In this document: positions 1 through 64,000 of the stretch, in pieces
Numbering within the stretch: the stretch's first letter is position 1
Layout of the letters: every line of letters starts with the position of its first letter
From: Lentimonas sp.
Lineage (GTDB): Bacteria; Verrucomicrobiota; Verrucomicrobiia; Opitutales; Coraliomargaritaceae
Direction of reading: 5' to 3'
Length of the DNA: 64,000 nt
Assembly: GCA_047617435.1 (NCBI GenBank)
Contig: JBLGBC010000001.1
Coordinates: 5,502 to 69,501, forward strand
The notes under the pieces: generated by a model
What the model was told of the DNA's origin: nothing
Database searches by the model: none
The model's input: only the letters and a program-made list of their open reading frames with translations
Program-made: the position numbers and the translations under genes

Positions 1-123
1 GCGTATTCAGTGCTCCAATTGGCGCGACGTAGCATTAAATACAGGTTTGCCTTGCCGCTTCGATTGGGTTGCGATTGTTCTTGATTGCACAAAGTGCTAT
101 TGGATAGCTTTCGTTTTTTATAC

Positions 124-423
124 ATGATAATTACCACAGTTACTCCCCGAGGCCTTGAAGTCTCGTTTGACGTAGAATCGTTGGATGCGGCCAACGCAGC
201 TGAGGTGAAGGCGACCCTGAAAGGGCTTGATTTACAGGGTCAGTCGCACGTCGTGCTCAATCTGCAAAAAGTTGAATTTATCGACAGCTCCGGCATCGGG
301 GCCATTTTGAGTTTTTATAAGGAAATGGAACATCGGGTCAGTTTGCGCCACCCGAGTCCGACGGTACTGAGCGTTCTTGAATTACTTCGCCTGCATACTA
401 TTTTTGAAATCGAATCCGAATAG
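124..423 (+). CDS. STAS-domain protein (SpoIIAA/RsbV-like anti-sigma-factor antagonist)
   Basis: ORF track 85..423 starts at TTG. The in-frame ATG at 124 gives about 99 aa, typical of single-domain STAS. Motif VEFIDSSGIGAIL carries the phosphorylatable DSSG serine (nt 283-294). Confidence 0.85.
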   Translation: MIITTVTPRGLEVSFDVESLDAANAAEVKATLKGLDLQGQSHVVLNLQKVEFIDSSGIGAILSFYKEMEHRVSLRHPSPTVLSVLELLRLHTIFEIESE

Positions 424-437
424 GCTCGAATACGTTT

Positions 438-1523
438 ATGACTGAGCGTGTCGACTTGCCTGCCGGTTTGGATGCGCAATTGACAGCGCATTTTGAGCGG
501 TCACGTCAGTATTTTCAGTCGTTGGGGACCGCTTGCCCGCAAGCGTTGATTCTCGGGGGCGGCTATGGTCGTAACGAGGGGGGTGTCGCAGCGAATGCAG
601 CCGGAGCGCCCTGTTTTTTTAATGATTTGGACTACTTCGTTTTTACGGACCGTCCCCGCGACGCCGCCCTGTTGACTGCAGTGCAGCGGTGGGAGCGTGC
701 CGAGAGCAAACTGCTTGGGGTTGATGTGGAGGCCAAGTGCTTAGCCCGGTGTGATTTAGCGCAGACCGGCGAGTCGATGATGTTTTTTGATTTGGTGTTG
801 GGCCACACGGTGGTGCTCGGGCCCGGTGATTTTTTACAGTCGTATCGGTCGTTGGCTCAAGCTGAAAGCATTCATGCGATTGAGGCGACTCGTTTGCTGT
901 GGAATCGTGGCTCGGGTTTACTTTTTGCGCGAGTGGATCTGGAGGCGGGGCGCGATTTGGAGGTGGTGCATCGCAATCAGTCCAAGGTCAAGCTGGCGTT
1001 GGGGGATGCGTGGTTGACCGTTCGCGGGCTGTATCAGTCTCATGCGTGCGAGCGCCACAAGGTGCTCTGTGAGCAGGTGGATGTAGCTGCGCGGATCAAA
1101 GAGCTGCATCAGTGTGGGCTGGCTTTTAAGTTGAATCCGACTCGTGCGCCCGAATTGGCCGAGTTGGAACGGATACAAGTGGAACTGGTGGCGCATTGGC
1201 GTCGCTGTTTTCTTGAGGTTGAAGCGGTGCGGCTGGCCACGTCTTTTGCCGACTCAGCGGGCTATGTCACGTATCCACAGCGGCTCTTTCCAGCTCGTTC
1301 ACTCTGGCGGAATCTGTTGTTAAGTGCGCGCGATCGGCTCCGGCGCGGGGGTGCGCTGCGACCCTTGGGCGACTATCCGCGGGGGGCATTGCAACGCGTT
1401 TTGCTGGCGCTGTTGGAGGCCGAACCGGATTATTTGAAAGTCAGCCGATTGCTCGGAACGCCGGTTTTCAGCTTGTCAGCTGCCGTGGCGGTGTATCGTA
1501 AGTGGTGGGAGTTTTATAGTTAG
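438..1523 (+). CDS. hypothetical protein with a nucleotidyltransferase-fold-like N-terminus
   Basis: 361-aa ORF with an ATG start, 15 nt after the STAS stop. N-terminus LGGGYGRNEGG...FNDLDYFVF...VDVEAK resembles the pol-beta NTase pattern (G-G/S...D-x-D plus a third acidic residue). The rest is unrecognised. Confidence 0.55.
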   Translation: MTERVDLPAGLDAQLTAHFERSRQYFQSLGTACPQALILGGGYGRNEGGVAANAAGAPCFFNDLDYFVFTDRPRDAALLTAVQRWERAESKLLGVDVEAKCLARCDLAQTGESMMFFDLVLGHTVVLGPGDFLQSYRSLAQAESIHAIEATRLLWNRGSGLLFARVDLEAGRDLEVVHRNQSKVKLALGDAWLTVRGLYQSHACERHKVLCEQVDVAARIKELHQCGLAFKLNPTRAPELAELERIQVELVAHWRRCFLEVEAVRLATSFADSAGYVTYPQRLFPARSLWRNLLLSARDRLRRGGALRPLGDYPRGALQRVLLALLEAEPDYLKVSRLLGTPVFSLSAAVAVYRKWWEFYS

Positions 1524-1530
1524 CCTGTTC

Positions 1531-2739
1531 ATGACCATTCCGAAGCCTCGAGTTCTTTTTTTTATGCCCTATATCCCGTATCCAGTGGATCGGGGCACTT
1601 ATCAGCGGGTGTATCATTTATTACTCGAACTTTCGGGGTCTTTTGAAATTGATCTGGTCTGCCTGCAAGAAGACGCGAGTCGGACGATGGCGCCCTTTGA
1701 GTCGTACACGCGGCGGCGCTTGGCGATCCCGTTTGTGCATCCGCCGTGGCCGAAGCTTTTCCCGCAGCGTCTATTGAATCCGTTGCCGACGACCGTGACG
1801 CATTGGCAGTCTGAGTGGGTGGAATCCGCATTGGCAGAGTTCATCCAAGGGGAGGATTACGATCGGGTGCTCTTTATCGACTTGGTGCTGTGGCCCTACG
1901 TGAAAAAGCTGTTTCCCGATCATCCGCAGCGGATTATGGACCGCAGTCGGGTGGATTGGCTCTTTCAGACTGAGGAGTACACTACCTTGGATTGTAGTTG
2001 GAAGGAGCGTTTCTTGCGGCAGGAAAATTTGTTCAAACTCGCGCGCTTGGAGCGTGCGGCCTACGCCGAGTTGTGTGGCATGATTGTTTGCGGCGCGGAT
2101 GATCGCGATTTTTTGGAGGCGAAACTCGGAGATGCGGAGAAGGTTTTTGTGTTGGCAAATGGCTACAATGAGCAGTTTTTCGATGTGGCTGCCTGGCCGC
2201 GCCAGCCATCGGCGGTGCCGAGTCTTTTGTTTTGTGGTGCGTTGGATTATAGTCCGAACGTGGATGCGATTGATTGGTTTGCGGGTCATATTTGGCCGCA
2301 CATCCACCGAGCGATGCCAGAGGTGATCTGGCGCATTGTGGGTAAATCGCCGGATCATCGTGCGGCCGCTTGGGCGGGGTTGCCGGGGGTTGAACTGGTG
2401 GGGGAGGTGGCAGATGTACGACCGTACTATCAGTCGGCGTGGTTGCAGGTCGTCCCCTTGCGGATCGGCGGGGGTACGCGACTGAAGATTGTGGAATCTC
2501 TGGGCATGTGTTGCCCGGTGGTTTCGACCACTTTGGGCGCGCAAGGTCTCAATTTAAAAGATAACCGGGAGCTGCTGCTGGCGGATCAGGCGGAGGTCTT
2601 CGCTGCGCAGGTCATCCACTTGTTGCGTTCTCCTGCGGAGAGTGCTTCCCTGGCGCGGGCCGGATTGCAGGCCGTACGTGAGAATTACTGCTGGCGTCAG
2701 TTGGGCGTTCAATTAAATGACTACATGCTAAATTTATGA
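1531..2739 (+). CDS. glycosyltransferase, GT-B fold (GT4-like)
   Basis: 402-aa ORF. C-terminal half has LLFCGALDYSPNVDAI...GGGTRLKIVESLGMCCPVVSTTLGAQGL, typical of the GT4/Glycos_transf_1 E-x7-E region. Confidence 0.8.
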   Translation: MTIPKPRVLFFMPYIPYPVDRGTYQRVYHLLLELSGSFEIDLVCLQEDASRTMAPFESYTRRRLAIPFVHPPWPKLFPQRLLNPLPTTVTHWQSEWVESALAEFIQGEDYDRVLFIDLVLWPYVKKLFPDHPQRIMDRSRVDWLFQTEEYTTLDCSWKERFLRQENLFKLARLERAAYAELCGMIVCGADDRDFLEAKLGDAEKVFVLANGYNEQFFDVAAWPRQPSAVPSLLFCGALDYSPNVDAIDWFAGHIWPHIHRAMPEVIWRIVGKSPDHRAAAWAGLPGVELVGEVADVRPYYQSAWLQVVPLRIGGGTRLKIVESLGMCCPVVSTTLGAQGLNLKDNRELLLADQAEVFAAQVIHLLRSPAESASLARAGLQAVRENYCWRQLGVQLNDYMLNL

Positions 2740-4181
2740 GTGCTGCAGGTCGCGATATCGCCTTTCTACTCGGATTACCCTTTAACGTCATGACGATGGA
2801 TCAGGCGGTTGATGATGCTGTGGCGCACATTCAAAGCAGGCGACCGGGCTATTACATTACTGCGAATGCTGATTTCGTGGCGCAGGCGTGTCATAACGAT
2901 GCGTTGAGAGATATAATATTCCATGCCGATCGGATCCTGTGTGATGGGATGCCGCTGGTCTGGTTGTCACGTTATTTTAAGCCGAGCTTACCCGAGCGTG
3001 TTGCTGGATCTGATTTGGTCTTTCGTTTGTTTAAAGAAGCGGATGCACGCAATTGGTCGGTGTTTTTCTTAGGCTCGGATTCGCATACGTTAGGCAATGC
3101 CAGGGCTATCCTGTCACAGGAGTATCCGCGGATGAACTTGTGCGGGACTTTTTCGCCCCCCATTGGCTCGGTCGAGTCGTGGCCGAATGAGGCCATGGTG
3201 GAGGCGATCCAGGCCGCACAGCCGGACCTACTGCTGGTGGCGGTGGGGTGTCCGAAGCAGGAGTTGTGGATTTCCAAATATTATCAAGACCTGGGTGTGC
3301 CGCTTTCAATCGGAATTGGTGCTTCATTGGATTTTGTGTGTGGGACGCAGCGTCGGGCCCCTCGCTGGATTCAACAAGTCGGAATGGAATGGATGTGGCG
3401 GCTGCTCAATAATCCGAAGCGCATGCTCAAACGTTATGCCTTCGATTTCTATTATTTGCTGCTGCTGGTTTATCGTCAATGGCAGTGCCTGCGACAGCGC
3501 GGCTCTGAGCGGGTCGCTGCGGATACTGTAAGTTTAGTTGACGAGCCGCAGGAGCGTGGCGGGGGCGTATTGGAGTCCTCGGTCTGTTGGCTGGTTTGGG
3601 AGGGAGCGGTCGAGTACGCTCATTTGGGCGCGTTGCCTGTTCCTGAGGGTTATAGCGCGCCTGTCTTTATCGATTTATCTCGAGTTGATTTTATCGACAG
3701 TTCGGGGATTGGGCTGTTGGCCAAGGTGGCGCGCCAAGCGCGACAGGCTAAGGTCGTTTTCGGCTTACTTCGGCCGAGTGGAGTGGTTGGCTCGATACTC
3801 AAAGCGATGCAATTGGAGGCTCAATTACCTACTTATGCCGATCGAGCTGCAGCGCTGGCTGCGTTGGTGGGGAGTCCGGGGAACTCAGTCCAACGACTCA
3901 AGCTGTCGCCATCATCTATAACTCAGAACCACTGCGCATGGAGTGAGTCATTGCAAACGGCGGTAGCAGCACTGGCAGCGGGTGGTCGCTTGGTGGTGGA
4001 TCTGAGTGAGATCGACCGGGTCGACTCATTTGCGATATCCTGTTTCGTTGCTCTGCATGAGCAAGCGTTGCAGCGGGGCGCTACGTTTCGAGTTGAGCAT
4101 TTATCCGCACAGGCGGTTCAGGCGATGAAGATGGCGGATGTATATGATACTTTGGTTTATAATGTAGCACAGCATGATTAA
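2736..4181 (+). CDS. WecG/TagA/CpsF-family (GT26) glycosyltransferase fused to two C-terminal STAS domains
   Basis: 481 aa, with an ATGA overlap onto the upstream gene. N-terminal ~250 aa has GT26 hallmarks (ILCDGMPLVWLSR, VAGSDL, VFFLGS, LLLVAVGCPKQELW, GIGASLDF). These are followed by VFIDLSRVDFIDSSGIGLLAKVARQ (STAS 1, DSSG at nt 3696-3707) and LVVDLSEIDRVDSFAISCFVALHEQ (STAS 2). Confidence 0.8.
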   Translation: MSAAGRDIAFLLGLPFNVMTMDQAVDDAVAHIQSRRPGYYITANADFVAQACHNDALRDIIFHADRILCDGMPLVWLSRYFKPSLPERVAGSDLVFRLFKEADARNWSVFFLGSDSHTLGNARAILSQEYPRMNLCGTFSPPIGSVESWPNEAMVEAIQAAQPDLLLVAVGCPKQELWISKYYQDLGVPLSIGIGASLDFVCGTQRRAPRWIQQVGMEWMWRLLNNPKRMLKRYAFDFYYLLLLVYRQWQCLRQRGSERVAADTVSLVDEPQERGGGVLESSVCWLVWEGAVEYAHLGALPVPEGYSAPVFIDLSRVDFIDSSGIGLLAKVARQARQAKVVFGLLRPSGVVGSILKAMQLEAQLPTYADRAAALAALVGSPGNSVQRLKLSPSSITQNHCAWSESLQTAVAALAAGGRLVVDLSEIDRVDSFAISCFVALHEQALQRGATFRVEHLSAQAVQAMKMADVYDTLVYNVAQHD

Positions 4182-5343
4182 ATCGACTGCACACAAGCCC
4201 CGGGTGTTGCTCTCCGCCGGGATGATTCAAGCGGGGCACTCCGGTGTCGGTCGCTACGTGGTTGAGCTAGCGAATCGTATGGCAGCAATGGAGTCGATTG
4301 ACTTGTATGTTGCGGGGTTGGATGCGGATCGTGGCCTTTTTGAGCGGATGGCGGATGACCGTTGGCTTTCGATTCCTGCGGCATTCGGCGGGGGCGTGAA
4401 GAATCTAATCTGGCACCAGTGGCACTTGCCCCGTTTATTGCGCTTGGGGCACTATGATTTGCTGCATATTCCGAGTTATCGGCGTATTGTGGGGTATTGC
4501 CCCGTGCCGCAAATAGCGACGGTGCATGATTGTGCGCCGTTTCATCTGAGGGATAAGTATGGGTTCTTACGGGGTTTGTTTGGGCGTCATCTGGCACCGT
4601 GGTTGGCTCGGCGCTGCGATCGGATCGTGTCGGTCAGTGAGTCTTCCAAACAGGATATCGTGAAGTTTTATCATTTGGGAGCCGAACGGGTGGATGTGGT
4701 ACTTAACGGACTCGATCACCATGCGTACCACCCGATGAGCGCGGAGCAGCTTGCTTCCTTTCGTCAGAACAAAGGATTCAATCAGCCGTATTTTCTGTAT
4801 ATTTCCCGGCTGGAGCATCCGGGAAAAAACCACCTGCGTTTGATTCAGGCGTATGAATCCTATCGGGAGCAATCGGGTGCGAATGTACAATTGGTGTTGG
4901 GCGGAGCGCCTTGGCTGGGGGCGGAGGTGATTGAGGCACGGGTGGCGGCCTCGCCCTACCGTGCGGACATTCGGATGGCTGGATTTTTAGCAGAGTCGGA
5001 TCTGCCCGGCTGGTATGCCGCAGCGGAAGCGTTGATCTTTCCGAGTTTGATGGAAGGCTTTGGGCTGCCGGTGATTGAGGCGCTGGCTTGCGGGTTGCGC
5101 GTAGCGACTTCGAATTGCAGTAGTCTGCCTGAGGTGGGGGGAGCCGCGGCCTTGTATTTTGATCCCTATTCCACGGTAGAAATTGCTGCTGCGCTGCTGA
5201 CTTTGTGCCGGGAAAATGGAGTGGAGCGAGCGAGTCGGATCGAGCAGGGGCTGCAACAGGCGGCCCGATATGATTGGGATCAGGCGGCAATGGCGACTTG
5301 CCAGCTTTATTTAAAGACCATTAATGTTGTTCCATCCCCATAA
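4174..5343 (+). CDS. glycosyltransferase family 4
   Basis: 389 aa. YFLYISRLEHPGKNHLRLIQA...LIFPSLMEGFGLPVIEALACGLRVATSNCSSLPEV is classic GT4. Confidence 0.85.
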   Translation: MIKSTAHKPRVLLSAGMIQAGHSGVGRYVVELANRMAAMESIDLYVAGLDADRGLFERMADDRWLSIPAAFGGGVKNLIWHQWHLPRLLRLGHYDLLHIPSYRRIVGYCPVPQIATVHDCAPFHLRDKYGFLRGLFGRHLAPWLARRCDRIVSVSESSKQDIVKFYHLGAERVDVVLNGLDHHAYHPMSAEQLASFRQNKGFNQPYFLYISRLEHPGKNHLRLIQAYESYREQSGANVQLVLGGAPWLGAEVIEARVAASPYRADIRMAGFLAESDLPGWYAAAEALIFPSLMEGFGLPVIEALACGLRVATSNCSSLPEVGGAAALYFDPYSTVEIAAALLTLCRENGVERASRIEQGLQQAARYDWDQAAMATCQLYLKTINVVPSP

Positions 5344-5364
5344 TTACATTCTGAATGTAGGCTG

Positions 5365-7362
5365 ATGTCCCCTAAACGAAAAAGTAAACCGGCAGTCTTT
5401 AAATTCCCGCTTCCCATTGATCCGATCCGTTTAATCTATGGAGTCGGCGAACGATGGATCTGGTTTATTGTGCTAGCAGTGCTTTTCGGTGTGATCGGTT
5501 GGGTGGTCGGAAGTGTTAAATCCGATGACCGTTACTCAGTATCCCTGCAGTTGATTAAGTCCAACGTTCCGACAGTGATCCAGACCAGCGACGTCGGTCA
5601 AGCCTTCAGGCCACGGGAGTTGAGTGATGACACCTTACTGTCGACCACCTATTCGACCGAAGTGTTGGAGCGTACCGGGGCCCGCTTAGATCCGGTGCGA
5701 TCCTCTCGAGAGGTTAAAGGGATGGTCGAGATTGTCAAACAGCGCAACACCGCACTCTTCTATCTGACGGCGCACTCGCGCATCAGCGCACAAGATGCCA
5801 TCACCTCGGTGTCGATTTGGGCCGACGAAATTATTCGCTTCACGAATAACTTGCAGCGGGAAGAAGCCCGTCAAATGGAAGCCTTTATTTCGGAGCAGTT
5901 GGATACCATCGAAGTACAGCTGGCTCGGGTGAATGATAGTATTTTGGATTTCGCGCGCGAAAATCAGTTTGTGGACGCGGATTCGCAGATCAGTTCGGCG
6001 CTCGCAGCGCATGGCGCATTGGGGGACCAATTAGCGTATACGCGTATCGCATTGAGTTCTAAAGCAGTACAGGTGAATCGTTACCGGCAGGAGTTACGAT
6101 CGCAGAGTCCGCTGGAGTCGGAGCTGAAAGAGAAGAAAGAAGAACTGACCTATTTGCGGGGGCGTTACACCGATGTGAATCCTTTGGTTAAGGAGAAGCT
6201 GTACGAAATCGAGTATATACAAGAGCAGTTGGAGCTGGCTGAAGATGCGCCGATCGGAGAGCTGAAAAACTTCACTGGGAGTCCTTTAGGTAATAATTTG
6301 TATTTGGAACTGATCTCGCTCGAGAACGAGCGTACTCAACTCGAAAACATGTTGGTTGATTTAGAACGACGCTTGGAGGCCAGTGAGCTGCGCATCGCCC
6401 ATTTGCCCGAGAAAGCGCTGCGCTTAAACGAGCTGAAGAGCCGCCGCGATTCATTAATCAAGGCGCAGTCACTCTTGGAAAGTCGCCGGAAAGAGGCCGC
6501 ATTTTACGAGACAAAGGCTCCGGGATATTGGCAGGTTTTTCAGAAGCCGAGCATGAATGAGGTCGCGCTCAGCTCTCAAAACGCGAAGTCCTTTTTACTC
6601 GGAATGATGGGGCTGCTCTTTGGAGGCGGTGTTGCTTTCTTGTTTACCGTGGCACAGGAGATTATCCAGCGGGGGATTCGTACGCCGATTGAGGCTGCGA
6701 TTGTCACCTCTACTTTGCCCGTGTGTCTTTTGCTGACGAGTCGGGCGGAGGATCGCTCTTGGTTCATGCAGCGGGTTTTAAGCGCGGATGAAGCGCTCCA
6801 AAACGAACGAGCCCTCAAGGCTTTTTGGTTGGCACATGAAATCACCAATCACGGCGAAGAGCGTCGACGTTTTTTGTTTGTTTCGATGGAAACTTGTGAT
6901 CGCGAGTCGGTTTTTTGGAGTGCTTTGTTTGATCTGATTCAGTCCGAAGGGCGAACATTGAACTTTTGTAATCTGAGTGGAGTCGAGGACCCTTCTTTTT
7001 CTGAGCTCTCTAAGCATCCGGCAGTGCTGCATTATTTCACCCAGCTGGATGAATTAGCGCAGGTGGATGATGGAATTTTATTTGTACGCTTAGGGCGAAC
7101 TGCCTCAGTTAAAGAGCTCGAACGATTGAAGCAGTCGGAGGCCTACTATTTACTCTCATCTGCCAGTCAGGCGGAGCGCTATGAAAGTCGTAATAAAAGT
7201 GAGATTATGCGCAGGATTTTAGGCCAGGCGGATGGACTCGTGATTGTCGACCATGGAACGACTTCGCTGGCACTCCGGCTACTGAAGCGCTATGAGATGT
7301 TTTTGTTGAGTTGGTATGTGAAAAATATGACTCAAAAAAAGCTCCAAGAGGATTCAGTATGA
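5365..7362 (+). CDS. polysaccharide co-polymerase / chain-length determinant (Wzz/GumC/EpsF-like) with a degenerate C-terminal P-loop-like domain
   Basis: 665 aa. It has an N-terminal TM (WIWFIVLAVLFGVIGWVVG), a long coiled-coil-like periplasmic region and a second TM (FLLGMMGLLFGGGVAFLF). The ~220-aa cytoplasmic tail aligns by eye to BY-kinase domains but has FLFVSMETCDRES where Walker A (GxxGxGKS/T) would be. Confidence 0.7.
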   Translation: MSPKRKSKPAVFKFPLPIDPIRLIYGVGERWIWFIVLAVLFGVIGWVVGSVKSDDRYSVSLQLIKSNVPTVIQTSDVGQAFRPRELSDDTLLSTTYSTEVLERTGARLDPVRSSREVKGMVEIVKQRNTALFYLTAHSRISAQDAITSVSIWADEIIRFTNNLQREEARQMEAFISEQLDTIEVQLARVNDSILDFARENQFVDADSQISSALAAHGALGDQLAYTRIALSSKAVQVNRYRQELRSQSPLESELKEKKEELTYLRGRYTDVNPLVKEKLYEIEYIQEQLELAEDAPIGELKNFTGSPLGNNLYLELISLENERTQLENMLVDLERRLEASELRIAHLPEKALRLNELKSRRDSLIKAQSLLESRRKEAAFYETKAPGYWQVFQKPSMNEVALSSQNAKSFLLGMMGLLFGGGVAFLFTVAQEIIQRGIRTPIEAAIVTSTLPVCLLLTSRAEDRSWFMQRVLSADEALQNERALKAFWLAHEITNHGEERRRFLFVSMETCDRESVFWSALFDLIQSEGRTLNFCNLSGVEDPSFSELSKHPAVLHYFTQLDELAQVDDGILFVRLGRTASVKELERLKQSEAYYLLSSASQAERYESRNKSEIMRRILGQADGLVIVDHGTTSLALRLLKRYEMFLLSWYVKNMTQKKLQEDSV

Positions 7363-8468
7363 GTCGTCGTTTTATCAGTTGCAGTGCCTTGATATGGTTC
7401 TTTGCTTACTCCCTCGCGGCGCTGCCGGAACCCGCGGCACCAGTGCCAATCGGGGTGAGCGAGCGTCCTGTTGTCAGCACTGAAGTGTTTCAAGCGGAGT
7501 CGGAGGTCGTGGCGGAAGCGGAGGTCGAGGTCGTGGCGGAGGCGGAGGTCGTGGTTTCATGGCGTGAGCGCTACACGCTGGGGCCGGGAGATGTCATTAA
7601 TATCCGGTTTTATGGCCGCAGTGATTTGGATCGTGCGGGTGTTCGAATTGCGCCGGATGGAACCCTGAGTTATTTGCAGGTTAATAGCCTCCGGGTGAGT
7701 AATATGACGATTGACGAGTTGCGAGCGACGATGGAGGACTCGCTTCAGGTCTATTATCGTGATCCACGGTTGATCATCATGCCTTGGGAGTTGAAAAGTA
7801 AGCGCTACGTTATTTTGGGCAAGGTTGTGGACAAGGGGGTATTTACGCTGGATCGGCCAATCACCTTGCTTGAGGCCATTGCGCGCAGCCGCGGGATCGA
7901 GACCGGACTCTTTGAGGGCTCGACCGTTGAGATCGCGAATATGGATTTATCCTTTATTGTGCGGGGAGGCGCGCGTATGGATGTGGATTTCGCTAAGCTG
8001 TATTATGAGGGTGATTTGAGTCAGAATGTATTTTTGGAGCCACAGGACTACATCTACCTCGCTTCGAGCCTTTCCAGTGAGTACTTTGTGTTTGGCTCCG
8101 TTGCGATGCCGGGGGCACAGGGCTTTACCAATAAAGCGAGTGTGTTGACTGCGTTAACGCGGCGACAAGGCTTTACGGATGGAGCGTGGAAAAAGCGCGT
8201 TTTGCTTGTGCGTGGGAGTTTGAGCAAGCCGGAGACTCATATTTTGGATGTGCGTGCGATGCTGGCAGGCAAGGAAAAGGATTTCCTGCTGCAGCCCGGC
8301 GATATTATTTATGTCAATGATCGGCCTTGGTACAAAGTTGAGCAGGTGCTGGATTCCGCGATGCGGAGTTTCCTACAGAGTACTACGTCGAGTTGGACCA
8401 ATGTAAATGTGCCCGAGTTGATCACGAGTCCCTTTTTGAATCAGCAAAATTGGAATGGAAGTCAGTAA
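7359..8468 (+). CDS. polysaccharide export protein (Wza/OPX-like)
   Basis: ORF track 7311..8468. The ATG at 7359 gives signal peptide MSRRFISCSALIWFFAYSLAA and overlaps the upstream stop. YTLGPGDVINIRFYG...PDGTLSYLQV is a Poly_export motif, with an SLBB-like C-terminus (LQPGDIIYV). Confidence 0.8.
   Translation: MSRRFISCSALIWFFAYSLAALPEPAAPVPIGVSERPVVSTEVFQAESEVVAEAEVEVVAEAEVVVSWRERYTLGPGDVINIRFYGRSDLDRAGVRIAPDGTLSYLQVNSLRVSNMTIDELRATMEDSLQVYYRDPRLIIMPWELKSKRYVILGKVVDKGVFTLDRPITLLEAIARSRGIETGLFEGSTVEIANMDLSFIVRGGARMDVDFAKLYYEGDLSQNVFLEPQDYIYLASSLSSEYFVFGSVAMPGAQGFTNKASVLTALTRRQGFTDGAWKKRVLLVRGSLSKPETHILDVRAMLAGKEKDFLLQPGDIIYVNDRPWYKVEQVLDSAMRSFLQSTTSSWTNVNVPELITSPFLNQQNWNGSQ
7494..7554 (+). 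repeat. imperfect in-frame tandem repeat (gaggtcgtggcgga-type units) encoding an acidic AEVV-rich linker
   Basis: Read directly: gcggagtcggaggtcgtggcggaagcggaggtcgaggtcgtggcggaggcggaggtcgtgg, which translates to AESEVVAEAEVEVVAEAEVVV. Confidence 0.8.
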
Positions 8469-8470
8469 CG

Positions 8471-9544
8471 ATGAGTCGAATTTGTAATATTATGTTCGCC
8501 TTGGTACTGGCTGTTTTTTCCGGCTGCCAGAGTCGCAATGCGCCGGAAACCTTCGACCCGCGCTCGGAACTGGAGCGAAGCCGATTGGGGTCGAGTCATT
8601 TTATTGAAATGGAAGGCGGGCGTGAACTGCGGGCAGAGTGGTTGCGCCCGAGCTTGGAACCGTACCGCTTGGGAGTGGGGGATTGGGTTGATGTTGAGAT
8701 CTCGGGGGTTGACAGTAGTCGCGCACAGACCTTTGTCATGCCGGATGGTCGCGTGTATTACGATTTGGCTGGTGGCGTTTTGGCCGATGGGTTGACGGTG
8801 GAAATGTTGGGCGCCACACTGGAGGCCGCACTACTTCGTGATTATTCAAGTCCGAGTGTAAATGTCACCTTGCGCGAGGTGAATAGCCGGCGTGCCTGGT
8901 TGCTGGGGCGCCTGAATAAGCCCGGCTTGTACCCGCTCTCACAGCCGACGACACTGCTGGAAGGGATCTCGCTGGCAGGTGGACTTTTTACCTCACGTTT
9001 CAGCGGAACCACTGAAGAGTTGGCCGATTTGGGGCAAAGTTTCGTACTGCGTGACGGGAAGGTACTGCCGATTAATTTAAAGCAGTTGATCAAGGAGGGG
9101 GATTTGTCTCAGAACATCTATTTGGAAGATGGCGACTACGTCTATTTGCCTTCATCCACCTCTCAAAGTGTTTATGTGTTGGGGGAGGTCGTCGCGCCGC
9201 AGTCGATCGGATTTAAGGATGATATTTCACTGGTTTCGGCGATTTCCAAGGCGAGGGGGCCGACGCAGGATGCAAATCTGGAAGGGGTACTGGTTATTCG
9301 GGGCAGTTTGACTGAGCCGCGAGTGGCGGTGGTTGATTTGCGCGCGATTTTTAGTGGTCAAGCGACTGATTTTAAGCTGGAGCCCTTTGATGTGGTCTGG
9401 GTGCCCGACCGCCCCTTTAAACTGTTGGAGCGCTATTTTTGGGTGATTGTTGACTCTGCCGCGACAACCATAGCGGTTCGCGAAGGTGCGAATGCTGTGG
9501 AGGGTGCGGGTTCCACCTCAGTGACGATCCCCATCTCTCGATAA
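8471..9544 (+). CDS. polysaccharide export lipoprotein (Wza/OPX-like), paralog of the upstream gene
   Basis: ORF track 8393..9544. The ATG at 8471 gives a lipoprotein signal MSRICNIMFALVLAVFSGC (lipobox FSGC). YRLGVGDWVDVEISG...PDGRVYYDLAG is a Poly_export motif, followed by SLBB-like repeats. Confidence 0.8.
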   Translation: MSRICNIMFALVLAVFSGCQSRNAPETFDPRSELERSRLGSSHFIEMEGGRELRAEWLRPSLEPYRLGVGDWVDVEISGVDSSRAQTFVMPDGRVYYDLAGGVLADGLTVEMLGATLEAALLRDYSSPSVNVTLREVNSRRAWLLGRLNKPGLYPLSQPTTLLEGISLAGGLFTSRFSGTTEELADLGQSFVLRDGKVLPINLKQLIKEGDLSQNIYLEDGDYVYLPSSTSQSVYVLGEVVAPQSIGFKDDISLVSAISKARGPTQDANLEGVLVIRGSLTEPRVAVVDLRAIFSGQATDFKLEPFDVVWVPDRPFKLLERYFWVIVDSAATTIAVREGANAVEGAGSTSVTIPISR

Positions 9545-11067
9545 TGTCTGGCAGTTTAATTCCTGATCCCGTTCCGGAAGTGCCCTTGTGGAAACGTCAT
9601 TTTTGGCGTAATACAGTCAGTAATTACATTCGGACGGTGACGCGGCTCTTGCTCGGGCTGGTCTTGTTTCGGCTGCTGTTCAGCGGACTCTCAAATGCCG
9701 AATTCGGCTTTTGGTCGCTGCTGTGGTCGCTGTTTGGCTACGGCATACTGTTGGACTTTGGTTTTGGTTTTACCGCGCAAAAGGCGGTGGCAGAGAAGGC
9801 GACTACAGGCGAATGGGAGGAGCTAAGCTGCCTGCTCAGTACTTTGCTGTGGACCTTCGTTGGACTGGCGGTGCTGTTGGGGCTGTTTTTTCTCGCGATC
9901 CGGCTGCCATTTCTGGCGATGCTGGATATTCCGTCGGCCGATTACGGAGCCTTTTCTCTGGCTTACTTGATTTTCTTTGCCGGATTGTCGCTGACCTTTC
10001 CCTTTGGTTTGTTTCCTGAAGTATTGCAAGGGCTGCAGCGCTTGGATTTGGCGAATTGGCTGCGGACCGCTGCGGTTGTTTTGAACTTTGCGGGGATTGC
10101 TACCGCGCTCTATTTCGAGGCGAGTTTTGTAGTTATAGTGGCCGTCAGTGTGGTCACCACGCTACTGCCCAATGTTGTGGCGCTGTTTGTGGTGCGTCGA
10201 ATGATCCCCCGATTATCCCTGTCGCCCCGTAATTTTCGCTGGTCTGCTGTGCGCTCGCAGCTCGGATTTTCGATCGCAGCGTATTTGATCACTTTTAGTA
10301 ACTTATTGATGGCGAAAAGTGATCAAGCAGTACTCGGCTTTACTTTGGGGGTGGGCGTGATCGCCTTGTATCAAGCGGGCTACAAGGTGGCGGAGATGTT
10401 CAATCTCTTTACCATTCAGTTGCAGGAAGCCTTAAGCCCCGCGGCGGCCAGTCTGAATGCTTCCGGCGATGTTGCCGGCTTGCGCGATCTCTTGCTCAAG
10501 AGCTCGCGGCTGACTTTTTTGGTGGCGACTCCACTCTATGCGTTGTGTGCGGTGTATCTAAAGCCGCTGATACAATTGTTAACCGGATTGGAGGCCGTGA
10601 ACGCGCAGACTTTGTTAGTCGGGCATGTGATGTTAATTGCGATTCTTTCCTCCCAGTTAACGAATAGCTGCTCAAAGCGCATTCTGATGATGTGTGGCTA
10701 TGAGAAAAAACTGCTGGTATTGGCTTTGCTGGATGGCGGGGCCAATGTCTTGTTGAGCATTGTATTGGCATTGCAGTTCGGGATGGTGGGCGTGGCTTGG
10801 GGCACTCTCATTCCGACTGTACTGGTAGGCTGGCTGCTTGTGTTGCCTTTGACCCTGCGGTATTTGGAGCTTAGCTGGTGGTACTATGTGCGCTATCATT
10901 TGTCGGTTGCCGCGCCGTTGCTTTTATTTGCGGTCTGTCTTTTTATCACCAGTCGATGGATCCCCATGCCAGATTCGGGCGGATTCTTTAGCTTGTTGCT
11001 GCACGGGAGCTTAAGTGCTGGACCCGCAGCCGGATGGATTTTATTTAGGAAAAGTAAATTGATTTAA
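9544..11067 (+). CDS. Wzx-like oligosaccharide flippase (MOP superfamily polysaccharide biosynthesis protein)
   Basis: 507 aa, highly hydrophobic with about 12-14 predicted TM segments. TAATG overlap with the upstream gene, and positioned inside an EPS operon. Confidence 0.7.
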   Translation: MSGSLIPDPVPEVPLWKRHFWRNTVSNYIRTVTRLLLGLVLFRLLFSGLSNAEFGFWSLLWSLFGYGILLDFGFGFTAQKAVAEKATTGEWEELSCLLSTLLWTFVGLAVLLGLFFLAIRLPFLAMLDIPSADYGAFSLAYLIFFAGLSLTFPFGLFPEVLQGLQRLDLANWLRTAAVVLNFAGIATALYFEASFVVIVAVSVVTTLLPNVVALFVVRRMIPRLSLSPRNFRWSAVRSQLGFSIAAYLITFSNLLMAKSDQAVLGFTLGVGVIALYQAGYKVAEMFNLFTIQLQEALSPAAASLNASGDVAGLRDLLLKSSRLTFLVATPLYALCAVYLKPLIQLLTGLEAVNAQTLLVGHVMLIAILSSQLTNSCSKRILMMCGYEKKLLVLALLDGGANVLLSIVLALQFGMVGVAWGTLIPTVLVGWLLVLPLTLRYLELSWWYYVRYHLSVAAPLLLFAVCLFITSRWIPMPDSGGFFSLLLHGSLSAGPAAGWILFRKSKLI

Positions 11068-11091
11068 CTTTTACATTTCAGATTTGAGTTT

Positions 11092-11107
11092 TGGCTAGGG
11101 CTATGCT
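11092..11107 (+). promoter_or_regulatory. candidate sigma-54 (-24/-12) promoter upstream of the first PEP-CTERM gene
   Basis: TGGCTAGGGCTATGCT has GG and GC at the canonical 12-nt register of TGGCACG-N4-TTGCW. It lies about 108 nt upstream of the ATG at 11215. Single-site match only. Confidence 0.3.
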
Positions 11108-11214
11108 TCGTTACCCGGTTAGTCCAATCCCTGTCCTAGTCTTAATCATATTTTTTTAGCTGCGGCGGCTTCGATGCATGATTAGAGGCTGAACCAGAAA
11201 CGGCCCCATATCCC

Positions 11215-12093
11215 ATGAAGCAACTACTCCATTTTATCCCGTTGTGCTTAGTCTGTGTGTTTACGCCGACGATGTTTGCTCAAACGGAGTCTGCTTTTCA
11301 GGACCAACGACGATTATTAGGCTTGGATATTGTTGGACCGGTCATGCAGGCGGGGAGTGATCCCGCCTCTGATTTGTTTCAGAGGAATGACTTAGCTGGA
11401 TTTAATGATTATATTCGTAGCAATTGGAGTGCCCCGGGCGCCCTTGTTGGGCTGGGCGCGATTTCCTTGGATCCCAATGCCATCGTATTGAATCAGGAGG
11501 CCAATGTGCGTGCTTACTACGTGTCCTCCAGCGACTCGGGGGGCACTCGCAGGCAACGCAATACTTTGGGGTTCAATGTCGAGGATCTGTCGACGGAAAC
11601 TCTCAGCGACTCGCAATTGATTTTTCCTGCGGTTTGGGGCAAAAACACCTATTATTCAGACCCAACCAGCTTGACCAAAGATCCTCGTACTCAATGGCGT
11701 CCGCTGCTTCGGGGGGACTTTGTTGACCTTGGCACCGTCGGTGCGGGCGATCGGTTGAATTTATTTCTGGCTAATCGTCCTGGTGGGACCCGGGGGAACA
11801 CGAATTATTATAGCTCTGATGCAGCGGCTAATCCCGATCAGCTCAACCATATGGTTGCTTTTGCTATACCTGACAGCCCATTCATTTTGTTGGGCTTTGA
11901 GGATCCGTACTCCCGGGATTCAAATGATTTTAATGATAACATTTTCGCCTTCAATATTGGGGTTTCGAACGTAAATTATCTGGCGAATCCAGAGCCGTCC
12001 TTCTGGCTGATGATGGGGGCGCTGTGCGGCCTCGGCGTCTGGCTGTACCGCCGTCAGCAGGGCACTGCCGCATCACCGGATCTTGCGGCTTAA
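11215..12093 (+). CDS. PEP-CTERM sorting-domain protein with a DUF4114-like domain
   Basis: 292 aa. Signal peptide MKQLLHFIPLCLVCVFTPTMFA. LGFEDPYSRDSNDFNDNIFAFNIG is DUF4114-like. C-terminus NPEPSFWLMMGALCGLGVWLYRRQQ has the PEP motif, a hydrophobic helix and a basic cluster. Confidence 0.85.
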   Translation: MKQLLHFIPLCLVCVFTPTMFAQTESAFQDQRRLLGLDIVGPVMQAGSDPASDLFQRNDLAGFNDYIRSNWSAPGALVGLGAISLDPNAIVLNQEANVRAYYVSSSDSGGTRRQRNTLGFNVEDLSTETLSDSQLIFPAVWGKNTYYSDPTSLTKDPRTQWRPLLRGDFVDLGTVGAGDRLNLFLANRPGGTRGNTNYYSSDAAANPDQLNHMVAFAIPDSPFILLGFEDPYSRDSNDFNDNIFAFNIGVSNVNYLANPEPSFWLMMGALCGLGVWLYRRQQGTAASPDLAA

Positions 12094-12617
12094 GATTCAA
12101 ACGCTTTGTTCGTATTTAACATTCGCTCAGGATTTAGGGTGTTTTTGGTTTGCTGTTCGATTCTTCCATGCGGGTGCACTTTCGTCAGTGATTGAGGTCA
12201 GTGATTGAGTGAAACGTACTATCGCTGAGTGAATACCAGAAATATCGAAAAGAGGCGGCAGTTGCGGAGCGTCCCGTCGGGCATTTTCAGGGTGCCGCAG
12301 TTGCACCGCATTTGCAATGGAAGCGGGGTCAATCCGAAGAGTTCCAGCGGGTAATCGCCACGCAAAGCAGTCCATCCAAGCGTGAGCTGTATGCGCCACA
12401 ATCTCTGGCGCATACAGAGGGGATTCGAAGTGCCACCAAGACTGCTGTGGCTACTCGATCGCTGTCAATACCTGCGGGGCGCTTCGAACTCTAGCATCCC
12501 CATTTTAGGGGTATCCCGGTACATCAGTTCGCCGATTGTATCGTCGGGATCGGGCAGTCGCGCATGTGCCGTTTTTTGCCGGCCCAAACCCAGCGGATCC
12601 ATTTTCTTTATACGTTT

Positions 12618-12645
12618 TTGAGTTGATTTCAACTAAGTTTATGCT
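12618..12645 (+). promoter_or_regulatory. candidate sigma-70-like promoter (TTGAGT-16 nt-TATGCT) upstream of the second PEP-CTERM gene
   Basis: Hexamers read directly at 12618-12623 and 12640-12645, about 100 nt upstream of the ATG at 12745. No experimental support. Confidence 0.25.
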
Positions 12646-12744
12646 TGCTTAACTAGTATGATCGAATCGTGTGATTTTCCGATTTTCGCACGTGAGCCTT
12701 AGATTTATGACTAAGACCCGAAATATTAACCGGACCACTGTCTT

Positions 12745-13614
12745 ATGAAGCAAATGCTCAAACTCCTGCCCTGCTGTTTAGTCTGTGTGTGTGCGAACTC
12801 GATTTTTGCGCAAACGGAGTCTGCTTTTCAGGATGACACACGGCTGCTCGGTGCCATGGATATTGTCGCTTCGGTGATGGAGGCGGGGAGTGATGCGGCA
12901 TCCGACTCATTTCAGAAAAATGAGTTGGCTGACTTTAATGATTATATTCGCAGTAATTGGAGCAACCCGGGCGCGTTGGCGGGCTTGGGTGCGATCGCCT
13001 TGGATCCCAATGCAATCGTGTTATTTAACGAGGCCAATGTGCGTGCCTACGTGGTGACCTCCGAAACCTCTCAGTCCAATGGGAAGCGGCATAATTCGTT
13101 AGGATTTAATACTGGGGATGCCGTGAATCTGGAGGAAGCCCAACTGATCTTTCCATGGGTTCAGACGGCAAATAAGTATTATTCGGATCCGCTTAGTTTA
13201 AAGAAAAATCCCCGTAAAGATTCGGACCCTTTGATTCGCGGAGATTTTGTTGACCTAGGACTGGTGGGAGCGGGTGAAAAGCTGAATTTTTTCATTGCCA
13301 ATGGCACGGATAAAATCGCCACGACAGTATTCACTGCAGATGCAGCTTCAAACCCAGACCAAGCGAGCCACATGGTAGCTTTTGCCATTCCAGACAGTCC
13401 TTTCATTTTATTGGGTTATGAGGATCCGTATTCGGGGAATAACGGTAAATTTAATGATAATATCTTTGCCTTCAATATTGGGGCACAGAACGTGGCTTAC
13501 TTGGCGAATCCGGAGCCTTCCTTTTGGCTGATGATGGGTGCGGTGTGTGGCCTCGGCGTATGGCTGTACCGCCGTCCAGAGGAGTCCGGCGATTCGCAGG
13601 ATTTAGTCGCTTAA
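12745..13614 (+). CDS. PEP-CTERM sorting-domain protein with a DUF4114-like domain (paralog of 11215..12093)
   Basis: 289 aa, collinear with the upstream paralog over its full length (for example FAQTESAFQD, NDYIRSNWS, LDPNAIVL, NHMVAFAIPDSPFILLG). C-terminus NPEPSFWLMMGAVCGLGVWLYRRPEE. Confidence 0.85.
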   Translation: MKQMLKLLPCCLVCVCANSIFAQTESAFQDDTRLLGAMDIVASVMEAGSDAASDSFQKNELADFNDYIRSNWSNPGALAGLGAIALDPNAIVLFNEANVRAYVVTSETSQSNGKRHNSLGFNTGDAVNLEEAQLIFPWVQTANKYYSDPLSLKKNPRKDSDPLIRGDFVDLGLVGAGEKLNFFIANGTDKIATTVFTADAASNPDQASHMVAFAIPDSPFILLGYEDPYSGNNGKFNDNIFAFNIGAQNVAYLANPEPSFWLMMGAVCGLGVWLYRRPEESGDSQDLVA

Positions 13615-15572
13615 TGATCCAACGCTTAATCCGCATTTTTCTTTTCGCGGGTCTGTTGCTCGCGATTGTGATCGGCATTGTCTGGGGCGTACGGCTGCTT
13701 CAGCAGCAGCATGAGGCGCAGCAGTATGCGGCAGTGTATCGTGAAGCTGAATTGCTGCTGGCTGGGGGGCAGGCTGTGGCCGCGCTGGATTTGCTGAAAG
13801 CAAAATTTGATGCACAGCGAGTGGATACGGGCTTAGATAATTGGCCTGTTTTAATGACACGCGCGGCGCTCAGCAGTCGGAATTACAGTTACCTGGAACG
13901 CCTAGTGCTGGACTACCCGAATCTCTTATTGGTCGAAGAGGAATTGGCTTTATGGTGGGCTCGGGCGCAAATGCACCGCGGGCATTGGGATACTTTAGCG
14001 CCCTTGTTTCAGCATTGGTCTGCCGCTCAAAGCGAGGAACCGCATCGCTGGGACTTATTGCAGGCGGACCACTTAATGCTTAAAGGTGCTGTTGCCGAGG
14101 CGCGCGAACTTTTGTTGAGCTGGAGCGGTGCTGGGCGTGATGAGGCGAATCGGCAATTACGCTTGGCCATGACATCGGGGCCGGAGGGATCGAAAATCTT
14201 AGACGCATTAAACGCGGCCCATCGTGCCCTGCCTCGCACTGCAGATGTGCATGCGGTTGCCGCGCAGTTGATTGAGCAAGCGGGTAATTATAGCCTGGCT
14301 CAGCGGGAATATGTCGCCGCATTTTTATTGGAACCCGAGAATCCATTATTTGGGGATTTCCTCGGGGAGTTTTATCGTCGCGTCAATGAACTGCCGCTAG
14401 CGATTGATACATGGCGTCAAACAGTTGAAAATACTGAAGATCCACGCGCATGGTGGAAGGTCTGGTTCTGGGAGCGTGTGACGCAACCACGCGGGGAGGC
14501 TTTAGTGCCGCCGAGTGGGGAGTGGTGGGGGCAAGTGCCGACTCGCCTGGCTGTAACCAGCCCTATGAACTTTTTGGAGGCGGATTTCCTCGTCGATCAT
14601 TTCAGCGCCCCAGCGATTTTAGCCAACAGTGAAGCCTATCATTGGATTTGGATTCTGGAGCTTTTAAAGCATGGCGACGAGGCGACTGCCCTGGAATTGA
14701 TTGAAACGATGCCGCTATCCTCGCATGCAATTGCTCCCAATCTGCGGAGTGTGCTGCAGGCGTTACTGGATTGGCGCCTGCGAGGCAACTGGCCCCGAGG
14801 TATCGTCTTTGAGTCGGGGCGTTTTGCGCATCGCTTTCTGCGTTCGTTTGAGAGTTATCGCCCCGAGCATTTGCCATCGCAAGCGTCTGATTTGACGCAG
14901 CTGGAACGATTTTTACTTTCAGAGTGGGCGATTCCGGCACTTTTCTTATCCGAAGGCTGGATGGGAGCCGCGTATCGACTGCAATCCGGCCCCTGCGAAT
15001 GGGCTGAGATCGAAGGCCAAGCGGTTTTGGATTGGATTCCTTATGCTGCGGTGAAGATGACTGCGACTTACGCGGGGTTTGATGCGGCCTTGCAGTTGAC
15101 CGAACTGTATCCGGATGATGTTGCGGTGAGTGGGCAGGCTGGCGAATTATTGATACAGTTGGGGCGCTACGATGAGGGCCTCGCGCGCTTGGAGCTGGTG
15201 GCTATGGATGCGGGCGGCGCGGGCTACCGAGCGACTTACTTATTAGCCTTGGCTGCGTCGAAGCTCGGTCGCTACGAGGAGGCGGTTCAACTCATTCGCG
15301 GACGCGAGGATCTGGCGCAGGCAGTCAGCGGGCTAGAACTTTTGGCGCGCTGTGCACGGGCGCAAGATCAGGCCGACGAGGCGTTACAGCTGTACCAGCA
15401 GCTGGACTCCAGATCCATCGAAGGACTGATTTATCGTTTTGAAAATGCCAAGCTGCAATCGGATTTTGTTCTGGCGCGTGAACTGGTGCAGACACTGTTG
15501 CTATTGGAGCCTAATGAGGTGAGCTACCACAAATTATTAAGTGAGCTGGACGCAGCAGTCGTACGGGAATGA
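13614..15572 (+). CDS. TPR-repeat protein with an N-terminal membrane anchor (PEP-CTERM-system TPR protein analog)
   Basis: ORF track 13524..15572. The in-frame ATG at 13614 (TAATG overlap) gives MIQRLIRIFLFAGLLLAIVIGIVWG, a TM anchor. It is followed by Leu/Ala-rich helical repeats with TPR-like periodicity (GRYDEGLARLELV, GRYEEAVQLI). Confidence 0.65.
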   Translation: MIQRLIRIFLFAGLLLAIVIGIVWGVRLLQQQHEAQQYAAVYREAELLLAGGQAVAALDLLKAKFDAQRVDTGLDNWPVLMTRAALSSRNYSYLERLVLDYPNLLLVEEELALWWARAQMHRGHWDTLAPLFQHWSAAQSEEPHRWDLLQADHLMLKGAVAEARELLLSWSGAGRDEANRQLRLAMTSGPEGSKILDALNAAHRALPRTADVHAVAAQLIEQAGNYSLAQREYVAAFLLEPENPLFGDFLGEFYRRVNELPLAIDTWRQTVENTEDPRAWWKVWFWERVTQPRGEALVPPSGEWWGQVPTRLAVTSPMNFLEADFLVDHFSAPAILANSEAYHWIWILELLKHGDEATALELIETMPLSSHAIAPNLRSVLQALLDWRLRGNWPRGIVFESGRFAHRFLRSFESYRPEHLPSQASDLTQLERFLLSEWAIPALFLSEGWMGAAYRLQSGPCEWAEIEGQAVLDWIPYAAVKMTATYAGFDAALQLTELYPDDVAVSGQAGELLIQLGRYDEGLARLELVAMDAGGAGYRATYLLALAASKLGRYEEAVQLIRGREDLAQAVSGLELLARCARAQDQADEALQLYQQLDSRSIEGLIYRFENAKLQSDFVLARELVQTLLLLEPNEVSYHKLLSELDAAVVRE

Positions 15573-16363
15573 GCGTACTGTGGAATAAGCTACCGCAGGG
15601 GGTGCTGGGCATTTTTGCCTGCGCGATCTGGGTCTTGGATTTGAGTTGGTATCGGCAGACACCCGATGCCCTGATGATTATTTTATTGCTGCCGCTGGCG
15701 TTTTTTTTAGCGCGTAAAGCACCCGGTCCGGCGCGGGCTGTTTCGGCTGCATTTATATATAGGATGACTCTGCTGCTGGGCTTGGGGGTGGTTGCCAATA
15801 GTATTGTATTAATGGCGTTTTCCTGGGCCGGATTGGCCAGTGCACTTTTCTTTAGAGCCACTGCAATCCCTCGGTCCCGACTGTGGTTGGTCTGCATGGG
15901 GGCGTTTCCATGGGTATTGATTGACTTGCATCAGGTGGGCTGGTTGTTCCGTTTGAGCGGCGCTTGGGTGACCGGGGTGTTTTACGATTTGATCGGCAGT
16001 ACGGTCCGGATTGAAGGCACGCAGCTATTGATCGATGGGCTAAGGATATCGGTGGAGGCGGCGTGTGGTGGGATGCAACTGCTGCAAGTTTTATTGAGCG
16101 GCGGAGTGGCTTTAACTTTGATTCAGTTTCCTCGGGGACGAGGGTTTTGGAGGCTTATTCTGATGCTTCCAGTGCTGGCCTGGGTTGCGAACACGGTGCG
16201 TATCATCGTGATTTGTGCTTGGGGCTTACACTATGGGGTGGAGTCCGCGGAGGGGGCTTTTCACACTTGGGGCGCGATGTTGGTGGTTGTGTTGATGCTG
16301 GGTTGCTATGTGTTGGCCTCGAACTGGACTCAGCGCAGCCTGGCGAAAGGCAGCAGTTTATGA
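15569..16363 (+). CDS. exosortase (EpsH/Xrt family transpeptidase)
   Basis: 264 aa, polytopic. Conserved-triad contexts are visible: Cys in ISVEAACGGMQLL, Arg in ANTVRIIVI, His in AFHTWGAMLVV. ATGA overlap with the TPR gene, directly downstream of PEP-CTERM substrates. Confidence 0.8.
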   Translation: MSVLWNKLPQGVLGIFACAIWVLDLSWYRQTPDALMIILLLPLAFFLARKAPGPARAVSAAFIYRMTLLLGLGVVANSIVLMAFSWAGLASALFFRATAIPRSRLWLVCMGAFPWVLIDLHQVGWLFRLSGAWVTGVFYDLIGSTVRIEGTQLLIDGLRISVEAACGGMQLLQVLLSGGVALTLIQFPRGRGFWRLILMLPVLAWVANTVRIIVICAWGLHYGVESAEGAFHTWGAMLVVVLMLGCYVLASNWTQRSLAKGSSL

Positions 16364-16872
16364 GTTCGAATAAAGATTCAGCGGTGGTCACCTATGCCAT
16401 GTGGTTTTTGTTGGCGCTTGCCGCTGGTACTGCACTGGTACTGGCATGGCCGCTGCAGTCGGGCTGGGCGCATGATCCGGCTATGCGGTATGGCGCGCTT
16501 TGTTTTGTGCTTTGGCTGGTGGCGGTCGTGGTGCACTATCGGGCTCTGCCGGCCAATTGGTCTTATGTACGCGTGGCGTATTTTATCTCGGGGCTATTAT
16601 GCCTGTCCCTTGGGATCGTGGGGGAGCTGCAAGCGCTTATTTATCTGGCCTTTGTGGCTATTTTTACGATCCCGGTTGGCACGCTGTGGCGGCGCTTATT
16701 TGTATCATTTGCGGCGATTAGCTGGATGCCGCTATGGGGCTGGTTGATGGGCCCCTATCTGGGGGATTATACCGCGCTCAGTAGTTTGGCACTTGCGCTT
16801 ATGACTTGTATTCTCAGCCTAATCTGGGCCTACCTCTTACATGAAGCAACAGCATCTAATCCTACCCTTTAG
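16360..16872 (+). CDS. polytopic membrane protein, exosortase-adjacent (function unknown)
   Basis: ORF track 16063..16872, but its first 99 codons lie inside the exosortase gene in another frame. The ATG at 16360 (ATGA overlap with the exosortase stop) gives a 170-aa protein with about 5 hydrophobic helices. Confidence 0.6.
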   Translation: MSSNKDSAVVTYAMWFLLALAAGTALVLAWPLQSGWAHDPAMRYGALCFVLWLVAVVVHYRALPANWSYVRVAYFISGLLCLSLGIVGELQALIYLAFVAIFTIPVGTLWRRLFVSFAAISWMPLWGWLMGPYLGDYTALSSLALALMTCILSLIWAYLLHEATASNPTL

Positions 16873-17428
16873 TCTTCTTTTTATACTCATAATCGTAGCT
16901 TTATGTTTACGGACGATTGAGTTAGAAGATGCTACTGTGCGTATTGAGGGGTTGTCGAAAGATGGGACGGGGTATACCTCACGGAAAATTGAACTCACTG
17001 ATTTTGAACAGGATATGCTGGGTGAGGCGATGGGGTATAAGTCGATTTATATTTGGAGGGGGTTGCCGTATGTGATCACGATCCTGGATGGGACACGCAA
17101 TCGGCAGGCGGTTCATGACCCTCGTTATTGTTTCATTGGCGCGGGCTGGAGTATTGATGAAGATCAAAAGATCGACTTTGCCGGGGGGGACGCGCGGCGC
17201 ATTACGCTAAGTAATGGTGAGCAGGAGAGTGAAGCGCTGTTTTTCTATTCGACCGGGACGAGTATCTTTAGCCACCCGATCGAGTATTGGTTGCGAGCCA
17301 CGCTGCGACGTTGGTTGCGCAGTTACGGTGGTGATGAACCTCTGTTAGTGATGGTGCAACCGCTGGAGCCCGGCGTTAAGTTGGAGCCGGCTCTAAATGG
17401 ACTACTGCCTGTTTTACGCCTGCCATGA
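16841..17428 (+). CDS. EpsI-family exosortase-associated protein
   Basis: 195 aa with a single N-terminal TM (LILPFSLLFILIIVALCL) followed by a soluble domain. That domain has HDPRYCFIGAGW, which matches my recollection of the EpsI/DUF3485 H-x-P-x-x-C...G-W motif. Confidence 0.65.
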   Translation: MKQQHLILPFSLLFILIIVALCLRTIELEDATVRIEGLSKDGTGYTSRKIELTDFEQDMLGEAMGYKSIYIWRGLPYVITILDGTRNRQAVHDPRYCFIGAGWSIDEDQKIDFAGGDARRITLSNGEQESEALFFYSTGTSIFSHPIEYWLRATLRRWLRSYGGDEPLLVMVQPLEPGVKLEPALNGLLPVLRLP

Positions 17429-17501
17429 GTCGCACTTGTCCGCTATTGGAGCTGCTGCAACCAGCGAGCTATCATTCAAATACGCCGTATTGAGCGATCC
17501 T

Positions 17502-18647
17502 ATGAGTCGCGCGCGAATTTTATTTTTGGATGATAATCCCGACTATGGTGGTCACCAGTTGATGGCGGCGCATGGTTTGGAGGCTGTCTTACAGTCGAAT
17601 CAGTGGGATGTGCGGGGACTCTATAATCCGGAGAATGTAAAGAATCGTGCACGCTGGGAGGCGATCGCATCCGGTTTCAGTCAGGACCGTTTTCAAATGG
17701 CACCCGCGGCGACTAGCAGTGGTCGATTTCAGGCGCTGAAGTCGCATTTTATACCGCATGATTTAGAGGCCTTACGGCTGCAGATTTCCGCGTTTGAGCC
17801 GGATTTGATTTTAGTGATTCAGGGGAATATTGAACAATCGTGTTCTATTTTTAGCATCAAGGGGGAGCTGAGTTGCCCGCTGGTGAGTTATATTCCTTTG
17901 CCGCATAAGCATCAGGAAATGGGTGCCCAACTCGGACTGTTACGTGACTGGACTTGCCGAGGCTTGTACGCTGTCCCGGATGGCTATATCACTCTTTCGG
18001 CAACACTGGCTACGATGTTGCAGGATTATGGTGCCAAAGGCCCCGTGCATGTGGTTGAAAATGGCATTGCCTTAGAGTCCTATCGCGACTTGCCCGCTTC
18101 GGTGGAGGCGCGGCGGCTATTGGGGCTACCTGAGACGGGTTACTTGTGGGGGCACGTCGGGCGTACCGAGTATAAACAGAAGGGGCAGGATGTTTCTTTA
18201 GCAGTATTTGCGCAACGTGCGGCGTTGCATCCCGAGGAGCACCTGGTTTTTTTAGGCAGTGGTCCTGATGATCGGGCGCTACATAAAAGCGCGCAGGGGC
18301 ATCCGCGTGTACATTGCCTGGCTTGGCGGGATCAATTGGCGGTTTTCTATGCTGCGGTGGATGCTCTTTTGCTGCCTTCACGCTACGAAGGCGTTCCGCT
18401 GGTGATGCTGGAAGCCCTGGCATGTGGTGTCCCGGTGGTATCCACCGATCGCGATGGAATGCGCGACTGGTTGCCGAGTTCTTGGCGCTTCCCGTATCGG
18501 GATCGCGGTGCATTTCTAGCCGCAATGACTGCGGTTCGTGCGGATCAGAGCGGTGCCATCGAGGCACTGAAACAAAAGGTTTGGCGTGACCATTCGATGG
18601 AATCCTTCCATCGTGCTTTCAATCTGGAACTGCATTCATGGATCTAA
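17502..18647 (+). CDS. glycosyltransferase family 4
   Basis: ORF track 17397..18647. The ATG at 17502 gives MSRARILFLDDNPDYGGHQLM, a typical GT4 N-terminus. The C-terminus has LLLPSRYEGVPLVMLEALACGVPVVSTDRDGMRD. Confidence 0.8.
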   Translation: MSRARILFLDDNPDYGGHQLMAAHGLEAVLQSNQWDVRGLYNPENVKNRARWEAIASGFSQDRFQMAPAATSSGRFQALKSHFIPHDLEALRLQISAFEPDLILVIQGNIEQSCSIFSIKGELSCPLVSYIPLPHKHQEMGAQLGLLRDWTCRGLYAVPDGYITLSATLATMLQDYGAKGPVHVVENGIALESYRDLPASVEARRLLGLPETGYLWGHVGRTEYKQKGQDVSLAVFAQRAALHPEEHLVFLGSGPDDRALHKSAQGHPRVHCLAWRDQLAVFYAAVDALLLPSRYEGVPLVMLEALACGVPVVSTDRDGMRDWLPSSWRFPYRDRGAFLAAMTAVRADQSGAIEALKQKVWRDHSMESFHRAFNLELHSWI

Positions 18648-19060
18648 AAAATAAAATCCGAAGGTCGACCTGGACTGAACGCTTTGCGATCGCGATGACT
18701 TTCGTGTTTTGCTGCATTTTAGTGCGTTTGACTGTGTGGAAGGAAAGTGAGTTGTTTTGGCTGGATCTCGGTGGCTATGCGGATTGGCAACGCGAGGCTT
18801 TACGCACGTTATACTATCCTTATCTTTTATTCACACTGTCAGCGACTTTGATTTTGAGTTGGTCGGCAGTTTGTGCCTTTTTTCGCACGTTCCGCTTGCG
18901 CCGAGTGTGGGCTCTGCTCGTGCTTTGCTGGGCCCTATTCCTCGGAGCCATTGGACTCTTATTTGCCAATAATTTGACGAATTTCATCGAGGGGCGCCCA
19001 GTTCATTATCACGATTGGGACAGCGTGAAACAGTCATTTGATCGCGATTTAGACGTGTAG
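18638..19060 (+). CDS. small membrane protein (hypothetical)
   Basis: 140 aa with 3 hydrophobic helices. It overlaps the upstream stop by 10 nt and is the last gene of the plus-strand operon. Confidence 0.5.
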   Translation: MDLKNKIRRSTWTERFAIAMTFVFCCILVRLTVWKESELFWLDLGGYADWQREALRTLYYPYLLFTLSATLILSWSAVCAFFRTFRLRRVWALLVLCWALFLGAIGLLFANNLTNFIEGRPVHYHDWDSVKQSFDRDLDV

Positions 19061-19069
19061 GGCACCGGT

Positions 19070-19702
19070 TTAAGGATAAGAGGTGGCGGTCTCGCCCAAT
19101 TGCGGGAAGTGTCTGATCAGGCGGTCGATTTGCACTGTCACGGGTTGACGACCATCGGAGTGGAACTGGGCGGCTCTGGCGCTGGGTTGAACGTACTTTT
19201 GATTCGAGGGGCGAACGGTTTCGTTGAACTGTTGGAGCACGGATGCTCGACTGCGGCCTCGCTGGTTGACATCTCTGTGCACGCGCCTTTCGAGTGCACA
19301 CGCATCGTCGAGGTCGATGAAAATTCGGATCTGAGCGATTGCGTTGAGTGCTTCAAAACAGAGGGCAAAGAGGCCTTCCGCGATGATGTAGTGATTCGAC
19401 AGTAAGGTCTTGTCCGTCGGTTTTCGCAGGTGCTTGCTGAAGTCGTATTGTGGGTACTGAATGCTTTGACCGCGGTTGAGGGCTTGCATCTCGAGGATTA
19501 TGCGCTCGTGTTCCCATGCGTTGGGTTCATCGAAATTATGCCGCTCGCGTGCTGCGTGGCTGAGGTGGCTGAGGTCCCGGTAGTAGTTGTCGAGTGAAAG
19601 GATTGATACGCTGGCCTGGCCCAGGTGAGCGGCGAGGGCCTCGGCGAGGGTTGATTTTCCTGAGCTCGAGGGGCCAGCGATCAGTATGAGGCATGGAGTC
19701 AT
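19070..19702 (-). CDS. udk: uridine kinase
   Basis: 210 aa. P-loop LILIAGPSSSGKSTLAEAL, then SLDNYYRDL...HNFDEPNAWE...YDFSKH...IIAEGLFAL...IFIDLDDACALERRVHRDV, which is the uridine kinase/PRK family pattern. Confidence 0.8.
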   Translation of the reverse strand: MTPCLILIAGPSSSGKSTLAEALAAHLGQASVSILSLDNYYRDLSHLSHAARERHNFDEPNAWEHERIILEMQALNRGQSIQYPQYDFSKHLRKPTDKTLLSNHYIIAEGLFALCFEALNAIAQIRIFIDLDDACALERRVHRDVNQRGRSRASVLQQFNETVRPSNQKYVQPSARAAQFHSDGRQPVTVQIDRLIRHFPQLGETATSYP

Positions 19703-21072
19703 TCTTCAGTCTCAGGTTGCTGTATTGCAGTCTTTTTTTGTGCGGGGAGTCGAATCAGTGCACCGAGTAAGCCGATGTAGGCCATCCAGAGTGCAAGGTT
19801 TTTGGTCTGAGTGAGTACACGTTCGAGACTGCTATGCACATAAGTTATGCTGAATCCGATCAAGATGCCGATGGCGATCGCTGCCTCTAAGCTCCCGCGC
19901 CGAAAGAGAATGAGTGGAATCGTACGGGATGTGACCACGACAATAAAGAGTATGAACGTCAGATAGCCGAGCCAACCGGTTTCACTTTTTAAGAGCCAGT
20001 AGTGGCTCTCGACTACGCCTTTGGCATAATCATAATCCACTCGCATGCCACGTTCGGCGTTCCAGTCATCAATCACATTGCCATAGGGGAAGGGCGGGTT
20101 GATGGCGACCCCGAAATTATTCCAGCCGACGCCCAGTGGATTTGCTTCGAGCATTGCTTTGGCTGCCAAGTTCATGACCTCGCGGGTTCCTTCGCTGGCG
20201 TAATTACCTTCGTCTTGAAAGCGTTTGATGATTGTGTCCATTGACATGCTTAGGACAAATATGCCCCCGATCGTCATCGCTAAAATGGTTATAATCCGAC
20301 GGGCGGAGATCCGGTCATAGAAGCCGCCTCCGATGACGACAATGGAACCCAGAGCAAAAAAGACCAAAGCGGCTCGGGATAAGGTGGCGATAATTATGAT
20401 ACTGGAGCAGGCGTAGGCTGCAAAATAGAAATGGCTGCGCCAGAGTTTTGTGGCGGGTGACATGGCGGCTGCGAGTAGCGGTAAGGCTGCCATGTAGGTG
20501 AACATCGCCAACGGGTTTTGATGCTCGAATAACCCATGTACTTGATAGTCGCCGTCAATCCATTTCATCTTCGCGACGACTAAGAACTGATACATTAACA
20601 TGATGGAGATGCCTGTCAGTATGACGTGTACTTCACGGCGGCTGCGTACGTAATTCGCGACGGCGTAAACGATCAGCCAGACTTTGGCATGCTTGGAAAT
20701 ACTCATCAGTACGTAGCTGGATTCGATGGCAGTAAATAGAGATAGACTGCTCGCGGCGATGTAGAGTATCCAAAGTAGGGTGCCCATCGGCAGGACGACC
20801 AGTTTTTTCTTGGAGTTGAAAATAGTCGCAAAGATCAAGGAGACCGAGAGTATCTCCATCATGCTGAATTCGTAACCTTTTGTGACGCCGCGATACCACT
20901 CGATGGAATTGAGGACGAGTACTGTGGTATCAATATGTAGTCCGAGTAGAAACATCAGCAGTCCCATGGCGACATCCTGCATCCGGCGATCCTTGGATAG
21001 GATGTATCCACCGATCGGGCCCAGCAGCAAGTAGCCGTTCGCGAGTATGGAAAATTTGATTAGATCAAGCAT
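19699..21072 (-). CDS. O-antigen ligase/polymerase-like membrane protein (Wzy-type)
   Basis: ORF track 19699..21108 starts at TTG; the ATG at 21072 is more likely. The protein has about 10-12 TM helices, with IIIATLSRAALVFFALGSIVVIGG typical of the O-antigen ligase (Wzy_C) domain and a large periplasmic loop. Confidence 0.7.
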   Translation of the reverse strand: MLDLIKFSILANGYLLLGPIGGYILSKDRRMQDVAMGLLMFLLGLHIDTTVLVLNSIEWYRGVTKGYEFSMMEILSVSLIFATIFNSKKKLVVLPMGTLLWILYIAASSLSLFTAIESSYVLMSISKHAKVWLIVYAVANYVRSRREVHVILTGISIMLMYQFLVVAKMKWIDGDYQVHGLFEHQNPLAMFTYMAALPLLAAAMSPATKLWRSHFYFAAYACSSIIIIATLSRAALVFFALGSIVVIGGGFYDRISARRIITILAMTIGGIFVLSMSMDTIIKRFQDEGNYASEGTREVMNLAAKAMLEANPLGVGWNNFGVAINPPFPYGNVIDDWNAERGMRVDYDYAKGVVESHYWLLKSETGWLGYLTFILFIVVVTSRTIPLILFRRGSLEAAIAIGILIGFSITYVHSSLERVLTQTKNLALWMAYIGLLGALIRLPAQKKTAIQQPETEE

Positions 21073-22306
21073 TCTGCGTATCGCTGGCTCGTTGGAGCGT
21101 GGCCTCAATCTGATCGGTCATGATTTCTACTGTGAAGTGCGCGGTGATCTCTTGATGTGCCGATGCACTGATACTTTGTCCGTAGTCGGGCAGTTGCAGC
21201 AAGCGTAGAATGGCCTGGGCGAGCGAGCTGGCGGACCCGGCTTCGAAGCCCAGCGCATTGGTTCCATCGGCCAGCAACTCGGCATCGCCCCCATCGGGAC
21301 ACATGATGACCGGGAGCCCGGCTGACATAGCTTCGAGTGGAGTTAATGCGAAGGGTTCACCCCAATTACTCGAGAAAATGTAACCATCGTATTGCGCATA
21401 CCGGGTGCGTATTTCAGCATGGGGCGCCGATTTAAGCCGCACGCAAGCCTGCGCGCCGGCTCGTTTTATTTCGTCCTGAATTTGCGCGGTGTATTCGGGC
21501 TCGCCACGACCATAAATGTCGAGAGTCAGTGGCAATTGCGAGAGCTGTCGTGCCTCCAGAAACCCCTTTAAGGCCGTCATGGGATCTTTATCCTGTGCCA
21601 GCCGTCCGACCCAGATGAAATTACGAGGGGGGTGGAACGCGGTCTTACGCTTAAACTGTGCCTGCTCGACCCCGCAATGAATGACCTTTGCGTGTTCGAC
21701 CGGGTAGCCTTTACCTGCAGTGGTTCGGCGCATGAAATCACTGCAGAAATAGATCTGCTTGAATTTCAGCTGCGTGACCGGTGCGGTCGGGACTTGTTGC
21801 TGGATCCAAGTTCGGAGTCCAGTCACAGTCAGCAGATTGCGTAGTAAGCTGCGGCAGATTGAGCCGGGGCGGTTCCACCAGGACAACCAGACGTCAGCGA
21901 TCAGGCTGCGTGCGATCCAGTGGTCGGAGATGTCGTAGACCACAGGAATCGACTGCGCTTCTAAGCTGTGGAGTAGTGATTTACTGAGCCCCCCCATGTT
22001 CCAAATATGCACGACATCGATTTCGAGTGTGCGCAGTAGCTCGCGCAGAATGAGCTGATTCGTTTTTTCCAGCAGGTAGAGCTTGTGAATCGGTAGCCAG
22101 GGGTGTCCGAAGAATCCGTGAATGCGCAGTTTTCGGTGGATCTGATTTTCGTCGCTGGTATTGCTTTGCTCTAGCTTATGGTTGGACGTGAGTACGTGAA
22201 CGTGATGGCCGCGCGCGCGCAGGCATTCGACGGTATGCAGGCAGCGTTCTTCGTAGCCGCCGATGCCGAGTGGCGGGTAGAGGTTGCTGATGACAAGGAT
22301 TTTCAT
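21065..22306 (-). CDS. glycosyltransferase family 4
   Basis: ORF track 21065..22459. The ATG at 22306 gives MKILVISNLYPPLGIGGYE. The C-terminus has IFSSNWGEPFALTPLEAMSAGLPVIMCPDGGDAEL. Confidence 0.85.
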   Translation of the reverse strand: MKILVISNLYPPLGIGGYEERCLHTVECLRARGHHVHVLTSNHKLEQSNTSDENQIHRKLRIHGFFGHPWLPIHKLYLLEKTNQLILRELLRTLEIDVVHIWNMGGLSKSLLHSLEAQSIPVVYDISDHWIARSLIADVWLSWWNRPGSICRSLLRNLLTVTGLRTWIQQQVPTAPVTQLKFKQIYFCSDFMRRTTAGKGYPVEHAKVIHCGVEQAQFKRKTAFHPPRNFIWVGRLAQDKDPMTALKGFLEARQLSQLPLTLDIYGRGEPEYTAQIQDEIKRAGAQACVRLKSAPHAEIRTRYAQYDGYIFSSNWGEPFALTPLEAMSAGLPVIMCPDGGDAELLADGTNALGFEAGSASSLAQAILRLLQLPDYGQSISASAHQEITAHFTVEIMTDQIEATLQRASDTQNA

Positions 22307-22316
22307 GGCGCAGGGC

Positions 22317-23120
22317 TTAGCCTTTATTGGGATCAAAGAATTTCCAGCAGAGTGCACCGATAAGACGGCGCATGCTGGTCTTGAATGTAGCGGTCGCTGC
22401 GGTCCGACCGAGCAACAAGCCCGGTAAGTTGAGGGCAATAATCTTAATGGAAGAGGCATGCCCCAACCATGTCACGCTGAGTTCGTAGCGTTGCGCGATA
22501 AAGAAAGTGAGGGCAGTATACCGGATTAGCCGGTTGTGTCCGTTTCTGTGGTAGTTAAACGCTACATTTCGTCGGCAGATGTGTTGTCCCGAACGTAGAT
22601 TGCGGAGGGCCCAATCGTAATCCTCCATTCCGTTAATGCTTTCATCAAAGGGGCAGTTGGCCCAATTCGCCCGCTTCAATAGCCCTAAGCTGTTTGAATA
22701 AATCGATCCAAATTTGAGTCCTTTTTCGCACAGCTCGTCCCAGTTGATGTGGTCGGAGTAGTAGGGGTCGTTGTCCCATTTGATGCTACTGGCGCAAACC
22801 GTGAGGTCTTCCACGTCGCGGCACAGTAGTTCCACGGTGTTGGCATCTTGCATTACGGTGTGTGAACTGAGGCAGAGTACCAGCGGTGTTGTACAATGCT
22901 GCATTCCGAAGTTGAGCACCATGGAATGATGGTAGGGCTGGTTCCATTCGATCACCGCCGCGCCCGCGCTACGGAGTAAGTCGCTCGAAGCATCTGAACT
23001 CCCGGTATCGATGGCTAGGATCCGATCGACCGGTCGACTCTGTTGCTGCAGTGCTTTCAGTACCTCCGGCAGTGTAGCGGCCGAGTTTTTGAAGCGAATC
23101 AGTGCGGTGATTTCAGCCAT
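22317..23120 (-). CDS. glycosyltransferase family 2-like
   Basis: ORF track 22317..23327. The ATG at 23120 gives MAEITALIRFKNSAATLPEVLKALQQQSRPVDRILAIDTGSSDAS, a GT2 N-terminal D-x-D region. Confidence 0.7.
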   Translation of the reverse strand: MAEITALIRFKNSAATLPEVLKALQQQSRPVDRILAIDTGSSDASSDLLRSAGAAVIEWNQPYHHSMVLNFGMQHCTTPLVLCLSSHTVMQDANTVELLCRDVEDLTVCASSIKWDNDPYYSDHINWDELCEKGLKFGSIYSNSLGLLKRANWANCPFDESINGMEDYDWALRNLRSGQHICRRNVAFNYHRNGHNRLIRYTALTFFIAQRYELSVTWLGHASSIKIIALNLPGLLLGRTAATATFKTSMRRLIGALCWKFFDPNKG

Positions 23121-23985
23121 TCGAGCATCCTTCCTGATCGCCGTGCGCCTGACCGAGACGCTGTTGGTAGCGCACGCGGAAGGCGTGATAGAATTGGTCG
23201 AGTTGCTGGGTCCGGCGGCAGTAGTTGAAGTCGCGTAGCGTATCCTTAATGACGGGAAGCCACACCTGGCAGAACCGGTTGCGCTTGATGGGGGGCGAGT
23301 GTCCTGCCTGGGCGATTGCCATCGCATCGCCCTTTGCCCGCTGGTAGGCTTGGGCCGGCGTGTAATTGTGCGAGTGGGTCACGATCGAGTTTTCAGCCAT
23401 TACTATGGGATAGCCGGCCGCTTTTAAGCGGCGCGTCCATTCGTCGTCCTCGGCATAGTGCAAGTCCTCGCGGATCGGGTGATGGGCCCAAGTCGGCTTG
23501 TAGGCGACGCAACTGACCATGCTGAAGAAGTGATCCCATTGGCCGGATTCTCGCTCGGGGCCGAAGCATCGTGCGTAGTCATGTGCGAAGACGGCTTGGC
23601 AATCCTGCCGCGGGATCTGTTGGCTAAAAGCCGCGCCGAGGTTGGGCGTATCCACGGCGGCTTGAAGTAACTGTGTGAGCCATTTCTCATTGGCCGGAGT
23701 GGCATCGGAATTGAGGAAAACCACCCACTCATTCGTCGCCAAGTCAAAGCCCTGATTGAGGACTGTGCCGGGCACATAGCTGCCCGCTTGCAGGATAATA
23801 AATTCTTTTGGATTGTAGCGGCGGATGATTTCATGCGAGCCATCCGTCGAAGCGCTGTCGATGACAATTAATTCAATCGTGCCGCGGAAATCCTGAGAAA
23901 ACACAGCCTTTAATGTGTCTTCCAGAGCCCAGGCTTCGTTATACGAGCGCAGCACCAGACTGATGGTTTCGGGCAGCGGGGTCAT
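23113..23985 (-). CDS. glycosyltransferase family 2
   Basis: 290 aa. SLVLRSYNEAWALEDTLKAVFSQDFRGTIELIVIDSASTDGS...VVFLNSDA is the GT2 pattern. Confidence 0.8.
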   Translation of the reverse strand: MTPLPETISLVLRSYNEAWALEDTLKAVFSQDFRGTIELIVIDSASTDGSHEIIRRYNPKEFIILQAGSYVPGTVLNQGFDLATNEWVVFLNSDATPANEKWLTQLLQAAVDTPNLGAAFSQQIPRQDCQAVFAHDYARCFGPERESGQWDHFFSMVSCVAYKPTWAHHPIREDLHYAEDDEWTRRLKAAGYPIVMAENSIVTHSHNYTPAQAYQRAKGDAMAIAQAGHSPPIKRNRFCQVWLPVIKDTLRDFNYCRRTQQLDQFYHAFRVRYQQRLGQAHGDQEGCSNG

Positions 23986-25238
23986 CGGTATTTTTCTGCG
24001 ACTTGCTGATAAATCGTTTCCAGTTGATCGGCCAGGCGTGTCCAGGTATAGCGCTGCTGGATTTCACGTTGCGCCTGCTCGACCGTGGATCGGCGAAGTG
24101 CCTCAACTGTGCGGATGCGTTGCATGGCTGCGACCAGTGCCTCGCAATGGCCGCTTTCGAAGTGCAGGCCGTTTTTCTCATGGCTGACTAATCGGGACAG
24201 CCCGCCGACATTTGCCGCAATCACAGGTTTTCCGGCCGCCCAGGCTTCCAGCACAACAATGCCAAAGGGTTCATGGCGCGAGGGGAGTACAAAGCAATCG
24301 AGGGCAGCGAACAGCCCCCGATGTTCCGGGGTGTCCGGCGTCACCGGAGGCAGGATACGGATGCGTTGGCCGAAGCCGGACGCCTCGGCTGCAGCCTTTA
24401 ATGTGTTGTGGTAAGCGAGATTGGTGATCGGCCCGCACAGCACCAGCGCGGCATTCGGATCCTGCGCGGCGATCCGGCAGAAGGCATTGATCAGCAAAAC
24501 CTGGTTTTTCTGTGGATCGAGCCGTGAGATGCAGCCATAGAGAAAGGTCGTGTCGTTGCAGCCGAGCTGGTTGCGTGTGGTCGTACGTTCCGCTTGAGTC
24601 GCATTGAATCGCTCTGGATGCACACCGTTGGGCAGGAAATGGACTCGTTCGGAACCGAGGGCGGCACGGGCTTTTTCGTATTCGGAAAAGCCGACACAGA
24701 GCACGGCATCCACCTCATGCAACATGCGGCGACTGCCAAAGTAGGCACCGAAGGCGCGCCCCCATTCGAACTTACCCGCTTGAGCTGGCACGACATCGGC
24801 TGCCTCAATTTCAGGCACATCAAACATGTTGCCGTGCAGTGTGACGACGCAGGGGCGGCGCGCCAGACGGGCGGCTTTGAGTACGGAGGCACCCGTCCGC
24901 TTCGTCACGTGGGCATGGAAGATGCGCACATCCTTGGCTTTGCGCAGGGCACGGTAGAGTGGCCAGGAGAGTAAGTTGCCGCCTTTCTGATCCAACTGAT
25001 TTCGGTCTTCGGCGCAGAGCCCCAGAAAGGGGTAGCAATACGGATAGCGATGGACGGGGATCGTTCTGAAACGCTCACTGCGATTCGGATTGAGCGCCAT
25101 CGAAGTGTGAATCTCGGGTTGCCAGCCCTGCGCCAATTGCGCCTCACACAGTGCTGTGATCACTGCTTCTGTGCCGCCCCAATCGCTGGTACTGAATCGG
25201 CGGGGGATGTGGAGTATGCGTTGGGGCGATTCGCTCAT
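23982..25238 (-). CDS. glycosyltransferase family 4
   Basis: 418 aa. ILHIPRRFSTSDWGGTE...CFVLPSRHEPFGIVVLEAWAAGKPVIAANVGGL. Confidence 0.85.
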   Translation of the reverse strand: MSESPQRILHIPRRFSTSDWGGTEAVITALCEAQLAQGWQPEIHTSMALNPNRSERFRTIPVHRYPYCYPFLGLCAEDRNQLDQKGGNLLSWPLYRALRKAKDVRIFHAHVTKRTGASVLKAARLARRPCVVTLHGNMFDVPEIEAADVVPAQAGKFEWGRAFGAYFGSRRMLHEVDAVLCVGFSEYEKARAALGSERVHFLPNGVHPERFNATQAERTTTRNQLGCNDTTFLYGCISRLDPQKNQVLLINAFCRIAAQDPNAALVLCGPITNLAYHNTLKAAAEASGFGQRIRILPPVTPDTPEHRGLFAALDCFVLPSRHEPFGIVVLEAWAAGKPVIAANVGGLSRLVSHEKNGLHFESGHCEALVAAMQRIRTVEALRRSTVEQAQREIQQRYTWTRLADQLETIYQQVAEKYR

Positions 25239-26896
25239 TCGTCCAGAGCCTTTTTGATGTTATTTAAGAGCAGCGGGATGAGTTGTTTTTTACGTGAAAC
25301 AAACTCATCAATAATCCAAGGCGTGTTGCGCTTCAGGTGAACTTCCGGAATTTGTGCCCGCAACCATTTGTCTTCCGAACTGATGAGCAGTATGCGGCTG
25401 CGACCCTTGACTACATCGGTGATCATCAGGGCCCCGAAGACTGCTGTGCTTGCGCTCAAACTATGGCTGAAGGCTTCGGAGAGTTGGGCGGCCAGGGCTT
25501 CATCCAGCACATCCAAATCGACTGTTTCGATTTGAGCCGCTAAGAACTGTACCGATTCAAAGGTGAATGGCTTGCAGTCATGCCGCACCAGTACCTCCGG
25601 AGACGCTGTGGTCAGTTCATCGTTTTGCTTGAGCACTTTGAGCCCGAAGTCCCGTAGTTTGACTCCCGCGGTGGCCGCGAGCTGGGTGGCGCGTTTTTTG
25701 TCACTTTGGGTACAGGTGGGGGAGGTGAGTAGTAAGGTATCCGAGATCAATGCGCCTAATAAAAGTTTTGCGATCGAAGCGGGCATTTCGATGCCGGCTT
25801 CTTTGATGTGATCGTACAGGATCGATGCGGTGGAGCCGAGCGGGCGCACGTCGATGCTGAGTGGTTGGATGGTTTCAATGTCGCCCAAGCGATGATGGTC
25901 GATGATTTCGATGACTTCCGCGTCCTCCAATCCGTCGATGCTTTGTCCGCGCTCACTGTGGTCGACTAAACTGATCTTTGGGCGTTTTAAGTTGAGCAAG
26001 TCGAGCGCCGAGATGGCGCCTGCCGCGTGCCCTTGTGCATCAATGACGAGTAAGCCCCATGGCGATTTGCGCATGTAGTGGCAGATTCGATCCTCCTCCG
26101 AGTGCTCTTCAACGGTAATAAAGGTTTCGTCCATTGCCGCTGAGGCCGGAAAGCAACCGGGCAATTGAGTCAGCATGCCGATGACGGTTCCGTGGTAACG
26201 GTACACGGGGCAAGGGAGTTGGTGCGCGATTTCTTCAGCCCTGGAATCTTCGATATCAGTCAGGATGATGGCTGCGGGGGGTGTCTCGCGGATCTTGTCG
26301 AGGAATTGATCGCGGTCGCCGATAATGAGGGCGGTTTTGTTGTTCCAGTTGCCCTGAATATTTGCCTTATGTAGGGGGACCTGCAGTAGATCCACTTTCG
26401 GCAGTTGCGGATTGGATCGGATTGTCGTGAGTTGCAGGCCGCGGATGAGGTGATTGAAATCCAATAGCGTCCCAATGAAGTCTTCGACATTACACTGGAG
26501 CAAATAATTGGTTCGCTGGGTCCGGTCGCTGATGATGCCGAGTGGGCGCCCGGCGGGGTCCACCACAGCTACAAATTCAGTACCCGCGCGTTGCATGATC
26601 TCCAAGGCTTCCCGCAGGGGGCAGTCTTGTTTGACTACGGGGACTGGGCGGCAGATTTCTCCCGCGCGATAACGGCAGGTTACGCGATATTGCGGCAGGC
26701 TGCAATGGGCCTGTTCAAATAGCCAGGTAGTTTGGCGATTCACCGCTCCCAGACGCAATGGGATGGCTTTCGAGCTGGGGTTGCCCTGATTGTGGAGCCA
26801 TGCCAGTACGTGGGCAGAAACGACGCTGTCACAATCGGGGTTTTTATGACCGACGATATAATGCGGTACGATCTTAGTCTTTGCTTTGAGCTGCAT
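25235..26896 (-). CDS. CBS-domain-containing family II inorganic pyrophosphatase (DHH - CBS pair - DHHA2)
   Basis: 553 aa. IVGHKNPDCDSVVSAHVLAW is DHH motif I-II. An inserted CBS-like region follows (REALEIMQRAGTEFVAVVDPAGRPLGIISDR). Then LVDHSE, IDHHRLG and the DHHA2-like tail. Confidence 0.75.
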   Translation of the reverse strand: MQLKAKTKIVPHYIVGHKNPDCDSVVSAHVLAWLHNQGNPSSKAIPLRLGAVNRQTTWLFEQAHCSLPQYRVTCRYRAGEICRPVPVVKQDCPLREALEIMQRAGTEFVAVVDPAGRPLGIISDRTQRTNYLLQCNVEDFIGTLLDFNHLIRGLQLTTIRSNPQLPKVDLLQVPLHKANIQGNWNNKTALIIGDRDQFLDKIRETPPAAIILTDIEDSRAEEIAHQLPCPVYRYHGTVIGMLTQLPGCFPASAAMDETFITVEEHSEEDRICHYMRKSPWGLLVIDAQGHAAGAISALDLLNLKRPKISLVDHSERGQSIDGLEDAEVIEIIDHHRLGDIETIQPLSIDVRPLGSTASILYDHIKEAGIEMPASIAKLLLGALISDTLLLTSPTCTQSDKKRATQLAATAGVKLRDFGLKVLKQNDELTTASPEVLVRHDCKPFTFESVQFLAAQIETVDLDVLDEALAAQLSEAFSHSLSASTAVFGALMITDVVKGRSRILLISSEDKWLRAQIPEVHLKRNTPWIIDEFVSRKKQLIPLLLNNIKKALDE

Positions 26897-28028
26897 GATA
26901 CATGACCGGGTAAATGTCCTCTAAGCGTTCAACCGGTTGTGGTGTTTCGAAATTGGAAAGCCAGCAGGCCGCGCTATCTTTATGCTCCGGGGCATAGCCG
27001 TGCATTCCCGGCAGCGTGCTAAGGTTAAGAAAGGAGGGGACGAAGAGTGTGCCCGGATGGAGGAGGTAAAAGAGTTCACCGTAGGTTTGATGCGGGAAAT
27101 TGCAGCGCCATTTTTCTAGGGTATCCGCATCCAGGATTCGGCCTTCGGGGGCGGATTCGAGGAGTTGTGTAATTTGTTGTTTCGCGCAGTCATTGTGAAA
27201 CCAAAAGCGCGCCATCGTTGAATCCCAGACTGCGACGTAATCAGGGCCATAGCGCAAGGGTAGTTTTTCACAGCGCGTTCTTAGATCTGAATTTTCCTGC
27301 ACTTCGGTCATGCCATGATCACTAAATATGGAAAGCCGCACATTTTGGTAGTTTTGCTCGGCGAGCTGCATCAAGTTTTCAACTTTTACATCAAAGGTGT
27401 TGAATGCTGCTTTAGTTTGCGGTGACCATGGGCCATAGCGGTGCATGGTGGCATCGAGCCCGGCAGTAAACAGGTAGAGTAATTCGACCTCGCCTGCTTG
27501 TATCAGTGCCTCCGCTTCAGCGTAATTGTCGGCATCTCCGCTGCGCCAGTTTGAGCGATGCCAGATTTTACCCGAGCGTTTCCACGCTTCAAAGATGCTT
27601 TCTTGGCCGCCGATGATACCGTTCGGTTCATAGATGTCCTTTTTTTCGGTGTAATCCAGCCACGGTAAACAGCGGAAAGGGACACTGTAGAGCTGAAAGT
27701 AGCCGGTGTAGCCTTTGACTTTGGCAAAGATTCGACTGAGCCGATTGCGCAACTTATGGTAGCCGGCAATACGCTCCGGGAGCCAGCCGAGCCAGCGCAT
27801 GCAGCGAAAGGGGGACTGGGCCGGGGGAGCTTTTACGAAGAAAGAAAAGTGCCCATGTTCATGGGGCGAAGTTCCGGTCAAAATAGTCGGATCGCAAGTG
27901 GCGGAGTAGCCAAAGAGTGTTTCACATTTTCTTTGGTAGGGCGCGACCGATTTCAGTATGCCGTAGTGCTGAACCAGCTCCCAACCCAGCGCGTCTGCAA
28001 ATATGAATAAGTGCACCGTTTTCTTCAT
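26874..28028 (-). CDS. alkaline-phosphatase-superfamily enzyme (nucleotide pyrophosphatase/phosphodiesterase-like)
   Basis: 384 aa. Metal and nucleophile positions are recognisable: IFADALGWE, SATCDPTILTGTSPHEHG, AGLDATMHRYG, IFSDHGM, GMHGY. Confidence 0.65.
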   Translation of the reverse strand: MKKTVHLFIFADALGWELVQHYGILKSVAPYQRKCETLFGYSATCDPTILTGTSPHEHGHFSFFVKAPPAQSPFRCMRWLGWLPERIAGYHKLRNRLSRIFAKVKGYTGYFQLYSVPFRCLPWLDYTEKKDIYEPNGIIGGQESIFEAWKRSGKIWHRSNWRSGDADNYAEAEALIQAGEVELLYLFTAGLDATMHRYGPWSPQTKAAFNTFDVKVENLMQLAEQNYQNVRLSIFSDHGMTEVQENSDLRTRCEKLPLRYGPDYVAVWDSTMARFWFHNDCAKQQITQLLESAPEGRILDADTLEKWRCNFPHQTYGELFYLLHPGTLFVPSFLNLSTLPGMHGYAPEHKDSAACWLSNFETPQPVERLEDIYPVMYHAAQSKD

Positions 28029-28393
28029 TTCAGGTCCAGGAATTCTTTAATGAGTTTCTGCAGCTTGCGCGGGCTGAATGGTTTCGCGAGCAGCGCATCC
28101 GGATTCAGCGCCTTGATGGCATTCAGTTCCTCATCCTGAACCGCCGCGGTTACGAAGACGATGGGGATGTGCTTGCCATTGGGCATTTCGCGAATGCGAC
28201 GATAGAGTTCGACCCCATTGATGTCGGGTAAACTGTAGTCCAGCACCGCGAGGTCGGGGGCGATACTTTCAAATTTTTCGAGCGCGGAGGTGCCGTCGTT
28301 AAAGAAAAAACCTTCACAGCCCGCTCGTTTGACTTGCAGCTGAAAGAGCCGAAACATGACGATATCATCATCAACTACTAGAACCTTTTTCAT
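28025..28393 (-). CDS. single-domain response regulator (CheY-like receiver)
   Basis: 122 aa. VLVVDDD...DLAVLDYSLPDING...VFVTA...LAKPF. ATGA-type overlaps on both sides. Confidence 0.9.
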   Translation of the reverse strand: MKKVLVVDDDIVMFRLFQLQVKRAGCEGFFFNDGTSALEKFESIAPDLAVLDYSLPDINGVELYRRIREMPNGKHIPIVFVTAAVQDEELNAIKALNPDALLAKPFSPRKLQKLIKEFLDLK

Positions 28394-30105
28394 AATGTAT
28401 TGCGAGATAATATCAGCACGGTTTCATCATCTTCCTGTAAGATGTTTTGAGTGTGTCGGGCGGCATCCATTTTATTGTGAAATAGATCCCACAGCTCGGC
28501 TGGGGCGATGTCACGATGTGTTTCAAACCAGTGCACCATGTCATCCCAATTATATCGATTCCCATCGGCCTGTGTCCACTCATAGAGTCCATCGGTGACG
28601 ATCAGTAGTCGATCCTGTGGGGCTAATTGGATTCGATTTTCGGTGTATTGCATCTCCCGGAATAAGCCGATTGGCGGGCCGCTTGAGACCAGTTGTGTTG
28701 TTTTGCCGTCTGCGGTGAAGAGCAATGCGGGCGGGTGCCCCGCTCCGGCGTAGGACAGTTCGTGAGTCGTCGGGTTCAGTTTGAATACAAATGCGGTGAT
28801 AAACATCGTGGCCTCTCCGAGCTGAGCTTCGAGTGCCATATTGGTATATTTGAGAAAGTTCGAGAGTGAGCCACCCCGGTGGTTGAATGCGATAAATTGG
28901 CTGCGGAAAATCCCGGCCAGAATGGCCGCAGAGATGCCTTTGCCCATCACATCGATGACGCATGCAGTGTACTCCCCCTCACTATTCAAGCTGACTTCGA
29001 CGAAGTCCCCCGCGACTTCCAATGCGCTGATGCTATGTATTAACAGATCGTAGCCGGGTATATTCGCTGGTTCGTGGCTAATGGGCAGTAATTGGCGCTG
29101 TAATTTAGTCGCGATATTTATTTCGGTGGATAGGCGCTGTCGTTCATCCCGTTCTTTTTCCATTAGTCTGCGGGAGAGCGTTGCTGCGAAGATGTCGGCG
29201 AGTGCCTTTAGGTGATGGACATCATTCGAACGAATCTCTCTTGTTTCGTTGGCATAGGCTACCGCGATGAGACCGACGACTCGGTCGCTAACCAAAATGG
29301 GCACACAAGCGCCGGTCGGGTACTCGTCAATACGATCAAACGGCTTATGCGGGCTCTTCGTGTTCCAGATTAGCGCGCCACTTTGCTTTAGCAGTTGCCA
29401 GTTTCCTTCCAATAAATGGCCAAAGAATGCATGTGCTTCGACTTTATCAATCCACTCCAATGCCTCAATGTTCATGCTTTGGTGCATTTCTATGTTGATC
29501 GCATCGTAATCGCGCGAATCCATGAAAATCTCCAATCCAGACCTGATGGAGTGGTCAATCAGCTGATCTTCGAGTAAGTTTTCGGCCATGCGATCGTAGA
29601 GTGATAGACTCTCGTAGCAGTCGGATAGCTCATCCATGATGGCATCCATTTCTTCATTCTGTGCTGTAACGTTGTTTAACCGTTCATAGTGTTTACCCAT
29701 CTGAGCCGTATAACCGGATGCGCTGATCCAGTGTTCATGCGTATCCGAAAAGTTGTGGATAATGAATAAACCTCGCCCCCCTTCGGCGAGCGGGTCCGCC
29801 GGCAGTCTGGGGGTGGCCTGTTGTTCTTTGGATGGCCCCGGGCCCTCGTCTTGTGTCTCCAGCCAGATGGAGTTGCCCTGCGCCCACCAGCGCGCAGAAA
29901 TTATTTTTTCAGGTAAGCCATAGCTACCGTGTTCGATCGCGTTGTTGACGGCTTCGGTAAATGTGAGTTTCCAGCCCTCTTTTTCGGTGTCATTCAACCC
30001 CAAAGAAAGTAGGAATTCGATGAACTTCGACCTCACATCGGGAATAATTTGAGGGTCTGCCGAAAACTGGTATGCGTAAATGCTTAAGCTGGCTTCACTA
30101 TTCAT
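28390..30105 (-). CDS. fusion protein: RsbW/SpoIIAB-like serine kinase (HATPase_c_2) + GAF-like region + PP2C/SpoIIE phosphatase
   Basis: 571 aa. The N-terminus has EAVNNAIEHG (N-box), DEGPGP and GGRGLFIIHNF (G-boxes). The C-terminus has ATKLQRQLLP, EVAGDFVEV, VIDVMGKGISAAILAG, YAGAGHPPALLF and LLIVTDGLYE, which is SpoIIE/PP2C. Confidence 0.8.
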   Translation of the reverse strand: MNSEASLSIYAYQFSADPQIIPDVRSKFIEFLLSLGLNDTEKEGWKLTFTEAVNNAIEHGSYGLPEKIISARWWAQGNSIWLETQDEGPGPSKEQQATPRLPADPLAEGGRGLFIIHNFSDTHEHWISASGYTAQMGKHYERLNNVTAQNEEMDAIMDELSDCYESLSLYDRMAENLLEDQLIDHSIRSGLEIFMDSRDYDAINIEMHQSMNIEALEWIDKVEAHAFFGHLLEGNWQLLKQSGALIWNTKSPHKPFDRIDEYPTGACVPILVSDRVVGLIAVAYANETREIRSNDVHHLKALADIFAATLSRRLMEKERDERQRLSTEINIATKLQRQLLPISHEPANIPGYDLLIHSISALEVAGDFVEVSLNSEGEYTACVIDVMGKGISAAILAGIFRSQFIAFNHRGGSLSNFLKYTNMALEAQLGEATMFITAFVFKLNPTTHELSYAGAGHPPALLFTADGKTTQLVSSGPPIGLFREMQYTENRIQLAPQDRLLIVTDGLYEWTQADGNRYNWDDMVHWFETHRDIAPAELWDLFHNKMDAARHTQNILQEDDETVLILSRNTL

Positions 30106-30111
30106 TGGTGA

Positions 30112-31278
30112 TTATTTGATGTCTTTGATCCAGCTGTCAAAGATCTGGCGAAGTTGTTCGGGTTCAATCGATGCTTGATACACGCAGTGTGAGGATTCTT
30201 CGAATGAGCCGATCTCCAGCTCTCCCATCAAATCTGCATAACTAAATGCACCGAGCGTCGCATCGCGCAAGATGGATCTCCATTCATGGTTCAATTCGGT
30301 TAAGGCTGCGGTGGGGCGAGGCGTGACGCCGAAGAGCGCGAGTTTTCCCTGTATGACTAATTTTAGCCAAGGCGCGCGCGCCTGTAGGCTTGTATCGATG
30401 GGCTTCGGCCACACTCGGCCTTTTGCGTCGGTGAAGGTTTCAGTCGTCCGTGGCTTTTGCTTGGTCCAGTTCCGGTAGAGTCGCAGGGCAATCCATCGGT
30501 CATAGATCGTCGGTTTCGATCTCGTTTTATTTTTATTTTCAGAGACTCCGCTCGCTAAAAATGCATCCAGACTCTTAATCCGCGCACGGTGCTTAAAATT
30601 GATTAATTCGTTTCGATGGATGGTTGCATCCTTGAGATTAATCTCCGGTCCCAAATAGGTGTGGGTGCCCAAGTGAGCCCGCTCCAGATTATTGCCGCCA
30701 GCTAGTATGCATCCGTCTTGGATGACGGCTCCCGGGCCCACGGTACAATTCGGCCCGATGGAAACAAAATTCCCGATCCAGTAGGGTGGGGTAAATATGA
30801 CATCATCTGCGATTTCACAATTCTTTCCTATGGCCGCAAAGTATCCATACTTTTTAGTCTCCTCGGCGAAAATAACGAGCCACTCTTGCTCCAGTTTATG
30901 CCAGTATAATATCAAAGACCAGGCATCGTCGGGGTAGCTTTCCTTAGGCGGCGTATTTGGCAGGCGATTCACGCAGTCATGAACTGTGGCGTCCTGGATT
31001 GACTGGACTGTATGCACTTCGATCTGAAGTGGCCAGAGCGAGGCCTCGGAGATTTGTCTACGTACATCATCATGCCGGTCTGCGACGTAGAGTGCCACTT
31101 TTTGAGTGCCTTGATCCACCGCCGCATCGAGCCAGTGGAAAAGCAGCGCCTGTTCGCCGACAGGCCATAGGGCAAAAGGCAGCTTACGTTGCCAGACTTT
31201 ATCAATATCACCCCAGTCCGCTAATGACAGATGCCATGTCTTCGGACCCTCAGGTCGGTGTTCAGTGGATTGCGTCAT
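30112..31278 (-). CDS. hexapeptide-repeat (LbH) protein with a degenerate sugar-transferase-like C-terminal segment
   Basis: 388 aa. The central region IGNFVSIGPNCTVGPGAVIQDGCILAGGN is a left-handed beta-helix. The C-terminal LKLVIQGKLALFGVTPRP...LGAFSYADLMG parallels LINVLRGEMSLVGPRPP...PGLTCLWQIGG of the adjacent priming transferase. Confidence 0.55.
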   Translation of the reverse strand: MTQSTEHRPEGPKTWHLSLADWGDIDKVWQRKLPFALWPVGEQALLFHWLDAAVDQGTQKVALYVADRHDDVRRQISEASLWPLQIEVHTVQSIQDATVHDCVNRLPNTPPKESYPDDAWSLILYWHKLEQEWLVIFAEETKKYGYFAAIGKNCEIADDVIFTPPYWIGNFVSIGPNCTVGPGAVIQDGCILAGGNNLERAHLGTHTYLGPEINLKDATIHRNELINFKHRARIKSLDAFLASGVSENKNKTRSKPTIYDRWIALRLYRNWTKQKPRTTETFTDAKGRVWPKPIDTSLQARAPWLKLVIQGKLALFGVTPRPTAALTELNHEWRSILRDATLGAFSYADLMGELEIGSFEESSHCVYQASIEPEQLRQIFDSWIKDIK

Positions 31279-31286
31279 GCGTGGAT

Positions 31287-32087
31287 CTAGTAAGCCCCGC
31301 GCCCGATAATTACAGCAGGTATGGTTTTTATTAAAATCAAGAGATCTTGGCGTAGACTTTGAGAATGGATGTATTGCAGGTCCAGGCGAACTTGGCCTTC
31401 AAAGTCAATTTCGGCTCGTCCTCCGATTTGCCACAGGCAGGTTAGGCCGGGCTTTGCTCTCAGGCGACGCAGGTGGCGCGCGCCGTACAAAGCAACTTCT
31501 CTCGGGACTGGCGGGCGCGGGCCCACGAGTGACATTTCCCCACGCAGCACATTTATCAGTTGTGGGAATTCATCCACTGAGAACCGGCGCAACCATTTTC
31601 CGGGTTTCGTTATACGTGGGTCATCTTTTAGTTTGAAGGTGATGCCGCCCGCATGCTGGTTGCGGTCTAATAATTGCTCCTTTATTCCATCCGCATTCAG
31701 CAGCATCGTGCGAAACTTAAGCATCGTGAACAGACGACCGGCTTCCCCGACGCGGTCCTGTTTATAGAAAATCGGGCCATTATCGTAGCGCTTTATCGCG
31801 AGAATGGAGATGAGGAAAATCGGTGAGAATAACATCAGTGCAAAGATGCTCCCGCAAAAATCCAACAATCGTTTCATGGCAAAAGCCAAACGAACGATAC
31901 AGCGCCAACGCATTTGTTTGATACGTGCCTTGCGATGCCACTTTTCCGCATTGCCAGAGAGTAGCACTTTACCCCAGAAAATGTTTTCGGGTGTGTTTTT
32001 AGGTGCTCCAGGTACAGTTGGCATGGATTTTTTGTAAGTAGACGAGGATTTCGGGTGCAAAATCACAGCCGAAGGGGGTATATCCAT
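31287..32087 (-). CDS. polyprenyl-phosphate glycosyl-1-phosphate transferase (bacterial sugar transferase, priming enzyme)
   Basis: KRLLDFCGSIFALMLFSPIFL...GPIFYKQDRVGEAGRLFTMLKFRTM...DEFPQLINVLRGEMSLVGPRPP is the PF02397 pattern. The start is uncertain: in-frame ATGs at 32087, 32024, 31913 and 31877, with 31877 (MKRLLDF) typical of small PGTs. Confidence 0.85.
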   Translation of the reverse strand: MDIPPSAVILHPKSSSTYKKSMPTVPGAPKNTPENIFWGKVLLSGNAEKWHRKARIKQMRWRCIVRLAFAMKRLLDFCGSIFALMLFSPIFLISILAIKRYDNGPIFYKQDRVGEAGRLFTMLKFRTMLLNADGIKEQLLDRNQHAGGITFKLKDDPRITKPGKWLRRFSVDEFPQLINVLRGEMSLVGPRPPVPREVALYGARHLRRLRAKPGLTCLWQIGGRAEIDFEGQVRLDLQYIHSQSLRQDLLILIKTIPAVIIGRGAY

Positions 32088-32325
32088 TTATATTATGCAA
32101 TAAGGCCGTCTCCTTAAGGTGTTGTCAATTGAGATTATGCAGGGTTCCCAGTCCTTTCCCCTCCCGTCTGAGGCAGTGCGGAGGTTGGAATCGTGCGCGG
32201 GTACTCGATCGATTCAATTCTAGGCATCGTTGGGTTTTGATCCGTGCTCACATTCAGGCGATGTGATGTCTCCGAATCGAAGGCGTGTGGGAGTCACATT
32301 TAATGGGCCATTCTAGCATTTGCCT

Positions 32326-32364
32326 GAAAAGTAAAACGCCCGATAGCTCAAGTGCTATCGGGCG
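32326..32364 (-). terminator. rho-independent terminator downstream of the DUF481 gene
   Basis: Perfect 11-bp stem cgcccgatagc/gctatcgggcg (32337-32347 and 32354-32364) with a 6-nt loop. On the minus strand it is followed by TTTTACTTTTC. Confidence 0.75.
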
Positions 32365-32483
32365 TAAAACCTTTTAAAATTTCAGTCATTGATGGACTGC
32401 TTTCTTTGTCGCGCGCACGGCAAATGCAGATGAACTGCCGGCGAGTCGAATCGATTTAAAAGCGGCCCGGTCGCGGGCTAGCG

Positions 32484-33548
32484 CTATTTCCAGGAATAGA
32501 TCATCCGCGAGTAGTAAGTCGTATCGAGTTTTTTATCGGCCGCGGGTTGGCTTTCGTACTCGTTTTTGACGCCCATACGAATGCTCCATTGTTGGCCGCT
32601 GCCAACTGGAAATTCGATGCCGCTATCGTGGATGATGGTGTAGATGCCGAAGTCATCCACGCTGGGCACATAGGTGAGTACGTTGTCCATGGAGAATACA
32701 TTCTTGTAGGTATAGCTGTGTGCTAGGCCAAAGTCCAAGGTGGCTGAAGATTCGTTCTCCGTGCCATTGTCGTAGCCTGTGTAACGGTGACCCAAACCAG
32801 AGCGAAGCTGTAGGTTTTGTTTTTCCTTGTTGATCAGACGGTAAGAGAGACCAAATCCAGTCGTGGCTCGGAATTCGATATTATCAATTTTATCGGTTTC
32901 CAAACGTTCGCGCACATACCAACCATAGTGCTCGCTGAAGAAGGATTCGTACGAGATCCCCCCCGCGATGCGGTCTTCGGTGGTAGCCCCCTCAGTTTCG
33001 CGTTGTTCCAGCTCGGCGAAGAAGGCGAGTTCATCATTCGGACTTTTAAGTTTTGCGTCGAATCGTGCACCTAGGCCGAACTCTTCGGTGTTGCCGCTCT
33101 TGCCCAGCATGTCCAAACTGCCTTTGAATTTCCATTGGCGACTCATTGCCAATTCCCTGGCTTTGAGTCCAGCAATTTGCGGATCCTCGGACTGTGGGCC
33201 CCAGCTTGCAATCACTCGGCTCAGCTCGGTTTCCATTGTTCCATCTGTGGATATGATTTTGATTTTACCATCCGCAGCAGATGCGACTGGACCTGCCATA
33301 GTCGTGCCACTGACCAAGCGCACAAAGAGCGGTGCTTCCGTCTCGAAAGAGCTGACGAGCGCTTGTTTGATTTCCAGAGTCCCCGCATATGCGGTATCCA
33401 AATAAATCACACCGGCTTCGATCCGGCTAATTGAGCCTGTTAGTTTGGCCCCGTCTGTAGTGATGACGACATCGGCTATTGCGGGGCTTAAGCTTGCGAG
33501 TAAAGCGGCGAGGCATAGGAGTGTACGGGTCATGTCTTTTTTATACAT
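32484..33548 (-). CDS. outer-membrane beta-barrel protein, DUF481 (YdiY-like) family
   Basis: 354 aa. Signal peptide MTRTLLCLAALLASLSPAIA (an alternative ATG at 33533). GKSGNTEEFGLGARFDAKL...FFAELEQRETEG...alternating beta-strand pattern ending YSRMIYSWK. Confidence 0.7.
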   Translation of the reverse strand: MYKKDMTRTLLCLAALLASLSPAIADVVITTDGAKLTGSISRIEAGVIYLDTAYAGTLEIKQALVSSFETEAPLFVRLVSGTTMAGPVASAADGKIKIISTDGTMETELSRVIASWGPQSEDPQIAGLKARELAMSRQWKFKGSLDMLGKSGNTEEFGLGARFDAKLKSPNDELAFFAELEQRETEGATTEDRIAGGISYESFFSEHYGWYVRERLETDKIDNIEFRATTGFGLSYRLINKEKQNLQLRSGLGHRYTGYDNGTENESSATLDFGLAHSYTYKNVFSMDNVLTYVPSVDDFGIYTIIHDSGIEFPVGSGQQWSIRMGVKNEYESQPAADKKLDTTYYSRMIYSWK

Positions 33549-33606
33549 AATAAAGCTGGTCTATCTCCAGAATGTGGAGTCACCTATGAGGTAGGTCAAG
33601 CCTGCG

Positions 33607-35409
33607 TTAGTTGGGCTTTGATGCCTGCTTCGGCGAAATCATTATTTCTTTAGCGGATAGTCCCTGCTTGATCATCGGAAGCACGTGTTCCGTGTAGGGG
33701 ACAATCACTTCGAGCACATAAGGGCCGTCGTGTTCAATCATCTCTCGGATGGCGCCGCGCAGATCTTCGCGTTTGACTACCCGGCGGCCTTTGACTCCGA
33801 ATCCATCCGCGATTTTAATGAAATCAGGGTAGATTGCGTCGATATTATCCGGGCCGCCGATGTTGTCTTTGTCGCATAGGACCGTTTGTCCGCGCACGCT
33901 TTCGTAGAGCAGGTCTTCCCACTGAACCACCATACCCAAATGCTGGTTATTTAAAATAATGGTTTTGGCATTGATCTTCTCAATGTGGGCAGTGGCCAGT
34001 TCCTGAATGTTCATCATGAAGCAACCGTCCCCATCGATGTTGACGACCAGTCGATCCGGGCAGGCCACTTTAGCTCCAATCGCGGCAGGCAGACCAAAGC
34101 CCATCGTACCGAGGCCGAGCGAACTGATGAAGGTGCGCGGCTCCCGAATTTTAAAGAATTGCGCGGCCCACATTTGGTGCTGGCCGACTCCAGTGGTGAT
34201 GATGGCATCCCCCTTGGTTTCGAGGTAGAGTGTTTCAATCGCCTCCTGTTGCGTGATGTGGCCGGTATTATCGTAGCTGAAGGGGTATTCGGCTTTCCAA
34301 GCATTGATGGTCTTAAACCATTCGGTCAGGTCCGGCTTTTGGTACTTGTTGGATTTGATCAGCTCGCACATGCGAACCAGCGCGTATTTGATCTCGCAAT
34401 GAATCGGATGCTGCACGCGCTTGTTCTTGTTGTGCTCGGACACATCAATGTCGATATGGATGATTTCGGCATCCGGCGCAAAGGTATCGACCTTACCGGT
34501 AACACGGTCATCGAAGCGTGCCCCGGCGCAGATGAGCAAGTCGCTATCGCAGACGGCCCAGTTGCCAGCAACTGTGCCGTGCATGCCGAACCAGTAGAGC
34601 GACTGTGGGTGTTCGGCATCAAATGCACCGAGCCCCATCAAAGTGGATGCCACTGGGAGTCCGGTCAGTTCTGCGAATTCGCGCAGTTCGAGGTGAGCTT
34701 CTGAGGAAATAATACCGCCACCGATATATAATACCGGACGCTTCGCGGCAGTGATCAGATCGAGCACTTTGCTGAGCTCGGCATCGCTGGCCTGTGGTTT
34801 CGTATCTTCAATCTTGTAGCCGGGGAGATCCAGCTTTGCGGGGAATATGGGCCGGTAAATGGCTTGTTGCACATCCTTCGGAATGTCGATCACGACGGGG
34901 CCCGGGCGCCCGGTTTGGGCGATGTGAAAGGCTTCTTTGACTACGCGAGGCAGGTCTTCTTTATCCAGAACTAGAAAGCTATGCTTCACGATCGGCAGCG
35001 TCATGCCGAAAAAATCGGTTTCTTGAAAGGCCGCCTTGCCGATAAATTCTTGATAGACCTGTCCGGTAATCGCAATTAGTGGAATGCTGTCCATGAAGGC
35101 ATCCGCGATACAAGTGACCAAGTTGGTTGCACCCGGACCGGAAGTCGCCATGCATACGCTGGCCTTGCCAGTGACACGGGCATGACCATGCGCCATGAAG
35201 CCGCCTCCTTGCTCAAAGCGCGGCAGAATGGTACGGATTTTTTTACTGCGAGTCAGGGCCTGGTGCAGTTCCATCGAAGCCCCGCCCGGGTACGCATACA
35301 CCACATCCACTCCCTCGCGCTCAAGAGAGGCGACCAAGACATCGGCACCCTTCATTTCGGGTCCAATTTCGTCCTGTTCAGGAAAGTCGATTGATTGATC
35401 GGTTTTCAT
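33607..35409 (-). CDS. ilvB: acetolactate synthase large (catalytic) subunit, biosynthetic type
   Basis: 600 aa. [81 protein letters not shown] is the ThDP/FAD AHAS pattern. No small-subunit gene is adjacent. Confidence 0.92.
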
Positions 35410-35606
35410 TGTTGTGTTGTGTTATACGTGTTTTGGCAGAATGCGGGCCCCAGGACCGCAGTGAAAAATCAGAAAGAAGACATTAAATGGAGATTGAATC
35501 AAGCACGGAAGCGCTTTAGCGGTTCGGTTGCGCGTGCATTTTTTGAGTAATCGGATTATACTGAGTTGAAGGTTGCCGACTGGCGCGCATTAATTGTTTT
35601 AAAGCT

Positions 35607-36398
35607 ATGCCAAAAGTTTTATTTTTAGGAGATATAGTGGGTCGACCGGGTCGCAACTTTGTGAAAGCGCGGATCGCGAGTCTGCGCGAAGAACTCGCAG
35701 CCGATATCGTGATCGTGAACGCAGAAAATTCTGCGGGTGGTTCCGGTATGACCGGAAAGATCGCCGAAGAGCTGATTCATGCGGGAGTGGATGCAATCAC
35801 TCTGGGGGACCATGTCTGGGACCAGAAGAACTTTGAGAATGAAATCGAAGCCTTGGGGCAGGTGTGTCGACCGGCCAACCTGCCCGAGTATAATCCGGGG
35901 CGCACGCATTTGATTGTTGAAAAAAATGGCTTCCGCTTGGGGATCTTCACCGTATTGGGGCGTAATTACCTCACTATGAAATCCAGCTGCCCGTTTCAGA
36001 TGGCCGACCGGAAAATAGAGGAGCTAGCCGGGCAGTGCGATGCGGTATTTGTTGAGTCGCATATGGAAGCGACTTCCGAAAAGATCGCTTTAGGCTGGCA
36101 TTTAGATGGCCGCGCAGCTGCAGTGATTGGCACGCATACACATGTGCCGACGGCTGATGGCCGTGTTTTACCCGGGGGTACTGCTTACTTGAGCGATGCC
36201 GGGATGTGTGGGCCTTATGCTTCGGTTTTAGGCCGAGATGTGGAGGAAGTGCTCGCCACCTTTCTGGATGGTATGAAGCGGCGCTTTCCCGTGGCGACTG
36301 ATGATGTGCGCATTTGCGGTTGTCTCATCGAGGTGGATGCTGCGACTGGATTGGCGCTTTCATTTGAGCGAATCGAAGTCCTTCAAGCGGTCTGCTAG
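35607..36398 (+). CDS. ymdB: YmdB-family metallophosphoesterase (TIGR00282)
   Basis: 263 aa. [16 protein letters not shown]...[15 protein letters not shown]...ITLGDHVWD...[29 protein letters not shown]. Confidence 0.85.
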
Positions 36399-36422
36399 TA
36401 CCGCTATTCCTTGGTTGAGGTA

Positions 36423-37601
36423 TTAGGCATTAAGTCCCAACTGATCGATTTCATTGGGGTTCAATGGGTAGATGATGCCGAGCACCGCTTCACTCTGTTC
36501 GGTGCCGATGTTAATGATTTGTTTGGTGCAGCGGAACCATTTGCGCTCGCCGTTGTTCAGTTCATATTGCAGCTGTTCGGTGATCGTTTCCCGACGGGAA
36601 GAGTTCATCATCTCTAGGACCTGTTTTTTGGCTGACGTGTTGTAATCTTGTGTTGAAAAGTCGGCCGTGTTTTTTCCTATTACATCTGTGGGTGAATCGG
36701 CGCCGATACTGTTAGCATGCCAATCATTACTCAGTAGGTAGCGCCCGTCTTTGTCCTTAACAAAGATTCCCGCCTGAACTGCATTAATGATAGTGTTGAG
36801 CAAATCCTTTTCGTAATTAATTGCGGCTTCGCCCTCATGTATGGCGGTAACATCTCTGGAAATCCCCATGGTTCCGATCGGCTCTCCGCTCTCATTCAGC
36901 AGCGCGATTCGGCTGGTGCTTACCCAGGATTGGCTCCCGTCGCTCAGGATTTGATGCTCAATACGACCGATGATATCTTCTTGGGATCGCATGACAGCCT
37001 GTTCATCCCGATAAGCCTTGCGTGCATGCACATCCGCTTGATAGTCGAAATCGGTTTTGCCGAGAACTTCTTTATCACTGCTACAACCGAAGAGTTCGAC
37101 CAAGGACTGGCTTATTCGCATAAAGCGCCCATCCGTATCCTTGAAGTAAATCGTATCAGTGGTATTTGCCAGTAACTGGTTGAGGTAGTTGCGGTCGGTA
37201 TTCTCGCTTTGCTGACAGGTGCAACGCGCGATACTGGCAGCGATTTTTTTGTGCGCATCCCCGGCTTCGAGCACCTTAGGATCAAGTGCATCTTGCATGC
37301 CGGCTTGAATGCACTCCAAGTAAAGTTCCAGATTGAAAGCATCCATCCAACCTAACAGTGGAATCTGATTGTATTGTAAGTGCAGATCGTGGACCGCTTG
37401 AATTTGTTCGGTACTGTTGATCTTAATAATGACGCATTCGACGGCTAAATTCGCTAAGCTTTTTTTGCGTGCGCTAGTCAAGTCGGGCTCAGCGAAGATT
37501 TGGTAAATACGGGTGTCGCCTGAATTAATACCGAGGTCAATGGCTTCTATCTGTGGGACAGTTAAACCAATGCTAACGATTATTTTTTTGGTATAGGACA
37601 T
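36423..37601 (-). CDS. pseudo-receiver + tandem PAS domain protein (no recognisable output domain)
   Basis: 392 aa. It has two PAS-like blocks (TDTIYFKDTDGRFMRISQS...GISRDVT and GIFVKDKDGRYLLSN...). The N-terminal ~110 aa has receiver-like topology but VIIKIN where the phospho-Asp motif (DLhhhD) is expected. Confidence 0.65.
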   Translation of the reverse strand: MSYTKKIIVSIGLTVPQIEAIDLGINSGDTRIYQIFAEPDLTSARKKSLANLAVECVIIKINSTEQIQAVHDLHLQYNQIPLLGWMDAFNLELYLECIQAGMQDALDPKVLEAGDAHKKIAASIARCTCQQSENTDRNYLNQLLANTTDTIYFKDTDGRFMRISQSLVELFGCSSDKEVLGKTDFDYQADVHARKAYRDEQAVMRSQEDIIGRIEHQILSDGSQSWVSTSRIALLNESGEPIGTMGISRDVTAIHEGEAAINYEKDLLNTIINAVQAGIFVKDKDGRYLLSNDWHANSIGADSPTDVIGKNTADFSTQDYNTSAKKQVLEMMNSSRRETITEQLQYELNNGERKWFRCTKQIINIGTEQSEAVLGIIYPLNPNEIDQLGLNA

Positions 37602-38319
37602 GTAGTAGGTTTACGCAGGCTTTTACTTTATATAGAGGCATTAGGGGGACAGTATTATTTTCAACAGGTAATCTGTGTTTAAAATACTAGTAAAAAGAGG
37701 GTTTGGCCAGTTTTTTGTAACCGCCTAATAAGAGTTTTTACTATTTACTGAAGCCAGTTGGAGCACGGGGCCTCCGTTTCTTTACCTACAGCTGCTGGGG
37801 TATCGAGTTTGTGAATTAGTCATTAACCCACTTTGTGTGCCGATCCAAGGCAGAGTGCTGCCAGCCAAGGTGTTTTTTGCCTGCGAGGAATTTAGGCTCT
37901 CTGGATTGGGGCCCATGGGACTAAAATAGCTGCTCTGCGCCGTTGAAAATTTGATGGATCTTTAGATAAAGTACAGCCTTTGGAATAAAAGTGTCCGGCA
38001 TCCACGTTTTGGCGGTTGCGAGTTCTTCGGCTTGCGCGCTGTAGTGCGGTGTGCATTTACACTGATACGCGACGAAGGATTTTGTTATAAAGAGAAAGGA
38101 TACGGGGATCCGCTGGCTAGGTTTAAGGCCGTTTTTGAAAAAGCACTGTCGACGATACAGATCCGGTCATTGGGATTCGCGGCGTAATACACCGACATAG
38201 ATGGCGTTTGGCATGCAGTCGGTTCCCCACTGTGGTCAGGACTGCCGGCCCACTGCGGGGGCAGGATATGGTGGCACCGTTGCTGGAGTAGATGCAACTG
38301 CGCTTGCGAGCGCTTGCGA

Positions 38320-38580
38320 CTAAGCGTCGATCACGAGATCCTCGTCACCCTTAGGTTGGCAACAGCAGAGCAGGGCGCCGCCTTGATCGGGTTCGCCGGT
38401 GTGGCCATTCGGGTATTCGACTTCACCCGAGATGATAGTATGCTGGCAGGCGGTGCAATTACCCATCCGGCAGCCGTAGTCCAAGTCCAAATCATTGGCT
38501 TCGGCCAGTTCAAGGATGCTTTCTTCTGCGCCCGTCCATTCCGCTTCAATGCCAGATTTCTTAAAAATTATTTTAGTCAT
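38320..38580 (-). CDS. 2Fe-2S ferredoxin (plant/adrenodoxin-type fold)
   Basis: ORF track 38320..38679. The ATG at 38580 gives [17 protein letters not shown]...[15 protein letters not shown]...ALLCCCQP, about 86 aa with the C-x4-C-x2-C...C pattern. Confidence 0.8.
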
Positions 38581-38694
38581 GATTGACAGAAAATGCACTT
38601 GTTCCGGAAATGCAAACCGGTAAAGTCGCAATTTGTCAGAGGGCAGCTTCCACGAAGCCGGGGTAGGGGCGCTTTCCAAGGATCCGGGTTTGCA

Positions 38695-39714
38695 ATGTTT
38701 TTAAAAATAACTGATAGCTGCATGATGTATTCGATTCCCGAAGCCACCGCTGAGTTTATCCAACGCCTTCCTAAGACGGAGACGCATTTGCATATCGAAG
38801 GGGCGCTGCCCTTTGAGTTGTTACAGCGATTGGATGCTGAGCGTTTTAATCGAGCGCCTGCCAGCTGGGTCGAAGGGTTTAAGTGGCCGTCCTTTCAGCA
38901 ATTCGAAGCGCATTTGATTGAGCATGCGATGGAGTGGTTCACTAGTCCGGAGCGCTATTACCAGGCGGCCAAAGTTATTTTTGAGGGGCAGTTGGCTCAA
39001 AATGTACGCTATGTGGAGACCTCTTTTCATGCCGGCATGATTGAGTTTTTAGGGATTCCCGGCCCTGAGATTCTGGCGGCGATTCGGCGTGCCGTGCCGG
39101 CGGGGCTGGAGGTGCGTGTGTTTATGGGGATGTCGCGCAATTGCTACAGTGCCACGCTCGCACCGGTATTGCGGGACTGTGTGAATTGGGAGGGCTTGGC
39201 CGGAATCGATTTACATGGGGTGGAATCCTTGCCGCTCGAGGATTGGACGCCGCAGCTCTGGGCACGGGCGCGCGATGCGGGCTTAGTGACTAAGGCGCAC
39301 GCGGGTGAGTTCGGGCCGGCGGCGAATGTGCGGGAGGTCATCGAACAGTTGGGCGTGCGGCGCATCCAGCATGGTTTGCGGGCGGTGGAGGATGAGGCGG
39401 TGGTGGAACTCGCCATTGCATCCGGGGCGACCTTTGATTTGTGTCCGATCAGTAATGTGAAGTTGAATGTGGTGGATCGAATGGTGGATCACCCGATACG
39501 TGCCTTATTTGATCGTGGGCTGCGTTGCACCGTCAGCACGGATGATCCTTTTTCGTTCGGAAATACATTATTCGATGAATATGCAGCCCTGAGTTCCGAG
39601 CTGAATTTTACCCACGCTGAATTGGCCCGCTTGGCCAGGAATGGTTTTGAGGTGGCTTCGGTCGATGCGGCGACCCAGTCGGGCTGGATCGCCGAGTTGG
39701 ATGCCTTGATCTAA
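38695..39714 (+). CDS. adenosine/adenine deaminase family metallohydrolase
   Basis: [19 protein letters not shown], then TSFHAG...IDLHGVE...HAGEFGP...RIQHG...STDDP is the A_deaminase pattern. The start is ambiguous: ATG at 38695 or 38722, while the ORF track start at 38593 is unlikely. Confidence 0.8.
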
Positions 39715-39791
39715 GTCGCGCTTGAACTCACTTCAGGCTTTTATCGAATCCGAGCCTTGTTATTAACAGGCATTCAGCTATAAATTAGCCT

Positions 39792-41546
39792 GTGGTTCAT
39801 CTTACTCCTTCACCATTTGATTCTTTAGCCCGTTCCACGGTAAACTCCGCTTGGGGGGCGTTGACTGTGGAAGTCTTAGCGCGCTTGGGAGTGGAGACCT
39901 TTGTGGTTTCACCTGGCTCACGTTCGACGCCTTTGACGGTGGCGGCTGCCAGGAATAGTAAGGTTGTGGCCGTTCCGGTGCTGGATGAGCGCACGGCCGC
40001 TTTTTTTGCTTTAGGCTTGGCTAAGCGTACACGCAAGCCGGTTGCGTTGATCTGCACCTCGGGTTCTGCGGTGGCGAATTATTTTCCGGCGGTGGTGGAG
40101 GCTGCGATGAGCGGCACGCCTTTGCTGATTCTTTCGGCCGACCGTCCGCCCGAGTTGCGGGCCTGTGGTTCGGGCCAGACGATCGATCAGCTGAAATTCT
40201 TCGGCGACTACGCCCGAGCGTTTTATGAGATGGCATTGCCCGAACTCGCGACCGAGCATTTAGCCTATTTGCGGCAAACTTTGGTGCATGCCTTGGGGCA
40301 GGCGCTGTACGGGAATCCCGGACCAGTGCATTTGAATTTTCCATTTCGGGATCCTTTAGCACCCCGTTCCGATGGTGATGCAGTGATTGCCGAGGCCGTG
40401 CTGGAGGCGGCTGCGACGGTGATGACTCGGCCTAGCGAATACGTCGCCTGCGGCGCGCATTTGGATGCCGTGGCGGTGGAGCGCCTGGCGAGTCATCAGT
40501 ACGGACTGATTGTGGTCGGCGATATTAATCCAAGAGAAGGGGATGAAGCGTTTGCAGATGCGGTGGCACTGCTCGCTCAAAAGTTGGGCTGGCCGGTCTT
40601 GAGTGATGTGTTGAATCCATTGCGTGGGCACGCCGGTGCGACTCTTAACTTGATAACCCACTACGATGCGCTGCTGCGAGTCGACGCAGCGGGTGAGCTG
40701 CGTTCGAAGACGACCGCGATTTTACAAATCGGTGCGCTGCCCACCAGTAAGCTCCTACGCGCTTGGTTGACCGATTTGGATGCGGTTTCATTTTTGCTGG
40801 CCGAAGGGCCGAGTAACCGCGATCCGCTGCACCGGGTGGCAACTGTACTACGCGGAGACCTCCAGGCACTCGCTGTCAATTTGCCGCATTCGCGAGCCGA
40901 TGGCGGCTGGGTTGAGGGGTGGGTTGCCGCCGCGGCGAGCGCGACCGCTCGCATTGATGCGCGTATGCAGGCGCTGGATCTACTGTTTGAAGGCAAGGTG
41001 GCTTGGTTGCTGTCGCGTCACATTCCCGTGTGTTCTTCAGTCTTTTTAGCCAGTAGTATGAGTGTGCGCTATGCGGAGTATTTTTGGTCGGCGGGCAACC
41101 GCGGCAGTTCCATTTTTTCCAATCGCGGCGCCAATGGGATCGATGGCACGCTGGGCACTGCGCTGGGAGTCGCTCAGGGGGGGCGTCCGGCTTTTTTGCT
41201 GACGGGCGATCTGGCATTTTTGCACGATAGTAATGCGCTGCTGCTGCATCAAGAATTGAAGGGCAGCCTCACCGTTGTGTTGATTAACAACCATGGCGGC
41301 GGGATTTTTGAGCATTTGCCGGTGGCTGAGTTGGAAGGTACTTTCGAGCCGTATTTTGCCACACCGCAGGCGGTGGATCTCGCCATGCTGTGTCGGGCGC
41401 ACGGCGTTGCACACTCTCGAGTCTGTGACTGGGCTGAATTGATTCATGCGATTGAGTCGTCGGCTGCGCCGGGCATTCGGGTGTTTGAAGTGCCGACCGA
41501 TCGCAAGGCGGATCGGGTGCAGTTGGCTGAAATTCTGGCGCTTTGA
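39792..41546 (+). CDS. menD: 2-succinyl-5-enolpyruvyl-6-hydroxy-3-cyclohexene-1-carboxylate synthase
   Basis: 584 aa, GTG start. NSAWGALTVEVLARLGVETFVVSPGSRSTPL, ICTSGSAVANYFPAVVEA, SADRPPELR, NRGANGIDG...GDLAFLHDSN, directly upstream of menB. Confidence 0.88.
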   Translation: MVHLTPSPFDSLARSTVNSAWGALTVEVLARLGVETFVVSPGSRSTPLTVAAARNSKVVAVPVLDERTAAFFALGLAKRTRKPVALICTSGSAVANYFPAVVEAAMSGTPLLILSADRPPELRACGSGQTIDQLKFFGDYARAFYEMALPELATEHLAYLRQTLVHALGQALYGNPGPVHLNFPFRDPLAPRSDGDAVIAEAVLEAAATVMTRPSEYVACGAHLDAVAVERLASHQYGLIVVGDINPREGDEAFADAVALLAQKLGWPVLSDVLNPLRGHAGATLNLITHYDALLRVDAAGELRSKTTAILQIGALPTSKLLRAWLTDLDAVSFLLAEGPSNRDPLHRVATVLRGDLQALAVNLPHSRADGGWVEGWVAAAASATARIDARMQALDLLFEGKVAWLLSRHIPVCSSVFLASSMSVRYAEYFWSAGNRGSSIFSNRGANGIDGTLGTALGVAQGGRPAFLLTGDLAFLHDSNALLLHQELKGSLTVVLINNHGGGIFEHLPVAELEGTFEPYFATPQAVDLAMLCRAHGVAHSRVCDWAELIHAIESSAAPGIRVFEVPTDRKADRVQLAEILAL

Positions 41547-41617
41547 TTGGCTGATGTTGCCGACAAAAGCTGATTCAGAGCGTTGCATTTATTTCGGAAT
41601 AAGTGCTTCTTCGTTTT

Positions 41618-42451
<834 letters not shown>

Positions 42452-42564
42452 TCGAACTCGCCTCTCGGGTTCACGGAATCTAGAGTTGCTCGCCGCTAGG
42501 GCTGCGTTATTCTTCCCATGTGGACTTGCGCCAACAGATTTAATCCCCCAAGTTCTACCCTGCC

Positions 42565-44103
42565 ATGAGCAAAAAATTTTACATTACCACCGCAATCGAC
42601 TACGCTAACGGCTCACCGCACCTCGGTCACGCCTATGAAAAAGTGCTGACTGATATTATAGCACGCTTTCGTCGTTTGAAGGGCGATGAAGTGCAATTTG
42701 TGACGGGTCTGGACGAGCATGGACAGAAGGTGCAGATGGCTGCTGAAAAGCAGGGCGTGCCTCCGATTGAGATCTGCGATCGTCTCGCTGCGGAGTTTCA
42801 GGGGCTGTGCAAACGACTGAATATTTCGAACGACGACTATATCCGGACCACCGAAACGCGTCACAAGGATGTGGTGCAGACCATCCTACAACAACTGTAC
42901 GACCAGGGCGAAATCTATAAGGCGGATTACAACGGTTTTTACAGCGTGCGCCAAGAGCAGTTTGTGATGGAGAAAGAGAAGATCGATGGCCAGTGGCCCG
43001 AGATTTATGGTGACGTGGTTGAAGTGACTGAGAGTAACTACTTCTTCAAGCTGGCGCAGCATCAGGAGTGGCTGATTGATACGATTGAGAGTAATGAAAG
43101 CATCATTTACCCTCGTTTTCGGAGTGCTGATGTACTGCAATTTCTGAAAAAAGAGCCGCTGAATGACCTCTGTATTTCACGTCCGAAATCACGCTTGGAA
43201 TGGGGGATTGAGCTGCCCTTTGATGCCGATTTCGTCACTTATGTGTGGTTTGATGCGCTCACGAATTATATCACCGCAGCTGGTTACGGAACCGAAGCGT
43301 TTGAGCAGCACTGGCCTGCAGATTATCATGTTATCGGTAAGGATATTCTAGTGCCGCCGCACGCCATCTATTGGCCAATTATGTTGAAAGCACTGGGTAT
43401 TGAGTTGCCGAAGAGTTTTCTGGTACATGGCTGGTGGCTGAGTTCGGGTGCGAAAATGTCCAAAAGTACCGGTGAAGTGGTTAATCCATTGGATTTGATT
43501 GATCAGTTCGGCACCGACGCGTTTCGCTACTTCGTGACTCGCGAAATGAATGTGGGGCAGGACAGTGAGTTTTCGATTGAATTGTTTATGAGTCGTTATA
43601 ACAGCGATTTAGCGAATGATTTAGGGAATTTGGTGAGCCGGCTACTCAACATGGGCGGTCGTTACAGCGCGGGTCAGGTGCCTGCTGCCACGATCGAAGA
43701 AGCGCCCGAAAAAGTGCTGCGCCAGCATTGGGAAGAAACCGCAGAGCAACTTTTACCGCTTTTTGAAGGATTCCAGTTTCATAAAGCATTGGATCGCATT
43801 TTTAGTTTCATTTCAGGCATCAATAAATACGCGGAAACCCGTGCCCCCTGGCAGTTGGCGAAGTCCGATTTGGCCGAAGACCGTGCGAGATTAGACACGT
43901 CATTGGCCTATATGGCGGAGGCTTTACGATTGGCTGTGGCTTTGTTAACACCGGTCATGCCGGAGATTTCGGAGCGTATACGCGCTCTCGTCGGTGCCGC
44001 ACCGTTTGAGCTGATTGAGGGGCAATTGGTATGGGGGACGACTCTGGAAGGTAAAGCCCTAGGAGAGAAAGCAATTCTATTTCCTCGACCCGAGCGCAAG
44101 TGA
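42565..44103 (+). CDS. metG: methionine--tRNA ligase (short form without the C-terminal tRNA-binding domain)
   Basis: 512 aa. TTAIDYANGSPHLGHAYE is the HIGH-type motif and KMSKS is present (GAKMSKSTGEV). Confidence 0.92.
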   Translation: MSKKFYITTAIDYANGSPHLGHAYEKVLTDIIARFRRLKGDEVQFVTGLDEHGQKVQMAAEKQGVPPIEICDRLAAEFQGLCKRLNISNDDYIRTTETRHKDVVQTILQQLYDQGEIYKADYNGFYSVRQEQFVMEKEKIDGQWPEIYGDVVEVTESNYFFKLAQHQEWLIDTIESNESIIYPRFRSADVLQFLKKEPLNDLCISRPKSRLEWGIELPFDADFVTYVWFDALTNYITAAGYGTEAFEQHWPADYHVIGKDILVPPHAIYWPIMLKALGIELPKSFLVHGWWLSSGAKMSKSTGEVVNPLDLIDQFGTDAFRYFVTREMNVGQDSEFSIELFMSRYNSDLANDLGNLVSRLLNMGGRYSAGQVPAATIEEAPEKVLRQHWEETAEQLLPLFEGFQFHKALDRIFSFISGINKYAETRAPWQLAKSDLAEDRARLDTSLAYMAEALRLAVALLTPVMPEISERIRALVGAAPFELIEGQLVWGTTLEGKALGEKAILFPRPERK

Positions 44104-44218
44104 AGTTCACTGAATTGAGTACCCACGGCTTTTTCATTATTTTGCCACGCATGAGTGCGCGCAGATGACTTGACCTTACTGTACCTATGCCACACAATGA
44201 AGCACTGACCCCTTATCA

Positions 44219-44743
44219 ATGAAAGCACACAGAGCCCTCATTCTACGCAGTAATCGATTTTTAGGTTCAACCTTGATTGATCAGGGGCTTATTGCAGTTG
44301 GTGATCTGGAGGCGGCTAATGAAATATTCATGACGACGATGCAGTCTGATTCGGCCCCGCGCGCTTCGATCCTTACGGCGCTCTTGCATGAGCTTAAGGT
44401 GTTGGACGAGAAGGTTTTAATTCAAAATATTGTTGATAACTGCGACCTGGGTCTGATCGATTTAGACTTCATCAAGCCCAGTTCTCTACGACCAATGAAT
44501 CTGGATCTGGATTTGTGCTGGGCGACATCGACGGTCCCTTTTGATCAGACGGAAGGCATTTACATGGTAGCGACCTGTTATTATTTGAGTGCCCCGGTGA
44601 TTAAATATTGGGAAGAGATTTTAGGCGGCCGAGTGATTTGGTATGCCACGACTACGGCTTCGATTTCTCGTTCTTTAGAGCGCATACAAGAAATCCATGA
44701 GGCAGAGGACCTCGCTGCGGTTGAAGCCGAAGCGGAGGCTTAA
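44219..44743 (+). CDS. stand-alone T2SSE_N/MshEN-like domain protein
   Basis: 174 aa. FLGSTLIDQGLIAVGDLEAANEIF...CDLGLIDLDFIKPSSL...VPFDQTEGIYMVATCYY parallels the N-terminal domain of GspE/PilB ATPases, including the one at 47455. It has an acidic Ala/Glu tail. Confidence 0.55.
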   Translation: MKAHRALILRSNRFLGSTLIDQGLIAVGDLEAANEIFMTTMQSDSAPRASILTALLHELKVLDEKVLIQNIVDNCDLGLIDLDFIKPSSLRPMNLDLDLCWATSTVPFDQTEGIYMVATCYYLSAPVIKYWEEILGGRVIWYATTTASISRSLERIQEIHEAEDLAAVEAEAEA

Positions 44744-44778
44744 GCCCGAGTAACCGATTTTTTTGGGAATTTAGATAA

Positions 44779-46092
44779 ATGGGACATAGCATATTAATAT
44801 TGGATGACGACGACGACTTCAACTGTCTGCTGTCTGATATCTTTGAGCAGGGGGACTATTCTGTAACTTCGGTGCTGGATCCACTCAAAGCCATTGAGAT
44901 CTTTAACAATTCGAATTTTGAATTGGTCGTCACCGATCATAAAATGCCGGGCATGAGTGGTGCGGAGTTCATGAAGCTAGTGAAACAGACGCGCTTGGGA
45001 GTGCCGGTCATTATTGTCTCCGGCTATCTGGATAATGATACTATTCGTGAATTGATAGGCGCTGGAGTCGGTGGGGTCTTTTTAAAGCCTTTGAATATTT
45101 TCTCCTTGCTACAGCGAACTTCTGAATTGATTGCTGAAACGGAAAAAAAACGCGAGCGCTCAGAGGTGCACGAAAGCGCGGGGAATGAGGCTCAATATGA
45201 CAAAATTGGGTTCAACTTTCTTTCGTTTCCGTGTCGCTCAGATGCATCGTTAAAGTTTGCGCAACGTATTCACAGCTTAAAGGAATTTAACTCAAGTTTA
45301 ACGCTCGTCGGTGAGTCCGGCACTTGCTATCATTCTATCTGCGAGGACATTCGCGGCTTTTATAATGATCCAACAGAGCATTTTATTTATTGGAGTCCTA
45401 GTTCTTTTGATCAGGATAAGGTGTTTTCCATGATTGCAGCGGCACAGAGCCAGGGCGCGTCGCGTGTGACTTGTGTATTGCTAAAGTTGGAAGGCATGAG
45501 CGAGGATCAGAAGTTGCTGGCGCGCGAACTCGCAAAATCTAGCAGTGTCTTTGCCGACTTCGACATGAAGCTGCGAACCATTTTTTGTGTGAATGGTGAC
45601 TTAGATTTGTTGATGGATGAGGGGGTGATCGATGAAAATCTATATATGCTGATGGGGACGTCGGAGGTGATGGTTCCAGCCTTACGCAATTGTTTGAATG
45701 ATATCCCTGTTCTGGCGCAGCAGTTAGTGGTGCAATTTGCCGCGGCACAGGGCTTGGCGACAGTGCCCCGCTTTAATCGGGCTGCCCGTGACCTATTGCA
45801 GCAGCAGCCCTTAATCGGAAATCATGAAGAACTCAGTTTAATTGTTCGCGCAATTGTCGAGCATTCGCACGGTGATGTGCTGACGGCAATATTGGTGCAA
45901 GATGTATTGAAACAGATGGTAGCCTCTAGCCCCCGCCGCTTGCTGCAGGAGCATCTAGCGGCAAGCCAAGTTGACTATGCTTTCGCAGTCAATCAACTCT
46001 ATCAGGGGGATCATGGGAAAGTCGCTGAGTTTTTCGGAGCCGAATGTGGCGTGATCGATAGTTTTTTTAAACGAGAAGTAGATACAGATTAG
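44779..46092 (+). CDS. response regulator with a degenerate NtrC-type (bEBP) AAA+ domain and a weak Fis-like C-terminus
   Basis: 437 aa. The receiver is intact (ILILDDDDD...LVVTDHKMPGMSG...VSGY...FLKPL). The central domain has LTLVGESGTCYHS in place of Walker A GESGTGKE, has no GAFTGA, and keeps lid-like VPALRNCLNDIPVLAQQLV. Confidence 0.7.
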   Translation: MGHSILILDDDDDFNCLLSDIFEQGDYSVTSVLDPLKAIEIFNNSNFELVVTDHKMPGMSGAEFMKLVKQTRLGVPVIIVSGYLDNDTIRELIGAGVGGVFLKPLNIFSLLQRTSELIAETEKKRERSEVHESAGNEAQYDKIGFNFLSFPCRSDASLKFAQRIHSLKEFNSSLTLVGESGTCYHSICEDIRGFYNDPTEHFIYWSPSSFDQDKVFSMIAAAQSQGASRVTCVLLKLEGMSEDQKLLARELAKSSSVFADFDMKLRTIFCVNGDLDLLMDEGVIDENLYMLMGTSEVMVPALRNCLNDIPVLAQQLVVQFAAAQGLATVPRFNRAARDLLQQQPLIGNHEELSLIVRAIVEHSHGDVLTAILVQDVLKQMVASSPRRLLQEHLAASQVDYAFAVNQLYQGDHGKVAEFFGAECGVIDSFFKREVDTD

Positions 46093-46108
46093 TAACGCTT
46101 AATTATAT

Positions 46109-47413
46109 ATGGCTGGCAGAATATTAGTTTTAGACGACGAAGAGAATTACGCTCAAATGCTGCAGGAACTGCTGCGCGAGCATAATTACCGTGTCGATAT
46201 GGCCACTCGTCCTGAGCGCGCCATCGATCAACTGGAAGAGATCCCTTATGATCTAGTCATCTCCGACTACAAAATGCCAGTGATGGATGGTTCGGATTTT
46301 TTAAAGAGAGCACGTGAGCTGTATCCGCATTTACCCTTTATTCTTGTCTCTGGGCTGATGAATACACCGGAGTTGGTTAAGGTGGCTAATATGAGTGTTA
46401 CACTCGTGATGGAAAAACCGTTGAATACGAGTGTCTTTCTCAAGCAAGTCGCTCGTTTTTCCGATCCCATGACAGATGAGGAAAAGGCGAGTGTTTCGCA
46501 GGATCAATCTGCCGGATCGCATGCCTCTGTCGCCTCGGACAGTTATCCTAGCGAACCGCGCTATTTCAGTGCGAAATCTGATTTGTCGAAGTGTTTTCTG
46601 AGAAAGGCGTGGACGGCTGCTTGTCGTGAAAAAGGGCACTTATTCCTACTGGATGGATCTGCGGGTGAAGGAGAACTAGTGCTTAAGGATCTTTCTTTGT
46701 GGCGGGGGAAGGGTGATCAGCCGATTGAAACCCTCGAATTTTCCGAGCTGATGAATGGTGGCGATGCCAAACTGAAATCGATTGCTGAAGATTCGGATAA
46801 AAGTAATGTCGTTTGCGTGCAAATACCCAGTACGATGGATTTGATTTCAGTGGTTGAGTTTGTCGGGTCGAAACTGGTTGTGGTCGATTCGCTCTTTCTT
46901 GTTTTTATTGTCGGTAAAGAGTGGGCTTCGGACTTTGATGTTAATACATTGGGCAAGGGCTTGCGTATCCCCTCGATTGCCCAGCGCCCGAGTGATATCG
47001 CTGAATATATTTCTCGGTTTATGCATTTTGGGCGTAAACGAAACGAACAGCCACGTTTCGTCGAGTTTTCTACTGAAGCGATTTACGCATTGCTGGCCTA
47101 TGAGTGGAGTAGCTACCTTGAAATTCAAGATGTAATTTTGCGAGTCGCCGGCGAAGGTGATGCGAGTCTCATCACTTTGGAGCGTTTGAACCCCTACTTA
47201 AATAGTACCACAACTTCGACGCCCGAACCCTCGAAACGCTTGTTTAATTTGTTGAAGCAAACTCAGACCCGTTATTTGGATAGTTTGATTGGTCCTTTGG
47301 AGCGCTCTCCAGTTGAGCTAAGCAAGCGTTTGGATCTGGATCAATCTATGGTGCTCGAGAGTGCTGACCTAAATGAACTTCCTTTGATTGATCCGGGATT
47401 AGCACAATTCTAA
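46109..47413 (+). CDS. response regulator with a degenerate NtrC-type (bEBP) AAA+ domain (paralog of 44779..46092)
   Basis: 434 aa. The receiver is intact (ILVLDDEEN...LVISDYKMPVMDG...VSGL...MEKPL). The central domain has LFLLDGSAGEGEL instead of Walker A, with bEBP lid remnants LRIPSIAQRPSDIAEYISRF and FSTEAIYALLAYEWSSYLEIQDV. Confidence 0.7.
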   Translation: MAGRILVLDDEENYAQMLQELLREHNYRVDMATRPERAIDQLEEIPYDLVISDYKMPVMDGSDFLKRARELYPHLPFILVSGLMNTPELVKVANMSVTLVMEKPLNTSVFLKQVARFSDPMTDEEKASVSQDQSAGSHASVASDSYPSEPRYFSAKSDLSKCFLRKAWTAACREKGHLFLLDGSAGEGELVLKDLSLWRGKGDQPIETLEFSELMNGGDAKLKSIAEDSDKSNVVCVQIPSTMDLISVVEFVGSKLVVVDSLFLVFIVGKEWASDFDVNTLGKGLRIPSIAQRPSDIAEYISRFMHFGRKRNEQPRFVEFSTEAIYALLAYEWSSYLEIQDVILRVAGEGDASLITLERLNPYLNSTTTSTPEPSKRLFNLLKQTQTRYLDSLIGPLERSPVELSKRLDLDQSMVLESADLNELPLIDPGLAQF

Positions 47414-47454
47414 ATTATTAAAGTCGGCTTTCAGCTGTCTCTCCTCTTACTCCT

Positions 47455-49191
47455 ATGGCGCTAGCTAGAATTCAGACTTCGATTGTTAAAAATTTGCTTC
47501 AAATGGGGCAGCTTACTGACGTCCAGTTTAATGCGATTACGGAAACTAAGGAGGAGATGTCGGGTGAAGTCGTCGAGAAGTTGCTTCTTGAAGAATATAA
47601 AATCACCGTATTTAAGCTATTGGTAGCGAAGGCCGAAGCGATTGGAATCACTCCCATTAACCTTAGGAAGTGTAGTATCAATGAGCAGAATTTCGCCAAA
47701 ATGGATCAGGACTTTTGTCGAGAGAACCAAGTGCTACCCGTTGGGGTCTGCGGTGGTTTTGTGTTGTTGGCTGTTAGTAATCCTTTCGATTTAAGTCTAG
47801 TCGCAAAAGTTAAGGATTTATGTAAAATGCAGGTGCGTATCCTGCTGGCAGTTGAGTCTGAAATCAAGGAGGCGCTGCGGGATAAAGATGAGCCCCACAC
47901 TGCTGTAGGTTTTGGTGATGTGGTGGATGCACTTGGGCTGGATTTCGGGGAGGAAGATAAGCTGGAAGATGAGGATTTGTCCGATGAAGACTCGGCACCG
48001 ATTATTAGGTTGGCGAATCGTATTATTGAAGAGGCTTATTTTGCTGGTGCGAGTGATATTCATATCGAACCCTTTGAGAAAGAGACGCGTGTACGAGTGC
48101 GTATCGATGGTGTGTTGGAGACTCGCTTGACGATTCCCCAGGCGGCATCGGGCGGCCTGCTGGCTCGACTCAAGGTTATGTCGCAGTTGGATATTGCGGA
48201 GCGCCGACTCCCTCAGGACGGGCGTATTATTTTCAAGCAATACAATAAGAAGGGGATCGACGTCGACCTTCGTGTTTCGACTGCCCCCTTAAATCACGGT
48301 GAAGGCGTCGTTATGCGTATTCTGGATAAGCAGAAGAGTACTTTGCCGTTACCGGCCCTAGGGTTCTCAGAGCGTAATTTAAAGGTGTATCGTGAACTGA
48401 TTGAGCGGCCGTATGGGATGGTTTTACATTGTGGGCCAACCGGTTCCGGTAAGTCCATGACTTTGTACTCCGCATTGAATGAGATTAATACCGTGGATCG
48501 CTGTATCCGTACTGCGGAAGATCCGATTGAGTATACTTTGCCCGGACTCTTACAGATGCAAATGCAACGTAAGATTGGGCTGACTTTTGCGACTGCGCTG
48601 CGTGCCTTTTTGCGGCAGGATCCCGATGTTATTTTGGTGGGCGAAATTCGAGATAAAGAGACTGCCGGTATCGCGGTTGAAGCGGCGCTTACAGGTCACA
48701 TGCTTTTCAGTACACTGCACACCAATGATGCACCGACGACTGTGTCGCGTTTGACTGAAATGGGGGTGGAACCCTTTATGATCTCTGCGTCTTTACTCTG
48801 CGTCTGTGCACAGCGTCTGATGCGCCGGGTTTGTAAGACTTGTAAGCAAACTTATATGCCCGTGGGCAATGAGGCTGAGATTATACAACGCGCGCTGAAC
48901 TGGACTGGTAAGCTGCGCCGTCCGGCCGAGGGTGGTTGTCCGGCTTGCGGTAGCGGTGGCTATAAAGGGCGAGTGGGGATTCACGAATTGATGGCCACCA
49001 GCGAAGAATTGATTGCTGCAATTAACGAGGAAGCGCAATCGTCGGTGCTCAAGAAAATTGCGATGCGCAACGGGATGATGACTTTACACCAAGATAGCAT
49101 GCTCAAGGTCAAAGAGGGCTTAACTACCATGGCAGAGGCGCTTGCGACGGTTCCGCCTGATATGGAAGAGTACGAAGTCAACCACAACTAA
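47455..49191 (+). CDS. GspE/PilB-family secretion/pilus-assembly ATPase
   Basis: 578 aa with a T2SSE_N-like N-terminus. Walker [14 protein letters not shown]; Asp/His boxes ([31 protein letters not shown]); tetracysteine CKTC...CPAC motif. Confidence 0.9.
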
Positions 49192-49389
49192 GCTGCTTGT
49201 TACTCGATCCCTGAAGTTGTCTCTAATATGGGGACCATTTTAGAAGCCGCTCTAAAACCCGGTGCTGATTCGCCAGTTTGACCGCCGTGACCACAATTGC
49301 CGCGGGAACGCTAACCGAATCGCTCTTTATTCGTGTGGAAGTAACCCATTAACGTCAAATTAGAGGTTTTTTTATTGGTCGAGGTCGCT

Positions 49390-49523
49390 GCGCGGGTCCC
49401 TTGTGTTGTGGGTAGCGGCACACGCGTCTCTGTACGCCAGTTGCGGTAGCGGTGCACGTCTCTGTGCGTCAGTTGCGGTGTAACGTGTGTTCGGTTGTTC
49501 GAATGGCGCGAAGGGACCCGCGC
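49390..49523. repeat. nested structure: a perfect 13-bp long-range inverted repeat enclosing two tandem 32-34-nt direct repeats
   Basis: gcgcgggtccctt (49390-49402) is the exact reverse complement of aagggacccgcgc (49511-49523). Inside lie ggtagcggcacacgcgtctctgtacgccagttgc (49411-49444) and ggtagcggtgcacgtctctgtgcgtcagttgc (49445-49476). Confidence 0.85.
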
Positions 49524-49719
49524 CGCTACCCGAGAAAGATCCCCCATGAGGAAAATGCCCAAACTGAGCTGCTTGAGCCTATGGCTCTTGTGGTTGGTTT
49601 GGGTGGACTTGGAGGTTACATCAAAATGAATCACAAAATCACTCGGGTAATAGCGCTTGAATTAAGTGGATGCACTGCCAACCCTGCGCTACGAGCTTAA
49701 AACTTTGATGGGATCAGTC

Positions 49720-50079
49720 TTATTCCCCGGTTTCAATGGTTGCAATCAGTGCCCCTAGAAAGACCAGCTCCGTTTCGCCGGTATTGCGAATCGCTTGAGT
49801 CTCTCCGTGGCGAGTGATTTGTAAGCAACCCGGCGTGAAGGGGTGTTCGACCCCGTTATCGACTACGATCCCGTTGCCGGAAATGCAGTAGTAGAAGTCT
49901 TCTTCCTGCTGGTGGGAATGGTCACCGACACTGGCGCCGGGTTCAAGTCGGACCAGCCCTACGCTTTTAATTGCGCTACCGGGGTAGAGGTCGAGCAGCT
50001 TATGAGCATAGACCGTGCCGCTGCCTCCGCGGACGGATTCAGCGATGTCGGGTACAATTTCGTGAACATGTTTGATCAT
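49720..50079 (-). CDS. cupin-domain protein
   Basis: 119 aa. GASVGDHSHQQEEDFYYCISGNG...GCLQITRHGETQAIRNTGETELVF is the cupin G-x5-H-x-H...E / ...H motif arrangement. Confidence 0.75.
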   Translation of the reverse strand: MIKHVHEIVPDIAESVRGGSGTVYAHKLLDLYPGSAIKSVGLVRLEPGASVGDHSHQQEEDFYYCISGNGIVVDNGVEHPFTPGCLQITRHGETQAIRNTGETELVFLGALIATIETGE

Positions 50080-50175
50080 CGGTTTATTCTGCCAAAATAA
50101 GCAATTTTGTCATTATTAAAAATGGGTGGCCCATTGCGTTCTTTCGCTTTGAGGTGGCCTTATCTTGCCGGGCAC

Positions 50176-50208
50176 AAAAAAGCCCGTAAGTTATTATACT
50201 TACGGGCT
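50176..50208 (-). terminator. rho-independent terminator downstream of tRNA-Phe
   Basis: 10-bp stem agcccgtaag/cttacgggct (50181-50190 and 50199-50208). On the minus strand it is followed by a T-run (plus-strand aaaaa, 50176-50180). Confidence 0.75.
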
Positions 50209-50216
50209 TTAAAAAA

Positions 50217-50292
<76 letters not shown>

Positions 50293-50471
50293 TCATTTGA
50301 GAAAGGCGGAATTAAGTGTGGCTTAGCGGGGCGCGTCAACTGAGTTTTTCTATTTTTTAAAGAAAGTTTAAAAATGAATATCAATGCGCGACATCGAAGC
50401 TGGAGTGGCGCAGTTCTATCAACTGCCCCCTTGACTTGGACCCGGGAAACTCGCTTTTTGGGAGATCCCAT

Positions 50472-52820
50472 ATGAAAGTAGTTTTAGCGGAAAAACCCTC
50501 AGTTGCACGCGATATCGCGAAGTACCTCAACGCCAATACGCAGGGTAAGGGTTTTTTGCAGGGCGAGGAGTGGATCGTGACTTGGGCCTTCGGTCATATG
50601 GTCGAGTTGCAGGAGCCGGAGGAGTACAATCCGTCCTGGAAGTCCTGGCGTTTGAGTAATCTGCCGATTATTCCTGCGGATTTTAAGTTGCGTTCGCGTA
50701 AGGATGGTTCGGCTCATGAGCAGTTGATGACGATCAAGCGACTCTTCGAGCAGGCCGACGAAATTATCTGTGCCACAGACGCGGGGCGCGAGGGTGAGTT
50801 GATCTTTCGCTACATTTTGAGCTGGACCGAGTGTGAGTCTAAACCTTGTAAGCGGTTGTGGATTAGTTCACTGACGAACGCCGCGATTGAGAAGGGCTTT
50901 AAGCAACTTGCGCCGAGTTCGGAATACGACCGTTTGTACCATGCGGCCAAGTGTCGCAGTGAGGCTGACTGGATCGTCGGGCTCAATGCGACCCGCTTTT
51001 TTACCGTGGAGTATGGGCAGCGCAATTTACTGCTCAGTCTCGGTCGGGTGCAGACGCCAATTCTTGCGATGGTGGTCAATCGAGACCTGGAGATTGAGTA
51101 TTTTGAGGCAAAAGATTTTTGGGAAATTCATAGCATTTGCCAAGGGGCGACTTTTAAACATACCAGCGGCAAGTTTGAAGAGGAGGCGCAGGCACAAGCC
51201 ATTTTGAATAAAGTGACGGGGGCGGACTTCGTTATCCAATCGGTCTCCAATAAAAACGAGTATGCGAATCCGCCCCAGTTGTACGATCTGACTTCGTTGC
51301 AGCAGGATATGAATCGCCGCTACGGCTTCACGGCAGATCAGACTTTGAAGCTCGCTCAGAAACTGTATGAAAGTAAGTGCCTGACCTACCCGCGTACGGA
51401 TAGTCGTTATTTGAGTGCTGATATTGTGCCGACGATTCCTCCGCTGCTGGAAGCCTTGCGACGTATCAAGCCGCGTGAGATTGAGCCACTTGATTTGGCG
51501 GCTTTGAATTTTAATAAACGTATCGTGGATGATTCAAAAGTATCGGATCACCATGCCATCATTCCGACAGAGATTTTAGGCGATCATTTGTCGGGGGAGG
51601 AGCGTAAGCTGTATGACGCGGTGGTGACACGTTTGATCGCGGTTTTTTATCCGCCGTGTATTAAGGCGGTGACAGAGGTGGAGGCCATGGCCGCGGAGGA
51701 ACCCTTTCGGGCGCGGGGTAAAGTGCTGGTCGATGCCGGCTGGCAGGCGCTCTATCCGAAGGATGCGAGCCAGTCCCCCAATGCGGGCAAGAAAGCTGGT
51801 CAGCGAGACGGTGACGCCGTTCAAGAGCTTCCGAATTTTCAAGCAGGCGAAACGCACCCGCACGAGCCCACAGTGCCGCAATTCAGGACTTCCGCCCCAA
51901 AGCGGTTTAATGAAGCCAGTCTGCTACAGTTGATGGAGACTGCGGGCAAGATTGTGACGGATGAGGCCTTGAAAGAGGCGCTCAAGGATAAGGGCGTGGG
52001 GACACCCGCTACGCGCGCTTCGATTATCGAGGTGTTGATCCAGCGCAATTATATCGAGCGTAAGAAAAAGAATCTGATTAGTACGGAGTCGGGGCGAGGC
52101 TTGATCTCATTGGTGCGGGATGAGCGGCTCAAATCGCCTGAACTTACCGGCGAATGGGAATTTCGCTTAAAACAGATTGAGCGCGGGGAGTACGATGCCG
52201 CCCAATTCATGTCAGAAGTCGCCGGCTATACTCGGGAAATCCTAGAGTGCACGGCAGCAAAAACGATCGATTTAAAGCAGCTCGGTCCCTGTCCGCTCTG
52301 CAACGCGCCTGTCATGCGCGGGCGGATGGCCTATGGTTGTTCGCGCTGGAAGCAGGGCTGTAAGTTTGTCCTGCCCGCAGAGGTCTGGGAATTAAAACTG
52401 CCGCCGATCTTGGCTCGTGAGATCCTTTCGCATAAGCGCAGTCTGGTGCCGCATCCACTAGTTGTGAAAGGTGAAAAATGTTTTGCGACATTACATCTGG
52501 ATAAAAAAGGGAAGCTGCGCCACGAATTGGCGGAAGTGGCCAGTAAAGAGGCGGGCGCGCAAGGTTTGGGAGACTGTCCCAGTTGTGGCGGCGATGTGGT
52601 GGTCGGCAGTAAGGCCTATGGCTGTTCCAATTGGCGCAACGGCTGCAAGTTCGTGATTTGGAAGACAATCGCCCACCAGGAGATTTCCGCTGAGCTGGCC
52701 GCGCAGTTGCTGCGGAATGGCAGTACCGAATTGATCCACGGCTTTAAGTCGCGTGCCGGCAACGACTTCGATGCGAAGCTCAAGGTCGTTGGCAGTGAAG
52801 TGAAATTCGATTTCGCATAG
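50472..52820 (+). CDS. topB: DNA topoisomerase III with C-terminal zinc-ribbon repeats
   Basis: ORF track 50436..52820. The ATG at 50472 gives MKVVLAEKPSVARDIAKYL...VTWAFGHMVEL (TOPRIM), then LTYPRTDSRYLS (catalytic Tyr region). The C-terminus has three C-x2-C...C-x-W/C zinc-finger-like units. Confidence 0.88.
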   Translation: MKVVLAEKPSVARDIAKYLNANTQGKGFLQGEEWIVTWAFGHMVELQEPEEYNPSWKSWRLSNLPIIPADFKLRSRKDGSAHEQLMTIKRLFEQADEIICATDAGREGELIFRYILSWTECESKPCKRLWISSLTNAAIEKGFKQLAPSSEYDRLYHAAKCRSEADWIVGLNATRFFTVEYGQRNLLLSLGRVQTPILAMVVNRDLEIEYFEAKDFWEIHSICQGATFKHTSGKFEEEAQAQAILNKVTGADFVIQSVSNKNEYANPPQLYDLTSLQQDMNRRYGFTADQTLKLAQKLYESKCLTYPRTDSRYLSADIVPTIPPLLEALRRIKPREIEPLDLAALNFNKRIVDDSKVSDHHAIIPTEILGDHLSGEERKLYDAVVTRLIAVFYPPCIKAVTEVEAMAAEEPFRARGKVLVDAGWQALYPKDASQSPNAGKKAGQRDGDAVQELPNFQAGETHPHEPTVPQFRTSAPKRFNEASLLQLMETAGKIVTDEALKEALKDKGVGTPATRASIIEVLIQRNYIERKKKNLISTESGRGLISLVRDERLKSPELTGEWEFRLKQIERGEYDAAQFMSEVAGYTREILECTAAKTIDLKQLGPCPLCNAPVMRGRMAYGCSRWKQGCKFVLPAEVWELKLPPILAREILSHKRSLVPHPLVVKGEKCFATLHLDKKGKLRHELAEVASKEAGAQGLGDCPSCGGDVVVGSKAYGCSNWRNGCKFVIWKTIAHQEISAELAAQLLRNGSTELIHGFKSRAGNDFDAKLKVVGSEVKFDFA

Positions 52821-52861
52821 TCGCAGTCTTGGCCCGAGTGTCGGGGGCGCTCGCTATGGCC

Positions 52862-52900
52862 CCAAACAAAAACGGGGTGTCGGCTCTGTGCCGACACCCC
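52862..52900 (-). terminator. rho-independent terminator downstream of the DEAD-box helicase gene
   Basis: Perfect 11-bp stem ggggtgtcggc/gccgacacccc (52874-52884 and 52890-52900) with a 5-nt loop. On the minus strand it is followed by GTTTTTGTTTGGG. Confidence 0.75.
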
Positions 52901-52940
52901 GCTGTATCTAGTGTTTAATCAACTAAAAATCCTTCATGCC

Positions 52941-54386
52941 TTAGCGATTGCGCGGGCGGCTGTTACGGCCTGGTGCTTGGCTGCCACTGCCACCACTGCT
53001 ACCTGCGCTTGCGCCGGCTGGGCGAGCGCTGCGTGGACTATTGCCACTACCGCTGTTGCCACCACCACCGCCGTTGCCGCCGCGCCGCTGCTGTCCTCCT
53101 CCTCCGCCACCTTGGCGTTGGCCGCCACCTTGGCGTTGGCCGCCGCCACGTTGTCCGCCACCGGTTTTGGGTTTTTCAACGCGTACGCCACTTTGGTGTA
53201 GTACGCCACTTTGGTGTAGTGTTGCAATTTCTTGGGCGTGGTGTCCGTGGCTGTCTGCTACCGGCACTGTCTTTTTAATCAGCTTTTCGACATCGCGCAG
53301 TAGCGCAACTTCCTCCATCGAGCAGAACGATAGGGCGCGGCCACTGTTACCGGCACGAGCCGTTCGTCCGATCCGGTGCACATAGGCATCCGGTTCCATC
53401 GGCAAGTCAAAGTTGATCACCAGGGTGATGTTCTTTACGTCAATTCCGCGAGCCGCCACATCGGTGGCAACCAGTACGGGGATGCGGCCCTGCTTGAACA
53501 GATCGAGTGTTTTTTGGCGGGCGGCTTGTGATTTGTTGCCGTGAATCGAGTCGGCTTCGATGCCGATACTGTTCAGTTTTTTTGCTAAATTCTTTGCGCC
53601 GTGTTTGGTGCGGCTGAAGACTAGGCTCAGTTCACTTTTATGCGCTTCGGTGCGCTCTTTTAGTAAGTCGATCAGTAAATCCTGTTTGTTCTTATGTTGA
53701 ACGAAGAGTACATGCTGATCGATCTTTTCTGCTGTCGTACCTTGCGGTGCGATCCGGATCTCAGCTGGATTATTAAGCAGGGTGTTGGCCAGTGTCGTGA
53801 TTTCCGGAGCCATGGTGGCGGAGAAAAGCAGCGTCTGACGCGACTTTGGTAGGGCGGCTGCGATCTTACGGATGTCGCGAATGAAGCCCATGTCCAACAT
53901 GCGGTCGGCTTCATCCAGGATGAAGGTATCGACTTGGCTGAGGTCGATGTGCCCCTGTTGATGTAGGTCGAGCAAGCGGCCGGTCGTGGCCACCAGAACA
54001 TCGAGTCCGGCGAAGAGTGTCTTAATTTGTGGCTTTTCGGAAACGCCGCCGAAAACCATGCCCATTTTTAGGTCTAGGTACTTGCCGTAAGTCTGAAAAC
54101 TTTCGGTGACTTGGACCGCGAGTTCACGCGTTGGTGTTAGGATCAGGCAGCGCACGCCGCGCCGGAAAGGTTTGCGCGGATTTAGTGCGAATTGGTTGAG
54201 GATCGGCAGGGCGAAGGCCGCTGTTTTGCCGGTTCCGGTTTGCGCGCAGGCGATCAGGTCACGGCCCTCGACTAGCAGGGGGATCGCTTTGGCTTGGATC
54301 GGAGAGGGGATGGTGTAGCCCTTGTCCTTGAGTGCGCGTTGAATGGGTTCTGCCAGAGGCAGATCAGAGAAGTTTACTTCAGTCAT
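52941..54386 (-). CDS. rhlE: DEAD-box ATP-dependent RNA helicase (RhlE-like) with a Gly/Arg-rich C-terminal tail
   Basis: ORF track 52941..54593. The ATG at 54386 gives MTEVNFSDLPLAEPIQRAL...PSPIQ (Q motif). Also AQTGTGKT, DEAD, SAT and HRIGRTARAG. The tail is GGGQRGGGQRQGGGQRQGGGGGG. Confidence 0.9.
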   Translation of the reverse strand: MTEVNFSDLPLAEPIQRALKDKGYTIPSPIQAKAIPLLVEGRDLIACAQTGTGKTAAFALPILNQFALNPRKPFRRGVRCLILTPTRELAVQVTESFQTYGKYLDLKMGMVFGGVSEKPQIKTLFAGLDVLVATTGRLLDLHQQGHIDLSQVDTFILDEADRMLDMGFIRDIRKIAAALPKSRQTLLFSATMAPEITTLANTLLNNPAEIRIAPQGTTAEKIDQHVLFVQHKNKQDLLIDLLKERTEAHKSELSLVFSRTKHGAKNLAKKLNSIGIEADSIHGNKSQAARQKTLDLFKQGRIPVLVATDVAARGIDVKNITLVINFDLPMEPDAYVHRIGRTARAGNSGRALSFCSMEEVALLRDVEKLIKKTVPVADSHGHHAQEIATLHQSGVLHQSGVRVEKPKTGGGQRGGGQRQGGGQRQGGGGGGQQRRGGNGGGGGNSGSGNSPRSARPAGASAGSSGGSGSQAPGRNSRPRNR

Positions 54387-55015
54387 AATCAGGTAAGCCG
54401 TCGGTATATAGTGATACCGACAGATCAATGTGTTCGATGTATTTGGTTTTACGTTTCCCGCGAGCAGCCATTCATCGTAGCTGGACTGATCAGGGGCAGG
54501 TTTTTGCCGGGGGAAACGCACCATAAGTGTGCTCATCGAAGGAAAACCTGAATAGAGGGCGCGGACAACGACAGGAAATGTATCCATAAGCAAGCTATTA
54601 ATTTTTAAGTAGCAAGGAGGGAGGGCGCTTGTCCCAAGCGCTGAGTTGTTCGGGTGATTAGAAATAGCCTGTCCCTCGCACTCGCCCCCGCACTCGCCTA
54701 ATGGAGGTAATCACCAAAAACTGTTTGATAGCCTAAGCCTAACGTACCTTAAGTTATTCTTATTCAAGCATGGGGGTGCCAAGTATTACTACCTAGTTGC
54801 AGGAGCCTTTAACACTTTCTGGAATCTATCTGTCTCTGGCAGCACAAAGTTGGGAGTTTTAAGTGGACCAGCATGGCACAGTCGCATTGTTGGACTTCAC
54901 GGGAAAGAAGACATAATCATAAAATATGATAAATCGGCCTATATCGAGTGACTGAATAATAATATTGCCGTACCATCACTATATGAGTATTAACCGCATA
55001 AATGAAAATTAAGGA

Positions 55016-55411
55016 ATGCTACAAATGAAAATTGAACATTTTGCGTATCAAGTGGAAGCCCCTGCTAAATCAGCAGACTGGTATTGTGAGAATTTGGGAT
55101 TTGTAATCAAGCGTGAGTCAGATATACCTGTGCCAGTGCGATTCCTCGCGGATGAGACTGGTCAGGTAATGTTGGAGATATATAATAATCGGCGAATTAC
55201 AACTCCGGATTACAGATCAATGGATCCGTTACTTCTACACTTGGCCTTCGTGTGTAATGACGTACCGGAAACGGCTAACCGTTTGATAGCTGCTGGCGCA
55301 ACTCTTGTTTCCGGTCCGGAGCGTTTAGATTCCGGAGATGAGTTGGCTATGTTGCGTGATCCATGGGGACTGGCTATTCAATTATGTAAACGTTCACAAC
55401 CAATGATCTAA
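55016..55411 (+). CDS. VOC/glyoxalase-family protein
   Basis: 131 aa. KIEHFAYQV...HLAFVCNDV...RDPWGLAIQL is a paired beta-alpha-beta-beta-beta VOC pattern. An AAGGA Shine-Dalgarno lies just upstream. Confidence 0.7.
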   Translation: MLQMKIEHFAYQVEAPAKSADWYCENLGFVIKRESDIPVPVRFLADETGQVMLEIYNNRRITTPDYRSMDPLLLHLAFVCNDVPETANRLIAAGATLVSGPERLDSGDELAMLRDPWGLAIQLCKRSQPMI

Positions 55412-55450
55412 TTAAACAATGAAAATAAACCATAAAAAGAGGGAAATATA

Positions 55451-55745
55451 ATGAGTGATTGTTTAGATAATTTTAGTGTTGCGTGTGAAATAGCGGTCGT
55501 AACAGGATTCGCATAGGGAATCGGGCATGGGATTGCGAAAGCAATGGCTGCAGCAGGAGCGGATATTATCTGAATGGGATTGGCCATTAATGGCGAAGGC
55601 AAAACAAAAGCGATCGTTGAAGCTGCTGGACGTAGTTATGACTATTTTGACACTGATTTCAGTGGCCGCGCATCATTGTATGCCGCGATCAAGCTGTGAA
55701 AGCAAAATACGGTACGCCGGATATTCTGATGTGTAAAACGGAGCC
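55451..55745 (+). pseudogene. KduD/FabG-like short-chain dehydrogenase remnant (N-terminal ~95 codons with in-frame stops and a frameshift)
   Basis: Translation from the ATG at 55451: MSDCLDNFSVACEIAVVTGFA*GIGHGIAKAMAAAGADII*MGLAING...AGRSYDYFDTDFSG. It has TAG at 55514 and TGA at 55571. The frame shifts near 55695 (..AVKAKYGTPDILM) and then similarity ends. The Rossmann TGxxxGIG motif is interrupted by the stop. Confidence 0.7.
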
Positions 55746-55912
55746 TGTTCCCTGCGTGCATACCTGCAGTCGACCTGTATTAGCTTAGGTTCGTATGAGC
55801 ATAAACCCACAGTGCTTTTTTACCCTGAATTATTTCCATTTGGTGTTTAGAGCCACATTCAGGTTGTGTTTTATAAACCAAACAGATTGAGAAATTAAAA
55901 AGGGGGAAAGTA

Positions 55913-56417
55913 ATGAATAGACGTAATGTATGTGCTGGTTTGATGTTTCTAATTAGGAGCCACAGGGATGAACTCTTTTGCGTATGAGGTGGTGTACGAT
56001 TCGACTATTCCGCAGTTAAGTTTTGCGGGAGAAAGGTCGAGTCGGCTCTAAAGGCTTCAAAGAAAAATGATGCCGTGATACGTTTTGCAATTGTGGTAGG
56101 GAGTGGTAATGCAGAATCGTTTGTAATTAAGAAGCACGGGGAATCGAAAGTATTGATAACCGGTTCGGATGCTGCTGGATCGATGTATGGGGGTTGGAAG
56201 TCGCTGAGGAGCTCAGAATAGGTGGTTTTAAAGCCGTTCAAGCAGACAAGCAGGCACCGAAGATGGGTATGCGTGGTGTTAACTAAATATTCCACTGGAT
56301 GTCCGTACTCCAAGCTACACTGATATGAGTGACTCAGCTCAGCATAATATGGAAAACATGTGGGATTTTGAGTTCTGGAAAGCATTCATTGATGAGATTG
56401 CGGGGCACCGTTTCTAA
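55913..56417 (+). pseudogene. secreted glycoside-hydrolase-like gene remnant, multiply frameshifted and truncated
   Basis: AGGGGGAA Shine-Dalgarno plus the ATG at 55913 give MNRRNVCAGLMFLI, which is signal-like. Coding-like segments then run in three frames: AYEVVYDSTIPQLSFAGE / AVIRFAIVVGSGNAESFVIKKHGESKVLITGSDAAGSMYG / GLEVAEELRIGGFK...MRGVN / NIPLDVRTPSYTDMSDSAQHNMENMWDFEFWKAFIDEIAGHRF*. Family assignment is tentative. Confidence 0.5.
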
Positions 56418-56528
56418 GCATGTTACCATCAGCCTTCTGTCGAGCTTCGTTGTCGTATCCACTATTGATGGCATAGAGAATATTTATTCTCGTTGATGAC
56501 ACGCCCATACTCATCATAGAAGAGATGT

Positions 56529-58415
56529 TCAGATTCGGGAAAGTACCAGTTCCACTCTATGAGATGCCTTTTTGCCCTTTATTTTGATCGTCACTGGGTA
56601 GCATTCCACACCGGGAAAGGGCATCCAATACCGGCTTTGGTTTTCACCGAGCTCGATTTGGAAATCCGTTGAGCTTTTCGCAATACGAAGTTCCCAAACG
56701 ATACCGGAGGCCGATTTGATTCGGACGCGATCATGGGCTACTTTTTCAAAGCGGATACCCTCATCATAAACGAAAGGCTCCACGATTTGGATGTCGGTGC
56801 TGCTTGCTTGGTCTAACTCATAGATTTTGGTCAGCGAGTCGTCAGTGAAGCGATGGGTCAAGCGGTACCTAACGCCAGAGCTCTTACCGTTGATCGTCCT
56901 GAGCTGGCCAGTCGCGACGACTTCCACCTGGTTGCCTGTTTCCTTCAGGTCAAGGGTTCCCTCCGTTTCATAGAGATTGGTGGCGTAGTCCTTGCCACGG
57001 GACTCGACGCGGGGGGTCAGCGGGAGCAAGTTTTGCTCAATCGGCATGTGGTCCTTCTCGTGGCGCAGGTACTCGGTCTGACTGGCTATCTGCGCCAAAC
57101 CGAAGTCACCAAAGCCTTTCAACCATAGGTGGGTGAGGCTACCGCCACGCGGAACCGACTCACGCTTATAACGACTGATTTCGCCATAGGCCGAAACCGT
57201 TGCCATAAGGTACTTGGTTTTCACCACGGCGGTCCGAATACTTTCGTAATGGCGGACAAAACGTTCCTGCTGCGCGGGCAACGGTTCGGGTTTTGCCGGT
57301 GTTTTGGCGTACTCGATCACCATGGCAATGCTCTGCGCTCGGGCGAATGTTCCGTAGATACAGGGCGGCGTGCTGCTGGCGTGTCGGTTTGCGTGAGGGC
57401 CGTAGACGACAAGCCCATCCTTGATGAAGGTTTCTTTCAAAAAATGCAGGCTCAACGCTGCGGCTGATTGGAACCGGCCGTCTAGATCGGCGAGAAGGCC
57501 GAAGGTGAAATAGACACCGGGAGCGGTCTTGGTGCCACTCTCAAGAGTGTACTTGAAGGAGCGGGTGCCCCAGGAATTGTCGATGCCGCCATAGGGATAA
57601 ATAAAGGGTAAATGCGCCTCGAGCACTCTTGCTGCTGCCTTACGATCCGTGTCCGTAAGTAGGGCGTAAAGCGCCATAAATCCGATTGATTGGGCCAAGT
57701 TGTAGCCAGCATCGACGCCATTTCCCTCGCCAACCAGGAGGCCTTCCTCGTTGATGGCCTTTTCGGTGATTTCAATCAGTGAGGCCGCCTTAATCAGCCA
57801 GGATGCCTTAGGCTTTGGGAGTGCATGGTGGGCAAAGACAAGGCCGACCGCTCCGGTGGGCTGGTAATTCAGGTTGCCCATGGGGAATCTCGCCTCGACC
57901 CAGTCCGCGGCATGTGCAATGGATGTTTCCCAATCTTCCAGTTCCTTGGCGGAGAGGTAGGGTTTGAGTATCGGTAGAGAACCGGCGAGGGAAATGAGCT
58001 GATCGGCGGTTGTTCCCTCCCAGCCGCGGTGATGAGGATCGAGGTAGTGCCAGTCTTCACCCCAAGCACCACTTGTTTCCTGAATGCTAACGAGCCAGTT
58101 GCCTAGGTTGATCGCGGCATCACGATATGCCACCTTACCGCTATGCCGGTAGGCGACGGCAAGGGGATACACGGCCTCAGCCGCGCGCGAGTGTTTCGGG
58201 TGTTTCTGGGGATTTATGCTCGGGCAGACCAGTGCGCCGAAATCGTCAGCGTCTGATTCGGTAATCTGAGTAGCAATCAGAGAGTCCGACAACTCGTAAA
58301 GCAGGTCGAGATGGGGGTTGTCCTCGCATTTTTCATGTTCAACGATATTGGTCTCTTGGGCATGGAGACAGGTGGTGACGATTACCAAAGCAACAGCAGT
58401 CAATAATATTCTCAT
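56529..58415 (-). CDS. secreted hypothetical protein (possibly an alpha/alpha-toroid plus beta-sandwich carbohydrate-active enzyme)
   Basis: 628 aa. Signal peptide MRILLTAVALVIVTTCLHA. The N-terminal ~400 aa is rich in W/Y/G helical-repeat-like segments and the C-terminal ~200 aa looks beta-rich. No family was recognised by eye. Confidence 0.6.
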   Translation of the reverse strand: MRILLTAVALVIVTTCLHAQETNIVEHEKCEDNPHLDLLYELSDSLIATQITESDADDFGALVCPSINPQKHPKHSRAAEAVYPLAVAYRHSGKVAYRDAAINLGNWLVSIQETSGAWGEDWHYLDPHHRGWEGTTADQLISLAGSLPILKPYLSAKELEDWETSIAHAADWVEARFPMGNLNYQPTGAVGLVFAHHALPKPKASWLIKAASLIEITEKAINEEGLLVGEGNGVDAGYNLAQSIGFMALYALLTDTDRKAAARVLEAHLPFIYPYGGIDNSWGTRSFKYTLESGTKTAPGVYFTFGLLADLDGRFQSAAALSLHFLKETFIKDGLVVYGPHANRHASSTPPCIYGTFARAQSIAMVIEYAKTPAKPEPLPAQQERFVRHYESIRTAVVKTKYLMATVSAYGEISRYKRESVPRGGSLTHLWLKGFGDFGLAQIASQTEYLRHEKDHMPIEQNLLPLTPRVESRGKDYATNLYETEGTLDLKETGNQVEVVATGQLRTINGKSSGVRYRLTHRFTDDSLTKIYELDQASSTDIQIVEPFVYDEGIRFEKVAHDRVRIKSASGIVWELRIAKSSTDFQIELGENQSRYWMPFPGVECYPVTIKIKGKKASHRVELVLSRI

Positions 58416-58666
58416 TTTGATAGATAACTCTCATCGTTAATTCAACTGACTAACTGGCTGATAGGAATTTTGATTCCTGACGATACTGAAAATTTAACAT
58501 AGGTCAGGTGGAAATCAAGTGTTTAGCCCTTTCTCTCTAATTTAAGCTACTGCAGAAGTTTGTATGAGGTGCACTGAACCTGGTGGACAGAAAAAAACTA
58601 GAAAAAAACTAGGGACAGGCTAATTAACTAATTTACGGATCGTTAAATTTGTGGTATATTTTTCAT

Positions 58667-59647
58667 ATGCGAAGGCGACGAATAAAAGTAGGGGGTAGTA
58701 CTGCAGTATATCACTGCATGACGCGCACTGTGAATGGTGAGCGGTTGTTGGAGGATCGGGATAAGGAGATGTTGCGTAAGCAGCTGTGGCAGGTGGCGGA
58801 CTTTTCAGGTGTGGAGGTGCTCACATTCTGCATTATGTCGAATCACTTCCACGTGTTGGTGCGGGTTCCGGAGCCTTCTCAGGTCTCGGATGCGGAGCTA
58901 CTGCGCCGCTATGCGATCTTGTACCCCAAGCCGACAAAGCACCAGCAAGCGAGTATTCTGCAGTTGAGGTCGATCTTAGCTGCGGGCGGGGAAGAGGCGG
59001 ATGTGCTGCGGCGTGGCTTATTGGCTCGAATGGCAGATGTATCTGAATTTATGAAAACGCTGAAGCAGCGCTTCTCGGTTTGGTTCAATAAATCGCATGG
59101 CCGCTACGGCACTTTGTGGGCCGAGCGATTTAAGTCGGTGCTAGTTGAGGGCAAAGGTAATCCGCTGCAAACGATGGCAGCCTATATTGATTTAAATCCC
59201 GTTCGTGCTGGAATCGTGAGTGATCCGAAGGATTACCGTTTTAGCGGCTACGGTGAGGCGGTTGCAGGTGTTGAGCTGGCGCGCCAGGGCTTGCGCGGTG
59301 TGTGGCATGAGGGCTTTGGTGTGCATGATGATGTGACGGCTCTACAGTCGCACCGGATGCTGATGTACGCCAAGGGAAGTAATGACCGCTCGATTCCGCA
59401 GGAGGACGTGGTGCGGGTGCTGGAGCAGGAGAATGCCATTTTACCCAAGGCTCAGGTCTTGCGCTGCCGTGTACGCTATTTCACTGATGGTGCGATTTTT
59501 GGCACCAAAGATTTCGTGGAGGGCTTTTTGGGCGCCATTCAAATGGAAAAGGGCCGCAAGCGCCCTCCAAAGGTGCACGCAATGAAGGGCGCTGATTGGG
59601 GTGACTTGGCTGTGGTCAAGGGGATGCGGTCGAAGGTGTTTGGGTAG
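58667..59647 (+). mobile_element. IS200-like / RayT-like Y1 (HUH) transposase gene
   Basis: ORF track 58649..59647; ATG at 58667. AVYHCMTRTVNGERLL...LTFCIMSNHFHVLVRVPE is the HUH motif, and AAYIDLNPVRAGIV...YRFSGY is the Tyr region. No clear terminal inverted repeats were seen. Confidence 0.75.
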
Positions 59648-59787
59648 TTTTTGTCGCTGCGCTGCGTAGTAAAGTGGAAATGTAGGAACAGCGAACTGAA
59701 AAAGGGGGCGTTCCGTATCTTTGTATGTTTTGGGAACTGAAAAAGGGGGTAATGAATCCGGTAAAACAAACTCTAGGAACCATAAGA

Positions 59788-59819
59788 ATCGAACCAACGG
59801 CCAAGTGGTTGACACTTCC
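59788..59819 (-). pseudogene. tRNA-Asn-like remnant (T-loop/variable/anticodon-arm portion)
   Basis: atcgaaccaacggccaagtggttgacacttcc versus atcgaaccagcgaccaagtgattaacagtcac of the intact tRNA-Asn (59919-59950). By hand count, 27 of 32 positions are identical. The stems no longer pair, so it is not a functional tRNA. Confidence 0.6.
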
Positions 59820-59851
59820 TGAGACTCATAAGTTGCTATTTTACAGTTCTT

Positions 59852-59890
59852 AAAAAAAAAAGCGTCAACCACTTTGCAGTTGGTTGACGC
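59852..59890 (-). terminator. rho-independent terminator downstream of tRNA-Asn
   Basis: Perfect 10-bp stem gcgtcaacca/tggttgacgc (59862-59871 and 59881-59890). On the minus strand it is followed by a 10-nt T-run (plus-strand a-run, 59852-59861). Confidence 0.85.
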
Positions 59891-59901
59891 TTTCTGTTGA
59901 A

Positions 59902-59976
<75 letters not shown>

Positions 59977-60685
59977 ATAAATTCGTTTTTTACTGAACGT
60001 TTCGACGGTTTAGTTCTAATTTGTTCAGCACAATTGAAGGGCGGAATAAAGGGAATTTGAGAGAGGTATGTCAATAGTTTGTCTCGATAAAATTTAAATT
60101 TCTTTTAATACCAGCTTTAAAGGTAGGAGGTCGCATCGATTGATGGCGTTTGGCACTTTGATCTGCGTCCAGAATCTTCGCCCCGCACTCGGATTGCTTT
60201 TTGCCCCTGCGTCAACCTGACCTGCGCATTTGCGTCAGCTGGAGATTTGCTGCCTGATTCCGTGATTAAACCCGCAATTGCATAATTGTAATTTGTTAAC
60301 TGAGGCGTTGGGAATCACCGGCCCCCGTATCCGTGAGTCGCCGGTTGCTCCCGATTTGCCTTGGGCGGGGCGAGCTGCGTTTCGACTTTTATCCGGATGG
60401 TACGAGCGGGACACGAACGATCCTAAATGCAGCGCAGGGCACCCGGAGGTGCGCCCCCTGGTGTGTTGTTCACACGAATCATAAGCGAATATGAGCGGTC
60501 TCCCGCCTGCGGGACTACCGCGCAACAGCCTCTGCGTACGCGTTCTGACAGACATTTGATTCAGTCCCATTTTGACGGGACTGAATCAAACGCTTAGGAG
60601 GTTTCGTGCCGAAGCGTTCAGCACACTTGCAGGTCGAAATTCAGGGGATTGGCGCGAGGGATGCCAATCGGTTGTCGTGGGGAAT

Positions 60686-61288
60686 TTAAATTCCTTTTAA
60701 CAGCTCTTTGAGGAAGGCGACTGCGCGCGCGCGGTGGCTCATTGCGCTTTTTACGTTTTCGCCTAATGTGGCGAATGATTGCGTTTGTCCCTCGGGGATG
60801 AAGATGGGGTCGTAGCCGAATCCTGAGTCTCCCTTTGAGGTTTTGGCGATGTGTCCTTCGCAGTCGCCGTTGTAGTGGGTGACATGGCCTTGATCGTCGA
60901 TCAGGCAGAGCACACAGCGAAAGCGAGCCGTACGCTTGTTGTGTGGTATTTGCTCCAGGGCCTGTAATAGCTTGTTGACGTTGTCGGCGTCGCTGGCGTT
61001 TTCACCGGCGTAGCGGGCGGAGTAAATGCCGGGTGCTCCCTCGAGTGCGTCGACTTCGAGCCCGGAGTCGTCTGCCAGCACCCAAGCTCCCGCGGGAGCG
61101 ACTTTATGTAGTGCCTCGGCTTTTATTTGGGCGTTGGCGGCAAAGCTGCCTCCGTTTTCTTCGACCACGGGCATACCACCGCAAATCTTGGCGGAGTGTA
61201 CGCTAAAGGAGATCCCGGTGAGCATTTTTTCGAATTCTGCGACTTTGTGTGTGTTTCCAGTCGCGATGATGAGTTGTGTTGAATCCAT
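60686..61288 (-). CDS. rdgB: RdgB/HAM1-family non-canonical purine NTP pyrophosphatase
   Basis: 200 aa. [18 protein letters not shown]...[23 protein letters not shown]...GFGYDPIF...SFA...[10 protein letters not shown]. Confidence 0.9.
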
Positions 61289-61293
61289 AGTTT

Positions 61294-62415
61294 TTAGAGT
61301 TTTCCGCGGATTAGGATATCGGATCCTAAGGGCAGCTGTTTGATTTGTGTGAGTTCGATGGCCGCTTGCATGGAGCCGGTGTTGCGCGGGGTCCCGATCC
61401 CGGGGGCGCAGGCATCGGACATGAATTTGGGCGCTTGATAAATGAAGAGGTAATCGACGCCGCGCTGTTCAATTAAGCCGGTCGCCCAGGCGGGGCCGGT
61501 CTCAATGTAGACGCCGTAGATTTCAGCCTGGGCGCAGCGCTGCTTAAAGACGACTAAATCCAAATGTCCCTCTGTGGTGAGGGGCAGTGTCCAGACTTGT
61601 AGGCCGGCGTCGCTTAAACGCTGTTGGAGTTCTTGGGGGGCGGATTCGGCGCAGAGCGTGAGGGTCCGGTTCTTATATGCGTCGGTATAGACCTGTGGCC
61701 AGGGGGTGGTGGCGACGGTACGGAGTGTGCGGTCAAACACGAAGCGGGTGGGGCACCACGTTTCTTCGCCCGCGATGCGACTGGTCAGGCTGGGATTATC
61801 GGCCAATACCGTGGCGGCGCTGACGGCGATCGCGGGGAAGTAGCGCCGCCAGCGCATCACATCGGCCCGGGCCAGTTCCCCGGTGACCCATTTGGAATGT
61901 CCCGAGGCGGCCGAAAATTTGCCATCCAGCGTGAGTGCAATCTTGGCGGCTAAAAAGGGCGTTTGCTGGACGATCCAATGATTAAAGATCAAATTCAGAT
62001 CGCTGCAGTCCTCGGCCAAAATACCTTCGACCACTTGAATTCCCGCAGCCCGCAGCAGTGCCAGGCCCTGACCGGCATGGGCGGGGTTGGGGTCGACTGC
62101 GCCAACGACGACGCGTTGGATGCCGGATTCGATGAGGGCGGTGGTGCAGGCTCCGGTGCGACCGCAGGTACTGCAGGGCTCCAGCGTGACATAGAGACTC
62201 GCGCCTTTTTGGGGCGCACGGCCGAGTGCGCGCAGCGCGGCGACTTCCGCGTGCGCCTGACCCGCGCGCTGGTGCCAGCCGGTGGCTACGATTTCACCGT
62301 CTTCGACGATGACAGCTCCGACCATCGGGTTCGGGTGCGTCTGGCCCCAAGCGCGCTGCGCGAGCTCAAGTGCCCGCGCCATAAACTGTGGGTCCGACTG
62401 CAAGCCGAGGCTCAT
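61294..62415 (-). CDS. ribD: bifunctional riboflavin biosynthesis protein RibD (pyrimidine deaminase / uracil reductase)
   Basis: 373 aa. FMARALELA...NPMVGAVIV...HAEVAAL...[15 protein letters not shown] is the CMP/dCMP deaminase zinc motif, followed by a RibD_C reductase domain (KIALTLDGK...). Confidence 0.92.
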
Positions 62416-63044
62416 CCGCGCACGTGTGGATTCGACGATTTTTCGCGTGCCACAGTGGTTTTAGGGCCGTGGCCGGGGTAGAGGGTGGTTGCTGCCGGCA
62501 GGCTGTAAATCTGAGTTTGAATCGACTTTTCCAGTGTTGCGAAGTCGCCGCCTGGTAGATCGTAGCGGCCGACACTTCCGGCAAAGATGGCATCACCCAC
62601 GACTGCGGCGGCTTCGCTGGGCAGGTAGAAGAGTACGTTGCCGGGGCAATGGCCGGGGACGTGACGCACTTCGATTTCGATGCCCAGCATGTTTAACATC
62701 GTGCTGTCCTCGATCCACTCAGTGATCGCGACCGGTTGCATCTCAAGTCCGGGGATGGCGTAGCTGGCCATTCGGGAAGGCGAGGCAAACATGAGCGCAT
62801 CGGCTTCGTGGCCATAGGTGGGGATGCCGGCCTTGGCAAACTTATGCCCGTCCAGGATATGATCCCAGTGCCCGTGCGTCAGCAGTAGGGCAATGATCTT
62901 ACAGTCGTGTTTTTTTGCGACCTGTTGTGCCCAGTCAAAGGCATCGAGCGGTGCGTCGATGATGATGCATTCTTTCAGCTCCGGCTGGATCAGGGCAAAT
63001 GCATTGGTGCCGATGGGGGGGAGTTCTTGCGATTCGATAATCAT
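62412..63044 (-). CDS. MBL-fold metallo-hydrolase (glyoxalase II-like)
   Basis: ORF track 62412..63080 starts at TTG; the ATG at 63044 (MIIESQELPP) is plausible. LLTHGHWDH is the H-x-H-x-D-H motif, plus HVPGHCPG and downstream His/Asp residues. Confidence 0.85.
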   Translation of the reverse strand: MIIESQELPPIGTNAFALIQPELKECIIIDAPLDAFDWAQQVAKKHDCKIIALLLTHGHWDHILDGHKFAKAGIPTYGHEADALMFASPSRMASYAIPGLEMQPVAITEWIEDSTMLNMLGIEIEVRHVPGHCPGNVLFYLPSEAAAVVGDAIFAGSVGRYDLPGGDFATLEKSIQTQIYSLPAATTLYPGHGPKTTVAREKSSNPHVRG

Positions 63045-63199
63045 TCTGCGAAAAGATGCAGCGCATTGGACTTCTTTCAACTCACAAGTGCAGGGATTCT
63101 CCGAATTGCCGCAGCGATGCGTGACACCGATTTGTAACAGTCTCTCGCTTGCCTGCGGGCGATTCGCAGTGCTTTATACAATTTTTAACCGATTGGCCC

Positions 63200-64000
63200 A
63201 TGCGTATTGTTATCGTAACTGAAACTTATCCCCCGGAAATCAATGGCGTCGCGATGACGAATCAGCGGCTGGTGCGTGGCCTGATCGAACGCGGGCACCA
63301 GATTCTTTTGATTAAGCCGCGCCGTGCGGATTTTGAGGCGGTGTATTCTGATGCGCTGCAAGTGCACGAAGTTTTCGGCGTGCCGATACCCAACTATGCC
63401 GGATTAAAATTGGGCCTGCCCGGCCTCGGCGAGTTGAACAAGCGCTTGGCAGCTTACCAGCCAGATCTGGTGCATGTCGCCACGGAGGGGCCGCTGGGTT
63501 TCTGTGCCTTGCGCGCCGCCCGCAAACAGAAGATTCCCGTCAGTTCGACTTTTCATACCAACTTTCAGGATTATTGCGCCGATTATGGTGCGGCGATCTT
63601 GCAGCGCTACATGATGGCTTATTTACGCTGGTTTCACAATGCCTGCGCACTCACAACGGTGCCGGACCCGAGTCTGATCGAGCGCTTGAGTGATGCGGGG
63701 GTGGAGCGTTTGGCGATGCTGGGGCGTGGTGCGGATACTGCATTATTCAGTCCGCAGCGCCGTAGTACGGCCTTGCGTGCGAGTTGGGGCGTGGATGCGA
63801 CTGCCCCGGTCGCGCTCTATGTCGGGCGGGTGGCTGCGGAGAAAAATATTCCGCTTACGATTCGAGCTTGGCAGGCCGCACGGCAGGATTGCCCCGAACT
63901 GAAGCTGGTCATTGTGGGGGATGGACCCATTCGCAAAAAGCTACAAAAGCAATGGCCGGAGGTGCATTTTGCGGGGATGCGCTACGATGCGGATCTGGCG
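63200..64000 (+). CDS. glycosyltransferase family 4 (5' partial; runs off the window end)
   Basis: Absent from the ORF track because there is no stop in the window. I translated from the ATG at 63200: MRIVIVTETYPPEINGVAMTNQRLVRGLIERGHQILLIKPRR...VHVATEGPLGF...LYVGRVAAEKNIP...LVIVGDGP. The frame stays open to position 64000. Confidence 0.8.
   Translation, partial: MRIVIVTETYPPEINGVAMTNQRLVRGLIERGHQILLIKPRRADFEAVYSDALQVHEVFGVPIPNYAGLKLGLPGLGELNKRLAAYQPDLVHVATEGPLGFCALRAARKQKIPVSSTFHTNFQDYCADYGAAILQRYMMAYLRWFHNACALTTVPDPSLIERLSDAGVERLAMLGRGADTALFSPQRRSTALRASWGVDATAPVALYVGRVAAEKNIPLTIRAWQAARQDCPELKLVIVGDGPIRKKLQKQWPEVHFAGMRYDADLA

Follow-up and report, generated by a model that had tools for sequence, protein, structure and literature searches.

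Marine Opitutales keep together four genes that encode a small GSPII/MshEN-fold protein (p174), two response regulators with degenerate enhancer-binding-protein bodies (RR1 and RR2) and an intact PilB/GspE-type ATPase. The reading that we prefer, tentatively and at slightly less than even confidence, is that these genes constitute a phosphorylation-driven input module that would act through protein-protein contacts on the assembly motor of a type IV filament. In the stretch of Lentimonas DNA under study (64 kb, hereafter the window), the four open reading frames follow one another on the plus strand with intergenic gaps of 35, 16 and 41 nt (Table 1), in keeping with the compact arrangement (gaps of 16-41 nt) described in a previous account made from the letters alone, here called the sequence-only reading. 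The metG gene lies upstream of p174 with 115 nt between them, and a large exopolysaccharide/exosortase locus occupies positions 1-33 kb of the window, 11 kb upstream of the module. A candidate promoter precedes p174, but the consensus scan of the region returned 5 such sites versus 7.2 expected by chance, and promoter and terminator scans gave nothing informative on the co-transcription of the four genes. Genes for a PilC/GspF platform, a pilin or a secretin, which the sequence-only reading had noted as absent from the vicinity, were not found anywhere in the 64-kb window, nor was a histidine kinase gene.

Table 1. Coordinates in the window of the four genes, their domains and the candidate promoter.
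Feature	Position	Strand	Remarks
Candidate sigma-70-type promoter, TTGACC-17-CACAAT	44170..44198	+	Weak consensus match, 20 nt 5' of p174 start
p174, standalone GSPII/MshEN-fold (N1D-like) protein with acidic C-terminal tail	44219-44743	+	ORF, 174 aa; fold from AF2 + Foldseek
RR1	44779-46092	+	ORF
RR1 receiver domain, residues 1-119	44779..45135	+	D9/D10/D11, phospho-acceptor D53, S81 and K103 all conserved
RR1 degenerate AAA+ domain, residues ~145-380	45211..45918	+	Enhancer-binding-protein-derived
RR1 C-terminal three-helix Fis-type HTH remnant	45931..46092	+	Basic recognition-helix residues gone
RR2	46109-47413	+	ORF
RR2 receiver domain, residues 1-120	46109..46468	+	D9, D10, E11, D53, S81 and K103 invariant
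RR2 strongly degenerate AAA+ domain, residues ~150-375	46556..47233	+	Enhancer-binding-protein-derived; lid recognisable
RR2 C-terminal HTH remnant, net acidic	47234..47413	+	Ends in conserved DL...PL..P.L tail
PilB/GspE-type ATPase	47455-49191	+	ORF
ATPase N-terminal part (N1D)	47455..47904	+	Pfam MshEN 52 bits
ATPase N2D + catalytic domain (T2SSE)	47986..49191	+	Catalytic motifs and tetracysteine site intact

Besides the window, the complete set of four linked genes occurs in at least 42 species-level Opitutales genomes. No neighbour is common to all of these genomes apart from the members of the set; varied and unrelated housekeeping genes make up the flanks, and the exopolysaccharide locus is no conserved neighbour of the module. 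The grouping is therefore beyond what chance would produce, and the lack of co-conservation that the sequence-only reading had allowed for was not encountered. The commonest gene order is p174-RR1-RR2-ATPase, while the order RR1-RR2-p174-ATPase is found in L045, L052, L055 and L069. In a distant relative (L068), the RR1-RR2 pair is adjoined by a p174 homologue and an ATPase paralog, both encoded on the other strand. In this one genome a receiver domain and the p174 domain make up a single fusion protein, and the fusion gene is located directly 5' of a PilB-like ATPase, amid prepilin-like genes and a DUF7305 gene. Linkage survives two rearrangements and a divergence of the ATPase to ~60% identity. 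RR1-like paralogs also occur alone at other loci, and a mirror-tree analysis of co-evolution did not discriminate between partners.

Two regulators with conserved receivers and decayed effector domains

RR1 and RR2 are full-length paralogs of each other (hhalign E 3.7e-45) that descend from NtrC-type enhancer-binding proteins, with which their REC-AAA+-HTH architecture is homologous. The RR1 family profile matches NtrC1 (1ny5) over residues 4-374 with an E of 4e-25, and the RR2 family profile matches NtrC4 (E 1.7e-24), the AAA+/DNA-binding construct of ZraR (E 9e-18) and full-length NtrX. In a Foldseek search with the RR1 model, NtrX and NtrC1 come out on top, with VpsR also among the best structural matches. 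These results bear out the enhancer-binding-protein origin previously proposed for the central domains, and the receivers are likewise as intact as had been described. Pfam REC scores 72 bits in RR1 and 68 bits in RR2, and the acidic pocket, the phospho-acceptor Asp, the Thr/Ser and the Lys by which response regulators are recognised are present in both proteins and invariant or nearly so across the two families, the receiver being the most conserved part of RR2.

The central domains have followed a different course. Pfam Sigma54_activat finds no match in RR1 or RR2, although E. coli NtrC, run as a control, scores 243 bits; RR1 reaches 21 bits with Sigma54_activ_2, below the cutoff, and the lid remnants noted earlier are detected by AAA_lid_14 at 28.2 bits in RR1, above the cutoff, and weakly in RR2 (20 bits). 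Motif loss was read from the family profiles aligned to NtrC1, NtrC4, NtrX and ZraR. The Walker A motif has become GESGTCY (GESGTCYH) in RR1 and GSAGEGE in RR2, its lysine being replaced by Y/F in the RR1 family and by A/G in the RR2 family, so that it is lost in every member, and every RR1, RR2 and paralog sequence in the alignment to NtrC1 has a deletion that removes the GAFTGA loop; both losses agree with what had been seen in the window. In RR1 the DE of Walker B is changed to L-E in the family and to L-K in the window (LLELE versus LLKLE), and the arginine fingers have turned from FRED to IDEN and from YYRL to YMLM in the window, or Y(I/M)LM in the family. In RR2, divergence is too great for the stretch with Walker B and the arginine fingers to be aligned. 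The sensor II arginine is a Cys in RR1 and is retained only in RR2 (R293). In the Walker motifs, the GAFTGA loop and the catalytic arginines taken together, the pair departs from the NtrC family. RR1 also carries five conserved cysteines (C152, C188, C232, C270 and C305).

Decay extends to the C-terminus. The isolated RR1 and RR2 tails give no match at E<=10 to HTH_8, a profile with which E. coli NtrC as control scores 51.8 bits. Asp/Glu, Val or Ala stand where the recognition helix should have its conserved Arg/Lys, and the final 45 residues carry a net charge of 0 in RR1 and -3 in RR2. Some DNA binding may persist, since the remnants still form three helices in the predicted model and the tail of one RR2 ortholog shows weak generic HTH matches (MarR, E 0.003). 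When the mean Kimura distance is computed per domain, the ATPase core stands at 0.19 and the receivers at 0.24 (RR2) and 0.33 (RR1), while the AAA+ remnants reach 0.87 in RR1 and 1.60 in RR2 and the HTH remnants 1.44 and 1.86, respectively, which makes them the fastest-evolving part of each protein. Judged from sequence, the constraint on RR1 and RR2 appears to rest on phospho-signalling and not on DNA reading. The loss of basic residues and of HTH_8 similarity, together with this rapid evolution, therefore favours regulation by protein-protein contact over transcriptional regulation.

The motor ATPase and its small companion

The ATPase is fully intact, as had been claimed. Pfam T2SSE scores 412 bits, and alignment to M. 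xanthus PilB reveals a Walker A GPTGSGKS, an Asp box EDPIEY, a Walker B segment of 12 residues, a His box of 13 residues and both CxxC pairs of the tetracysteine zinc site. Its PDB matches include PilB (412 bits) and EpsE (375 bits), and it scores 557.6 bits with NCBIfam PilB (cutoff 675.65) and 535.1 bits with NCBIfam GspE (cutoff 630.25). By these profile scores the protein is a member of the PilB/GspE family that reaches neither the type IVa PilB nor the T2SS GspE equivalog cutoff. The output machine, known only by homology and from the one distant relative with prepilin-like genes, is a putative type IV filament system, either a type IV pilus or a type II secretion-like system.

The p174 protein yields an AF2 model with pLDDT 89 and pTM 0.81, whose top 20 Foldseek matches in the PDB are all N-domains of PilF, XpsE, PilB or MshE. 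The best of them is the GSPII-A domain of PilF (9g1w; E 3.8e-7, TM 0.60/0.67); MshE (5htl) is matched with an E of 1.2e-5, and the PilB N-domain from a PilZ complex is also recovered. Pfam MshEN gives a weak hit (E 0.0015) that remains below the cutoff. The invariant residues of the p174 family are L7, N12, R13, G16, A33, N34, L52, E64, G78, D109, S124, W131 and W141. An exhaustive search with the p174 profile retrieved 164 cluster representatives among 1.84 billion, and among the matches listed nearly all are small standalone proteins and none is a full-length ATPase. Because the p174 and ATPase N1D families share ~14% identity and their profiles match weakly (hhalign E 0.012, probability 3.7%), p174 is a distinct GSPII-fold family and no close copy of the N-domain of this ATPase. 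The earlier suggestion of mimicry thus holds for the fold and fails beyond it.

Weighing alternative explanations

The main alternative, which we regard as rather unlikely while taking it seriously, sees RR1 and RR2 as atypical transcription factors of the VpsR/NtrX/HupR/TyrR type, independent of sigma-54 and of ATPase activity, whose diverged HTH would bind DNA at this operon and/or at distant filament genes, p174 being an accessory of the ATPase. This explanation has a strong prior because all characterised atypical enhancer-binding proteins without GAFTGA are DNA-binding transcription factors, and, with Walker motifs that are also off consensus, the known ones activate sigma-70 promoters (PMC6158489). 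Like VpsR, NtrX, HupR, TyrR, PhhR and HsfA, RR1 and RR2 have a REC-AAA+-HTH ancestry, and like the VpsR/NtrX-type proteins they combine the absence of GAFTGA and non-consensus Walker motifs with a retained fold; their closest relatives in structure and sequence are NtrX, NtrC1, NtrC4 and VpsR, both keep the three-helix C-terminal module, and regulator genes often adjoin their targets. However, the known atypical proteins are proven sigma-70-dependent DNA-binding factors with a recognisable HTH_8, whereas the neutral to acidic tails of RR1 and RR2 have lost both this similarity and the basic residues of the recognition helix, and diverge relative to the receivers to an extent that is unusual for orthologous DNA-binding domains. 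Moreover, nucleotide binding is usually retained by atypical enhancer-binding proteins, and here the Walker A lysine is missing throughout and RR1 lacks the arginine fingers. A tandem pair of paralogs tied to a PilB/GspE ATPase is a further departure from that group.

For p174, the sequence-only reading had proposed a decoy, which would compete with the ATPase N-domain for docking at the inner-membrane platform, thereby inhibiting assembly. The common GSPII/MshEN fold, the position of the p174 gene, which always adjoins the ATPase or the regulators, and the existence of a natural PilB inhibitor protein, CpiA (PMC11656802), are consistent with such a role. We nevertheless consider it improbable, given that a decoy would be expected to share the docking surface of its model, while the likeness stops at the fold, full-length ATPases are lacking among the profile matches listed, and the p174 invariants N12, R13, N34, W131 and W141 are not found in the ATPase N1D. 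Sensing of c-di-GMP by p174 and/or the ATPase, through their MshEN-type domains, has a basis in the fold, since c-di-GMP is bound by MshE, PilB2, M. xanthus PilB and PilF GSPII-B. The published motif, RLGxx(L/V/I)(L/V/I)xxG(L/V/I)(L/V/I)xxxxLxxxLxxQ, is a tandem 24-residue element that also has a relaxed form, may not have to be perfect, and belongs to a domain found in a c-di-GMP-binding response regulator, Bd2402 (PMC5013675). Over the 11 specified positions of the relaxed form, the MshE control has 0 mismatches in both its best and second half-motifs, but the p174 family has 3 and 4 or more, and the ATPase N1D 4 and 4-5. In p174 the LGxxLVxxGLxxxxxL of the first half-motif is kept, and positions 1, 21 (Leu replaced by an invariant Asn) and 24, which include the ligand-contacting Arg and Gln, are mismatched; the ATPase N1D lacks both turn glycines. 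This lead from the sequence-only reading is thus abandoned as very unlikely. We give still less credit to a linkage without functional meaning, in which the regulators would serve an unrelated process, such as the exopolysaccharide/exosortase locus, and have no more than an operon in common with a housekeeping secretion ATPase. The presence of that locus in the window, the solitary RR1-like paralogs and the reported tie between M. xanthus PilB and exopolysaccharide regulation (PMC5544727) speak for it; against it, the four genes stay together despite differing flanks, ATPase divergence and rearrangements, the receiver-p174 fusion couples phospho-signalling to an N1D-like protein, and the exopolysaccharide locus is not conserved beside the module.

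A proposed route from phosphorylation to the motor

Under the preferred protein-protein reading, only the phosphorylatable receivers of RR1 and RR2 would remain under strong constraint, and the former ATPase domains would serve as scaffolds. A kinase would phosphorylate RR1 and RR2 and thereby alter their conformation or oligomeric state, and the two may pair as a hetero-oligomer. A model for such pairing is offered by HrpR/HrpS, encoded by adjacent paralogous enhancer-binding-protein genes whose products are reported to work only together (PMC3105312). HrpR and HrpS are active sigma-54 activators devoid of receivers, whereas RR1 and RR2 have receivers and lack the catalytic residues. The change would then reach the PilB/GspE-type hexamer directly or by way of p174, which could provide a GSPII-fold domain in trans, maybe like the extra cis GSPII domains of PilF, or alternatively act like the N1D-binding adaptor PilZ. 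All physical interactions in this scheme, the way in which control runs and the kind of filament concerned are our inferences.

Precedents for such control of a motor are found in other bacteria. In the PilZ-FimX-PilB complexes, a small accessory protein sits at the ATPase N1D and a larger receiver protein with degenerate enzyme domains signals post-translationally to the assembly ATPase (PMC11656802). The components are unrelated, however: p174 has a GSPII and not a PilZ fold, FimX is built from degenerate GGDEF/EAL domains and a non-phosphorylatable receiver whereas RR1 and RR2 combine degenerate AAA+ domains with phosphorylatable ones, and the c-di-GMP motif is absent from the module. The response regulator DrdR binds both PilB and PilT and stimulates their ATPase activity (PMC13507683). 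DrdR and EmvR, both from Xanthomonas, and the cyanobacterial PixG/PixH resemble the module in that receivers couple phosphorylation to the pilus motor by protein contact, but these are lone or tandem receivers, while those of RR1 and RR2 carry a pseudo-enhancer-binding-protein body of ~300 aa and are encoded, as two proteins and together with a GSPII protein, alongside the motor. Thermus thermophilus PilF, with three N-terminal GSPII domains in cis, illustrates how a PilB-type motor can accommodate additional GSPII domains; p174 differs in that it is a protein of its own, belongs to a distinct family with a narrow distribution, and lacks the motif of the c-di-GMP-binding GSPII-B. The outcome of the proposed signalling would be a controlled recruitment or activity of the motor, and the module kept by marine Opitutales is probably an undescribed signal-input device for it.

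The module and its conservation across the Opitutales

Four consecutive plus-strand genes encode p174 (a free-standing protein of the GSPII/MshEN fold), the NtrC-type response regulators RR1 and RR2, and a PilB/GspE-type ATPase. The spacers between them are 35, 16 and 41 nt, in agreement with the compact arrangement described in the sequence-only reading. The module is preceded by metG and a 115-nt gap, and followed by a 528-nt gap and a convergent cupin gene. Promoter and terminator scans gave results at or near chance level, and no known RNA, riboswitches included, was found within the module or upstream of it. That PilC/GspF, pilin and secretin genes are absent from the vicinity was upheld over the 64-kb window.

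Features and their coordinates (positions in the window unless a relative's locus, L0xx, is named)
Feature	Position	Strand	Remark
p174	44219-44743	+	174 aa
RR1	44779-46092	+	437 aa
RR2	46109-47413	+	434 aa
RR2 C-terminus	47234-47413		ends in D-L-x-x-x-P-L-x-x-P-x-L
ATPase	47455-49191	+	578 aa
Exopolysaccharide/exosortase locus	1-33500		large
ORF-like overlapping frames	~52900-53400		
DEAD-box helicase	52941-54593	-	Gly/Arg/Gln-rich C-terminal tail
Ulvan lyase gene	56529-58415	-	Ulvan_lyase_N/C
IS200-like Y1 transposase ORF	58649-59647	+	adjoins ulvan lyase region
tRNA gene	59905-59976	-	near ulvan lyase and transposase ORF
L068 locus	10986-17793		distant Opitutales
L068 PilB-like paralog	11491-13263	-	fusion directly upstream
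L068 receiver-p174 fusion	13269-14225	-	Pfam REC, E 1e-7
L068 second ATPase	begins at 17262		module-type N-terminus (M..LARIQT)
L054 p174 homologue and RR1-like gene	7072-9308		p174 homologue directly upstream
L062 p174 homologue and RR1-like gene	1172-3403		p174 homologue directly upstream
Stand-alone RR1-like paralogs	~8001-9300 in most		loci without the module

The window comes from an uncultured member of the Opitutales, and annotations assign its nearest relatives to Puniceicoccaceae, Coraliomargarita and Opitutaceae. Its exopolysaccharide/exosortase locus contains glycosyltransferases, Wzy, two Poly_export proteins, a flippase, exosortase EpsH, an EpsI-like gene and a Bac_transf priming transferase; STAS proteins, a SpoIIE/HATPase_c_2 protein and a single-domain response regulator add a partner-switching set. 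The low-complexity tail of the DEAD-box helicase carries GGGQRQ-type repeats, which account for the ORF-like overlapping frames there. The ulvan lyase gene fits a marine polysaccharide degrader.

A synteny scan using one genome per species returned 73 loci, and tblastn with ORF extraction showed linkage of the whole set in 42 or more genomes in addition to the window. The module is present in cultured strains of Coraliomargarita and Lentimonas. The co-conservation of its genes bears out the earlier treatment of the four as one module. When neighbouring ORFs were clustered, the only universal genes were the four themselves; no kinase, PilC or pilin emerged as a further conserved neighbour, the best being an HtrA-like protease (14 of 45 loci). 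The flanks consist of housekeeping genes (obg, metK, ahcY, kdtA, mdh, fabG/F and metG). In four more distant Opitutales (L045, L052, L055 and L069) the gene order is RR1-RR2-p174-ATPase.

The most informative relative is the distant Opitutales locus L068. Here an RR1-RR2 pair followed by a prepilin-like gene is convergent with an operon that comprises two prepilin-like genes, a DUF7305 gene, a receiver-p174 fusion and a PilB-like ATPase; the fusion and the PilB-like paralog are flanked by three prepilin-like genes and one DUF7305 gene. This arrangement links p174 with phospho-signalling and connects the ATPase with pilin-like substrates. At L054 and L062, where neither RR2 nor the ATPase was found within the fetched locus, the pairing of a p174 homologue with an RR1-like gene suggests a partnership of p174 not only with the ATPase but also with RR1-type proteins.

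Two response regulators derived from enhancer-binding proteins

Pfam and NCBIfam models recognize REC, AAA_lid_14 and a sub-threshold Sigma54_activ_2 in RR1, and REC with a weak AAA_lid_14 in RR2. The RR1 family profile finds A. aeolicus NtrC1 (E 4e-25, over residues 4-374), and that of RR2 finds NtrC4 (E 1.7e-24), full-length NtrX and the AAA+/DNA-binding construct of ZraR (E 9e-18). These profile comparisons place the origin of both central domains in enhancer-binding proteins beyond doubt, as had been proposed. An alignment of one family with the other spans 414 columns (hhalign, E 3.7e-45), which makes them full-length paralogs. Structure predictions (AF2) were run on database homologues instead of locus-derived sequences; the structures nearest to the RR1 model (pLDDT 89.6) are NtrX, NtrC1, NtrC4, VpsR, LuxO and FleQ.

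Alignment to NtrC1 confirmed the reported loss of the Walker A lysine and of the GAFTGA loop in both regulators. The NtrC1 Walker A GESGVGKE has become GE(S/P)GT(C/H)Y(H/R) in RR1 and G(S/x)AGEGE in RR2, and the GAFTGA loop is deleted from both. In RR1 the Walker B LFLDE has changed to VLLELE (family) or VLLKLE (window), and the arginine fingers are replaced (FRED by IDEN, YYRL by Y(I/M)LM); the corresponding region of RR2 cannot be aligned to NtrC1. The sensor II arginine is a Cys in RR1 and is kept in RR2 as R293. The receivers, described earlier as intact, indeed retain all phospho-transfer residues in both proteins. Databases label these regulators "sigma-54-dependent transcriptional regulator" or "DNA-binding NtrC family response regulator", annotations that find no support in their sequences. 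A FleQ-type c-di-GMP site in RR1 seems unsupported: most orthologs carry a FleQ-like "FRS" before the AAA+ domain, its Arg being Leu in the window and Asn in the ortholog P0065, and the post-Walker-A R/N pair of FleQ corresponds to E/D.

Both regulators also keep a C-terminal remnant of a Fis-type HTH, which had been overlooked. HTH_8 gave no match at E<=10 to the isolated RR1 and RR2 tails (51.8 bits for the E. coli NtrC control). The recognition-helix Arg and Lys are replaced in both, the RR1 consensus being G-(T/A)-(D/E)-(V/T)-x-x-(I/V)-(E/D)-(A/S)-x-L-(K/Q), and over the final 45 residues the net charge has a median of 0 for RR1 and -3 for RR2. Mean Kimura distances across 43 genomes are 0.19 for the ATPase core, 0.24 and 0.33 for the RR2 and RR1 receivers, 0.87 and 1.60 for the RR1 and RR2 AAA+ remnants, and 1.44 and 1.86 for the respective HTH remnants. 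The receivers are constrained like the motor, and the former DNA-binding ends drift fastest. Mirror-tree analysis of co-evolution (partial correlations of domain distance matrices) singled out no partner pair, because phylogeny dominates all the correlations. The motif that ends RR2 (L 84-96%, P 52-76%) may be a docking peptide; unlike it, the remainder of the tail evolves fast.

Across the RR1 family and its stand-alone paralogs, cysteines are kept at C152 (90%), C188 (97%), C270 (97%), C305 (87%) and C232 (66%). Relative to NtrC1, the conserved set maps to the N-linker, the post-Walker-A helix, the Walker B strand, the sensor I strand and the sensor II position. These five are the only Cys columns of RR1 to reach 50%, RR2 has none, and at L069 the whole set is missing together. 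The cysteines may make the former nucleotide pocket a site for metal binding or redox sensing. The stand-alone paralogs, with 32-43% identity to RR1, lie at loci without the module (L048-L051, L053, L057, L061 and L063-L065), and no conserved neighbour of theirs was found. They share with RR1 the dead Walker A, the deleted GAFTGA and the lost arginine fingers; pseudo-enhancer-binding proteins therefore constitute a small Opitutales family.

The motor and the free-standing GSPII protein

The ATPase contains MshEN and T2SSE (412 bits) in Pfam, and scores 557.6 bits with the PilB and 535.1 bits with the GspE model of NCBIfam, both under the equivalog cutoffs. It is slightly nearer to type IVa PilB (M. 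xanthus 412 bits, Geobacter 408) than to EpsE/GspE (~374). Walker A and B, the Asp and His boxes and both CxxC pairs are all present, in keeping with the claim of a fully intact enzyme, and this is the best-conserved gene of the module (72-80% identity across most Opitutales).

The p174 family, labelled "hypothetical" in databases, has L7, N12, R13, G16, A33, N34, L52, E64, G78, D109, S124, W131 and W141 as invariants. By sequence, p174 matches MshEN below threshold in Pfam and, marginally, PilF GSPII-A (E 0.003) and MshE (E 0.007) in the PDB. All structures matched by the AF2 model (pLDDT 89, pTM 0.81) are N-terminal GSPII/MshEN domains of traffic ATPases, which confirms the fold: PilF GSPII-A (E 3.8e-7, TM 0.60/0.67), followed by XpsE, the X. 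citri PilB N-domain from its PilZ complex, MshE and PilF GSPII-B. The suggestion that p174 mimics the ATPase's own N-terminal domain (N1D) thus holds for the fold; a close copy is ruled out by family-to-family comparison (hhalign E 0.012, 14% identity). Exhaustive HMMER searching of 1.84 billion representatives yielded 164 matches; nearly all of those listed are stand-alone proteins of 150-190 aa, and none is a full-length ATPase.

The MshEN c-di-GMP motif was not recovered in either N-domain. Strict and relaxed versions of the 24-residue MshEN motif have been published (PMC5013675), and mismatches were scored over its 11 specified positions. The MshE control gives 0 in both half-motifs, the p174 family 3 (positions 1, 21 and 24) in the first and at least 4 in the second, and N1D 4 and 4-5. 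In p174 the Arg is off by one residue within an invariant NRFLG, and position 21 has an invariant Asn in place of Leu; in N1D both turn glycines are missing. By this measure, canonical c-di-GMP binding by p174 or N1D is unsupported.

A putative signal-input device for a filament motor

The conserved unit comprises an intact motor and three non-enzymatic proteins whose constrained parts are the receivers and the GSPII fold. The simplest reading of this composition is a signal-input module, and the module may well act as such a device for the motor, a tentative view, all of whose interactions we infer, with slightly less than an even chance of being right. A kinase would phosphorylate RR1 and RR2, whose pseudo-AAA+ bodies would then change conformation or assembly; this change would alter the recruitment or activity of the PilB/GspE hexamer, directly or via p174, which could serve as a GSPII layer in trans or as an N1D adaptor.

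Other explanations have to be weighed against this one. RR1 and RR2 could belong with VpsR and NtrX to the atypical, sigma-70-type enhancer-binding proteins (PMC6158489), a reading favoured by their family resemblance and retained three-helix tail; this is possible but unlikely in view of the state of the HTH remnants and the rate at which they evolve. That p174 is a decoy of the ATPase N-domain, as the sequence-only reading had it, is improbable given how little the two resemble each other, and the motif mismatches in both p174 and N1D make c-di-GMP sensing by the module very improbable. The notion that the linkage of the four genes is meaningless is scarcely credible, since they stay together through rearrangements and p174 is found fused to a receiver.

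For the signal-input device, each element of the proposed mechanism has a precedent or precedents. PilZ binds PilB N1D, and FimX, a receiver protein with degenerate enzyme domains, stimulates PilB (PMC11656802). The response regulator DrdR binds PilB and PilT and increases their ATPase activity (PMC13507683), and HrpR and HrpS form an obligate pair of enhancer-binding-protein paralogs (PMC3105312). PilF carries extra GSPII domains in cis. A more elaborate joint reading, and a distinctly unlikely one, is that RR1 and RR2 form a phosphorylation-gated hetero-oligomeric pseudo-AAA+ ring devoid of catalytic residues, docked through p174 on the PilB/GspE hexamer, with a metal/redox site at C152/C188/C270/C305 of RR1 replacing ATP as ligand. 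If so, what was once a transcription-activator ring would now serve a different hexameric motor as a structural clutch.

The component superfamilies are already known, as is the general idea that accessory proteins control type IV filament motors. The combination of a tandem pseudo-enhancer-binding-protein regulator pair and a free-standing GSPII protein beside a PilB/GspE ATPase, order-wide, was not found in the literature searched, and there was no relevant match on Verrucomicrobia/Coraliomargarita pili and secretion or on pseudo-enhancer-binding proteins acting on PilB. To our knowledge, signal input to type IV pilus and type II secretion motors is understood for a few proteobacterial and cyanobacterial models only. 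The known inputs are c-di-GMP through MshEN, PilZ-FimX and receiver-only response regulators. The module would represent a different solution, built from two enhancer-binding-protein-derived pseudo-enzymes and a free-standing protein of the N1D fold, and it is conserved across an order, the Opitutales, whose members are abundant marine polysaccharide degraders. At the practical level, the current regulator annotations, unsupported by sequence, call for correction. Should the regulators work through protein contacts, no earlier case was found of NtrC-type proteins that retain phospho-signalling after abandoning ATP hydrolysis, sigma-54 contact and probably DNA binding.
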